NCBI GenBank assembly: GCA_004764695.1
Contig: SMSO01000031.1
Location: forward strand, 4,812,436-4,876,435
Direction: 5' to 3'
DNA: 64,000 nucleotides
From: Schizochytrium sp. TIO01
Taxonomy: Eukaryota; Protista; Bigyra: Labyrinthulomycetes
A program made the translations under genes and the position numbers. A model generated the notes under the pieces. It had not been told where the DNA came from and searched no databases. It was given only the letters and a program-made list of their open reading frames with translations. Positions 1 through 64,000 of the stretch are shown piece by piece (the first letter of the stretch is position 1; every line of letters begins with the position of its first letter).

Positions 1-904
1 AATTGGGTTTGGGGCCTTCTCCTAAAGCAGAAGTACTTGGGTACTACCCTCGTTGATCGCGCGGCCACGGTATGGTAGCACGTGCAGAAAACATGTTTTA
101 TTGAGGTAGGTAGGCTTATTAATGACATATCTAACTACTACTCGGTATAACCCCCAAAAGTTTTACTTCCCTCATAGTACCACCGCTGCAAGAAAAATAA
201 TCAGCATGCCAGATTGACAACGATTGGGATAAGCAACAGCAGACGCTTTCTCTCAGGGCAGTATTCACTTTCCAATTTTTAGATCAATGCGCAGTACTAA
301 TAGAAACTCAGCAGCTTTGAACCATGCACTTGCTGGTGTGTATTGTTATCGTGTGTTTTGGGTGGGGGAGCTAAACAATATCCGATGATACGGAGGAAGG
401 TTTGGTAAATGTTGGCCTTTTCATGATCCAGCGCAACGAACAGGGATGGGCTCGCCTCATTGTCAATGATTTTATTCATTAGAGACAGTGGCAAAAAATC
501 CAGCACTGGGCAAGATGACTGGTTTTCACTTGATGATGGCGACGAGGTTGAGTAGAAATCAAAACTTTCTTTTTCCGTGGCAGTCCTGGCTCGCATCTTA
601 AGAGTCAAAATAAGGATCGAGGCGAAGGAGGGAAACGATCACGTGGGTGGTTCGAATGCTGCTGGAATTTATTTATCTACTATATAAGTAGAATTAATGT
701 TTCATGACAGAAGCTGGAGAATATACCGGTGGGGGCTATCTTCAGGGTTCCTTTTAACTATAATGTTAAGACCAATTTCGGCGTGATTAGCATGGACAAT
801 CTCGTTTTTTTTTTGGTTGTTGTTTTCTAAATTTATTGCCAGATGGAATTTCAAGATCTGTTGCATTGAGGATTGATTATCCGTAAGGGATGTGAACTAT
901 AGAG

Positions 905-3900
905 CTAGAGCTTTGCTGAAAAGGCACGCAGCGCAACAACAAAAAGCAAGGTTGCAGCTGCAAACCCAGTGAGGGTCCTAGAACGAAATTGGGCGTGCTC
1001 CATGGATGCTGCAGCGGCATCCTGGGCAAGTATCGATGCGCATACACCAGCAGGGATTTCTGCGTTGTCATCTAGTGCAGGCAAGACATACTTATCAAGC
1101 CATGCCTCTTGCTCATAAACAGTATGAAGAATGGACTCCTTCGCCGTGTAACCGTGGCCCTCGTAAGGAAGGAGGACAAGCTTGGTGATGGCGCCATGGC
1201 CCTTGAGTGCATCATAGAGGCGTTCAGACTGAATTGGAAAGGTACCTGGGTTCTCATCTTTAATTCCGTGAATCAAAAGCAACTTGCCAGGTCCTTTGGC
1301 AATTTTAGGAGCATGAGAGAATGGGGAGAGCTTAGCGTAGGTATCTGGTGCCTCCCAATAAGTGCGCTCCTCAGCCTGAAATCCAAAGGGTGTCAGGGCG
1401 CGGTTGTAAGCTCCAGATCGAGCAATACCTGCACTGAAAAGGTCCGTGTGAGCAAGCAAATGTGCTGTCATAAAGCCACCATAGGAATGCCCACCCACGG
1501 CAAAGCCACCTGGCTTACCAATCTTACGATCAAGGAGAAGGCGTACCGCGGCTTGAGCATTGGCCCGCAGCTGCTCAATGAAAGTATCGTTGGGTTCTAC
1601 ATTGGGATCTTCTGCAACAATCGGGCTAGAAAAACCGAGAACAACCCAATCTTTGACGACCCAGGTGACTGGGCGAGACCAAGATGTGCGCGTAAAAAGA
1701 TAAGGAGAGGTTTTTACCTGACCTGCTGTCTTGGTCGATTTAAACTCGCGAGGGTAGGCCCACAAGAGGCATGGACGAGGACCATCGCGCTCAGGGTTAT
1801 AGTTCGGAGGCAAGTACAAGTTTGCGGTCAAGTCAATACCGTCATCGCGCTTGTATTTAACAAGCTCCTTTTGAACTCCAATTAATGAGGGCTGCGGGTG
1901 CTCATGTTGAGTGAGACGCCATTCTTTTCCAGATGGAAGATGGCGCCAGTAAAAGTCAGGAGGTTCATCGTTTGATTCACGACGCAGCATCATCCATTCG
2001 CCACCCGGGAAGACCTCTTCAGGAGCTTCATAAACTGCCTGGCGCTTCTCTGGAAGCTTGTTACCAGGTTCTCTACTAAGATCTACCAAGTTTTCGTCAG
2101 CATCAGGTCCAAGTGCAGAGCGCCAAATATGTTCGATACGAGTCTGTGAAAGATCCCCTTTAGGGTTGATCCAAAGACGATCATAGAATGGGCGACTGCC
2201 TACAGGACTCGCACCTGCGCCAAGAACCTCGAAAGCAATCTCTCCTGCCTCATTTTTCTTTAATGACTGTTGCAAAAATGCCACTCCAAAAGAGTCAGAA
2301 TCCACTTGCATCGAACCAGTTGATGCATAAGCGTCATCAGAGCTTCGTTCAAACATGAGAGTCTTGTCCTCGTAAGAGCCGTCAGCCTTCTCGCGCAGAA
2401 TCCACTTGCGAACACTGCGTGTCTTGCGCCATGACTCAGAGACAAAAACTAGTCCTGCGGATGACTTGGACCAGCTTAATCCAGCAGTTCGGAACTCAAG
2501 CTTTGTAATCACGCGCACGTCAGGACTTTCCAGAGGGTTCTCGTAAAAATCAGCAAGACGGAAAGGAGCAGAAAGCTCGCATATAGCATCACGCTGAGAG
2601 GCCTCATTCTTCGGGTTTCCACCGTCCAGTGCATAAGAGAAAACTAGGGTAGCAGGGCGCTGCCAGTGCCAACCAAGTCCGCGGGGTCCTGGAGCGCGGG
2701 CATCGAAAGAAATGACCATGCCCTCTTCATCCGGCAAATCCACAACTGTGTGGACCTTGGCAATCTTAATTTCATCCGGGCGCGGAGCTTCGTTCTTACG
2801 CAAGAGTTCTTCTGCGCGCAGTACCATACTTTTGTGGCTTGCATAGAGTTTAGCAAAGGACTCATTTGACTCATCAATATCAAGCCAGCGAACAGACTGA
2901 GCATCATCACCTGCAGCTAAGGGGATGTTCTTTCCTAAGTCTTCACTGCAATGAAAATGGACAAATGAACTTTCCATCCATGCGTTGTCAGTGTTACGAG
3001 GGTCATCTACATACCCACGGTAGATCTCAGTGCCGTGCTCAAAAAGTCCGTCAACTTTAGCACGATGTGCCTCTGCTTCTTCCGGGCTCATATCAAGATT
3101 GCCAGCCTCTTCCATAAACTCGCGTTTCATTGCTGCTGGGACCGTCTCACCAGGATCAACCATGCCACCGGGGATTGCCCAGTGTCCGGTGTCTCGGCGT
3201 TGAATAGCTACCATTTGCAGCATATTAGGGTCATCAGGGGAGAATCGCGTAACAATAGCATCTGCGGCATGGTTAGGACCCCATTTCCCAAGAAGGCCTC
3301 TGCCCACCATACCTGTGCGGCCTACAGGGTTGATAGGCTTCCCATTGACGATAAAAACTTTGCCATGATAGGTAAGTCGATCCTCAATTTCAGCGAGATC
3401 CATGTCATTTACGTCAGGATCCGCCCATCCACCTTGTTTTATCTTGTAGTTGTTATCAATAACAGCCTTGTGCGTAAATTCTACTGGACTGTACTCCTTG
3501 TCTTCTTCTTCAAAGCTTACTTGTTGAACTTTAGCACGCTCTGGATATGCTGGGTGACTTCCCATCGCTGCCTCATGCGTACTTGGAGCGGGGTAGGTGG
3601 AAAGAGGTTTTTCAAGGGTCCATAACTGGACAGATTTAGGGAACTTCGAGTAAGGCAATGTCCAAGAGAATGGCTTTGCAGTAAGGCTTACTAGAAATTG
3701 CCGTTTGTTCGGCGAGAGGGATATCGAGCGGATCATAGCCCCGCCTCGCGAGGGGCGGAGCACGGTCTCGTAAACCTCCTCATTTGCACCAAACTGCAGC
3801 AGAACAACTTCCGATGTAGTATAATATTCAAAGAGTTCCTCGTCACGCTTGGATGAGATGAGGCGTTGATAGGTTCTTGCAGGGGCTTTATTTGTGGAAA

Positions 3901-4579
3901 GGTTCTCCTTCACGTTGGGTCCTCGCGGAACAGTCTCTTCTGGAGGAGGAGGACCTTGATTTTCCGGTACGCACATAACCATGAGGCACGAGCCGTCACC
4001 AATGAATCTTTGCGGAGTCAGCGTGATTGCATTCAAGGTTCGACTCGCCAGGAGGGGCTTTGCCAAGAATGTAGGTGACAGTTCATCGCCCGGCTTTGGA
4101 AAGTTCACAACAAAGAGCCTCAGTGTAAAACCATCGCCATCAGGAACTTTCGCGGTAAAGCTTAATCGAAGATTGTCTTGACCTCCTCCCCAACGAAAGT
4201 ATCGAAATCCAACTGCATTTTCAGGAAGGCCTTGAATGATAGCGTCCTCGGGCTGATCTTCGATGCCCACAGGAGTGGCTTCTTGGGCTTTCTCACTTGG
4301 CTTGTCACCTTTCTCCGCAGGACCTTCTCCTGTAAAGAGACGGCGAATGCGAATCTCATTCGCAAAGTGGGCTTTGTGCGGCGTTCGCAATTTGGGGTCA
4401 AAACAAAGTCCACCAGTTTCGACTAGGGGTCTTGAAATATCTGCGATCGTGAAAGCCAAAGCCTTGTAGCTCAGGACGACAGCCCAGCAGCCATCCGGAT
4501 CCAAAATGAGGTGTGGTTCCTCTTCAATGTCCAACACACGCTCCAGCGCCTCGCTGGGGCGCTGATACTCGTCTCCCAT
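905..4579 (-). CDS. S9-family serine peptidase (S9D / chloroplast glutamyl endopeptidase-like) with an internal NUDT9-type ADP-ribose pyrophosphatase (Nudix) domain
   Basis: The 1234-codon ORF in the track starts at GTG 4609. The first ATG (4579, MGDEYQRPSEALERVLD) matches the YxxPPxxI/LxxIVD start of cGEP-like peptidases. The catalytic triad is intact: GGHSYG (Ser codon 1484-1486), HGIKDENPG (Asp), EGHGY (His). Other family motifs are WAYPREF, GIARSGAYNRALTPFGFQAEERTYWEAP and RDDGIDLTANLYLP. The internal Nudix domain has NPVGRTGMVGRGLLGKWGPNHAAD, WAIPGGMVDPGETVPAAMKREFMEEAG, GYVDDPRNTDNAWME, AGDDA and LYASH. Confidence 0.92.
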   Translation of the reverse strand: MGDEYQRPSEALERVLDIEEEPHLILDPDGCWAVVLSYKALAFTIADISRPLVETGGLCFDPKLRTPHKAHFANEIRIRRLFTGEGPAEKGDKPSEKAQEATPVGIEDQPEDAIIQGLPENAVGFRYFRWGGGQDNLRLSFTAKVPDGDGFTLRLFVVNFPKPGDELSPTFLAKPLLASRTLNAITLTPQRFIGDGSCLMVMCVPENQGPPPPEETVPRGPNVKENLSTNKAPARTYQRLISSKRDEELFEYYTTSEVVLLQFGANEEVYETVLRPSRGGAMIRSISLSPNKRQFLVSLTAKPFSWTLPYSKFPKSVQLWTLEKPLSTYPAPSTHEAAMGSHPAYPERAKVQQVSFEEEDKEYSPVEFTHKAVIDNNYKIKQGGWADPDVNDMDLAEIEDRLTYHGKVFIVNGKPINPVGRTGMVGRGLLGKWGPNHAADAIVTRFSPDDPNMLQMVAIQRRDTGHWAIPGGMVDPGETVPAAMKREFMEEAGNLDMSPEEAEAHRAKVDGLFEHGTEIYRGYVDDPRNTDNAWMESSFVHFHCSEDLGKNIPLAAGDDAQSVRWLDIDESNESFAKLYASHKSMVLRAEELLRKNEAPRPDEIKIAKVHTVVDLPDEEGMVISFDARAPGPRGLGWHWQRPATLVFSYALDGGNPKNEASQRDAICELSAPFRLADFYENPLESPDVRVITKLEFRTAGLSWSKSSAGLVFVSESWRKTRSVRKWILREKADGSYEDKTLMFERSSDDAYASTGSMQVDSDSFGVAFLQQSLKKNEAGEIAFEVLGAGASPVGSRPFYDRLWINPKGDLSQTRIEHIWRSALGPDADENLVDLSREPGNKLPEKRQAVYEAPEEVFPGGEWMMLRRESNDEPPDFYWRHLPSGKEWRLTQHEHPQPSLIGVQKELVKYKRDDGIDLTANLYLPPNYNPERDGPRPCLLWAYPREFKSTKTAGQVKTSPYLFTRTSWSRPVTWVVKDWVVLGFSSPIVAEDPNVEPNDTFIEQLRANAQAAVRLLLDRKIGKPGGFAVGGHSYGGFMTAHLLAHTDLFSAGIARSGAYNRALTPFGFQAEERTYWEAPDTYAKLSPFSHAPKIAKGPGKLLLIHGIKDENPGTFPIQSERLYDALKGHGAITKLVLLPYEGHGYTAKESILHTVYEQEAWLDKYVLPALDDNAEIPAGVCASILAQDAAAASMEHAQFRSRTLTGFAAATLLFVVALRAFSAKL
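2795..3580 (-). other. NUDT9-like ADP-ribose pyrophosphatase domain (about residues 345-605 of the track ORF), embedded in the peptidase
   Basis: The NUDT9 signature blocks occur in order (WADP; NPxGRTGxxGRGLLGxWGPNHAAD; Nudix box GGMVDPGE-x7-REFxEE; YVDDPRNTDNAWME; AGDDA; LYASH). No stop codon separates the domain from the flanking peptidase sequence. Confidence 0.93.
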
Positions 4580-4643
4580 CACTCCAACGATACAGACGCG
4601 AATGCTCACGTCTTCTCCAAAGTCCAGGATCTTCGAAACGGTT

Positions 4644-4675
4644 CTGTATTGGGGTGACGAGGAGAATGAATTGAT
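4644..4675 (-). other. Probable 3' splice acceptor of a 5'-UTR intron of the peptidase-Nudix gene
   Basis: The minus strand reads TCAATTCATTCTCCTCGTCACCCCAATACAG|AACCG: a pyrimidine-rich tract ending in CAG about 65 nt before the ATG, where AT-rich sequence gives way to coding-like sequence. Confidence 0.4.
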
Positions 4676-6228
4676 AATAGAAAAATGATATTTTTCTATT
4701 GTCTAACGGTGTCTACTATTGCTACTACCAATGCACACCGATGTAAATTATTTTCTTTAAAAGACAACATGACCATTTGATTGAGAATCAAGCCTGAAGG
4801 GGCGCAACTGGTGAATGCGAAGGTGTATAGTGGAGCTCAATAAATAGATAAATAAGTTTTCTACGGAAATGAGGAGGTACCTATAGAGGAACACTCTGAT
4901 ATAGAGAATGGAAGACTATGAGCCTCGTAGCTAATCCAATACGAACGCACACATGCTACGATTCTGTATCTTCATGAAAAAGAGTCTTGCCTAACTACAC
5001 ATGTCCTAGCTCAAGCTTGCTCATTGAAAAAATCAGCACTGAGATAAGAAGGGGCCTTGGATACTCATTTTTTCGTCATTGTCACTATAAGAACGTTGAT
5101 GACTGTTCAGAGAACTGATGAAAAACAGGGAAAAGGAAGAGTAAGAGCGAGGTTGCCAAGGAAGGACACAGGAAAGAGAGGAGAAATAAAAGAGGCTTCG
5201 CATAACAAAGTGGGAGGGGACAACGAATAATGCCGAACAAAATAAGACTGTACAAAGGGATGTGATGAAGAGTCTTTCGAGGATTTGCTCCTGCGCGCAG
5301 GCGGCAGTTAAAGGCTGCAAACGACTACCAGAACTTGTTAAAATAAAACCCGAAATGAGAAATGGGATATTGGCTAGCTTTGTGGCACGAGTTGTGATTT
5401 GGGTAAGCAGCTAACGGATTGAAAAACGATCTACAAACAATTCTACTCAATCAAACTTGAAATATCTTGGGCAAAGCGGGATGGCATTGTAAGCGTATGG
5501 AACGGAGGGGGGAAAGGGAACCTTGGAGGGTGTAGTTGGAACGTGGTAGTGCTGTTGACAGTTTGAAATGGATTTGATGATTGCATTCAAGGGTATGATC
5601 ACCAAACTCTTGAAGTCAGGTCAGGAGTGGAACCTTTGCTGAATCAAATCATTTTTTATTGTTCAAGGATGACGAAAGAAAAGATCCAGAACATGTCGCC
5701 CTAGAGCTATCATAAATTATCCATGACACAAAAAGTTTGAGCATACGTGAGCTTTAAAGTACGATCGGTGAAGCACATTACTCGGACTTCTTTCTACAGT
5801 AGAAACGCAGTGAGATAAATATAAATAATGTCTCCGTATCTCACACGTAAATTTAGAAGCGCACCCCAAACCAGAACACATTATTTCACCCGTTTCTTCC
5901 TCGATAGGGTTTCTGTTCTACCTTCATTTAATTTTTTGTTTCTGTTAAATTTGTTTGTTGCTTGCGTTAACCAGAAGCCTCCTTGATTGTGGTTTTGCTT
6001 TTCTTTATACATACACAAAAGAGGAGACTACTTCTCATGGATGGTTTAATTATCTGCCCCTTTTCGAAGCACTCCGACTTTGAAAGTGCGCAGGCATGCA
6101 AGCGTGACTCATGGCCCGCTAATGGGTCACGTGTATTAGGTAGTCAACGCTAAATAATGCGGACTTGCAGAGACTTTAGGGAGGGTAACTTCTTCCCATG
6201 CACGAGCGACACTCTAGAATGCAAGAGT

Positions 6229-7677
6229 TTAGATGAGAGTAGCATTAGGGTGGAAGTGAGGAGGGAAGTCAGTGTTCATGAAGCTAATGTTAAGATCCAT
6301 CATGCGGTAGCAGGTATCGACACAGTCAAGGTCCTGTTGCGTAGAACTGGTCCATACACCAAGAGTATGGGACATGCAGAACTCGCGAAGCACGCTGCGC
6401 ACATTGTCTTCAAAGAGCATGGAGTCGTGGAGTTGAATGTATAGACCGTCGAGTGGGCCACCAAGAGTATGGGCTGCCTCGAGATACCCACGCATAGCAA
6501 CAAGGGCCTTTTCGGAGTCAGCAAAGTCGAGCTCAAGCTCAACATCGTCATCCTCCTCACCATGTTCACGAGGGTTGCGCAGTAAAAGAAGCATCTTTGG
6601 CAGGGCTTCTTTCTCCATGGCAAGTTCTGCAGAGACGTGGGTCATCTTTTGGGAGAAAGCTGCCATGATGGAGAAATCAAAGCTCATCACCACAGAGATG
6701 GCTTCGAGGTACCAGGGGCGCTCCAAGAAGAGGCGAGCAAGGGCATCAGACACATTACTGGCGCCGGACTTCACCTCCACAACGAGTTTGGACTTGAGCG
6801 CACGAGCTTGTTCCACGACATCTTCAAAGAGAGCTATGCTCGATCCGTCAAGGAGTGCAATAGCACGCGCCTGCTCGAGCGTGAGTTCTGTGACGAGAGA
6901 CTTAACGGTGGCGTCTCCCACGTCACGAGCAAGGCGCTCAATGGTGCTATCGTGACATAGAATGAGGTGACCATCGCTCGTTACGGTAATGTCACACTCT
7001 GACATGTGGACACCCGCCCTTGCGGCCTCGCGGTATGCCTTGACGGTGTTCTCAATGGGTCTTTCCAGCCGGTCACCCACCGCATGGAAACCTCTGTGTG
7101 CCACAAGTTTTTGTAGGATTGGCATTTCCAGCCGACCTACTGTCTCCACAAGTTTCTCATACTCCTCGCTCACGTCAAACTCAGGTTCCATCATTCTCCC
7201 AAGCCTTTCGAGTCCTTCCGGCACCTTCTCCACCTGCTGCTGTTGCCTCTGGAGTAAGTCTACTGGAGCCCAGTCTTGCGGAAAGGCGACGGCTGCTTCT
7301 GCGAGGGCTTGTTGCGAAAACGGCCTCGCCGCTCCTCCTGGTGCAAACGCAGCTAGCGCCTGCACCTGCTGATGTCTTCGCAGTGCACTTGTCGAAGTCG
7401 AAGTTATGGTTTTGCTGGCCGCACTTTTGCTTTCGCTCTTCTTCGTCTCCATTTGAAAGTCGCTTTCAAAGCCGCTTTCGACACCACCCCTCGGAACTAC
7501 AGCGTCTACAGCCTTGCTAGCAAAATTCCTAGTAGTCATCGTACCAGTGGGAGGAAGGCGGGGGGTAGCGTGGAGAGAAAGCCTAAAACTTTGAAAACCC
7601 GCCGCCGCCGCCGCCAGGGAACGAGGCGCCTGCGAGAAAGGCCGTCTCTTGCTGCAGAAGAGCGTGGCGAGGACCAT
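6229..7677 (-). CDS. Glycerophosphodiester phosphodiesterase (GDPD family), probably mitochondrial
   Basis: GDPD motifs LVAHRG...PIENT...SECDITVTSDGHLILCHD...VEVKS, MSFD, LGVWT and MNTDFP are present. The track ORF (to 7929) begins at a non-ATG codon beside a repeat. The first ATG (7677) opens an Arg/Ser/Ala-rich, acid-free N-terminus (MVLATLFCSKRRPFSQAPRSLAAAAAGFQSFRLSLHATPR). Confidence 0.88.
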   Translation of the reverse strand: MVLATLFCSKRRPFSQAPRSLAAAAAGFQSFRLSLHATPRLPPTGTMTTRNFASKAVDAVVPRGGVESGFESDFQMETKKSESKSAASKTITSTSTSALRRHQQVQALAAFAPGGAARPFSQQALAEAAVAFPQDWAPVDLLQRQQQQVEKVPEGLERLGRMMEPEFDVSEEYEKLVETVGRLEMPILQKLVAHRGFHAVGDRLERPIENTVKAYREAARAGVHMSECDITVTSDGHLILCHDSTIERLARDVGDATVKSLVTELTLEQARAIALLDGSSIALFEDVVEQARALKSKLVVEVKSGASNVSDALARLFLERPWYLEAISVVMSFDFSIMAAFSQKMTHVSAELAMEKEALPKMLLLLRNPREHGEEDDDVELELDFADSEKALVAMRGYLEAAHTLGGPLDGLYIQLHDSMLFEDNVRSVLREFCMSHTLGVWTSSTQQDLDCVDTCYRMMDLNISFMNTDFPPHFHPNATLI

Positions 7678-7953
7678 TAGCAAGGGCCCGCTGGCTGTAC
7701 TGGCTTGTCGGCGGTCCTCCTGACTTGCCTCAAGGCGGCGAAGACGCAAGCGGCAGTTCTTGGCGGCTCTCGGCGGCTTCTGGCGCTCCGATTGGTTGCG
7801 AATGCGATGAATTTTGACTTTGAGTTGGCTTTCTCTTTTTTTCTTCTTTTCTTTTCTTTCGTCATCGTTCCAACTTCGAGTCAAATAACGGGTTGAAAGA
7901 AAAAAGGAAAAAGAAGTCAGTACGTACAAAGCAGAAAGCAGAAAGCAGAAAGG

Positions 7954-7954
<1 letters not shown>

Positions 7955-8014
<60 letters not shown>
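7955..8014. repeat. (GAAA)15 microsatellite
   Basis: Perfect tetranucleotide tandem read directly from the sequence. Confidence 0.95.
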
Positions 8015-8015
<1 letters not shown>

Positions 8016-8917
8016 TTTCTTTTCATTTATTCTCTCTTTGCTCGCTCGTTCTTTCAACGCAGGAGTTACGGAGCGCCGGCACTTGCCGAATTTTTGATCC
8101 CCGCAGCCCACCCTCAGTGCCTTGTTTTTGTCTCCCGCAGTCATCGCGCCTCGCCTCCTCTCCCTGCCCCTTGCTTCACAAGTTTTCAGACTGCCAGGAG
8201 AGTGAGACCGACTGACTGACTGTGGGGGAAAGAAATGTCTGTTGAGCCATTCATTCATTCATCCTCCTCCTTCCTCTCCTCTCTTCTCTTCTCTCTTTCC
8301 CTCACTCACTATGCTTTTATAGGGGGGTCTGTCTGTCCATCTGTGTATCTGTTTGTGTGTATATAATATATATATATATCCGCTGAAGATGGATCATCGC
8401 CTCCTGCTCGAAAGGCCGCCCTCTGCGGCGACTTTCGAGCCGGCAGCCATCGGAAACGAGGCGCCCAAATCCCTCTTCGCGAGGCCTTCTCTCTCCAGTC
8501 TGTCCATTCGATCCTCGCGCTCTCTTGCTCTTCCCTGCATCGGCCGCGGCGCTCTGTCTGAGTTTTCCAAAGCTGTCCTTCCTCACTTCTCTATTGTGGT
8601 TACCATTAATGAAAACATTTTATTTATTTATTTATTTATAATTAAGTAAATAAATTAGCTATCATGATGGTTGATTGAGTTGAGATCGAACATCACTGCA
8701 ATCTGCGAACGTATTCTATAGATTAAAATGATAAAATCAAAGCAAAGGAAAAACATATATTCAGGAAAGAAGGAACCAGGAAAGGGGGCGCTCGTTGGGC
8801 GACATTTTGTCAACTCCACGGACCGAGCGCTTTGAGATCTTTGCTGAAGATATTTATTTACTTATTTACTTATTTATTCATTTACCTGCGAGATTGTGGA
8901 TGGACACGAAAGAAACG

Positions 8918-8968
<51 letters not shown>
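8918..8968. repeat. (AATC)~12 microsatellite
   Basis: Read directly from the sequence. Confidence 0.95.
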
Positions 8969-8969
<1 letters not shown>

Positions 8970-10854
8970 GTCAATCAAACAGAAACCCGACTTCGAAGAA
9001 GATCATCGGTGCGGGTTTCTTTCGCTTTCGGGCCGATCCCTTCGCATTTATCTGCTGATGGGTCTGGAAAGGCGCTGCGTTTAAGGGCAGAGTCGGTCGG
9101 CTTGAGGCCCGTGATGCTAAGCGAAGGCCAACGTACGCTAAACAAATCCGCAAAGAAAGAAACAAAGACACAAAGGAAGAAAGAAAGATTCGTTTGGCTG
9201 GCCAAGATGCGGCCAAGATGCAAGCTTAAAAATTGGGAAATAGGTGGGTTTACGGTGGATGCACGAGAGGACGAATGACGAAAGAATGAAAGAATGCATA
9301 AAAACGAATTCGAAGAGAGTACGCGACGAGCCGTAGCCAAGGCCCCCCGTGGTTTTCGCCTTCTCCGCGCCTTTCTTAAAAGGCAGGCAAAACAAACCAA
9401 CTTAAGGCTCGTGAAAAGCCAAGTCCAGCTCCAAGTCCAAGTCCAGCCTTGGAACGGCGAGGAGAGAGAGACCGAATGCCAAGCGGAGCTCAGTTTACAG
9501 TAGCTCTGAGGAGAGCTCGCTCTTGGATCAAACTTGGGGCTGGCTTGCCTCCGAGTTTTCTTTTCTATCAAGTCAATACATCAATACATGAATCTATTTC
9601 TCTCGAGGTCCTCAACTGCTTTCAACTGCTTCGAACTAACTGTCAGCAATGTGAGCATAAAAAGCAGAGCCCTTTCGTATGTGCTCTATAGCTTTGCTTA
9701 GATTATGGCCAACGATGATTGATTAACTGAATGATTGATTGAAATGAATGTATGAATGAATGAATGATTGCTTGACTATGCCTGAAAGTTGATCTGGCCA
9801 GGCTCCCGAGAGACTTAAAATCGCTCAGGCAGAAAGAGCCCCATGTGTGTGAGCCGCCTCTTCGACTTTTAAGAAGTCTATTTGATGGAAGAAGAAGAAG
9901 AAGACCTCAGGTCAGTAATCAAACCAAGACCTCGAACCTGTGTTTTCGACGAATCGTTAGATCCATAAACTTCTTTCGTTTGTTGCTGCTGTTATTGTTG
10001 AACTTAACTCCTAAATTCTAAAGTGGCTTTCCAAAAAGAAGTTCTTACTTATTTTCAAATCAAAATATCAAAGATAGAAAAGAAAGCAAAGTTTGTGAAT
10101 GAAGTTTTCTCCCTCTGTCTCCTCTGTCCACATAACCTATGTACTAGCTAGTTGCAAAACAAATACAATGAACCTCCCCTGGGCGCGCGGCGTGACTGTG
10201 GGGAAACGGAAAGCAGTTTCCTCCAGTGATGTGAGGGCGCTAAATTTGCAAAGAGCAGGGCCGCTGTGGGGAGGGGCTGCACAAAGCAGCGCGCGCTAGG
10301 GCCCTGCCAGCATAAATGTTAGGGCTGATTTTAGGACATGTACTTTAATGGGTTTAAGACGCCCACCCTCGCGGGAGATCCTCCTTCCTCTTCGTCGCGC
10401 GGCATGAGATCAATTGCATTTTGTGTGATTATATTACCCTCATAATCGATGGATTTCCTGATTGGTCTTCGGCCTCTCTGAAAGCCGCGGCCGTCGAGTA
10501 CTCATGCACAACGAAACAGGCAAAGGATGGATGCCTGTGACCAAACGGAGGTTGGCTTCTTCTTTTCATCGCAATCCAAGCACGCACCTCAGACTTGGTC
10601 GCCTTGTCGAAGAGTTCATTGCCAAGAAAGTCCTCGCACTATCCGCTTGAATTGAAGCAGCACGTTTATTGGCCTGCTTGTTTTAGACTGAGCTGAGGGC
10701 GCCTCTTTCTTTCGTAGTTTGCATACTCATTATTACTTTTTATCATAGTAGTCTGTATGACAGAAATTGCTTTTTCAACCAATACATATTAATTATCATC
10801 ATGTGTGTATGGTGGCGATTTTAATCATTATTGTTGTTTTATAAATATAAAATA

Positions 10855-10898
10855 TAAATAAATAATCAAATAAATAAATAAATAAATAAATAAATAAA
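10855..10898. repeat. (TAAA)n microsatellite
   Basis: Read directly from the sequence; imperfect. Confidence 0.85.
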
Positions 10899-11380
10899 CA
10901 AGTCAGAAAGAATAAGAGCGCCTCTGTCGTTCCATGGGAAGTGTGGCGCTCCATTTTCTTTAGGATCTCGGCATTTCCACTTCGAGTTCGAGTTCAGGTC
11001 TCTGGAAAGGTCTTCAAGCTCGTTCTTCAGAGCAGGAAAGCCGCGGATATTTCCTCAACCTGCCTCGGCCTCCTGCCTGCCTGCCACGTTCTCCAGCGAG
11101 TCAGCCAGCCAGCTCTCTTGCACACGAAGCCTCGAGAACGGGCGTACGCAACGCCGACCCGAGCCCGGATTTCCGCCTCGTCGAACCAGCCTTCGCTCTT
11201 TCCCACTCTCAGCGTACCTCCTACTTACTCACCCATACTGATAAATGTATCTTTAAAAAATAAGCCCTTATGCGTTCTTACCGTTCTTTCTTCCTTCCGA
11301 GCCAGCCCCTTCGTCAGTACCAGAGCTGAAAGAACGGGGAACTCGGGGAATAGCATGAGCGTGTGTCTTTCTTCCTTTGA

Positions 11381-11425
11381 TTGTTTGTTTGTTTGTTTGT
11401 TTGTTTGTTTGTTTATTTGTTTGTT
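11381..11425. repeat. (TTTG)n microsatellite
   Basis: Read directly from the sequence. Confidence 0.9.
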
Positions 11426-13288
11426 AGTCTATAGTCTGAGTGCGTGAGACTTCAAGTTCGAAAACAACGATAGATAGATAGATAGACAGACAGACAGTCA
11501 GAGGTTCTTCTGGGCTTGAAGGAGGCCACAGGAGGCCGAGGCAGCTCTGACTCACTCTTAATTTCGGTGCCTAGAACGCCTCACGAACGGTGACGTTGCC
11601 GTAGTCTTCCCACGCCGGTGCTGAGTAGACTCGAGCGTGCGAGGCTGGCATGACCTCACTCAGTGGAAAGAATGAGAACACAATAATCACTAGATGCAGG
11701 AAGCATTACAGAGTCTGTAGAAATAAACGAAACAAAACAAAACGAAAACCATAAAAACATGGAAATAGCCGTGTCGCTTGGGTTGACTGAGGTACCTCGA
11801 AACCTACTAAGCAGTACGATGCGATCATCACGAAGCTTCGTAAGAAGTGGAGCATCCTGTAGGGAGGCAAAAAATGTGGCTCTACACGGGACTGTTTCAT
11901 AGTTAGCTTCGTTGAAGTCTTTTTAATTTCGTTTCATCATCATAACCAAGCCGTTTTGGCTACTTCGAGGTCCCCAAGGTCCTCTTTCTCGGCGAAGAAT
12001 TCGCTTGTCAGCGAACGAGCGACGGCCTGACTCCTCGCAGTCTCCCTAAAGCAGGATTGTTTGCAGTCCTGTCAGGAGCTGAGCCTTTGGCGTAGGCTAA
12101 GACTTGCAAGCTTTGAAGAGGCGTCTTTAGAAGATGAAAAATCTTAGAACAACTCTGATGGCCTTCAGCTGAGAGTTGTTGCCGGCGACCAGCAAGTTAT
12201 TCGCTATGGCCATGGCCAAACAGTACGCAAAGAGTTTCAGAGCGCTTCGCAACAAAGAACCTCACGCGAAGAGACATCTCTGCCAGGCGTGATTCATTTA
12301 TCACCGTGAATAGACGTGTCGCGCTGTAAGGAACTTGAGCTTGAAACATGTTGAAAAGTCAAAGCCCCCATGCCATTATTTCTACTCCGTACAAACGATA
12401 TCAACGAACGAAGAGGTACTAAATCTAACCAGTAATTCACATTCTAGTTTTCACTTCTCACCACAAGCTTGACGAGTTGACCTCGCAGCTTTTATGCATT
12501 TTGGAGGAGAAGCCTCACGAGAGCGTCATCACTTATCTACATCGGTCTCGCGCATTGTGATTTCCCATCTCCTGCAAACAATCGCACATCCAAGAAGTCC
12601 TAGCTAGCGAGCGCTTTTGGCGGTGTCAATGGAAATCCGGAATTACATAGAAATGTAATGTTTGGAAGTGGCAGCTGTATTAGCGACCTTCTACGCAGTA
12701 CCCTAGGTACTTCCCTCTTAGCGAAACATCTAGCTAGGTTTCTAGTTGCTAGCAGTGTCGCGATGTAAGGCGGCGACGATGGAATTACGAGGCAGCAGCA
12801 GAGTCAGGACAACGCGATGGGCCCCGGCGAACGAGACTTGGATACTTTGGGCTTGGCCGCTTGCATCTCGAGGCACGCGGGGATAAGAAGCAGGTCTTGC
12901 GAGCTGACAGTGAAGCCAAACAGAATCGCTGTCCTGTGCACCGCAGACAAGGTCGCAGGCACGCACTGTGTTGAAGGCGATTCTTGCACGTCGTGAGGAG
13001 GTTGCGCCGACACGATGGTGACGATGATGGCAGCAAAGCCTGCTCATGTAACACGCACGTCGCGAGGGTTGCACAGGAACCCATGATTGGCAGAGCCTTT
13101 GAGATTAATTTGGGCATGTGACGCAGAGTGAACCGGGCGACCAGCGGGTTGCGTTGGGCCAGGGTGGCGTACCAAGCGCTGCGCTTGCTGCGCTTGCCTC
13201 GCTCGACTCGACGCTTTGGCAAACCCTTTCGACGACGTTTCATCGATCCATCAATCCATCTGTTCATTGTGCTCATTGCTTTCGAGCC

Positions 13289-13338
13289 CAAGCCCAAGCT
13301 CAAGCTCCAGCTCAAGCTCAAGCTCAAGCTCAAGCTCA
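13289..13338. repeat. (CAAGCT)~8 hexamer repeat
   Basis: Read directly; it produces the QAQA/LKLK/SSSS pseudo-ORFs in the track. Confidence 0.9.
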
Positions 13339-13537
13339 CGCTCCCGTTCGTCGAGCAAGGGTGCCAATGAACCCCTGCGCGCGCCGGTCGCACATGTTAG
13401 AAGCCGCCGTGCCGTGTCTGTGCAGGCGGAGGCCGTCTCCGCGTGCGCGATTTGAGATCGAAGGTGTCTCCGCGACCTTTTCCTCGATTCACCCTTTTGG
13501 CGCAGTCGTCGAAGACGCAGGACACGACAACAGCCAT

Positions 13538-13572
13538 CAAGCCAAGCCAAGCCAAGCCAAGCCAAGCCAAGC
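13538..13572. repeat. (CAAGC)7 pentamer repeat
   Basis: Read directly from the sequence. Confidence 0.9.
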
Positions 13573-14876
13573 TCGCCGGCGCCTCCACCTTGTGCGCAAA
13601 CCCGAAGAGGTCCTTGGCGCCAGCGCCGCGGTCTGCGGTGCGTGCAGAAGGGACCAAACACGATCTGCTTGCACGAGCTGTGCAGCCTCCGCTCGATTCA
13701 AATCGAAGATATGGCACTGTCAACGTTCATTCTTCGCCGCCGCAAAGTTCGAAATGAGTCAACGAATTAGGCGGAAAAGGCAGTTCTAAAGACATAGATG
13801 TATATATATGTATATAAATATAAATATATTTATGATTTATGATTTATGATAAATAAATAAATATATATATATATATTTATATATGTATTCATAAAGAGAG
13901 AGAGTGTGCTCGCCAGACCAGGGAAATTTTGGGACTAAATTCCGCCCAGGAGAGGGGACAGAACCCAACTGGCGGGGGGGGGGGGGGGTGGCGTAGAACA
14001 GTCTGCGCGACGGTGGGTGCGGGAAAATAAGGCCCGCAGTGGGCCCCACAACTGGATGACTCCCACACCACCCCACTAGGCACTCTTCTGCAGATGCGAG
14101 AGAAGAAGGGAACTCGGGATAGCAGGGCAGGTCGGGCTGTGGAGGGAAATTATCACGAGGGGACTCCTGGCAGGTGGGCCTAGCTAGCTGCCGTCATTCA
14201 TTGAAAGTGAAGAAGGCATGCAGAGAGCAAGCAGGTCTCCCTCCCTCACTCCGCAAAGCGGCCAAGGCAACTCTTTCTCTGCATATATCCATACACCTCT
14301 TATTGCTAGAAAGACAGAAAAAAGAAGAAACCTCGCGACGTTTTCCTTTATGGATTAGTCTATTTCTGGTTAGCGTAGTTAGAGTAATAAGTACGTCTTA
14401 CAGTCTTCATTGAGAACACTACAAGTGAGAGGAAAGGAGTCCCGTATAAAGGCCGCGACCCTTATACAGGTCACGACCCTTACAAGGGACATATAAGTAG
14501 TCTCTTAATCCAAAAAAATCTGAGCTCTTTTATTATTTTTTCAATAAAAAGCAGAATGAGCACAGCGAAAGCAAAGCGACAAACTGTGCGCTTTTCACGC
14601 GCTTTCTGCGGTGGCACTCATTTGTGCTGGCAAGGTATTCTGACGGAGATCGAAACTGACTCAAGGTTGTTGAACCGGTATCGGTCGTACTCTCAAACTC
14701 CTTCTAGTTGAGCCCAATCTAGAGCCGTCGCTTAATCTTGATTGCTTTGCTGGGGTCGGCCAGTTTCTGGACGCGGCGCTCGCTTGTGAGCTCAACGAAG
14801 ACCAAAAGATATTCCAGCATTATCGTCATTCCAAGTTGCTGACGCTCGATACAGAACTTGACCCGGTCTTTGTACA

Positions 14877-15746
14877 ATGACTTCTTTTGCAGCAAGTGAC
14901 ACGGCGTACAGAAATCGAGAAATTGAGACAACAGAATGGGAGGATGTCCTTGTGAAACACGGAATTATTCAAGAGCGGGATGAAATCAAGCTGCAGCGCG
15001 CACTTCGTGAAGAAGCTGCCAAACGGACAGAAAAGGCTGTGGATCCTGATGAAGAACTTCTTACAAAGACCTTAGAGGAACTCGATGTTCTGGAGGATGA
15101 TATTGAGGAGAACACGCTGGAGAAAATCCGGCAACAGCGCTTGCGTGAACTCAAAGCTGAGGCTGCTAAACAACGGTTTGGAGATGTTTATCCTCTTTCT
15201 CGTGCAGACTTCATTAGAGATGTTACTGAAGCTAGTCGCGAGTACTGGGTGGTGGTTGAAATGTTCAAGGACTCGATTGAGGAGTCTGTGAAATGTTCCC
15301 AGATGGTTCGGGAACTTGCATCGCGGCAGCGAGCGGTCAAGTTTGTGCGCATTTTGTCCACCAACTGCATTGAACGCTGGCCTGATGACAGTGTACCTAC
15401 TCTCTTTCTGTACCATGATGGCGTGATGCAAAAGCAGCTGACTGGGTTAGACTTTTGCGGCGGCATTGAACGTTCTACTGTGGACACAATGGAGCATGCG
15501 CTCGCGTTGTATGGACTGTTTGAGAAATTAACAGATGAGAACCTGGAGGCAGGTGCTAGGGCTCGCAGAGATGAGGCAGCAGAGGTCGCCCGGGAGAAAG
15601 AGGAGGAATTTGATGATGATGTTCGTGCCAACGTCAAAGCTGTGGCAGAAGCTGCCTCCGTTGGGAACAAAGTTTCCAAGGTGCCTGAGGCGCGGCGAAC
15701 TTCGCGACTTGCAAACCTTGATGACGATGACGACGATGACTGGTAA
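14877..15746 (+). CDS. Phosducin-like protein, PhLP2 subgroup (PDCL3/Plp2-like CCT co-chaperone)
   Basis: N-terminal TEWEDVLVKHGII motif, acidic helix LEELDVLEDD...LEKIRQQRLRELK, thioredoxin-like domain FGDVYPLSRADFIRDVTEAS...VKFVRILSTNCIERWPDDSVPTLFLY, and an acidic C-terminal tail. Confidence 0.9.
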   Translation: MTSFAASDTAYRNREIETTEWEDVLVKHGIIQERDEIKLQRALREEAAKRTEKAVDPDEELLTKTLEELDVLEDDIEENTLEKIRQQRLRELKAEAAKQRFGDVYPLSRADFIRDVTEASREYWVVVEMFKDSIEESVKCSQMVRELASRQRAVKFVRILSTNCIERWPDDSVPTLFLYHDGVMQKQLTGLDFCGGIERSTVDTMEHALALYGLFEKLTDENLEAGARARRDEAAEVAREKEEEFDDDVRANVKAVAEAASVGNKVSKVPEARRTSRLANLDDDDDDDW

Positions 15747-16535
15747 ACGAAGCTAAGCCTTGCCTTCGAAGCTAACGCTCTTACCCAAACTTACCTTGCA
15801 CTGCAATCATATACTTGGTACGGCGACTGAGCAAACTAGAACGCCAAAGGGTCTTCATGCCACCCAAGAAAGAATTGAAGCAAGATGCTTGAATTGCCAA
15901 ACGAATACTTTTATTATTTTATTCTATCCGAATGGCTCTTTCTCCACTGCAACATATGATTTGAAAGTAGCAAAATAGATACGAGTTGTGATGAGTAGGT
16001 AAAATACTATTCCTAGTGCTTCACTTCGCCCTATCTCGCGCGCAACAAACATTAACTTAGATCTAATGCTTGGGCGCTAATTTAATGTCTAGTAATAATT
16101 GTTTCAAATTCTTTTGTTTCAAGAAGAAACTATTCAATATATCAAATGAGAGGGAATCTCTTTCAATCGCAGCAATACGAACGTTCTTCTTATTCACTGG
16201 ATATCCATTCGACTTATTCAACTTAGCTGTCAAACGAAATAAAATTTCTTGCTCCGAAAACAAAATGAGGTAATGAGCTACAGAACGAAACGTAAAACTT
16301 TTCTTTCTTAAACAGTCTAAAGAGGTAAATCTATTAATTCATATGTGGAGAGCTACGTCTATCTTTCTACCCGTTAACGAGTAGACTGTTTCTCCCAACA
16401 GGTCGCGCTAACAATATCTTCTGTATATAAAACCTAGATCCTGTCAAAGAAGCAGAGGAGAAAGATGTTTCTTATAAGAAAGCTGGCAGACGACAGCTTT
16501 CAACTATTGCATTCACGGAATGACCCGTATAATGT

Positions 16536-17609
16536 TTAGCTCATGGCCATCACCTCCGCGAGGGTCGCACCATCCTTGAGCAAATTAGCACCAGCCCTGA
16601 GGATTGGTAAAGCCAAGGCTGCTCCACTGGCTTCGCCCAAGTGAAGGCTGAGGTCCAATACAGGGATTACAGTGGCTCCGGCAATAGATTGCACTTCCTC
16701 AAGCATAAATTTCTGGCCAGGCTCTGATGATCGTGTGGCGAAGATAAGGTGGCTAGCCACTCGAGGATCATGGCGAACAGCAACAAGGGCAGCAGAACTA
16801 GAAATGATACCATCCACCAAGAGTGCAATTTCCCGCTCAGGGCCCTGCAGATATGCCCCAGTCATTGCAGCAATTTCCAAACCACCCAGGTCCTGAAGTA
16901 CACCAAGAGCATCTTCAGGAGAAGATCCTCCTCTGGCCAGAGCCTTGGCAATAACCTTGGACTTGTTCTGCATACCCTTCTCATCTAGACCAGTGCCAGG
17001 TCCGACAAGTCTGGTGGGGTCCTCGAAACCGAGCAGCCGAGAGGCAATTGCACTAGCGGGAGTAGTGTTACCGATGCCCATCTCTCCAATGGCAAAGATT
17101 CGTGTGCCATCTTCTTCGATGGCTCGGTCCACTGCGTCTCTTCCGACCTGGAGAGCTGCCTTCATTTGCTCTGCTGACATGGCGGGCTGTACAGCCAGGT
17201 TGTCTGTGCCTTCGCAAACACGATCATTGAAGAAGCGAACAATCTCGTCATGCGGGGTGTCCTCAAGAGAGTATTCGTTTGCGACACCGACATCAATGAG
17301 GTCCACAGTCGCTCCATTGGACTTGGAGAAGCTTGTCGCACAAGATTTGCCAGCGTACATAGTCTTGAGCATTGAAATCGTCACGGCTTGCGGAAATGGC
17401 GACACGCCTTCGTCTCTGGCCACACCATGGTCGCCAGCAAAAATCAAGACTTTCGGACTCTCCAAAATTGGAGGATAGCTCGCCTGAGCTCTACACAGCT
17501 GCACTACAAGGTCCTCAAGTAGGCCGAGGCTACCAACGGGTTTTGCCAAAGAGTCTAAACGAGCACGGGCGTCCGCAGCTGCCTTAGTTTGCTCAGGAGT
17601 CTCAGCCAT
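16536..17609 (-). CDS. cobT: Nicotinate-nucleotide--dimethylbenzimidazole phosphoribosyltransferase (CobT)
   Basis: 357 aa, one uninterrupted ORF. CobT motifs: LAKPVGSLGLLEDL, FAGDHGV, DVGV, GEMGIGNTT, GPGTG, GGLEIAAMTGAYL, LVDG, SSEPG and LDLSLHLGEASGAALALPIL (putative catalytic Glu326). Confidence 0.95.
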   Translation of the reverse strand: MAETPEQTKAAADARARLDSLAKPVGSLGLLEDLVVQLCRAQASYPPILESPKVLIFAGDHGVARDEGVSPFPQAVTISMLKTMYAGKSCATSFSKSNGATVDLIDVGVANEYSLEDTPHDEIVRFFNDRVCEGTDNLAVQPAMSAEQMKAALQVGRDAVDRAIEEDGTRIFAIGEMGIGNTTPASAIASRLLGFEDPTRLVGPGTGLDEKGMQNKSKVIAKALARGGSSPEDALGVLQDLGGLEIAAMTGAYLQGPEREIALLVDGIISSSAALVAVRHDPRVASHLIFATRSSEPGQKFMLEEVQSIAGATVIPVLDLSLHLGEASGAALALPILRAGANLLKDGATLAEVMAMS

Positions 17610-19520
17610 TGTTCTGTAAACGCGTGCTAAACTTCAATAGTTCCACCTTTATAGCTTTGCCAAAACCTTTCACGTACGCGCCGCCTCGCTCAAGCCGGGC
17701 AAGTTCGTCTTTGGCTAGCAGGATACGGTACTGATTGCTCGCGCAGGGGTGTAAGTATATTTGTGAAAAACTTCAGTAGCACGATGTGGTTCAGAGTTGG
17801 TAGCATTTGCAAACTCAACTAAACGTTCCTTTACAGGTCGGCGCATCAATATGCACGACCTTGAGAAGTGACCGCATCTATATGGATACAAATCATGGCA
17901 GAGATATGTGCATAGGAACACTTGCAAGCGCAAGTCCTTCGTAGATTGTAAGTGAATACTTGCGAAGAGTTTCTCGAGCAATGAATCAATGTATTTATCA
18001 GTTCAGAAAAACACACATATTGCCATGGTCGTAGTAGATAGGTAGGGATATATACAGTATACTATTTGTTGGTAGGGTAAATGCAATAACATGAAAATAA
18101 CTTAGGTAGTAGGAAGTATCTAATATTTGTAGACGCCAGGATCTTTGAGTTCCTGGATTCCCTTGTCGTCGTAATTTTCGCGAGTAAAGTACGCGAGCTG
18201 CCAGAGCCTTGCTCCCTGCACGGCTCTTCAGTCCCTACTATCCTTCATGAGTAATCTCAAAAGAGTGATCATAAGTCTTGCTATTTTGGGATGAGTGTGT
18301 ACAACAAAGAGGGCCAGGAAATGAAATCAGATCGAATGTGAAAAAACGAATGAAAAAATCAATCAATCTTAGGCAATGAAATACCACACATCGTTCATGT
18401 ATTTGACCTATCTCCTTTTATAAAAATCGTGGGAGCACGCGAAATTATGAGGCTTCATGTTTTCGGAGGAATGTGCAATCCCTGAGGGAGGTGCTGGTGA
18501 TGGTGCACAGATCCGGGAAAGAGCTCACAAAAACGCTACGACCGCAGAGGATCTTTTCTGTAAAGTATGGTTACATAAACCGGGGAGGAAGCAGAACTAG
18601 TAGTGGCAGAATAATTACAAATTGTTAGTTGGGCCACGATACCCAATCCCAATGGTCCACAGATAGTTCATCCCATGACAATCAATGGTACAGTCGAGTC
18701 GTACACTCGCTGCGACCAAAGAACTTAGCTTACAGTCCAACGTTCTGGAGACGACTAGGCTTTGGAAGACAGCTCTTGAGCTACTAGGCAGGAAGGCAAG
18801 AGTGGGCATGTGATGGAGAAAGAAATAAATGGTCTTGAACGAACCAACGAAACCATGCTTCTCTTGGAAGGGCACTGCAGTTTGCAATTGCCATTACGAT
18901 CTGCAGCTTGATTCCTACCAATAATTTCTCCTTTTGCTGGTATCTACACTATCTTGCTTTTAAGCGAAGTTATACCTATACCAATCAAGATTCAGATTTT
19001 GACAAAATTGAACTAAACCACGCGCCCCTCGCTGCGGTTTCTCCAGTCTCGACAGCTTGCACGCCGCCGCGACCATATCTAGCTTGAGGTAGCCCAATCA
19101 GTCCCATTTGTTTTCATTACGCCAGCGAAGCTGTTCTTGGGAAACCATTGCAATCGCACCCATTTATCACACTACAGGACACCAGAGAAGACGCAAGTCT
19201 CGAAGCCAATATCTGGTGCCGTCATCCTATAGGTTATGGCGAATAATTTGCGCACAAAAATGGCGTCTGCCTTGCAATGCGAATCCTTGCAAACCATTGA
19301 AATGGCTGGAAAAAGCAGTTTTGGGTAAAACTAAAGAAACCTAAGAATAACGAGTCCAAAATAAAGACCACTCACGCACTGCAGTCGACGCCACAGATGC
19401 CAGTAAACCCGAATTCGAGGAACTCTTTCTGCGACTGTAGGCTTGCTTCACTGCTTGCGAAGTTCTGCAAAGAGACTTGAAGTGAAGTGAAGGTCCTGAA
19501 GAAAAGCGAAGGCCAGCGCG
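17610..19520. promoter_or_regulatory. Shared divergent upstream region between cobT and cobS (~1.9 kb)
   Basis: The start codons point away from each other (cobT ATG at 17609 on -, cobS ATG at 19521 on +), and no credible ORF lies between them. Confidence 0.55.
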
Positions 19521-20690
19521 ATGGCACCCAACAATGCACTGATGAAGTCGAGTCTTGGCGAGGACAAGAAAAACCCGCCTGAGACCGACGAGGCCAACGA
19601 TGGTAGCTTGAACAACGATGGATCCTCGAGTGATGCTGCAGAATTATGCGGAGACGAATCGTCTGGACAAACCATGCGTCAACGCGATGGTATGATCACC
19701 ACAGACGAGGTCCAAGGCCGTGGTGACGGCGTGAATCCCAATACTGGTGAAGTGGAAGCCGAGTGGTTTAAGGAATTACGCAGAGCGCTCGTAGCCACCA
19801 TGTTTCTCACTAGACTCCCAATGCCAGAGTGGGTTGATCATAACCCACGGGATCTCGTGCCTGGCATGATGTACTTTCCTATCATTGGCTCAATCGTTGG
19901 CATCTGGTGTGGACTCTGGTATGAGGCTTTAGTGCAGGTGTGGAGCCCGCTGGTTGCGGCTTGTGCGTCCACGCTCGCTGGCGTGTGGGTAAGTGGATGC
20001 TTCCATGAGGATGGCCTCATGGATACCACGGATGCATTCGGCGGTGGCTGGACACGGGACCAGATCCTGCGTATCATGAAAGATTCTCGATGTGGTACAT
20101 ATGCTGTAGTTGTTATGAACTTGTTCATGCTCACTAAGACCAACTCGTTGGCCTATCTTGGTTCTGGGGAGAAGGGCATTCTCACCGTTCAACAAGCTCT
20201 CATCATTGCTCATTCGTGCTCGCGGTTAACTGCTGTCTGGCAAGTTAATCTTTTTGAATATGTTCATGATGAGGGCGACGACAAGGGTTTATTGTACAAT
20301 ACCTACGCTGGCTGTCTCCGCCTCGGTCTTTTGACTTGGTCTCGTGTGGCCATTGCCACGGCATATACCCTCGCACTCATTGTCATGCTCTTGCCTGTGA
20401 CAAAGGTTATTGCTGTTTGCGTAGTTGTAGCCATAATGACGGTCGCCTCGGGAGTGTATGCGACTTCGATTATTGGTGGCATTATTGGAGATTTCTGTGG
20501 TGCTGTCATCCTTCTCACTGAGGGCCTTGTATACCTTATTCTTGCTGCGGATCTGGACGCCATTCCTCTGGATGCTTGGAAACCTTGGTTGCGCCTTGTG
20601 TTGTTTTGTGGTATCCCAGCATACTTTATGCCTGGTGTCGCTGGTTTTCTCGCGCGTCAGACTAGTAAACAAGCATGCCACACTGATTAG
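19521..20690 (+). CDS. cobS: Adenosylcobinamide-GDP ribazoletransferase / cobalamin synthase (CobS), polytopic membrane protein
   Basis: 389 aa, one uninterrupted ORF. CobS motifs: FLTRLP, YFPIIGSIVG, SGCFHEDGLMDTTDAFGGG, LRIMKDSRCGTYAV and GGIIGDFCGA...E. It has several hydrophobic helices and an ~80-aa acidic N-terminal extension. Confidence 0.95.
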   Translation: MAPNNALMKSSLGEDKKNPPETDEANDGSLNNDGSSSDAAELCGDESSGQTMRQRDGMITTDEVQGRGDGVNPNTGEVEAEWFKELRRALVATMFLTRLPMPEWVDHNPRDLVPGMMYFPIIGSIVGIWCGLWYEALVQVWSPLVAACASTLAGVWVSGCFHEDGLMDTTDAFGGGWTRDQILRIMKDSRCGTYAVVVMNLFMLTKTNSLAYLGSGEKGILTVQQALIIAHSCSRLTAVWQVNLFEYVHDEGDDKGLLYNTYAGCLRLGLLTWSRVAIATAYTLALIVMLLPVTKVIAVCVVVAIMTVASGVYATSIIGGIIGDFCGAVILLTEGLVYLILAADLDAIPLDAWKPWLRLVLFCGIPAYFMPGVAGFLARQTSKQACHTD

Positions 20691-21182
20691 CAATCCTTCT
20701 TTTCTTTGGCGCATCTTGAAGAGAGCTCTTTGCTTCTGTTTCTTGAGCATATGTCACCTTTCCGTTCTTTCTCCTCATGTGTAAGCACTATTCATATATC
20801 ATTATTTTAAATATTTGTCAATGTTGCAGAAGCACATCACAATCACACCAGAAAGTACCATGATTTGTGTAGTCTCTCTAGTTTTAAAATCAAGATTAGA
20901 ATAATATGCTATAATGCTGGTTCTTGAAAAGATCAATCAGGTTGCGAGAGAATCCATAAATAAACGAGACATGGACACCTAGTGTGCCATGTTTCTCTTA
21001 AAGCCATATGGCGATTGCTATTATTTTCCTGCTTGTAACCCAACGTGTGAATTCTATGGCACTTGTTTTTTTTTTTTGGGGGGGGGGGTTGTATTTAATA
21101 TCACTTTCACAGCACGCCCCATCTTCATAATGGCTATGCCAAACACTAGTATTTATCTTCGCCAAGTATCCTGACTACGTAT

Positions 21183-23050
21183 TTATCTGCTGCGCGAATA
21201 AACACAATTACCCTCTCGAAGGCGAGCTGTAGAGCGAATTGCTAGAAATGTTCGAACACGAGTTTGAATTACGAGTGCGGCAAGGTTTTCTCTTGGTAGT
21301 ACACTGCGGAGGAAGTTGACCCATGTATCTGCTTGGGATCTAGAATCAGTAGCAAAGTATTTTGTATCATGAAAGTCATCAATTGTGCGAATAAAAAATT
21401 CACACCATTCAGTTGGCGAATCATTACCAGAGCGGATTCTTACATCGAGCAGTTTATTGAAAGGGATAAATTGCTTTGCTTGGGATCCTGGGGCTGGGTC
21501 TGAGTCCCGCCAATAGGCTAAACCTCCAAGTTCTCTGCTTGCTTCTACCAGGCGTGGTTTATACGCGAGTTTTACACGAACCTTACTCATAGCTAGACCA
21601 GTAATTAGTGATAACGGGCTTTTACTTACTTGCATCCGCAAAACTGCCCTCAACGCAGTTTTATCTGACAGAACAGGTCGAAAATTCGGCAGACTTTCCT
21701 CGTATAATGCTTGGAGATCGGCGGAAGAAGTCATCTCGCTTAGAACCCGAGTGAGTTGCGAACCCGAAGAGTGACGATCAGCATTCCCCTTGCTGCTACT
21801 GCCTGTACTGAGCGTACTACTACTGAATTTTACCAAACGACGAACACGATTAAAAGATTTGTGTCTGGATAGCCTAGACGACGGGGATACTGGACTTAAG
21901 GGTGGAGAAGGAGACGAAACACTGGTCGATGATTCGTGTTGAAGCAACGATAATTCGGTGGCGGCTCTTTGCAAACGAATCTGCATTTCACCTCTTGGTC
22001 CTAACACAAGACGGTGTGCTTGTTCGCGCCGAACTCGTGCACGGGCAGCAACTTGACGACCTGCAAAACCTCGCCAAACTGCCTGAATGGTTGCTGCCGG
22101 AAGAACCTTGTGTTGAAGTGCCAAGATGTTTATAGTACTGACTTGATGGCGCCCCCCATCCAGGGAAACAAACAGAAAGCTTATTCTTCTAATCTTTTCT
22201 TGGTTAGGTTGAGCTTCATGGTATATATCTACACGCATATGCTCTCGATAAGTTTTCTGTACGCGGATACTAACAATAGAACTTGACAGTAAATAGGTAA
22301 AGAGACTTTGGGCCGATGCATTACTCCAAACAGAAAGTGCTGCAATATTTTGGTTTACGCTCATGTACTTTGTACTCCATTTGCGGGATCCCCAGCGCCT
22401 GCCTGGATCTAGCATACGGACTTGCACGGTTTTAGAGAGCGTCATTCGCATGATATTTTCTATAACAAACGGTTCTTGTGGCCACTTCAGAAGTACATGC
22501 ACCATGCTAGCACAGTTGAGCCCCCCGTGCATGGCCACATCAAGAGCTTGCTGTTGCCGCACAGTCTTCATTGTCGGGTTTGCGCCATGACTGAGAAGAA
22601 ATTGAACGAGGCTAATATTTTGCCCTCGACATGCCCAGTGCAGCGCTGAGTAGCCCATTGCTCGGTCCGTAGCATTAATTTGAGCACCATAATCCAAAAG
22701 GACCCGGACCACTTGAGTTTGTGCAATGTGGTCCGCATTTGGTAAAGCACATGCCAAGTGCAAGAGTGAAAACCCATTAGTGACGTCAGTGTCAGCGAGA
22801 CTCTGGCCTGACCTGCCTCCATGACCTACTTCGTCACTGCAGGTTCCACCAGGCCTCTCCACCTCGGCCAGAATTTTCTGAAGTTCCTCATAATCGCAGC
22901 AAGCCACCGCCACCTCAGCAGCTTTTCGTGAGGCCAGTGCATGTGGCGTGGGCCATCGCTCGCCTCTGCAGTCTGCTGACGATGGTAGTCTCAAACTTTG
23001 CTCGCTCTTCACAAAGTCAGCAACATGCCTAGCAATGGCTAAAGCCTTCC
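21183..23050 (-). CDS. Ankyrin-repeat protein with PH-like domains and IQ calmodulin-binding motifs (5' end unresolved)
   Basis: Ankyrin repeats (NGFSLLHLAC...VVRVLLDYGAQIN; GYSALHWACRGQNISLVQFLLSHGANP), IQ motifs (AATIQAVWRGFAGRQ; AALVIQTRVRTFLAIR) and a PH-like C-terminal helix (KYFATDSRSQADTWVNFLRS). The track start at 23012 is GTG, and the frame has no ATG before the upstream stop at 23067-23069. An upstream exon is likely; a candidate acceptor is ...ACTAG|G at ~23051. Confidence 0.78.
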
Positions 23051-23930
23051 TAGTAGTTAACCGGAACTATTCTGCTATCTCATCCTTTCATGAGCTTTGG
23101 CGACAAACACTTCAGCAATTGGCTTAAGGGAAGAAGTATTTGGCTGTGTTTGGTATGTAAAGCGCGCAGACAGATTCGTTTGCAGGACCTTTCGAATGCT
23201 GCTCATGAGAGGTACTGATCTGGAGTGAATCTGGTTCATTGTAAAGATGGGTAGCTAAGGAGATTTTGCACAGAACACTTGGTCTTTGTGTCATTGCTGT
23301 TGCGGGGATCTGAAAAGGGGAGAGTTGACTCAGAGATGATTTGGTTGACATCTTTAAGACCTTATGAGTCATTTTCCTTTGCGCAAAGGATGAATCGTTC
23401 TAATTTTACTCAAAGAGGGTTCAAGAGATACGGTCTCGAAGCCAGTTAGTCTGGTTCCCTGCATGGTGCAAAAGTAAATTAACTCTGGCTATGGCTTCCC
23501 AAAGGAGATCAATGTAATAGAAAGGAACTGTTATAAATGCAAACAAGACAGGTGATTGAACAAAACTGGACCATTCTCTGGATGCCGCATCGACCAATAT
23601 TTCTTAAAACACAGCGAACAGTCGAAATAGATGATTCATTAACGATTAAGTAAGAACAAAATTCAAAGAATCTAAATCTTTTTAAAAAAAGATGACAAAA
23701 GTCAAAGGATGACGATGCGTAAGGGTCATGGGGTCAGCATGATCAAAATTAGGGGGGGGGGGGGGGTCGTAAAGGGCGTTTCTACATGCTTTGCTTCAAA
23801 CACAAGCAAGCGAGGAAGGCATGAGCTTTAAGAACAACAGTGGAGCTAAATTTGTAACGCGTAATTTTCCAAATCAAAATAATGTGCAACAAATTCAAAT
23901 AAAGGACATTGAATCTATAATGGATACCTT

Positions 23931-25986
23931 TCACGATGGACCTTCACCTGACGCAGGCGAGGTACTCCATATTTGCGCTGCTGCCTCGAGAGCTCGATTT
24001 TGATCCTCTGTAAGTAGTCCATAAGCCCCCCCACCAATGAGATTGCTTATGGTTTGAGCAACTTGTTGTTGATCACGTTTTGCCCAACGCTCATACTGCA
24101 GAAGGCGCTTCAGTTGCTTATCGATTGCTCGATGGGGTCGCTGAATTCCACAAAACATGGCAGCATCGCAGATGACACGAAGTTCTTGACGGATAAAAAC
24201 TCGTGAGATATGCAAAAGCATGTTCAACTCCTCAGTCTTCCACCGACCTTTGCTGTAATCTGCATCTGAATCAGTCTTACGCCGTCGTTTGATCTGTTTC
24301 ACGGCGGCTGCAGCAGCATCATCTTCATCTCCCATGTCAGTTGGCATTGGCACCGGAGGTAAACTCGGTGACATTCTGGTTGGCGTTCTATGAGACAAGG
24401 CATAACCAGAGGTTTCATCAAAGTCTTTTCGTTTGCTCTGAGCGTGCAACATTTGGGAGGACTGTGCCCTTATGTGCCCTCCTTGTCTGGAAGAAATGAC
24501 AGTGGCAGCATTATGTGTTATGCCACTTACGCTGCTGCTGCTGCTGCTTCGATTACTGCTGCTGCTGCTGGTGCTACTCGTACGAGAAGGCAATCTTGCA
24601 GCGGAGTTTGTATTCTTGTACGGCGTTGGGCAATATTGCGGTTGCGGGTGTGAAGGATATGCTGCACCATGAACATGAGGCAAACCAGGTTCCGCGCTGC
24701 CACTAGCACTGGACGATTGCTGGTACATTGTAGAGGATGACGAAGATGCAGATGACGAAGATGGGTGGGCCATGTGGATGTCTTGGCGCCTGATGAGAAG
24801 AAACCTGATCTTCTTGACGCATAGAAACTAAACTGGAAGCATTACTGATGTGTCGAACAACGAGCTGAGGCTGTTCATGCTGCCCTCGCTGGGAGGACGT
24901 AAAATGCTGCGTATGTTGTTGATAATGTCGTGGTTGCTGTTGTTGTTCAGGAGAGTATGAATAACCATAGTGAGAAGATCTATGGGAAGGATATTGTGAA
25001 TGGTACGGCTGGTCTCCGGATTGTCCATGCTGATATTGATATTGTTGATTGAGTTGAGCTTGAGGGTAACGCTGCGCGGGGCTATGTTGGGGTCCGTAGC
25101 TCATTTGATGTTCTGGATAATATGACTGTTGCATTGCACTTTCAGAATGGTCTTGTGTATAATAATGGCGTACATTAGGAGACATGGGTCGAGCATGCCC
25201 ATACGGACTAATAGGTCCTTGGGTACTCGGGTGCGGATGACCGGGGGGTGGGGGATAGAAGTAGTTCGGTGATTGCGGTTGAGAGTTATATTGTGAGACT
25301 ATGGGCGAATAACCGCCTGGATAGACTGGACTAACCATTTGAGATGGGGAGTATGGGGGATACTGGTATTTGGGAGAAGCAGCGTGAACTGAGATTGGTG
25401 GGGGCCTTGGTGCTCGTTCCATTTTTGTATAAGCCCATTGCTGTCCTTGATTCCAGGGTTCTTCAGTTTGAGGTCTTGGCGCAGTAGTGCTTTTTGAGGC
25501 ATGTGATGGACTTGTTTCTTGCTTGATCGAATACGAATGTGAATGTCGTGATTCATCTTCACCTCTATGTGAGGTAGCAGGAGCCGAGTCTTGTGCGCTG
25601 TCCATGGTTGTATGGCGATCTGAGTCACTCCTATTAGCACTAGAGTTGGTCGTGTTACTTCTGCCTCTAGTAATGGCTGATGAATTTAATATGACGTCCC
25701 CTGTTGCTGAAGAGCTTCTCGTGTCTTGCTGATGTGCCTCGGAACTGAAATTTTGGCTCGCCCCGGGGCCGATCCCAGCAGAAGAATGGTATGTATATGC
25801 TGAGTGTGGTCTTGGTCTACGATAACTGGGGTTTGGTCCAGATGAAGCGCTAGTTGTAGTTGCTGACGCTCGTCGTCGCCTTGGTGGTTGTTCTGACGTT
25901 TCAAGTTGTTGATTCTGTTGTTGCTGTCCATCGTTACTAAGATCAAACGTGAACGAGATCCAGTCAACCTCGTCTTCCTGACTCAT
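23931..25986 (-). CDS. Myb/SANT-like DNA-binding protein with a long Q/S/P/Y-rich low-complexity N-terminus, interrupted by a one-base frameshift near 24763-24765
   Basis: Two overlapping ORFs (24703-25986 and 23931-24773) of similar composition. Removing one base from the G-run at 24763-24765 joins them as ...RHPHGPPSSSSASSSSSTMYQQ... (684 aa). The C-terminus has a basic NLS-like KQIKRRRKT followed by KGRWKTEELNMLL...RPHRAIDKQLKRLL, a Myb/SANT-like helix pattern. Confidence 0.65.
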
Positions 25987-28900
25987 GCGAAAAGACTGTG
26001 GCCTCTATGGCGGGCGAGCAGGGCGCCGCCAGTGCCTGCTGCTATGATAAATATGTATCCAGCTTGCTAAGCTTAAGATTACAGTTTTGTTCTTGACTAA
26101 ATCTGACAATGAATAAACAGCACTTCAAGGAAACTGGAATATGATGTCTTACAATGGTAAGTGTCTCTTTTTGTAGTGGAGGGAGAAAGTCTTAGCCAAG
26201 TGTGACCGATTCTAGAGGCGTTGACTGTGTTGTTTGGAGTGCCTAGTTTTTGTGGAACCTTTATCTTGAGATTAGAGAACAACAAGTTTAGTGGCCAAAG
26301 GACTAATATCGTGTTCTTCACTAGATCTTGAAAGCGCAAGTCGTATTTTCAACAACTAGAGCCCACGTGTATGAGTTTTGACCACAACGACGAGCCACAG
26401 CTGATATGCGCTTCTGTAAAAGGTGCAGTTTCGTGAAACACTAGTAACACGTCAAGATCTCGAGCAGTCTTCAACGATCGAGTCAGAAGCTACACGTAAT
26501 CAGATTGAGTATCAGTAAACGCGAGCAAGCCAGCTATCCAGCTGTCGGTGCAGGTGAGAAGGGTTCTGTATGTATGAATATATAATTAATAGTTGAGCTG
26601 ACCAGGCGAGCTCGCAGCAGACCAGCTGAGCCGGGCCAGCTCGCTGGGAACGACCTTGAACCAGGACAATAGCAACAGTGCTTCACCTGAGCCTGATGCC
26701 ACCTTCACCGCGTACGCTTTAGTGCGTCGCGACGGTGCCTCGAAGCGCCGACTTTGGCGCTCTGAGGTTTGGCTAATGTGTCCTTCGTTCCTGTTCTCGT
26801 TGTGGGTCTGATCGTTATTGTCGCGCCTCCCTTTTTTGTTTTATTTTTTGGTCGAATTTTCAAAAATAAAATCCTGATCATTTTTTTTATTTAAAAAACA
26901 GTATTCCAAATTGTTACAATAATCAAAATTGGTAGCAACAAGTAATTATAAAAAAACTCAACATATATACACATATACATAAATACATAAATTTTATTTT
27001 AAAACAAAAACACTCAGGAAAAGGGATGAGATTTATTAAACCTTTTAAAGCTAAAACATGGTAACAAACTATAACATGAATCTGATTCCAAGCGGGGGTT
27101 GAAGAGGACGGATGGTTAGGAAGCTACTACAGAACAAACCCAAAAGAAGAGACCGTCCTTCATCTGTTTCTCTATATTCCCTGGTCTGTCTCAGCGAGGC
27201 GGGTTTTAATCTTCCGGGCACTGTTTCTATGAATGCAGTTTTGATATTGAAAGAAGGATAAAGAAAGAAGACTACCAGTACCTGCGCAGGAGAAAGAAAC
27301 TTTCTTCTCCCCAATTTACATCCCTATTGCATATACAAAAACTTAAATATTTAGTAAAAGAATTACTAATTTAGTTTAAAAAAAAAGAAAAAAAGAAAAA
27401 AAGACGGGGTGGTTTATCCTCAAGCAGCCCCATTCAATTGAATTTGTTTCGAATCTCTAATGGTCTGTATAAGATACGATCTATTGTCTAATCCAAGGAC
27501 CCCGACCAGTCGTCTGCAGATATATCAGCACAGCTTACCAACATACTGGGGCCTCGAACAAGAAAGCAGCAACCAACCAGAAACCAGAGAGGGCCCCAAA
27601 GTGTTCACCCGATGGCGAAGAAGAAAAAAGAAAAGAAAAGAAAAGAGAAACCTTTACACATTAAAAATAGCCTTTCTTAGAGCAGTGACGAAAGCCTTTT
27701 TAATATTATCAAGGAAAAGAGATTATGGCAAATAACTTGCCTATGTTTAAATGCATTTGATAAAAAGTAATAATGCAAGGTAACGAAAGGAGGAGGGAAG
27801 AAAACGTAAGGCTGATAGTTTTTTTAATAACTTAAAGAGAGAATAATTTTGGAAAAGGGTATTCCCGACTAAGAACACGACGAACGAGGAAAGTCTGACA
27901 GAGAGAAAATGAACGAAACGAGACCAAAGCAGCGTTTCAGGGTACGATTTGATCCTGTTGATCAAAGAGCTGATAAGCTCGTTGCGAAGCGGCGGCGACG
28001 GTGACTGACTGGCGACGACGCAGCACAACATTATGGGACCCTGGTCAGCTCAGGCTTAGTTAGAGCTTGCGGCCAAAGCAAGGCCCGCCTCAGACTTGCA
28101 CGCAGCTGCTAATCCTGTGTCTTTTCGTTTGTTTGTCCTTCTGTCAGACACTCCTCAGAAAACATTAATCTGATTATTGCTATTATTACGAAAGTGTAAA
28201 CATTTAAACAAATGAACTTCTGCGATGAAAAAAAACACCAAACAAGCAGGAAATAAATAATAAAAAGCAGAAGGTGAGTTTCTTTTAAAAGCGAGCAAAT
28301 AAGTGAACAAAGGTAAATCGATTTTTACGAAAGAATCATTGAGAAGGAATGGTTATCGACGTGATGGTGGTCGTCAAGTCCGTGAGCCTCGGCCCACTCT
28401 GGATGGCCGGCCATTCATGGTGTCGAAATTGTCTTCCGAGTTGATCAAAGCTGCGGCCACTGATTCATCATCAGCCTGAAGATGCGTGCGAGATGTTAAA
28501 TGCTTAATCCAAGTTGAGACATGACATGGCGCACACCCTTCCATCCTCTTTGCCTAATTGTTTGAAGTGCCCTTTTTTAAATTATATATAGGAAAAGAAA
28601 AGAAAAGAAAAAAAGAAAAATCAACCTATGTTATTAAATATGTAAAAGAATGGATATTTGCTTGTTTGTTTGACATATATAGAGAATCGATGCAAAGTAT
28701 ATTCCTCGTCGCTCTCATCGTCTACTTCTTCTTCTTCGTTTTAATGCAGTAGTTCTTACCCATCTTTGGAGTTCCAAGGATCTCGAAAGTTCTTTGTTTC
28801 TTTTATTTTCCTAGCCGCCTGTCATTCTGTCTGTTTAAACATTTAAAAGTGATCAATCAAAATCAGCAACAAGAAGGAGCCACGACCAACTCACCTTTGT

Positions 28901-29875
28901 CATAATCCTTGCATGCAACTATTCTGTGATGGTTTTCCAGTCCAGGATACATCTTTGCACTCCTCTCTTTGTCTGCGATGATACGTGGATGCTGATGATG
29001 TGGTTCCCTGCAAGTCTTTCCTTTGGCCTTTTCCCAATTGGATGCTTTCGTAAGCTTTCGCGCCATTCCTCGCGCTTTACGAATCGCTCTTTTTATCCAT
29101 TGATCTGTTCGTTTTCAGATGAATCGTTCGTTTCCCTTTCGGGCTTTGAATCGCTTCCATTTTTCCCATCACGATATATATTTAATTCTATGGTTTCGCT
29201 TTATTTATTTACACATTCATTCATCTTTTAGTAAATGGTAAAAGTTGGAAAAAGAAAAGAAACGTAAAGAAGAGAGAAGAAAGAGTACAATAAAACAAAC
29301 CTTCGTCGAAAGTAAGTCAGCACGCACCATTCCCCTGCTCCCTTACAAACTACTCTACTCTACAAAACAAAGCAAGCAACATCAGTATTATTCCTTCTCA
29401 AAGGGATGGAGAGATTAAGGAAAGAAACACCCAAACAGCCGAATAAGCAAACAGCAGAGCGGTCATGATCGATCTTTTCTTTTATTTTCGCCTTTCGCTT
29501 TCAATTTTATACTTCGCTTTTCACTCTTCGCCCACTCATTCATTCTTTCACTTTTTCTTTTTTAATGCAATCAATCAATTCATCAATCGATTGTCGATGT
29601 CCACTGCGCAGCATCCCAACCTAACCTGAATGCGCAGCTCCCGACGCGGCATGGCAGCGCAGAGCCTGGCTGGCTGGCTGGCTGGTTGGCCGGCTAGCTG
29701 ACATCCAGCAGGGCCCCTCTCGCTCCACCGGTGCCTTCGCTATGTCCCGAAGCCGCCTCGGTACTCTTGCGATCTCCGCAGAAGGTCGTGCACTAATACG
29801 AACGAAGGCAATATGATTGGAAACTAACTGCGTCCATACAGAAGTATGAATCTAAATATGGTTCTATATATCATG

Positions 29876-30051
29876 TATTCTGTTTCTATATATTCTGTAT
29901 TCTGTATTCTGTATTCTGTACTATGTATTCTGTATTCTGTATTCTGTATTCTGTATTCTATATTATGAATTATGTATTCTGTATTCTGTATTCTGTATGT
30001 TGTATTCTGTATGTTTTATTCTGTATGTTTTATTCTGTATTCTGTATTCTG
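29876..30051. repeat. Degenerate (TATTCTG)n heptamer tandem repeat
   Basis: Roughly two dozen imperfect copies of TATTCTG, with variants such as TATGTTG. Confidence 0.9.
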
Positions 30052-30570
30052 TGTATATGTAAGTGTGTACGTATGTATTTACATAAGCGGCGCTTCTTTC
30101 TAAAGGGGGAGGCACTACAACGCAGCGTGGAACAGAACGCGCCGGAATGGAACGCGCAGATAGATAGACCTGACTGAGTTTGGCATAGTGCACTGATCGA
30201 TGAATGAATGATCGAAGCAAATGTAGAGAGCGAGCGATCGATCGGTCCGAGGGATGCGAACGGAGGCAGGAGCAGAAGACTGCGCTGCAGGCGGCATAAG
30301 GACGGAGGAGGAGGGACTGACTGGAGGGCAGGCAGCTCAACTGGGAGCACCAAGAGATGCAGCAGCCTCGGAGGGAACCAAGAAACCAACCTGAAACCTC
30401 CCCTCGGAGGTGAATGAATGAATGAAGATGTGAGCAAGAATCGAGTTTTTTCTTCTTTCTTCTTCTTCTTTCTTCTTCTTCTTCTCATGAATGCTTTCAT
30501 AGCTCTTTCGTTGTTTTGACTTAGTTTCTTAGGAATATTATAGAACATGGTTTATGATCTTATCGATCGA

Positions 30571-30698
30571 GTTTGTTTGTTTGTTTGTTTGTTTGTTTGT
30601 TTGTTTGTTTGTTTGTTTGTTTGTTTGTTTGTTTGTTTGTTTGTTTGTTTGTTTGTTTGTTTGTTTGTTTGTTTGTTTGTTTGTTTGTTTGTTTGTTT
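30571..30698. repeat. (GTTT)32 microsatellite
   Basis: Perfect tandem, read directly. Confidence 0.97.
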
Positions 30699-33600
30699 AG
30701 CTGGAAGATAATAGAGGGTTCCTGACTACCGCTGGATGAATAAAACAAATCAATAACGAATGGTATAATAGAGCTCAAACTTGAATACGGTTAAAAGGAA
30801 ATAGAAAGGGTCCACGAAGGAAAGACCGCAAAAAAGAAAGGAGGAAGGAAGCGAAGAAGAAGAAGAAGAAGAAGACGACCGACCTTCTACCTAAGAAGGT
30901 AGGATCTACCTACGAATGTATGTATGAATGAATGTATTATCAGCCCTACTACACCTTGCACAGGAATACGCGTAGTCAGTGCCAGCATTGCAAATGGAGG
31001 GGTTTCGAATGCAGCTCGACACCGCGTTTCGAGAACTTCTTCGTCACACCACGTGCCTCATTTCGGTGCTTGTTTTATTTGTGAGCGATCATATATGAAA
31101 ACTCAAGCATTGGCACTGGGACCTTCAATTCTGAGAATCCAGATCAGTGCTTCCACCGGTGAGCGAGGCTTGTCGCGTGCAGAATCTGCATTAGCTGAGG
31201 AGATCTCGGAGCTGGGGATCGACTAGAAAATAAAAGTCGGCGCGACAATGCTGGATGGATGGATACCAGCTTTACACTGGTGGTGCTCTTTTGAGCAAAG
31301 TGATCCACGGTACGAAATTTTACTCAGAAGTCTGGGCAATACAAGACACTTCGAGATGTGAAGCCGTGCAAATGATGTTGAACTTGGAGCAGGTCAGGGG
31401 CTGGCTTTGCTCCCTTAGTTTCGTCAAAAAAAAAGTTCTACCACAGAATATGATTGCTGTATTTAAAGTGGTGTTTTGTACTGCCTTCGTTGCGTGTGCA
31501 ATGTCCCCAACACAGAACATTGTAACTCAGAATCCGCAAGATGTGCAGGTTGCTCCTATTGCGTTACTTCGAGTTTTGTCGATTCTAAAAGTCAGAACGC
31601 AAATGTAAACCGAAATCCTGGCTCAGGATTTGCCAATCCAGCCACGCACAATCCCACTCTGCTTTTGCCACGCAGGCTTTCCAGTCCTTGGCTTGGAGAC
31701 GGCTGCAAAACCAAATCTCCCCAATCCGTTTTCCTTACTAGTAAAAGACCAACGGGAGAGGCGAATGCACCAGAGGATATAAACTGCACAAAATGCACTA
31801 TCAAGTTGTATTGACGCTAGTCCCCTGGGCCTCTTACGTAAGCGCTTCCTGGTAACCATACTGACATTGCGTATTTCGGCATGGCATAAACTGAGCACAT
31901 TCGGGTGTAGATTAAAGATAAGAGATAAGTAACGTGCCTTTCTTTACAACAAATGATTTCCAGAAGAAATCGGTTCAATTCCATTGCATGCTGACATTTC
32001 AAGTTTACAACAAAACTGCTATTCAACGCATGGCGAGTTTGACCAGAATTCAATCATTGTATTGACATCTAAAGAAAGAGAAACTTCATATTTACCATAT
32101 TCAAACCAAAGCGTTAGATCAAACGCAATTATCTCATACATTCGAGTTCACAGCAGCAAAGCTTTTATGATGGAAACAAACCATAAATATAGTCCCTATT
32201 CACGCTCGAGCTGGAATTATGTGAGACTTAAAACCATAGTACTCTCTTCGGACTCTCAATGTTTTCTTGACTTTGATATTTTGGAATGAATCAGGCAAAG
32301 TGTTTAGCATAGGAAACCAAGAAATACAAAGGAAGGAACCTCAATTTCTCATCTACTTAGTGAGATCTTGTTGCAGTTTATGACAATTCTTTACGGTGTT
32401 CTTGTTATCCTATTTGGAATTGATTGTTGACACTACCGTGACCTGAGGGTTAGACAAATCACGAAAATAGGCTCTTCAAAATGTGTGTGCCTAACCTTAT
32501 TATATGCGTAAAATTTGATTATCTTGGACACCATGGTGCGTGGGCGAGGGAGCAGTGAGCTTGCTCTCATTCAACATGTCGGTACAAATCGAGAGATACC
32601 TATGTCCTTCTCTTTCGTTCACATTTCGCTCAGATCAGCTTTTTTATTTTTTATTTTTTATTTTTAAAAATTAAATTTAATTAAATAATATAAGTTTTTA
32701 ATTTATATTATTTATTTTAAACATATATTCTGCACTTATAAGCCCAAAGTTTAAAGAGAGCAGATAAAGAAACTGCTTGCTTAATTATCTTCATTAGCTT
32801 ATCTTGGAAATAAAAAGATAGTCTTGCCACGCGCAAGCGACTAAAGTAAAATGAGCTCGCTAAATCCGGGCTGGAAAGGAGTAGCGCTTTGGGCGATTAA
32901 ATCTTGTATACATGAATCCTCACGACGAGAAGAACCACAATAGTAGGAGGAGCTCAAATGCAAAGCATGTAGCTGACTTGTAAGTTAGTTTGCAATTAGC
33001 GTGAAACATTTTTATTATGTGTTTATTCTAAACGATTCTTAGAAAAACACTTTTTAACATTAAAAACAAACATTAAATTTGAATATTAAGACATACAATA
33101 CATAAGTAATCATGATGTTACTTTAAAAAAAATGTCACAATGTGATTTTTTTCTTCAAATAAATAAAATTATAAATAAATAAATAAAACAATTTAATGAA
33201 TTATATTACAACCGAGTTAACTCTTCTCAACCTAAAAAGATTAACATTTTTGCCATGTATGCGTATGCTGTAGAAGTCATACGGGCTACAAGTCAGTCGC
33301 TTTAGAAGAGACGTCCGGGGCGTCTTAATTCAGAAAGCAGTTGGTGGTCTACAATTTCATGACAAATATCCCAAACAGAAGCAAGCCCAAGGCATCAGGA
33401 TGTGTGAATATTGAATAGACAGGGAAGCATAAGAAAGTACACTCCCGGTAGGAACCAGAACACCTTCCTTTAAACACCTGTATGATTGCAGTATTCAACG
33501 GGGCAAGCAAGCAGAAGCAAACGAAAGGCAAGCAAATCAAAATAACACTGCAGGAGGGAGGGAGGATAATGACACGTGGAAGACAGAAGCGTTTCTGTAT

Positions 33601-34238
33601 TGTCACCAATATTCACCTCTTCGTTCAAGATAATACCCTTAGTACCTTGCAAGTATCGTGCTCGTAACCAAGTTGCGAATGGTACAAAAAAGCAAAAAAG
33701 AAAGGGACAATCAATAATAAAGAGAGAGCTCTTTCAAGTCTGGTTTTCTCTTGTGTTGCCGCGTAAGACTCATTTGCAATGAGAAGTGACGAGGATTGGA
33801 ACTTCGATACTTTTATTCCCTGGATTTCAAGCCTTTAGAGTTACTTCTGAAAGTGTCCGGACTGTAGTCGTTGACTTAGCTCTCCAATTTTAATCAGCGC
33901 GAAAACGAGCGTTCACTTCCCTTTGGTCAACTTAATAGCGATTCAATAAGCAAAACAAAAAGGAAGTGCCATAGTCTAGCTAAGGAAATACTATTTTCCT
34001 TAGTTTTCTAACTCCCCTCCTCTTTCTGAATGCGAACTTTATCCTCTCTCTCTTTCTCTCCCTATCTTCTCAATTCTAGACAGATGTTAGAATCAAATTT
34101 CCAAGGATTAAAACAACTAGAAATATTAGTTTTTTTTTTTTAAAGTTTTTTTTTGTGTTGTAAAATAAAGTTTATATTAAAAAATAGTAACTAAAGAAAC
34201 ACATTAAAAATAAAATAGAAATAAATTAAGGAATGGTG

Positions 34239-34240
<2 letters not shown>

Positions 34241-34273
<33 letters not shown>
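34241..34273. repeat. (AATC)~8 microsatellite
   Basis: Read directly from the sequence. Confidence 0.9.
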
Positions 34274-36951
34274 GTTTGTTTTCAGAATACAGCTTCATAC
34301 AGCTTTCATATGTCAACCCCCCCCCAAAGCTCACTTTCTAGAACTTACTCCGCTAACTCTATTGCTCAAGACCCACTCACATACACTGAAATGCTGCTTC
34401 ATTTCATCGCAGTCATCAACTGCATCGGAAGGCGTGGCTGTTCGTTTCCAAGAATGTATTCATGCAGGCAGCGGAACGCATCGTCATTTTTACTTCAGCA
34501 CCCTCAGTGCATGCAGCAAGTTGGACCGTGCTATCGTGAGCGATGGTCTATCTATCGTGATCATCTACAGCAGATTTCTTCACTAGAGTAACTTAAGACA
34601 AACACAAGAAACAGAATGGCAACTTAATGATGAAGGACTTAAGAAAAAAAAGTTAATAAAGTCAACTTTGATGCTTGCAGCAATCAGTATTTCATTACAT
34701 TCAAGAGAAAAAAGTATATGATGTAAAAGTTTTAAAGACTAAAATCTTACAATAAAGGTATAGCTAGATAATGAATGATAGACCTATTCGGTACTGACTG
34801 TTATTGTTTTGATGGAAGAATACTAAACTCAAGAAGCCAAGTTATCACTACTGTAGTTATATATGTTTACAATTATTATTAGTATTATTTTATTATATTA
34901 ATTATGAAAGAAATACGTACTTTTTTGTTACTCAGTTACGTTATGTGCTAGTAGTTTTTAAGATTCTTTTGCTTGCTATGAAACGAAACATCGCATCAGC
35001 ACCGCTAAGGCGTTCTATCGAATCGCTGCATAATTTTTCAGAAGAGCTACAGTGTGCAGTGAGTAGTTGCTAAGGGCGCATATGCCATACTGGAGATGAG
35101 AATAAAACCGGGTTACACTGCTTTTCGCTTCTTCAGAGAAATATTAGTCAGGCTAATTGATGGTAACATTATGCAATGCGTTGGAATACTAAATGCTTCC
35201 AATTGAGCCTGTTGAATATCCTTGATTTAGAACATTCGAAAGGAAAAACTAATGATATGTAAATTACATACCCGAGACCAATGCTTGTTGTTTTAAAAAA
35301 AATTGTGTACAGTCGATTCATGAAGAGATATGGCACCTTTTTAACAGTGTAAAGCCCATATTCAATGTCCGAATTCAGATGAAAATAGTATGATTACAAT
35401 TAATATACTTTCGAAGAAAGTCACTTCATTTAAGAATCTGATTATTGTTCAAGATGTATGTCATTATCAAAATTGTTCATTAATTGAAAGACAGTGTACA
35501 ATACCTTAAGGTTTTTCAAATTCTCAGATCATATTTTTTTGCAAAACTGAATCTAACTAGGACCATAGTTTGTTTATTGTATGACGGATGAGACAACATT
35601 GTGGTCAAATGCTTCGCATGTCCAATAAGAAGCTCTGCTATTGGCTAAGCAACCTTTTTATAATCGATTTCACATACGAAGGGTGTAAGGATACCATCTA
35701 GAAGTTTTATTAATTTATTATTATTATTTAAATCTCTGAAAGGCATCCAACAGGAGTTTAACCTCCAGAGCCTCGTTTAAGTCATAAGAGAAGAGATACA
35801 CTATAAATATTCACCAAGACTTTCTAACCTATAACGGCTCATGATAACGAGAAGCGCAAAAGTCAAAGAAACGTTGTCAATATCTGCGAGAGGAGAGGGT
35901 TCTAATGGCTGATGTTGTTGGTACCAAAAGTTTAGAAGAAGAGAAAAGGAAGTAGCACGATCTACCTTATGCAACTAAGTATTGGAATTCTACGATTAGT
36001 AATAAGAAAAGAGATAATGTAAAGGAGCCTACTTGCTGAATGAAATTCTGAATAGTTAGGCTCAAATACAAATATTTGAGAAGAAGCTACAGTTTCATTG
36101 AAGATGAAAGATGTTCTTGAGAAATTCTTCTAAACTGATCGATTTATACTCTCAGGGCTAATAAACCAACTAACTGCACGATGTAAATATGAGACAACCC
36201 TCCCGCCTACAGGCAACTGGAATAAGCAGGCTGCTCAACAGTATGGCGTTCTTATAGTGTAAATGACTGTATAGTGCAAACAACTGCATGGTTATAGCTC
36301 AGCACATTTTTCAGAGCTAAGAGGTCTCGCTTAGTAGGTGAATCTAATGTAAAGTAGGTGCTTTTCTTTGTCTTCTTTACATATTCATTTATTTAGTTAC
36401 AAATATTGGTACTAGGCCTTTATCCAATAAAAGTCATGGAGAGGATATTCAATTTCAAATTCGAAAATTGGCATTTCCTTTCTCTTGATTGAAGCAACTA
36501 TTTTAGTATTTTTTAAAAGAAAAAGAAAAATACATTTTGCATGTATTAGCTATATTACTTTAAACATAAATGAAGAATCCTTTTAAAATTATAATGAAAA
36601 ACATTTCACAAAGAAATGGAAGAGCAAAGTATTCGTAACTTATGAAACTTTGGAATTAATCCCCTAGGTAGTAGAGTGAAAGGAGTGGTCCTTACTGGCT
36701 AAAGGAAGTAAATGGGATGGACAAATCCACACTTGGAAGTGATAAGAAACTTATTTTGATATAATTCGGAAGCAAGGAGAAATTGAGACGGGATCTCCTT
36801 ATTCAAATTGTAGGCTTCCAGACATCGTCGTCATGGGAGGAAACGTATCTGGTCTCGAGTTAGAGGCGCTACGAGTGGATAAGTATCAGATAGGAGGACT
36901 AGAAGTCTCCCCTCTAGCTAGAAGTTATTAGAAGCGAGTAGCTTTTAAAAA

Positions 36952-37014
36952 AGCGAGCGAGCGAGTGAGTGAGTGAGTGGGTGAGTGGGTAAGTGAGTGA
37001 GTAAGTGGGTGGGT
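36952..37014. repeat. Compound (GAGC)/(GAGT)/(GGGT) microsatellite
   Basis: Read directly from the sequence; imperfect. Confidence 0.8.
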
Positions 37015-40000
37015 AGCATCTACATAGTACGGGGCTACTGAGTACTCTCAACCTAGAAGTACTCAAGTATCTGCCTACAAAGGTACATTCGCATGATCAA
37101 CTTACTTTGTTTGAGGTACCTGTACCTACGAAGCTTTTGCTGGAGACATCATCATTCACCATGAATATGCTTGCAATCTGCTCCGACTACGTGAAGTAGT
37201 TTCATTTCTCGACTATTCCCTTTAGACATACCACGGGAGTATGGCGGAATGGTTGATTGAGTAAATTGAATAATACCTTACTTAGTAAGTATGTGGATGG
37301 TTGGAGTCGTCCAATAGAATATTATGGAGTGCAGCTGCTGACAACAAATTGGTACCTACCTACGTTGAGCAACGTAAGTACCTATTTGCAGACTGCTAAA
37401 GATTGTATTTGAACTACGATCTTGATTGACTATTCTTACTTGTTCTTATCAGTAAGGGAATTTATGAGTATCATTAAAAACAAATTCACCTCCGCATATA
37501 TAATATTGGGTCTAGCAACTTTGTTTGTTTATTTATTTTGGTCTTTGGGAATAAAAAAACAGAAACCAAAACTCTTAATGAAAGGAAGACGCCTAGCAGC
37601 TTTTTTCATCTGCCAGTAGGCCTTCCCTCGTTAAAATCTGCTCTAAACCTAACCTGTTATAAGAATCATTGCGTGTATCGTAATCTTTGTTATCTCTAAT
37701 TGCCGTGTTGAAGACTTTCTGGGGGGGCAAAAAGCCGCGAACAGCTTCGGTTTTGCTCATACATAGCACTCAAGATCTGTATAGTTTTATCTAGTAATAC
37801 CTAGATAGAAGTAATTTCAATCCTTGCAGACAGGATCTAAAAGTATAATAACATCAAAATAGACGCACCCCTGCAGCTCCAAAATGCTTGCCATGTAAAA
37901 TTCGTTGAAAGTAAGAAGAAAAAAATAATAAACATCCTCCTTTTACTTTTTATTTTTTTAAATTTAAATTTAAATAAAAAGCAGAGAGGTAAAACTTCTT
38001 AAAATAGAAGGACCGAAGAAAATAGAAGCACAAATGTACCATAATCGATGAGCTTCTTTTTTACCAATGGCATTTTCAATAGTGAAATGAAGGCATTGCA
38101 TACTATTGTTTCATGAATGAAATGCCTATCCTCAAGCACTTCAGCTGACATGAACCATCGTTGCAACCAGAGGTAAGTTTGTTATTATTTATCGAGTGGG
38201 CCCGTGCGAGTCGACAACACTTTTGATAGTGTTAATTAAAGTAGCTGTCATTTAGAGCAATGCTAAGAGCGAAGATTATGAATGCAGAGCGCGAAGGCAT
38301 GATATACGCTTGACTTTTTTGTTGGTAACTTTATACTGAAGGCCCAGTTGCCCAATTATCGATACATGAAAATGAAAGTTTTGTCGCATATACTTTCTGT
38401 AAAAAACCAAAACAGAATAGACACCTATTTTGAAACCAGAATAACAGAGCGCAAGCTTATACGAAACTATGAAAGTTGTAGGCATTCATGTGAACTGCTG
38501 TATGCTTTGAATGTCCCATGAAGAATAAGAAGAAGAATAAGAAGTCCGGGACATGAGCCGATCGTTCATATTTATCTAAAGGTAATTATTTTAATCCCCT
38601 CTCTAAACTTTTGAAGTTCTTCACGATTTTTCACAGATGTACTCGATCATGATGCATAACTATGTTGAGTTCGTCGCAACTACTGTATCTCACATTTCAA
38701 TGCTCTTGTTTATTTGACTTACATGTCTCGTGCAGAGGTCTGCAAACTTGAGCTCAGAGACATAACTATAAACGTTGTCCCTCTCTACCATGCTAGACTA
38801 GTCACTGTGCATAGCCTAGGCATTCTTTTGCAAACTCGTACCTGTTATGATATAGCAAGTTGAGGAAGGACTCTTTTCTCTCTTGAGAGAGTCCTTTTGT
38901 GACCATAGCTCGCACAGCGCGTTACGTTATCTACTTAGTCAGTTAGTTCTTGAGCGATTGTCCGGAAATACAACCTTTTCTGCTGTGTGGAGACAAAAAG
39001 CTGCTTGTAGATAACAAAATAGGATTCTAAGACTGCACATCTGCAAGCTATTCTCTCACACGACGTTATAATAGTGCCCCTCGCATCACTTTGCCATGGG
39101 GTTCCACCTACCAACGAAGGGATAGGTAGGTAGGCAGGTAGGTAGGCAGATACAGCAAGCGCAATGAAAACTTGAAGAGAAAGAATAAACCGTCTTTCGT
39201 TATACAGTTCTTCTTCCTTACTTCTAATTGTAACTGCAGCTTAAAACATTCAACGAAGCAGAAGCCTTCAAACTGATAGCAGCGGGTCTTATTTAGGCCA
39301 TCCCGACAGCACGAACAGCAAAGAATCGTTATTTCGTTTCCCCACCTTAGTTATCCTGAAAGGCAAACGGACGGGTGAAGCACCACTGATAAGTTGTAAT
39401 CATAATTCTCTAGCTGTATCAAGAAGAGGATGAAGATCGTACTCGTGCTACAGCCCGATCTAGTTTTTATTTTTATTTCCTTTCTTTAGCTGTAACGGTC
39501 GAAATTAGAGGTATACGGACAGAGCGCAATTCAGAGTAGAGTAGAGCCGACACAAGGACGGATGTCGTGAATAAATGCGCGTGGCCATCTTCGTTTTGCT
39601 TCCACCGTGTTTATGGTATAGTTACTGTAAGAGACCGTCAGAACCAAGTACAAGATCTCGCTCCGCAAAGCAAAGCTCTTCTTCACTTTCCGAATCAATC
39701 TGTAAGCCCAGCATTCTTTCGCTCAGCACCTGCGCAACGGATGGCCTAACTGCTACAAGGACTCACTCACTCACAAGATCCTCAGCACTGACGACCCTGT
39801 ACGCAACACTTACAATCCGTTTCGTTCGTCCCAGCGCGAAGGCCACAGCTGATTCTGATTCTGCCCTACCCTCTTCTGTTCACAAGCCTGAGTCATGCCT
39901 GATTCCCTGTGGAGAAAGTACACGAACGATAAGAAGTCCGGTGCGCGCAAATGAAATGCCAATCTATCAGTTGGCTCACAGGACCACAGTCACGCCAGGA

Positions 40001-40281
40001 GCTGAGGAGTATTAACTATCATCTTTGAAAGAAGTCATAAGGACCAACAATCTCGCCTTCTTCTCTAGAGGTGCAATGAAGCAGAGATGAAGAACTGACG
40101 ATTGATTCAACGTAGCACCGTCTCCTTTGGAACAGGTGCCGCGAGCAAGGAAGCTAGTTTCGAGGCGGCACTACGTCTTTCTGACTGCCTCGCTTTTAGT
40201 GGAGTTTTCAACTAAGTTCGGGTTTGTGCCAGCTCAGTAGAAGAGAGGATCACTCGCCTATTTGTAAGGTGAGGTAGGTGC

Positions 40282-40282
<1 letters not shown>

Positions 40283-40317
<35 letters not shown>
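40283..40317. repeat. (GATT)~8 microsatellite
   Basis: Read directly from the sequence. Confidence 0.9.
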
Positions 40318-43300
40318 AAGTCACCTGCCGAAGTGATGAGGTTTCGAGGCCGCCTGCTACTCCGTGTGACCTAAAGCTGAGCTGAGAAGCTGCTCCTCTT
40401 GAAGCAATCGTCCCTCGCTGCAGCTTCTCCTGTATCGTTAGAGTGAGTTGGTTCAACGAGCCCAGGACAGTCAAACTAAGCTCAGGTTTGTCCAAGGAGA
40501 GAGATAGGTGTAATAGACAAGGTGGGTGGGTAATCTATCTACCTAAATGCTAAAGCACACAGAAGCTAACTTGAAAGAGACAGAATTTTGGCACTTGAAA
40601 ACTTTTCGCCTTAGCTTAGTTCCACCTAGCCAGAGCTAGCGCTGCCACCCGCTGAAACAATCTGTTTCTTGGAATAAAGGATCGCCGCTTTATGGAATAA
40701 AACAGATGATTATTGGCATGTATGAATGAATGAATGAATGTATGAGTGTATGTATGTACGTCTGAATGGATGATTCTATGTAACCTCGGAAGAACTCAGA
40801 ACCTCTGGGAAGATCACCTCCACCACCCAGCAATTCCGCTGTCAATTCTGGAAACGGCCTTCTGCATTCCATTCCATCTCTAGAGGCAGAGGCTGCACGA
40901 GGTCTCCACAGGGTGCGTCTCGACAGCTTGCCTCGCTCGCTTGTCCGCCTCCATGCACGCATGCGTGCATTACCTTAAGTGGTTTCCCAAAGAAAGGAAA
41001 GAAAAGCAAAGCCAATGAAAGACCTGCAAGCCTGCCACCGCGCTTTCTATTCTTCAGCTAGCTAGCCTTACGCAGCACAAGTTGTGGCATATTTTTGACC
41101 TTTTGCTTATTTCAACCATCTTTTCTGTTAACATTATTCATGAGCTCTTGCAGATACTATACTTTATATACATATTTTAATTTTTATGGAAACTGGAAAA
41201 TAGACGTTTAATATAAAAACAGAAAAACTTGCTGCCCTAGAATAAAGTTTTCAAGCGACTTTCTTGCTCTTGTCATTTTGTAAATCAGGCCGATAGATGA
41301 GGTGAATAGTTAGATTGATAGACAGATAGACAGTTTTAGCTTATGAATGGTGATGTCTTGAAGCAGCAGGTGGAGCCATGAGGAAATACTGGATCAAAGC
41401 GGCCGTTGCGGTAACTAACGCACTAAAACTAACCAACTGACTGGCTGGTTGACCGAAAGACCGCCGCGGTGTCTGGTCTGTTCTAATCTAGTCTTGTGGT
41501 TTGTCTGCTAGCCTCCAAACCACAGGATTGTCTTCTCCAGTCACGCTTAAATAGATGGCTGCCTCACCTCGGTCGCACCTAATAACGCATGGGCAACACG
41601 ATTAAAAACAGCTTGCTTAGCTTGTTCGCTTGCTGGCTTGCTTGCTTGTGTGTTTGCTGGCTTGCGACTGCATCGACGGCGATCGTGAGCGTGAGAGCAC
41701 GAAAGGAAAGAGGCATGTATGATTGCCGAGCCGGCTATAGCTCCGAGTTCCTCGTTTCTAATCAGTCAATGAATGAATGAATCAATCAATCAATCCACAT
41801 GGGTGTCTGTATGGATGTAATGCATGTATTAGTTTATTGATTGAGCAGCACAGCGACAAGGATGTCTCGAGCGTGGTTTGCATAAGCTTTAGTCCAGGCT
41901 GGAGCGCGAGAGCGTGCACGGCGTGGTCCGAAAGCAAAGGGCACGGACGCTGAGGCTTTGTTCGCGTGAGGAGAGAAGAAGAGTGAAGATGTCAAAATAG
42001 TGCACCACTCCCTAACTAATAAGCTGAGACCGCTCCTTTCAACTAGAAATGAGAGCAACAGGTCCGGAAATGCCGAAATGCCATCTAGGGGAACCTACGA
42101 ATAAACAAATACAGAGACACATTTATAAAAACACCTAGTCAGGTAGGTACTAACTCACTTACTTGCTTACCGTCCGAATTGGTTGGGCCTGTGCTGCATG
42201 GCTTGACTTGAAGCATGGATGGATGAACTCCTGCTTGCGCAGGTACTTGCTATCTTTGCGACAGTTTTGTAACAAAGATGTGACATACAATGAAATAAGA
42301 TCCTGGAGGAACTTTCCATAGGAAGGATATAGCAAACTCGTCGATCGCCAACAACTTGAACATAGTCTGCCTCTTTGGTAACTGAGGGAATGATTGAATG
42401 AATGAATGAATGAATCAATCAATGAATCAATTGAATAGTTGATGAATTAACAATGATGAAGTAAATGGTGAAAAGATGCTTGAATTAACAATCATGAAGT
42501 GAATAGTGTCACTATAAAGGTGAATAAACAAATGCTTTGAGCGAAGTCTTAACTGGGCAAGTTGGCGTGGACCCTGCACGTGTCGCATACTCACTGACTC
42601 ATCGCCACCTCTTACACACGATTTGTGTGATTGCGATCTCTGAAGAAAGGAATGAACTCGCAAGCTCCAAATTTGGAGCATTGATCGGGCTTTTGTGAGA
42701 AAAACCCCAGCGTACAACTGGACCTTTTTATATAATAGAGGGATTGGATTGTGCGTACGCTCGCATTATCTCATTAGAAAACGAAATGTGATGTGACTGC
42801 AAACCTATGCAACAACTACCACCGAGTAGAGGTCGGCTGTATTGTTGGCAGAAGGCCTTCCAGTCGCTAACTTGCTCGCTTGAAGTAAGCGCAAAGGAAA
42901 CAAACTAAAGAAAGTTTCTGTTAACTACTAGCATATCATCTGTTCGAAGGGCATACGTGAGCGAATTGAGAATCACTTGTCCATTTTGTTTTGTTTTGTT
43001 TTGTTTTGTTTTATTAGTTGGTTCTGGTTCGCCTTGCATGGAAATATGATGTTTATTTAGCTTTTAAAGAAAGCTGCCAAAGCCAATTAAACAAAATTCT
43101 GCGATGAACAGGCTGGATTTACATACTATTTGTTCATCTTCCGGCCCAACGCTTGTGAGAGGTGCTCCGGAGAGAACTCGATCATATGTTGTAGCTTTAA
43201 TTCAAAGGAGTAACTGCCGCCTTTAATTTAGACCTGAGGAGAGCGCTCTGAAAAGTTTCATTTGTCTCTTGTCTCCACAAGGGCATATACTTCAAAATAT

Positions 43301-46300
43301 CATACTAGAGAATAAGAATAAACTTTATTGGGTCGAAGGCGGTATCAGAGTATTCACTAGGCTCAGGTCTATTGTCGACCACCGGGTAGGACCACGCCAA
43401 CCTCTGCCTAATTTTATAAATAAAATAAATTACGTTATTAATCAGACATAATAGAAATGCCATCTATGGATGCTCAATTATATCTTTTGTCTACAGCACG
43501 TTGAAAATACGTACCTATGCATTTCTAAGATTTTTGTTATCTTTAAGGACATTTGTACAGTACTTGCCCGAGCTTCTTCGGTTGCCGCTTGCTTCCTATA
43601 ACATCTGATAATCAACCATTTATCGTACTGCAGTTAGAACCAAGCTCGATCCGCACGCTGGGTTTCTGCCCGATTTGGATTTTCCAAGGTTGTTAGATGA
43701 GATGAAATGGGTAGGTACTGTTGTCAACTTTTGATTCAACTCAGGAAGATAATCCCGACCTGCCAAACTTTTGAAGGATGATTGCAATCTCTAAGAACAT
43801 GTAACTCTGTTCTTCTTACAGGGGTTCTTAGAAATAACCAACGTCACTTTTCTTTTAAAAATGCAATCTTTATTCGAAAGTGTGCAGCTCTGTTTTTTTT
43901 TTGTTTTTTTTTTCACATAAATAACTGATTGAATTCTTTATATAAAAATAAATAAAATCTACTTTAAAACATAAAGTACTGGAGAAACTTGAAATGGGCA
44001 TACATCTTCACCAGTCTCTGTAATGGGTCATAGTATACAAAACTAGTGTTTGGCATTTGCTCTATCTGCTTCACATAGATTGCGATTTCCTTCAGCCCAT
44101 CCGTATGATCCTTTCTGCAGTAACTTCATTATCTGATGCAGCTTTCAGAACATACGACTTTGCATCTCTTCCACACCAAAAACCTAAAATAGATGCTTCA
44201 TGTTTGTTATTTTGCCTATTGAGAATCAGTTTGCTTGGCCATATTGCTTTGAACTTTGCAATTTCGACCCTTAACTCTTACCAACAATAAAATGCCTCTC
44301 CCCAAACCCAGTATGGTTTGATGAAGTGCCGCTCTGACGCTTGAATAGGCGCTACAATGGTATGCTTTAAATTTTACATTGAGGCATGACTTCATCATTC
44401 TTCAAGAAGAGCGGATGCTCGCTGTCTCGCAATGGTGTTTGAAGCGCCACCAAACCTCTTTATATTATTCGTTCGGTGTCTTCGAGGACCCGTGTCCGGG
44501 TTTAGGAAGATTCTTCTAAATGTGGAAATGTGGGGTTGTTTTGTCCCTTCACTGACCAACCTATTTTGTCCCCTCTTGGTACGCTGCAACCAAACAAAAA
44601 CTATTTTTCTCGTGAAAGGTGTGGTCAAGAAAGTGTGTGAGGATCAAGCAATGGTGTAGGAATAGTAGCCTTCAACATTCGTTCCCTAGGCAATCTTTCG
44701 ATTTATAGAAGAAGCCAAGAGTGTACCTTAGACACCATATAATCATTGAAGATGGGTTTGGCAGACTTTCACTAGTTTATTAGATGCTGTAAGGGGGATA
44801 AAGATTGTTGGAAGAAATACCACAGACTTTTGGTGTTTTTTACACTCATCCTTCCTATTTATGAGGGAAAGAAGGTTAAGAGTGATTAACGAATGCTAAG
44901 AAGAGGTTCTGTATAGTTGTGGGGTTCCTACTTTTTTTTTCAGTTCATTAAAACAAATCACCAAAGATTTAATAGTTCTTTCTTTGATTTTTTTTCAACT
45001 ACACCATTTATACTAAAATATATTTAAAAAGAGGAGAGTGCTATGATTTAAATAACATGGAAAGAGAAAAACTAAAGGAAAGATATATATACTTTTAAAC
45101 ATCGAAACCCAAGATCTTTGAAATGAAGGCAAGTATAAGAGAAGAGCATCATCTTTGGTTGTAGTTTATAGATTGTACCTTTGTGTGATGTATAGTAATT
45201 GCATTGATGCATTAAATGAGCTGGAGACGCGTAGAGGTCATGCTTGGATAACACCGGCTCTTCCTCAACAGGGTCAAATGATGTATCTATAAATTCAATG
45301 TTTATCCTTCGAAGTCACTGTTCAATAGTAAATATTTGCTCAAATTGGTTTATTAAACTGAATTTACCGTGAAAGCAACAGAAAAAAAGAAAAGAAAAGA
45401 AAAAACATTATTTCAACTTTTAAAATGTTGATCTTCTAAACATATTTAAACTAAAACTAAAAGGAAAAGAAAAAAATGTACATGTAAGTTCACTTATTTT
45501 TCTTGGACGAATGAATACCTATAGGAATAATAGTCAGTATTTGATTTCATGTCAATTATCACAGGTGAGAACGCTACTAAGCAATGAACTTACCTGCTTG
45601 ACATATAAATATTTTGGTTGACTAAGTCTCGAGTCTATGCTTATCTTGCTTATTAACGCGGCAATCTGACATAAACTCCTCTTGAGTGAAGTCGCTAATA
45701 AATTTTCATGGATTGAGAGGCGACTGTGTTGAATTCGTTCTGAAGCTGACTTCGTTGCATATTTTCAATTCCAACTTCTGCGGTGCACCAATGAAGACTT
45801 GATAATACCTGTCCATGACATAGCTCTTTCAGTTAAGTGGAGATCGAACGTCCATCCTTACCGTGGTCTGCAGAGATTTATGTGCCCGCTAGCCAAAATG
45901 CATATAGACGAGGGAAAAAACGTGTCTGCTCCCTATTTATCTGGTTTTCTTGCTCATTGATTTCTGTTCCGCTCGAGAAATTGTTGATAGAAAGTATCGC
46001 TAGGGAGGTGCTAAGAAATCTTAGTTATTCAATCTTCTCTGTTGAAAAAAAGAAAAAAAAAAAAAAAAAAAAAAAGAGGAAAAAACACAGATGGTGAAAC
46101 ACATTATCGTACAATCAAAAGACTCACGTACCTACAAGCTATACAGCGAAGAGAAGTGGCTGGTGCTGGTGTTGAACAAAACCGATGTTTAGCATCCTCT
46201 ACGTTGAAGCTCAAGGCTGTGGCTGAAACAAATGGTTGGTGTGGTTGACTTAGGTGGGGTTTTAGACAATGCAGAAGAGATTGTGTTTTTGGTATAGTTT

Positions 46301-49300
46301 TGCGTCACCTTTGCTCTTGTTGGCAGCACACGAATGAGATTTCACTTCCAAGGTACCGAGTACGTCGATGGTGATTACTTTCTGAAGTAGAGCCTTGATT
46401 GGTTGTTCATATTTGGGATTGCCACGAACCACTGGCGGTGTGAGGTCGTACACTACCTAGTATCGCGTGGTGTAATTTACCCACTGATTTCGATGGTAGG
46501 TACTAATATATGTTTTAAGAACCTACGTAGTGCATCAGCATCTTGCCTCAAAATTTACGACTGAGTCGTAGAAGGCCCTCTGCGCAAAAGAAATTAAATT
46601 CATGAGACATGGCAAGGCAAGAATATCTAAGTAGCCCAAAACATCAACATGCACGAAAGAGCGTCCCTATATATTCTTCTGCGGCTTTGACCGACCAAGG
46701 CTAAACTCCGGGTGCTTTGCCGACGTGCGATGTTATTACTTTTTGTTTTTCGTTTAATTTTCTTCGTTCTCAAACAATGTTTTTTCTTTCTGTTCTTTTC
46801 TTTTCTTTTCATTTCATTTCTAAAAATATTATAGTGATGTGCTTTTCATATATAAGATTTTCTTCTAAAATAAAAGATACATTTTAACAGGTCGTTTTAT
46901 TTTATTTTTAAAATTACTAAAAAAATAAAAGTTTTATTTGTTTAACTTTTCAAAGAAGAAGAATAAATTCCCAGTAAGAAAACTAAAACAAATAATGTTT
47001 TATTTTGTTTAAATAGTTTTTTTAATCGTTTTCTAAATTGTATAAATATGGGAAAAAGCCTGGCGCAAACGCCAACTGAGTGAATCCCTCATTGCCGCCA
47101 AAATTTAAAGAGCGATGGTGCGACAGGCTGTAAATATGCGCAATCTATACCATACCGAAATAAACAAATTAATTCGAGTAGCGCGAAGTCAGAAGCGTCA
47201 CTGCCCTCATTTGGAGGAGGAGAATGAATGAATGAATGAATGAATACCTATGCCGCCCAACCATCGCTGGCCTGTGAGAATTTCACGAGCAATCCTTTCC
47301 ATTGCTAAATCCTATAAACTACACAAGGTTCTCTCTGGCTGGCATTCAATGCTTCAACTTAGGTATTCTATATGGATCCATTCAATGGGGCACGATGTAA
47401 ACGTATTCACGGCATTTTTTCCATGCGTCCGAAGAATGCTGTTCTGGAAGCCATTGGTTCTGCGGAATCGAAGTTAGTTCTGCATAGTTAGTCAGCGGAC
47501 TTGGTTTTTCAGAAAACTATAAATTACATTCGCGCTGTTCATAGTCTATAATTGACCAATCAATCCATGCGCAAAATAGTTCTTCTGTCTGAGCAGAATC
47601 CGGTGCTAGAAAAGGCAAAGGTAACATCGAAGTGACGCTCGGCAATAATAGGAACTACTAACTGGGTACCTAGGGAGCTCGCGATGGTCTCAAAACTAGC
47701 TTTTGGCTTTTGACACGCGCGCGGAAAGAAACTTTTCCCTCTCACTTCTTTCTCACCTTATCCATAGATGCGCCAAAATGCAAAAAGTGCCAGAGCGGCC
47801 TTTCTCTACCTACTTCTGTACTATTAGGAAGGCACTACCTAGCTAGCTAACATCGAACGAGCGCTATTGCCATGTGCTATTGCCATAGAGCTGAAATGAC
47901 AAGGTGAAAACCTGCGTTGAAGGCTGGCCTGTTGAAGCCCTCGGTGGCTGACTGTCTCTGCGTCAATAATCTATTGTCTGTCTTTGAATAGAGCTCGAAC
48001 AATTCCTGAAGAGAAACGGATTTGTGAATTTGTAAAAGTATTTTTTAAAATTTATAAATATAGGCTGTCTATCTGATACGTTTTCTTTATTATTTTTTTC
48101 AAAGGTATACCCAACTGAATAAAAATCAAGACAGAATACGAAACAGAGCAAAGAAGCAGTTCAACAAGTTATTCTTGGCACCACGTAGCACCCCTTCGTT
48201 GAGAAAGCTAGCTGCACCCGACTTACTTGCTTGTTTACTTGCTCGGCCCAGGGTGGTTGGCGTCCCAAGTTGGCTTGGCCCAGCAACAAAGCTTGAGAAC
48301 TCGCGAGTTCAGGCTCGAAAGCTGACTCACAGCCATAGGAAGTAAAGTAGGCAAGTTGAGGAGGCGCGACTGAGTCCGTGCAATAAACACGCTATCACCA
48401 AGCTAATACACAGAGGTTCAGAGGATCTTCGCAGCACTCATTCAACAACGAACTGGCGCCTCAGCCTTCGGGTGCTGCTTGTTTGCTTAACTTTCATTTG
48501 GTCAGTCAAAAGAACTGAAGCTTGCAATTCTTGTATTCTGGGCGATGTACCGACCAGGGATGCCGGTTTCATCTTTTAGCACTCGTTTCATGATGAACTT
48601 TCTGCGAATATTGATTATTGTAGATACCAATCAATGCTCCTCAAGCAAACTGAGAACCAGAACCTCGTGAAAAGTAGCCAGCTGCAGCCGTCATACAATC
48701 GAAGGTAAGATGCTGCCGGGGATAGTACGTGTCCGTGTCTGTCTCGATGGATGATTGATTGTTTGTCAGCATTCGTGTATTTGAAGAGAACCGTCCGAGG
48801 TTCCTGGCTTGCACGGACTGGCACTATTTCGTGATTGTGGAGAACGAGGTAGCTTCAACTGACCCCCAAATCTTGAGCAGCTAGGACCACACAAAGGAAG
48901 CGTCGCTAGGAAGGCCTTCTTTTGGTTGCTTGCTTCCTTCCCTCCGTGCAGACCACCGATTAGCTAACGACGATGCACGGCTTCTTCTCAGAGAGAACGA
49001 ACGAGGCACTATGCATCAATCAAAGTAATGGAGAAGTTGCCTCTTTGATGTATTAGACTCATGCTCCACAGAAGTTAACTTGGAAAGCTAGTTCAACAGC
49101 AGGACGTCGGAAATTGCCTGCCGTTGCGGCGCAAGGCGCCGAAGAAGCTTGGCTCCAGCACAGCTCTCGCACACGTACGTGATGCTGTCTTGCTGCCAGC
49201 TGAGGCTACGCTTGGAATCCCAGGTTTCTTTCTTTGGGGAGAACCACACGCGAAAGGCCCGAGTGGCCTGGTCAAAGTCTGCCGTCCCTTGTTCCTCTTT

Positions 49301-52300
49301 CTTTTGATCTTCGCACTACTTTCTTTAATCTTAGACAGCCAAGAGAAGGCAGTAGGGAGTAGTACCGCCAACTTAATGGCACGAGGATGGACAAAAGAGT
49401 AGATGTTTTACTTTATGATGCCTTGTTTTTAAAGCAAAGACTGTTGACGCTCACGGGTCTCGCAAAAAGTGAGAGGAATTAGTGGCCATGGTATGAAACC
49501 CAAATTGATACTTAGGGCTTTTCATTGGAGACCAAACCTAAAGGGTTTGCAACTGCATGATTAAAGTTCATAAACTTTGCTTGCTTCACCAATGCGTTTT
49601 CTCATGCACCGTGGCAGCGACGAAAAGACGAGGAAAACAAAACCATGATCTCTATACGCCAACTACACAACTTTCGATAATGTCTAGGAGAATGATTCAA
49701 AGCTGTTTGCATAGTTTCAAGGTTGAAACTGTTCAAGATCTTCGAAACAATCTTCGAGCTGTACCGCCACGTTCTTTAAATTAGTCATGGTAGCGTCTGC
49801 TTTTCCTGTTAGAAATAAAACCCTTCTTGCGTTAATCATTATGCCGACGTGGGAAAAGAAATCGCTTCAAGCGTAAAGTTGAACTCTTTTGCCAAACTCT
49901 TTTAAAGTATTATAAAAAATCTCTTAGAAAATGTCAATGCTCCGATCATCGGATACCCGGAAACCTTTTTTTCATTGACTACTCAGTACATGTAAGACTG
50001 AGTGATATTATGAAAAAGTTACTTCTATGAATAAGCCTAATAAGGTGCAAAGTCAACTGGATAATTAGTTTAACTTCTCTTTTTGCTGTGTTCTTTTTCT
50101 TTTATTCAAAACGCTCGAGCCTCTTCAAAGCCAACTCAATATTATAAACTTTTTAAAGAAAGTAAATATATTTTCTCAAAGTGTAATTGGCTTGAGGAAG
50201 TGAATTAATAGTGCGAGATTCTGTGCTCCATAACGACACGCACACTATCTCGAACGAAGAGACTCAGATGAAAGAGCAAGAAATTGAACGAATACCCGGC
50301 TTGCCGCAATTCCACCCATGTGAGATCGTCGGGACGCGCATGGCTCTGGCGGCCGGACCGCCGTTAAATTCAATGCAACACCTATCACGTATTGGCTAAT
50401 CGACTGGCCTCGCGCAAAGTTCATAGAAATTCCCCGCCATGTGGGAATATATTCTTGTATCTTCAATATGTTTTAACGAAAGAACATTGTTTAGTAGTTT
50501 TTCTCCGCTTAGACTATTATATCTTTCTTTTTTAAATAAATTCTTTTACTCTTTTTTCAAAGTCTTAAAAAAAATACTTGAATACTTGAAATATTAAACA
50601 TAATTTTAGCGTGCAGTGTCAAATCATCTTCCCTTCTTTAAAGTTTCCAATCTTATACTAGTAATTGGTTTGATTTGCTTCTGATTAAAAGAGAAATTCA
50701 AAATACATGAAGATCTAACATTGAATGCTGGAAGGTTGAAATATTTAAGCGCTTTTAAAAAATGCTTATGAAAAGAAAATTGTTTCAAAATAAATGTTCT
50801 TTTTTTTGCATTTAAAAAGATTCGAATGGTTCGCGAATTTTGTAAAATTTTGGGGAGGATGCGCTGAGTTTCCAGTTGTATTCTTTCATACTACTACCAG
50901 AACTTTTTTTAAAACACTTTTAAATTTTAAAAATGAGAGAGAATTAAGTATCAAGAAATATTCTAATAACGCCATATAGACGACAGTCAGTCCTGCTTGC
51001 AGCGAAGGGAAAATTGTTACGATTGGCGTTCCAAGGTCAAGAAACTGAGAGATAAAGTTTCAAGACCCAAAGAGGAAACATTGTACAGAAACAAGAAATG
51101 CCACGTCAACGCAGAAAGACTTTAGAACCATCGTAACATCTACAACACCAGAGAGAGAGACCGCCCCCCCATGCGTTATCATAGAGCCATCGACAGGCTC
51201 TGATCCAAAGTACTGCTCTTCGGACTGTGCCAGGTTATTCCGAATGAGAAGTATATTCTCTTCTGCAGACTTGCTGCTATGAAATGATTTGTTGTGGTGC
51301 TGCTCAGTTGAAAGAAACCATCCTGGGAAATGAATCATGCCCCAGGGAGAAACTCGGTCTGTACAGGTAACCAACAATAGGGTGTTATTTAAATAGGTGA
51401 CTGAGTGGTTGCCAGATGTTTTCTGAAACCTGCGCAAATGATTTATTACCTTCTGTGTGACATTGATCACTACTCTACGATTCAACACAGTATATAACAG
51501 CACCTCAATACTACCGAATATAAAAAATGCAAAAGCTGAATATTGAGCTAGTTTTCGACGACGTGCTGGTACATTATGGTGAAGACAGTAACTATAAAAG
51601 CTAGCAAAAATCAACGTCTATTGTTGCTTCTTATGTCATACAAGCTGATTGTGAAGGCATATTTGATTGCAAGCCACCAGACTGTTTCAGGAAACCCTAG
51701 GTACTTCCTAGCAGCAGAAAACGTCTTTCTGATGGATTTTCCTACAACACATTGCCGTTTTACGTACTAAAAGATCTGTTGGCTCTCAACAATTGAAGCA
51801 ATCATGTTTTCAGTTTGGTTGCTTAGTCTTCGAATTCCAAAGCTAAAGATTTAGAGGCAGAGTCGCCTATTGATGACGGTACATAAACGTTTTGTGTGTT
51901 CTTCATTACTCATTTATGAGAGTGCTATTGCCAGACTGAAAGAACGTCACTTCTCACATGAAGAGGACTGATCGTCGCGATTTTCGATTTTTGGTGATTC
52001 TGTCACCTGTCATACTGCGAGTCCTAATGAGTTATAAATATATGAGTTGTCGAACCTGCCTTCGTGCTAACATAATCTTAAACTTTTAACTTGCAAGTCA
52101 AGTAGCTTCAAGTATTATGTCACGATTTCCAATTAATTAAACTTTAAACTTATAATTTAAAAAATTCTACTTTCGAAAAAAGTCTTCCCCTACGATTTGA
52201 TTTTATTATAAACAATACTTTATTCCTAACAATTTTCTCAATTATAATAACTTTTAAATATGCTTGAACATGAAAAAAAAAAAAAGATTAAAAAGATAAG

Positions 52301-53325
52301 TCTCAATCAATACAGATCATTTTAATATTATTTCTTAATAAATAATTAAAAAAACAAAAAGTTTTCGGTCTATCCATGAACGATCGTTAGTCATTTCTGA
52401 GACAGACTAGCAGACCTTCTGAATACAATAGGTCACTCGCCATCTCTCTTCGCTGGCCACCGAGCTTGATAGCGTCCAAGCGTCTTATTAGCTAGCTTAT
52501 TATGATTCATTGTGAATTCATCTTCAAAAGCCATTCGCTAGCCGATCACCTACCTCCTGTCCTAGTAGTAGCGATTTCTTTAGTTCCCCTCCTTACAGTT
52601 TTAGCACCTGGGTTAGTAATATAAAAGTCACTAACCCAGGGTTTCTCCAGTCCAGGGTTTCCCTGATTTGAGCTGGAGTCTGCCTCGTCTCTTGCTCCAG
52701 ATGGACATTGGAAGCTGGCTCAGGAAACAGCAGAGGCCGGCTTTGGACCCGGAGACTTTAGTATCTCCGAACGTCCAAGTCCACTCTGAAGCTGTTCCAC
52801 CGCATTCGATCGGTCGCAAAGAAAGCGAACTCAGCAGATGACTGATGGCTCTTCTATGCAAGCGCGATTTGATGAATAAAAGTCTGAAGACCAAAAATAG
52901 AAATCAATGGGAAATGAATGATGAAGAACAGTAAAGCAACAGGGAGTGAGCAAAACTTTGAGGATTTCGGGTAATGCTTGGGCAGGACAAGCAAGCAGGT
53001 CAGTAATGAGACAAGGAGCTGCGAAAAAGCGCCGAGTGTTTCAAGAAATCCTGTTAAGACCGTGGAACTATGGTAAGATTGCTTTTATCTATGAATGTAC
53101 CACATCGATTCAATTTATACTTCAACAGCAGCAGGTTTACCTCGAAATACTATATTCTTTTACAACAACTAATAACGAATACCCTATAGGTATATGCAGG
53201 TAAACATAATATTTGCCAATAGTGTACGTAGGTACCTAGTATAGTACAGAGAACGAGGAGTGGATCATCAGGTTGGACCTGGAAGTTATAACTAGGGGAA
53301 ACCGCCAGTACTTCGTAAGAACTGG

Positions 53326-53450
<125 letters not shown>

Positions 53451-56400
53451 TACTTTCCTTCTTTTGCTTCATGCAATTTGTCTGTTTCAGGGGAGTGCGT
53501 GCTACTACCGCTGATCATGAGCTGTTCAACACCTCGCACGCGAACCGTGGTGCACGCAGGGGAAGGGAAAGTGAGCCTGCATTGGTGGACAACGACCGAC
53601 GCCAGGACCAGGTCCGCCTCACTCCAAGCCCTACATCACGAGTTTGCTGGAGAGCAGCTGCAAGGGAAGGACCGTCGTTGGCGGTGTGCTTTCTTTGTAC
53701 AGTTCCTGGGATCTCATCCGTAGGCTGAGAGTAAGTAACTTGTCTGCCTTCTTGTTTTTCCCAGCACGTCGTCGTAGACCTAGTAATACGAGCAGTAGGA
53801 GCTCATGTAGGAAGTGTAAGCCTAAATTAGATCAAGCGCTGCTTGTTATTTTGCTGCCAACATCAGCTTAAGATAGTCGGCAAAGCTGCCTGTGTCCCTC
53901 GCTTAGTGAGCTGAAGGAATGAAGGGTTTGCGTCAAAGGGTGTGCGCAAAGCTTGGTGCATTATAATTTTAATGACACATAGTGGGCAAGAACCCTGGCC
54001 CAGCTAAGGACTGGCCAGACTTTGACAAGTGGCCTGGGTGAAAATGTGTTCATGAATGGAATTCGTTGACTTTATCAAATGCTCAAGTTTCCTTATCCTA
54101 GGTATCTACAGGTTGCTTGGTGCCCTTGCGCGATCGTAATTAAAATTAATGGTTCGCCCCGCGAATCGTTGGGCTTAATACTAGGTACCCACCTACGTAC
54201 CGACTTCGAAGTCAGACACTTATTTATAATACTTTTACTGTGTCTTTACACTTGAAACAAGCCAAATGAATTAAAGGAAATTAATTTTCTTCTTCATATT
54301 TCGCGTTGATGGAACCTCTCTAGGGCTCCTCATTGATTTTGATGTTTAAAATTATATAAATAATCATCAGACACCTTTTGCGGCCTCCAAAGATCCTTGC
54401 GAAACTCCGTGAGGTGGTATTTAAGAAAAAGACCAGCTAATAGGCAGCGAAGCAGCATGATTGCCCTCAAAGTTAGACGCACATGTAAGGTTCTGAACAC
54501 TAATTTTATACCTGTGGCTCTATTTCAAGTTGTCAACGATATTGATCATGATCGTTTGTACCTGCATTATAGAACAAACTTTACCAAATCTGTCTTATCT
54601 TTTACTTGTGCGCGTCGTTTCTTTCATTTGAGGAACATCTTAGCATAGTTCTTTTTATTTTGCCTATTTGGTTACGACATCACACTTCAGAACATAACAT
54701 TCTTTCTTTCCCTTGAAGTTTGAAGGACAGATGGAGGAAACATTGGTAATTGTCATCTAACGAGTGGAAAGAGTGTGACTTGGCAACCATGATGTGAAAT
54801 AGAAAATGAGGGGAGACATTATGCTGAGAAGTAAACGCAGCTGTAGCTTTTAAAATGTACGCAATAACGAACTTTCCCTTTATAAACCTCCCCCCCCATC
54901 CACGCATCCCCGTCCTGAGTGAAAACCGAGCATAGATTAGGTGGAAACGTCCATATAGCGCCCAAAGTCAGAATATTCAAAGGCTCATGAAATCTCCCTA
55001 CGTGAGACAGAATACATTCTCCAGATACGAAAACCCGAAGGACTCCATTTAACAAGTCGTTCCTTAATTGAGGTATACCACTTGATTTGCCCTCCAATCA
55101 CTCTGTAAAAAGCTGCATCAGTACCTATCACTTTTGTTTAATTTTGATGGCTCTGAATTAGAGAGCGAATCTTTGTTCCTTTTTTATTATTTCTTAAGAG
55201 TGAAGCGATAGTCAATTTGGATGATGCTCTCTTTTTTGTCTCCTAGAATATATTTAAAAGCTGGCGCCTCAATCTTGATTATTTGAAAAAGCGTCGTATA
55301 TCAGATTTTCGATAATAGTTGCTTTACGGAAACCTACAGAAGAAAGTTAGCTGTTTTGTTTCTACCATTACTCATGTCGAAATATCAGCATGTCGAAGTA
55401 CTGGCCTTTTTGTTTCATTCATTTTTTAGATGTTTGTCCCAGGAAGATTTGAGAGGCTTTGCGAGCCGAGGCAATAGAAGATAGTGTTTATCCGCAGGCG
55501 CCAATAGTACGTAGCATTTTAGACATTCTCATGATGCTTGGTTCTAAACACATCTTTCGGTGTCCCCTGCTGTCTACGCATGAAACTCTATCTATGAAAC
55601 TCTATCTTTTCTCTTCTTCTGCCTGTGGAACTCAAGGTTACTTAATGAAATGCAGAATATGTAAATTTTCATTCATTCGAGTAAGAGAATCACAAATCTA
55701 TAAAAGTTGAGGTCGTGAAACATTCTTGTAGTTTCTGCGCAGTCTCATTTGGTAAACCTTACGTTTTTATAGTATGTCTAGAATTGGCGAAATCTAGAGG
55801 AAAAGAAAACTCCGTCGCTTTCGAAGCATGAATGGATCTTACTGCTGGCGTTTTCAAATTAAATACCTGATTTTTATATTCTTCGTAAATCAACTGCATT
55901 GCACCAGGTCGTGAGAATTAAATTTATTTATTCACACAGAAGTTGAATTCTTGAAACCTGAAGTCACTCTTTTACCTGTGGCTGCTACTTTCTAAGGAAT
56001 GATTCTGCTACTTCTGTCTCTAATTTCTCTCTTGGATTCACTTATAAACTTTACCAGCAGAAAACATTTCGGACGTTTCCACCACAATCCCGGATGTTCC
56101 ATCTTGATGTATTTTTTTAAAGTGTTACTTTGAAACAGTTGTCCTTGTGTCAGCATAAAAAGTTTCATTGATCTAATTTCTTTCATGCAGCTCATTTGCG
56201 AAGCATCTTCCCGTTATTACTGTATTTCCAAAATCTCTGTGACTCGAGGGGTTCTAGTCCAAGTAAAATGACTGATAGGAAGGAAGTGATAGTCTTTGCC
56301 TGACAACCATAATAGTGTTTACAACTTAATCACACCATGGTTGTCGTTTTTATTTATCGATCATCAAAGTAAGGGGTTACAATCTTTTGCAACCAAGGCC

Positions 56401-59400
56401 ACTATGCTTCTTGGCTTCGCCGCAATTTTGCTCCCTCTTACCCAGGTAAGTAGTGAGGCCTGACAGAAGGTCAAGAAAGCCACTCCTAAAAACATTCATA
56501 CCATACACCACAAGAAGGTATTCTTCAGAGCCTCTCGTTGGAGACTTCAAAGAGAAATAATCGAGTACGCACTAGTACCTAGGCGCCTAGCTAGCTATCT
56601 AGCTAGTCATTTCTGCGGATCTGATTCATTGCTGCCTCTCCCATTACTTAGATCGTGTGCTGGAGCTCAAAGGAGCAGAGCCTAAACATGTAGAACACTC
56701 ATGACTTTTGGAAACCACCGGAATTCCTCGTCTCTGTGCACACTCAGAGCAGGAAGATTGCTGCACGAGATCCAGGGAGGCTTTTGGCCACCAGTACAGA
56801 TTAGTAAATTCATTACCAAAACGTTTGTTCACGAATTATGAGGCACCTACCCACCTCCCTACCTTCCTACCTCCCTACCTTCCTGCCTACTGACTGGAGA
56901 AGTATATACCTTATAACAACTCTGGGCTATGAATTTGTTGACGAAGTCTCATCCTCATCACCACTTCTCACAAAAGAACGAATGAGCGGCCACTGGCTGA
57001 GAAAACTTGTGACCAAGGTAAAAACTCTGATGCGTCGATATCAAGTACGATCCAACAGGTAATCAGTGCGGGTACTTGACTGGCTGCTGATGACAAAACT
57101 GCCAAAGCATAAGACCCACCTAGGCACCTACCTTCAGTTTCTGTCGTGTTTTGCCTTGGCCAGCAATTCGAAGGAGAATTGTGGGGCTATTTGCGTGAGA
57201 AATCAGAACGAGTAACGCAACTGACTTTGCCCCAATCATCAAATCGCATATGACGTAGAATCGATTTGCTCATGAAGAAGAGGTGCGGCGACATAGTTTC
57301 GTGTATGTGTGCACGCGCATACTCTTCGTTTAGGTTTGTCCTGGCTCAGCGAGCCTGAAGCCGCTCCAGAACCGTGCATGCTGAGCCCTTCGGCAAAGAG
57401 GTTTGTGTGCGAGAAACTAAAGAAGAGTTAGGATTCTTCGGTTATCTTGCTTAACACAATCGAGATTTTACAACGGCAACTTCTTGTGCGCAATCGTGGA
57501 CGGCTTTCTTTAACTTGAAGAACCTGCAAACCCATCTCTACTGTCTTACACCTCAGTCTAGATTGATTGACTGTGTGCTACCCGAATCCATCAAGTCTGA
57601 TCAAATTCCACATACAGGGCCCTGGTTTTGGAATCAAGACAGAGGCCGATCAGCACTCGATTTAAGTAGCACCTGCTTCTGGTTCGAGGTCTCCATTCCA
57701 GGCTTGTGGACAAAACTTATCCATATGTAAGCACCTCCTCTAACCAAGGACCCACACAGAAACCTTTATGCGTGTTTTATGAAAAGTTTTCTAATATTGC
57801 CCTCCTCGCGCGTGCAGCAGGAACCAACTTTAATTTTAGAATATACTTACTAGCCAAAGGAAAAAACGTGTCTCTGGCCATATAGAAACAACCTGGGGTT
57901 TCAATCCAAAGGGATCATATGGCAGGTGAGGGTAGCAGTTAGCACTCTTCAATCTTCTACAGCTCAAAACGATGTCTGGGTATTGCGACTTTCTTCTAAA
58001 ATTTAAATTCCTGTCTGAGACTCCTTTCTCTTGTAACTCTATGACCATGATTTGTTGAAAACATTAAAAAATTAAAAATTAAAATTGTTTTTAAGTACCC
58101 GACTGATTGCAAGTTATTACTTTTCCTTTTCTTTTTTGGTTTATACTTATTATCTTTCGTTTTACCACTAGATACTTTTCTCTAAGATGTTGAATTTTAT
58201 TTTCAAGTTTGATCTGCCAGTCGAGAGGACTTTCCATTCCCTGCTCTCTTTCAAGGAACCGAATACGGCAACTGAGAACCATTACGACTTCGCAGTCGCC
58301 TGTATAAAATATGTAATCGCTAGAAGAGGCATAGGATGTGCTAGCTGTGTGGTTGATGAAGCAGTTGTCGTGGAGTAAAAGATTGTAAACCACTCTTCTT
58401 TTGCAATCGATCCTGGTCTACTAAGAAGATTAGCAGAATTGCGAGACGTACTGTATGATTATGCGTATTCTTTTGATTTTACTGAAGCGTCAATCCTTTA
58501 TTTCTACGCATGTTGGTTTTGAAGTTGCGACTTGAAATCAGACAAATAGCAAAAAGATCTCGTGTGACGTAGGACAGTCTCGTGTTCAATGAGGACTGCG
58601 GGGCAAGGCCGCAACGCAGGGGTAAGACAGCACATCTAAAAAAGAAGTATACAGTATTTCGCTGACTTAAGAAGGAAAGGATCGAACAGCGAACGCTCGC
58701 TCGCTTGCTTAATTTGAATCGAAAGGTTCAGTGCATTCTATTCCAGAGTTCGTTGTAGTTTTGTCGTTGTTTCATCTATTTAAATGCGTAGCCTTAGTAT
58801 CGTGAATCTGGTATTCACAATTTACTATTTTGTAGGCAATACCCGACGAATGTACATTTCAGTCGCACCCAGCATAGATCAGACTTTCTTCACAGAAGAT
58901 ATGATTGAATATAAATGCTCTTTGCTATCAAGAGAGTAATCAAACCAGTTATAGAACTATCAAAAGGTGGCAGAATGTGCGCCCCTGCATACTAGTTTGC
59001 AAATTCTAGACTCCAGGCTTTTCCCTCGCTTTAATTGGTCCGCCACCGCACCGAAATCTGGAAACATTAATCCGCAAGTGATCATCTTGCTTACTACTCT
59101 CTCAAAAGTATTCAAGGTTTGAGTCCCATGTTGGTTCGTCCAATAGTTTCTTGAAATTTTTAACTGTTATCACTGCCTTCAAATATAAACACAAATTGCC
59201 ATTGAAACATCTTCACATCCGGCATAGCAGTAGAATTTAACACGCATAATTCAACGTCTTGCTTCATGGACAATAATGCAATTCACTTCATTGAAGCGTT
59301 ATCGACTTAAAGCAAGAAATCCCTCTGCAAGGATATCACAGTTTCATGACAATGGGTCTCGTACAGTCAGTACTTATTCTCTTCATGATGGAGAAAGTAA

Positions 59401-62400
59401 CAACAACAAAGATGACAAGTATCGTGCTTGATTGAAGCCGCTTTCAGAATGCGTATGAGCAGAGTCGAATATTATGTCATATTCAACCATATTTTACAGT
59501 TTCTCAAATCCTCTTCAACGTCTACGGTCAGGAATATTTTAATGAGCACGTTCATTGTGGTTCAACTCCGTTGAAAAGCAATGTCACAAGAAAAATAGGT
59601 ACAAGTTTGCGAGTCTATATAGATACAGAAAGATTTTCATGACTGAAATATGATCTGCTACACCAGTATTCTCTACATTGTGCCAAGGTTTACCACTTTT
59701 CTGTCATAATGAGAGCTAATTCCGCTTTGTGCATGCCGCTGTCTTAGTCTGTAACTATTCTTCATTCGCTCCTAGCATTATGATATCTCAAATGGTAGGG
59801 TAATTTTAATTTTCGTCTCCACTTGCTGGGTATGCATGTTTCACTGAGATGATGGCTTAAGTTGCGTCATTTTCAGAATGGCTCCCAAATTTGACTTCGT
59901 GATGAATTGATTCCTGATCTTACTACAAACAATGCCACAATTCTTTATTTTACATAAAGGAAATAGCTCTCTATTCATTAGTGCTAGCTGCAACAAGGTC
60001 TAGTCTAGTTCATTCACAATGACAGCTGGTGCTTACCTACCTACCTTGGCTTTAAGATCGCCAACAAAATTGAAAAGAAATAACTGCTCTTGAAAACACA
60101 TAAAAACAACGACAAGTTTGAGGTCTGTGTTCTGTATCTACACACCACCCAACGTTTTCACTTTATTACGACTCATCCTAATTTATTTTTTCATAATAAA
60201 AAGGACTCAGTGTTAGGTCTCCTTCTTCTTTTCTTCTCTTCTAACAATACAGTGATGAAAACCCGTATTTAAATTTTCGGCAAACCCAAAGGCTGCTCAT
60301 CTTTAAAGCTTTCAGGTTGGAATAGACAATCCTCATGGGGTCAACTGGTGTTCCCTTTCTATGACACGAAAATGTTTCGTTTTTGTTTTCCTCTAACTCG
60401 TTTCGCGTTTTTCAATCATAGTTATAACTAGATAGTAGTATCTACCTATTTCGTAATCCAATCAGAAGAAGCTGAGTCACTTGACAAAACGTCGCAAGAG
60501 GATGGCGCAACCTCTTTGTTAGTCTCTTCTATGCTACCAAACTTTAGCTTTTAGAGCTGACCAGCAGCTCTTTTCACGGAATCGCTTTGACCGTACAAAA
60601 CAAAACTTGCTGTCTATCTTCTTAACCAGAGCTATCCCTTCATCTTCATCTAAAGCTTTTATGTTTAAGGAGATATTTTGCCCTCGTTCTGGCTAAATAA
60701 AGGCCTTTTCCTTTTTTTCTTTTTCTTTTTTTACTTTTTACTTTTCCTTTATTTCTACTTTTATCAGCTCCTTGCAGATTACCCCTGTTTTTTGTACCTT
60801 TTCTCTTGGAGTAGGTACTAGACCCAGAGGCTTTACGCTTAAAGCTTAGAATTATTTATAAATACAGTGTCTTTTTTTTTAAATTAATTGATTTCGTTTT
60901 TGATTTCGATCAATCGCATCGAGCTTGTAAGTCAACGCTCTGAAACGAACCTCAGTTTAATGCAGCAACCATCCACGAGATAGCAGTACTATAATCTTTT
61001 TATCCAATAAAGGATACAAATACAGCTATCAAGATTAAAGTCAAACCTGCCCTTAGAATCCTGCATTGAAGTATACAAGATGTTTTTTTAGTTTTAGTTT
61101 TTTTTCATATTCCTAAGCATACATCGAAACTAAATTGGTGTTGCCCTTCTGACATTCTTCGTGGTCTTCTGCTCAGATTCCCCCAGGATTTATAAAGCAC
61201 TTTATTTCCCCAACGACTGTTTCTAAAGTATAACCATATTATGTTTCTGTGTGCAGAAGAATGGTCATGAACACTCTTCTTTCTAAAAATTTGGTGAGGC
61301 ATGAATGTAAACTATTGGATCGCAACGAGCCACAGCCTTCTCTTTCTAAGGTCCTTGTCGTCTGTCATAACACATGTAACTCTTTAGCAATTTACTTTAG
61401 ACAGAAACATGTGTAACCACGCTCATTATGTCGCACATTAAACTTTTCGTGGTCTACTAATAGTTGGTCGGCTCACGTTCTGCTCGTAATATGCATGTAC
61501 AAGGCTCCAGTGAGATATACATCAATTTGAAAGATAGATCTTTCTAAATTCTTTATAATCACCAACACAGCGCGCATAGCAACTTCCATACGCATGTGGC
61601 AAATGGCAAGGGGAACAGTTGCAAACATGATAAAGTGCTACAGCAAAAACACACAACACAACATGCGTAAGTCAGAACATATGGATCAATTTCGAATTAC
61701 CGCCGCCGGAAATGCATCAGTTCTCGTTGGAAAGCTCAAACCCTTTCACGCGAGCATAAATTGGACAATTAAATAGTGTCAAGTTGGGGTCATTGACTCC
61801 AGCAGTCCATGGAGGATGAATTAATTTTTCCTTCGAGTCTATATAGAGTCTGTGTTGTAACTCAAAGTCAAATTTTTCACGGTACAAATAATTCACACCA
61901 CTCTAACAAAGAGGGAAACATAAAACATGTTGTTTATCTTGACTGACTCCTGTCAAGTAGGGACCTTATCAACTGTTTACAATTACATGATCGCCTGGAT
62001 TTTGCTTCATCACTTGTAAGCAGTCGATGTAATAGTCTAAATCTAGTACTTTTTTCACTAACGAATGCTCATTTATAAAATATCTGACGTGCTAGATACC
62101 GGATTTGAGAATGGACGAGGTGGTATGGAGGATTAAGGCAGAACATTCGAAATTTGTATCCACGCTTAATATTCATTGATATGTCAATCTCGAAAAGTAA
62201 CATGCATCGCATGTGGTGCCTGATCATTATGGTTTGGTATGTCGCTCGATCAAATCTGTGTGTTTTGCACTTGACGATTGTTTGGGCAATCCCAAAGATT
62301 GATTCAGACTTTGGTTATTTGTTCTTAAGTGAACGTGGACGTGGAAGTGTCATTACGAATACCTGGATTTTCAAGTTAGGTATTACATAGAATTTACACA

Positions 62401-64000
62401 GGTGACTCATTCTCGTTTGGGTAGTGCATCAAGGGCTCTATGACCATGCATTTGTCTTTAAGATCTCACAATTGAGCATCTTTGGACGCAGGCAGAAAAT
62501 AGCAAACTTTACTTTTGAGTTGTTCAATTTATATACTTGCAAAAATTGATTGCGTTGAGAAAAGACTTTAAAGAATGCAGGTAACTTAGAACCTTGCCAA
62601 TCGATAGATGTGCTTAGATTTCCAATCGAAGGAACTAGTGGACAAGACATTGATAGAGTTCTTGGCGTCCCTTCATGAAACCCTAGTCAAGCTGCTCTGA
62701 CTTCGGTACAATTGCCTGGTGCTTGCGTACAACTATATGTGGCCATTGCTTTCTGCAGCTCTGTAGAGCATTGGCTATTAAATTAACCTACCAGGACTGG
62801 ATCAGCTCTGATTTGCATGATGAAGTAGCGGAATCTGCGAATCCGCGGACCCCTTCTCGCTATATAATGTAAATTGCCACCATAAGAATTGCCGTAAATA
62901 AGGTTTGACAATAGAGAAAGAGTAGGCAGCCAGATTTATGTGGCTGCCGGAGTCAAGAACCAGAAGTGTAAATACACATTACCTACATCCAAGCATGGTG
63001 TAACTTAAGTTGATGGTTGTAGAGGTTAAATTAACCTAAATCCATCGATTATCTCTAGCACCTTTCAAGAAAGTCTTAACCACCTTAATTACTGCATGAA
63101 TTTATCTGTACTGGAATTCATTCTCCATGACAGCAGCTCGCTAACTCTTAAATCAGCCTTCTTAAAGCCTTCATCAAGACCCGTGCCTTCATCTTTATAG
63201 TTAACCTCAAGCTGACCAGAATCATCTTTCAGCAATATGACAGGGCGGACTCCAAAAATGAGAATTCAGGAGGTATATTTCCAAAATCATAAACACGCGT
63301 ATCTTCTAGAAGATCCTGTATGGTTGATATTGCATGATCAGGCTCTTGAAACATTGGAAAAGAGTAACTTTCTTGACTTATGTCAGTCATACGATTGAGG
63401 GGCCATTCTTAACGGTAGATTGTGAGCTTTGCAAAAAGATTTCAAGCTTCAACAAACGACAAATGTCTGCTGAATTGGCACACTGCAATATTCACCATTC
63501 AGTCCTCCTAAAAGCTCAAGGAACAAAAGATTAGAACACCTGCGTCATTATGCCCGCGTGTTGTTCAGCATAACTTCTTGGTTTAAAACATGCGAACTAT
63601 TGACAAGGTTACGAGATCTTGAAACATGATGTTTTGATCGAAAATTTGTAAGGGCGGGTTCTCTTAACCAAAGAAAAAAAATTGATGGAGGTTTTTTGAG
63701 GTCACATGGAAGAAGCCTGAGACACATGAAACAGCTGTTAACCACGCTTCACGAGTAATTCGAAAACAGGATGGATTAAATCAATTTCGTTCTGTTGTAG
63801 GATGGATATAAGACTTGTTCGTATAATATCCTCGAATAAGGCACTACGTATGAGCAATCGAAACGTGATCATAAGATTCATTAATTACTTTAGCTTGATA
63901 TTTCAAGATAAATGAATTTTCACGACTGCAGTTAAGTAGAGCCGTATACTTTATGAAACACAAAATAAAAAACTTGCCAGGAAAATACTCCCTTGGCGAG

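What the first reader, a model, noticed from the sequence alone, without database searches (positions are those of the whole stretch)
16536..20690. Head-to-head cobT-cobS pair in a eukaryotic chromosome: candidate minimal vitamin B12 salvage/remodelling gene cluster
Seen: intact cobT (-) and cobS (+) transcribed divergently from a shared 1.9-kb region. They sit between eukaryotic genes (PhLP2, ankyrin/PH/IQ) and eukaryote-style microsatellites, which argues against bacterial contamination. Established: eukaryotes do not make the corrin ring de novo. CobT makes alpha-ribazole-5'-phosphate from DMB and CobS attaches it to the corrinoid, which are consecutive steps of nucleotide-loop assembly. 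A few algae remodel pseudocobalamin to cobalamin when given DMB, and from my recollection some bacterial CobS enzymes can exchange the lower ligand directly. Inference: this is a physically clustered, probably co-regulated two-gene module, possibly acquired horizontally from bacteria, that lets the protist turn scavenged pseudo-B12 or cobinamide into usable B12. The clustering, rather than the mere presence of the genes, is the unusual part.
Basis: partly seen in the sequence, partly recalled or inferred. Interest (0 to 1): 0.88.

Follow-up and report, generated by a model that had tools for sequence, protein, structure and literature searches.

The report
Linked cobT–cobS B12-remodelling genes, thraustochytrid
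A marine protist that cannot live without vitamin B12 keeps the two genes that attach the vitamin's lower ligand side by side on a chromosome; the genes were already reported for this species, but their linkage, and outright fusion in other eukaryotes, seems not to have been described.

Summary
An intact, intronless cobT (16536-17609, minus strand) and cobS (19521-20690, plus strand) are transcribed divergently across a 1,911-bp spacer. They lie 4.8 Mb into a chromosome-scale contig of a 64-Mb thraustochytrid genome, Aurantiochytrium limacinum or a very close relative, between ordinary eukaryotic genes.

The presence of the genes is not new. Helliwell et al. 2016 (Data S2A) already list this species as COBT+, COBS+, METE-.

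The genome has METH and MCM. It has no METE, CobU/CobP, CbiB, CbiZ or BluB. I infer that the pair remodels pseudocobalamin-type cobamides using external DMB, and that it does not salvage cobinamide.

The linkage appears to be the new part, and it extends well beyond this locus:
- In Hondaea the two genes have consecutive accessions on one contig.
- A green-alga-like contig carries them tail to tail.
- About a quarter of the nearest 50 CobS cluster representatives are CobS-CobT or CobT-CobS fusion proteins. These include Sphaeroforma, Aphanomyces and probably diatoms.
- In Chlamydomonas the genes are unlinked.

CobS belongs to a single pan-eukaryotic clade, so this is not a recent operon transfer into thraustochytrids. 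The origin of CobT is unresolved. Co-regulation could not be tested.

This is a known system with a modestly novel comparative-genomic twist.

The parts
16536..17609 (-). cobT/COBT: nicotinate-nucleotide:dimethylbenzimidazole phosphoribosyltransferase, 357 aa, a single exon
   Evidence: ORF. PF02277 scores 346.3 bits and TIGR03160 scores 337.1 bits, above the 319.3 cut-off. It aligns over residues 11-345 with the solved Thermus chain 1wx1, and the same search hit the Salmonella CobT structures. A 100% identical peptide exists in MMETSP and EukProt. It is the only copy in the genome.
17610..19520 (.). 1,911-bp spacer between the two divergent start codons; presumed 5' UTRs and promoters
   Evidence: Sequence read. 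GC is 0.445. ORFs of 45-90 aa give no Pfam match. There is no Rfam match, including the cobalamin riboswitch. The only repeat is a 23-nt two-copy direct repeat at 19135/19284, which may be chance. No transcript data could be obtained.
19521..20690 (+). cobS/COBS: eukaryote-type cobalamin-5'-phosphate synthase (adenosylcobinamide-GDP ribazoletransferase family), 389 aa, a single exon. About 85 aa at the N-terminus form a eukaryote-specific extension.
   Evidence: ORF. PF02654 scores 144.7 bits over positions 1-207 of 207. A 99% identical full-length MMETSP transcript ORF exists. The protein sits in a eukaryote-only CobS clade with 100/98 support. It shares the MAPNNAL start and the EVxxRGxG motif.
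14877..15746 (+). Flanking eukaryotic gene: phosducin-like protein
   Evidence: PF02114 Phosducin, 40.7 bits.
21183..23012 (-). Flanking eukaryotic gene: ankyrin-repeat and PH-domain protein
   Evidence: Ank_2 scores 69.8 bits. The PH domain scores 24.8 bits, just under Pfam's 25.1 cut-off.

Best explanation
This is the COBT-COBS lower-ligand module of a B12-auxotrophic thraustochytrid, Aurantiochytrium limacinum or a near relative.

Proposed mechanism. CobT would make alpha-ribazole-5'-phosphate from nicotinate mononucleotide and externally supplied DMB. The membrane enzyme CobS would join it to a corrinoid. A histidine phosphatase of the CobC type would remove the phosphate. The genome lacks CobU/CobP, CbiB, CbiZ and BluB. 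The likely job is therefore remodelling of imported cobamides that carry a poor lower ligand (pseudocobalamin, Factor A) into cobalamin for METH and MCM. This would work by a CobS-dependent exchange like the one described for Vibrio cholerae. It is not cobinamide salvage or de novo synthesis.

The linkage. The head-to-head adjacency is an inherited, conserved arrangement. It is one form of a wider tendency of eukaryotic COBS and COBT to stay linked or to fuse. That argues that the two enzymes work as an obligate pair.

Shown here: gene identity, intactness, chromosomal residence, transcription, pathway context, conserved linkage and fusions.
Inferred: substrates, the exchange mechanism, co-regulation, and any physical coupling of the two proteins.
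For: -
- Pathway context: METH and MCM are present. METE (14), CobU (10), CbiB (11), CbiZ (33) and BluB (34) gave no match. Two histidine phosphatases have alpha-ribazole phosphatase as their best NCBIfam model, but below its cut-off.
- Transcription: MMETSP peptides match CobT at 100% and CobS at 99%.
- Literature:
  - Algae with COBT and COBS remodel pseudocobalamin when given DMB, and this species is listed as COBT+, COBS+, METE- (PMC4850488).
  - A Chlamydomonas COBT knockout loses remodelling (bioRxiv 10.64898/2026.08.07.738727).
  - V. cholerae CobS has remodelling activity (PMC7733943).
- Linkage:
  - Hondaea CobS GBG29382.1 and CobT GBG29383.1 are consecutive on one 320-kb contig.
  - Locus L016 carries the genes tail to tail, and L017 carries an in-frame CobS-CobT ORF.
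  - Thirteen of roughly the nearest 50 CobS cluster representatives are two-domain fusions, in both orders. They include Sphaeroforma arctica and Aphanomyces astaci.
  - An ESM Atlas cluster of 103 two-domain proteins is 100% eukaryotic and mostly diatom. Its score of 0.84 makes it a lead only.
Against: - No experiment or expression profile from this organism was available.
- The CobC step is not securely identified.
- In Chlamydomonas the two genes lie on different chromosomes (Cre12 and Cre01). Linkage is therefore not required for function.
- The 2026 preprint could not obtain a COBS knockout with the expected phenotype and raises possible redundancy.
- A 1.9-kb spacer is long for a shared bidirectional promoter.
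- Genome-wide synteny between Aurantiochytrium and Hondaea is unknown. Their shared adjacency alone could be plain inheritance.
- An unrecognised guanylyltransferase of the CobY type was not excluded.
Confidence: 0.7

Rival explanations
1. Cobinamide salvage. The pair completes nucleotide-loop assembly on scavenged cobinamide, as E. coli does with CobUST plus CobC.
For: CobS family enzymes canonically use adenosylcobinamide-GDP (NCBIfam names). E. coli is a precedent for salvage without de novo synthesis (PMC7733943).
Against: No CobU/CobP kinase-guanylyltransferase and no CbiB were found in a chromosome-scale genome, while the control genomes were detected. Without adenosylcobinamide-GDP the canonical CobS reaction has no corrinoid substrate. 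A generic nucleotidyltransferase of the CobY type was not specifically excluded.
Confidence: 0.1
2. The adjacency has no functional meaning. The two genes are neighbours by descent, and Hondaea keeps the arrangement only because the genera share general synteny.
For: Chlamydomonas has the genes on different chromosomes. Orientation differs between lineages: divergent here, convergent in L016. The 1.9-kb spacer gives no sign of a shared control element.
Against: Independent fusions in both domain orders form separate, well supported clades. L017 is a direct in-frame fusion at the DNA level. A green-alga-like contig links the genes in yet another orientation. Chance adjacency of two named genes is about 1 in 7,500 per genome by my estimate.
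Confidence: 0.12
3. A recent transfer of a bacterial cobT-cobS operon into the thraustochytrid lineage, later split by an inversion.
For: In bacteria cobT sits directly upstream of cobS in most loci examined. 64 of 80 named genomes have cobS within 4 kb, and so do nearly all the metagenome loci. The thraustochytrid CobT is 49-52% identical to unnamed bacterial-type CobTs but only 34-39% identical to the other eukaryotic CobTs I compared, L016 at 34% and Sphaeroforma at 39%. In the best tree it groups with the bacterial-type CobTs, with 100/96 support.
Against: CobS nests deep inside a single eukaryotic clade (100/98, and 100% of bootstrap trees). It also carries the eukaryote-specific N-terminal module. 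It therefore did not arrive with a recent bacterial operon. Composition is fully host-like. No bacterial locus with both a close CobT and a close CobS was found.
Confidence: 0.05
4. Bacterial contamination or mis-assembly.
For: The only support is the bacterial flavour of the two families.
Against: The genes lie 4.8 Mb into a multi-megabase contig between eukaryotic genes. GC3 is host-like. Matching peptides occur in the MMETSP transcriptome. The same pair is found in the independently sequenced Hondaea genome.
Confidence: 0.01

Closest known systems
Eukaryotic algal COBT/COBS/COBC cobamide remodelling (Chlamydomonas reinhardtii, Pavlova/Diacronema lutheri; Helliwell et al. 2016; 2026 Chlamydomonas COBT knockout preprint)
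   Same: The two families are the same, and so is the gene set: no CbiZ and no CbiB. The organism has the same B12-dependent METH background. The window's CobS falls in the same eukaryotic clade as the CobS of Chlamydomonas incerta (a close relative of C. reinhardtii), Gonium and Diacronema. This species is already in their list of candidate remodellers.
   Different: The organism here is a non-photosynthetic thraustochytrid. The genes are immediate divergent neighbours, whereas in Chlamydomonas they lie on chromosomes 12 and 1. The thraustochytrid CobT is much closer to bacterial CobTs than the other eukaryotic CobT domains are. No physiology has been done here.
Vibrio cholerae CobS-dependent remodelling of pseudocobalamin (Ma, Tyrell & Beld 2020, as cited in PMC7733943)
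   Same: Remodelling proceeds without CbiZ and relies on CobS together with the lower-ligand activation enzymes. This is the only known route compatible with the gene set found here.
   Different: It is a bacterial enzyme without the eukaryotic N-terminal extension. Whether eukaryotic CobS performs the same exchange is untested. I did not read the primary paper, which is not in the held library.
Bacterial cobT-cobS (cobUST) operons
   Same: The same two consecutive enzymes are kept adjacent. The T-then-S order survives in the Sphaeroforma and Aphanomyces fusions.
   Different: In bacteria the genes are co-directional, abutting or overlapping, and usually accompanied by cobU and cobC. Here they are divergent monocistronic eukaryotic genes 1.9 kb apart, with no cobU anywhere in the genome.
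Diatom cobalamin-pathway genes of bacterial origin (Vancaester et al. 2020 preprint)
   Same: These are stramenopile genomes carrying late cobalamin-pathway genes that are interpreted as scavenging or repair functions.
   Different: Those horizontally transferred genes are CobN, CobA/O, CobQ, CbiB(+CbiZ), CobU and BluB. None of those I searched for was found here: CobU, CbiB, CbiZ and BluB gave no match, while CobN, CobA/O and CobQ were not searched. That paper treats CobT and CobS as known remodelling genes. In the passages I searched it does not mention their linkage or fusion.

Membership tests
CobT (nicotinate-nucleotide:DMB phosphoribosyltransferase; PF02277 / TIGR03160) | Full-length match above the curated equivalog cut-off | tested here: met
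   TIGR03160 scores 337.1 bits against a cut-off of 319.3. NF000996 scores 345.2 against 306. PF02277 scores 346.3 bits over profile positions 5-326 of 329.
CobT (nicotinate-nucleotide:DMB phosphoribosyltransferase; PF02277 / TIGR03160) | Conserved active-site motifs: GDHG, the G-E-M-G-I-G-N-T-T phosphate loop, and the catalytic Glu in the L-G-E-x-(S/T)-G-A motif | tested here: met
   All are visible in the alignment to the solved Thermus CobT 1wx1. In alignment A2 the defining residues are invariant: D60, H61, G175, E176, G178-G180 and G325-E326. The role of the Glu comes from my knowledge of the Salmonella structures, not from a tool result.
CobT (nicotinate-nucleotide:DMB phosphoribosyltransferase; PF02277 / TIGR03160) | Enzyme activity and base preference (DMB versus adenine) | not testable with these tools
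   This needs an enzyme assay. The pocket-signature note s1-828592 was not evaluated.
CobS (cobalamin-5'-phosphate synthase; PF02654) | Full-length Pfam domain above the gathering score | tested here: met
   144.7 bits against a cut-off of 23.2, covering profile positions 1-207 of 207.
CobS (cobalamin-5'-phosphate synthase; PF02654) | Bacterial or archaeal equivalog-level match (NCBIfam NF001277, TIGR00317) | tested here: not met
   The best is NF001277 at 174.5 bits against a cut-off of 273. TIGR00317 scores 84.9 against 110. This fits a divergent eukaryote-type subfamily. It is a member of the family but not of any bacterial equivalog.
Eukaryote-type COBS clade | Falls inside the eukaryote-only clade and carries its N-terminal module: an M-A-P-N start and the (S/T)xxEVxxRGxG motif | tested here: met
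   The clade of 37 sequences has 100/98 support and appears in 100% of bootstrap trees. The motifs are seen in alignment A1 and counted. The thraustochytrid proteins end ...ACHTD rather than with the usual terminal Cys.
Cobinamide salvage pathway (CobU/CobP or CobY, with CobS, CobT and CobC) | A kinase-guanylyltransferase that makes adenosylcobinamide-GDP | tested here: not met
   PF02283 gave no match in the whole genome, while 5 control genomes were detected. CobY-type enzymes were not searched specifically.
CbiZ/CbiB-type cobamide remodelling (Rhodobacter type) | CbiZ amidohydrolase and CbiB | tested here: not met
   PF01955 and PF03186 gave no match.
Eukaryotic functional gene cluster (linked genes of one pathway) | Adjacency conserved in a related genus | tested here: met
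   Hondaea fermentalgiana GBG29382.1 (CobS) and GBG29383.1 (CobT) are consecutive records on the same 320,354-bp contig.
Eukaryotic functional gene cluster (linked genes of one pathway) | Co-expression or shared regulation | not tested
The only evidence is that both mRNAs are present in MMETSP.

The most novel reading that the evidence does not exclude
COBS and COBT form an obligately coupled two-enzyme unit across eukaryotes. The coupling is kept by linkage in thraustochytrids and a green alga. It has been hard-wired by at least three separately placed fusion groups: S-T in diatom-like taxa, T-S in Sphaeroforma-like taxa, and T-S in Aphanomyces. In thraustochytrids the CobT half would additionally have been replaced in place by a more recent bacterial copy, sitting next to the old eukaryote-type CobS. 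That would be a eukaryotic example of xenologous gene displacement within a conserved gene pair.
Probability: 0.3. Interest if true: 0.6.

Novelty: new member of a known kind. Interest (0 to 1): 0.42.

Why it matters
Cobamide remodelling decides which microbial eukaryotes can use the pseudocobalamin that cyanobacteria release. It therefore affects B12 limitation in the sea.

The field has genetic proof only for COBT, in Chlamydomonas. It has openly questioned whether COBS is needed. The recurrent linkage and fusion of COBS with COBT in distant eukaryotes is independent comparative evidence that the two act together.

Aurantiochytrium is an industrial DHA producer, genetically tractable, heterotrophic and a B12 auxotroph. 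Its compact two-gene locus makes it a convenient system for testing this.

The result also extends candidate remodelling beyond algae, to osmotrophic and parasitic protists: thraustochytrids, an oomycete and an ichthyosporean.

The mere presence of the genes, however, is already in the literature.

Tried and rejected
I could not read the Hondaea locus or the contexts of the closest unnamed CobT and CobS relatives.
- The third homologous-protein search, with the Aphanomyces N-terminal domain, returned only the query itself.
- Complex prediction on CobT plus CobS gave no verdict, with a score of 0.00. This is not evidence either way.
- A quick CobT tree suggested two origins. An AU test against that quick tree then showed the constrained tree was actually better, which exposed a poor search. 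After a careful search the two-origin tree is best, but monophyly is still not rejected, with p-AU 0.298. I therefore dropped a firm claim that CobT was replaced by a bacterial copy.
- The shared-donor test found no fetched bacterial locus that combines a close CobT with a close CobS. Across 101 loci the two similarities are uncorrelated, with Spearman rho -0.16. The last cluster look-up gave no names for the nearest relatives.
- The Rfam scan of 14000-23500 found nothing, so no cobalamin riboswitch. Sigma-70 promoter and terminator scans of the spacer gave counts at or below the shuffle means, which is uninformative for a eukaryote.
- The taxid 87120 in a truncated MMETSP header resolved to an unrelated fungus. 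I rely instead on MMETSP0960 and on Helliwell's table for the species.
- The L016 CobT gene has introns. I used its exons separately and never joined them, and only the largest exon entered the tree.


Full report
**1. What is in the sequence**

Two intact ORFs sit at the reported coordinates. The first, at 16536-17609 on the minus strand, encodes 357 aa. It matches the CobT family over its full length. PF02277 scores 346 bits. The NCBIfam equivalog TIGR03160 scores 337.1 bits, above its 319.3 cut-off. The protein aligns end to end with solved CobT structures. The GDHGV, GEMGIGNTT and LGE(A)SGA motifs are retained.

The second ORF, at 19521-20690 on the plus strand, encodes 389 aa. It carries a complete CobS domain, PF02654 at 144.7 bits over positions 1-207 of 207. 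It does not reach any bacterial equivalog cut-off.

The two start codons face each other across 1,911 bp. The spacer's short ORFs have no Pfam match. It has no Rfam match, so no cobalamin riboswitch. Its only repeat is a weak two-copy one.

The flanking genes are a phosducin-like protein and an ankyrin/PH protein. Microsatellites lie nearby.

**2. Whose genome, and is it contamination?**

The window is G000:C30:4812436-4876435 in a 64.07-Mb assembly of 37 contigs. The methylmalonyl-CoA mutase gene lies at 8.65 Mb on the same contig. The pair is therefore deep inside a chromosome-scale sequence.

The closest named proteins come from the thraustochytrid Hondaea fermentalgiana, at 64-65% identity. 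The CobS is 99% identical, and the CobT 100% identical, to MMETSP transcriptome peptides (MMETSP0960). I take the organism to be Aurantiochytrium limacinum or a very near relative.

GC and GC3 of both genes (0.51-0.53 and 0.49-0.52) lie within the spread of neighbouring genes. Each gene is single-copy. Contamination and mis-assembly are excluded for practical purposes. Both genes are transcribed.

**3. Pathway context**

Whole-genome six-frame searches gave the following results.
- Present: a B12-dependent methionine synthase and methylmalonyl-CoA mutase.
- No match: METE, CobU/CobP, CbiB, CbiZ.
- BluB: only faint nitroreductase-like hits.
- CobC: two histidine phosphatases have alpha-ribazole phosphatase as their best NCBIfam model, at 102 and 92 bits. 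Both are well under the 162.9 cut-off. A CobC-like step is plausible but not identified.

The organism is thus a predicted B12 auxotroph. It holds only the two lower-ligand enzymes.

**4. What is already known**

Helliwell et al. 2016 (PMC4850488) showed that Chlamydomonas and Pavlova lutheri convert pseudocobalamin to cobalamin when given DMB. They found COBT, COBS and COBC but no CbiZ or CbiB in such algae. Their Data S2A explicitly lists [quoted passage not shown]. It also lists Thraustochytrium sp. and Schizochytrium aggregatum.

A 2026 preprint (10.64898/2026.08.07.738727) shows that knocking out Chlamydomonas COBT abolishes remodelling. It reports failure to obtain a COBS mutant and wonders whether COBS is essential.

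Vibrio cholerae CobS is cited as an enzyme with remodelling activity (PMC7733943).

The presence of the genes and their general role are therefore not new. In the papers I could search, the words "cluster" and "adjacent" do not occur in this context. Searches combining thraustochytrids with CobS, or CobT/CobS with "fused", found nothing relevant.

**5. The linkage is real and wider than this locus**

Five lines of evidence bear on it.

1. In Hondaea, CobS (GBG29382.1, FCC1311_056042) and CobT (GBG29383.1) are consecutive records on one 320,354-bp contig.
2. A scan of metagenome contigs with a eukaryote-type CobS alignment returned mostly bacterial loci. In nearly all of them cobT lies directly upstream of cobS on the same strand. 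The same holds for 64 of 80 named bacterial genomes within 4 kb.
3. Two loci from that scan are eukaryotic in character.
   - L016 is 10.9 kb with 55% GC. It has a geranylgeranyl-reductase-like gene and a CobS starting MAPNKRGG. Its CobS at 5251-6609 (+) and an intron-bearing CobT at about 6916-8460 (-) lie tail to tail, about 300 bp apart.
   - L017 has one uninterrupted ORF (1301-1756) that runs from the C-terminal part of CobS straight into the N-terminus of CobT. This is an in-frame fusion seen in DNA.
4. An exhaustive HMMER search of 1.84 billion cluster representatives with the window's CobS gave many long hits. Pfam shows 13 two-domain proteins among roughly the nearest 50.
   - Ten have the order CobS-CobT.
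   - Three have the order CobT-CobS.
   - Named ones are Sphaeroforma arctica SARC_07750 and Aphanomyces astaci H257_09447. The latter is predicted in nine isolates, and its CobT-like half is very divergent.
   - The S-T fusions start MAPNNAL or MAVNNAL like other eukaryotic CobS.
   - An ESM Atlas cluster of 103 such proteins is 100% eukaryotic and mostly diatom. Its score of 0.84 makes it a lead only.
5. As a counter-example, Chlamydomonas COBT (Cre12.g555500) and COBS (Cre01.g036950) are on different chromosomes.

Linkage is therefore frequent and takes several forms, but it is not obligatory.

**6. Origins**

A careful maximum-likelihood CobS tree places all 37 eukaryote-type CobS sequences in one clade. 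Support is 100/98, and the clade appears in 100% of bootstrap trees. Its sisters are a few unnamed short bacterial CobS.

The thraustochytrid CobS is nested well inside, with environmental sequences and Euglena (100/100). The S-T fusions form one clade. Sphaeroforma plus P0261 form another. Aphanomyces branches near the base.

The clade is also marked by a shared N-terminal extension that bacterial CobS lacks. CobS therefore did not reach thraustochytrids by a recent bacterial operon transfer.

CobT is less clear.
- The window's CobT is 49-52% identical to unnamed 340-aa bacterial-type CobTs. The named ones among the near hits are Alphaproteobacteria and Myxococcota MAGs.
- It is only 34-39% identical to the two other eukaryotic CobTs I compared directly, L016 at 34% and Sphaeroforma at 39%.
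- The careful tree puts window plus Hondaea with the bacterial-type group (100/96). This is apart from an 11-member clade of other eukaryotic CobTs. No bootstrap tree unites them.
- Yet the AU test does not reject a single eukaryotic CobT clade. The log-likelihood difference is 21.2 and p-AU is 0.298.
- Window, Hondaea and their nearest relative P0003 also share a short insertion just before the catalytic LGE motif. The S-T fusions and L016 have it too. The bacterial sequences shown, and the T-S fusions, lack it.

I leave this unresolved, at roughly even odds. Either there was one eukaryotic origin with a slowly evolving thraustochytrid CobT, or a more recent bacterial copy replaced it. No donor lineage could be named.

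**7. Most likely mechanism**

Given the gene set, the best-supported reading is lower-ligand remodelling. CobT would activate external DMB to alpha-ribazole-5'-phosphate. CobS, a polytopic membrane enzyme, would install it on an imported cobamide. An unidentified phosphatase would finish the product. The resulting cobalamin would serve METH and MCM.

The genome has no CobU/CobP and no CbiZ or CbiB. The corrinoid partner can therefore hardly be adenosylcobinamide-GDP made in house. A CobS-mediated exchange of the V. cholerae kind is the only described route that fits.

All of this paragraph is inference from homology and from work in other organisms. Nothing was measured here.

The fusions in both orders argue that the two enzymes act in close proximity, for example by handing alpha-ribazole phosphate to the membrane enzyme. 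That too is inference. The structure-based complex test gave no verdict.

**8. Verdict**

- Right: this is a real, expressed, minimal B12 lower-ligand module whose adjacency is conserved.
- Overstated: the novelty of the genes, which are published for this species.
- Doubtful: the cobinamide option, which lacks the needed enzymes.
- Not supported: acquisition of the pair together from one bacterium, which CobS contradicts.
- Untested: co-regulation.

The added value of this follow-up is that the head-to-head pair is one instance of a widespread COBS-COBT linkage and fusion pattern in eukaryotes. I did not find this pattern described. It bears directly on the open question of whether COBS is part of the eukaryotic remodelling pathway. 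Interest is moderate.

Synteny details in Hondaea and all read-level evidence are therefore missing.

Noticed in passing
window 19521-19780 (CobS residues 1-85); alignment A1; P0255, P0261: Eukaryotic CobS proteins share an N-terminal extension of about 85-100 aa that bacterial CobS lacks. It has a near-invariant start, M-A-P-N (MAPNNAL, MAPNRRG or MAPNKRGG), and a second motif, (S/T)xxEVxxRGxG. Most of these proteins end in a C-terminal Cys. Of 90 long eukaryote-type sequences, 53 start M[AS][PV]N, 60 have the RG motif and 51 end in Cys. T-S fusions keep the RG motif in the linker. The tail is acidic and polar, so it does not look like a signal or transit peptide. Its function is unknown.
   Followed up: partly
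P0205 (Aphanomyces astaci H257_09447), residues 1-300: The CobT-like half of the oomycete fusion is extremely divergent. PF02277 scores only 65 bits over 79 residues, and its branch length was about 10 in the tree. The CobS half is normal. The CobT half may be a degenerate or repurposed domain, or a gene-model problem. A homology search with it returned only the query itself.
   Followed up: partly
G000:C31:7535909-7536733 (locus L011): The single METH hit lies in an open frame of 2,867 aa. It is the likely main consumer of the cobalamin this locus would produce.
   Followed up: no
window 905-4609 (-): A 1,234-aa ORF upstream of the finding. Another first-stage note (s1-828359) reads it as an S9 peptidase with an inserted NUDT9-type ADP-ribose pyrophosphatase. 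I did not examine it.
   Followed up: no
L043 (JAESFL010000018.1, 317-kb contig), about 8625-10798: Among the bacterial-type loci this one has the CobS most similar to the window's, at 37.5% identity and 155 bits. Its CobT and CobS lie in overlapping long open frames, which could be a bacterial T-S fusion or tight overlap. The organism was not identified.
   Followed up: no
window 26000-64000: GC content drops from about 0.45-0.52 in the first 26 kb to about 0.34-0.44 in the rest of the window. No ORF of 200 aa or more lies beyond 25986. The right-hand 38 kb is compositionally distinct and gene-poor by this crude measure.
   Followed up: no
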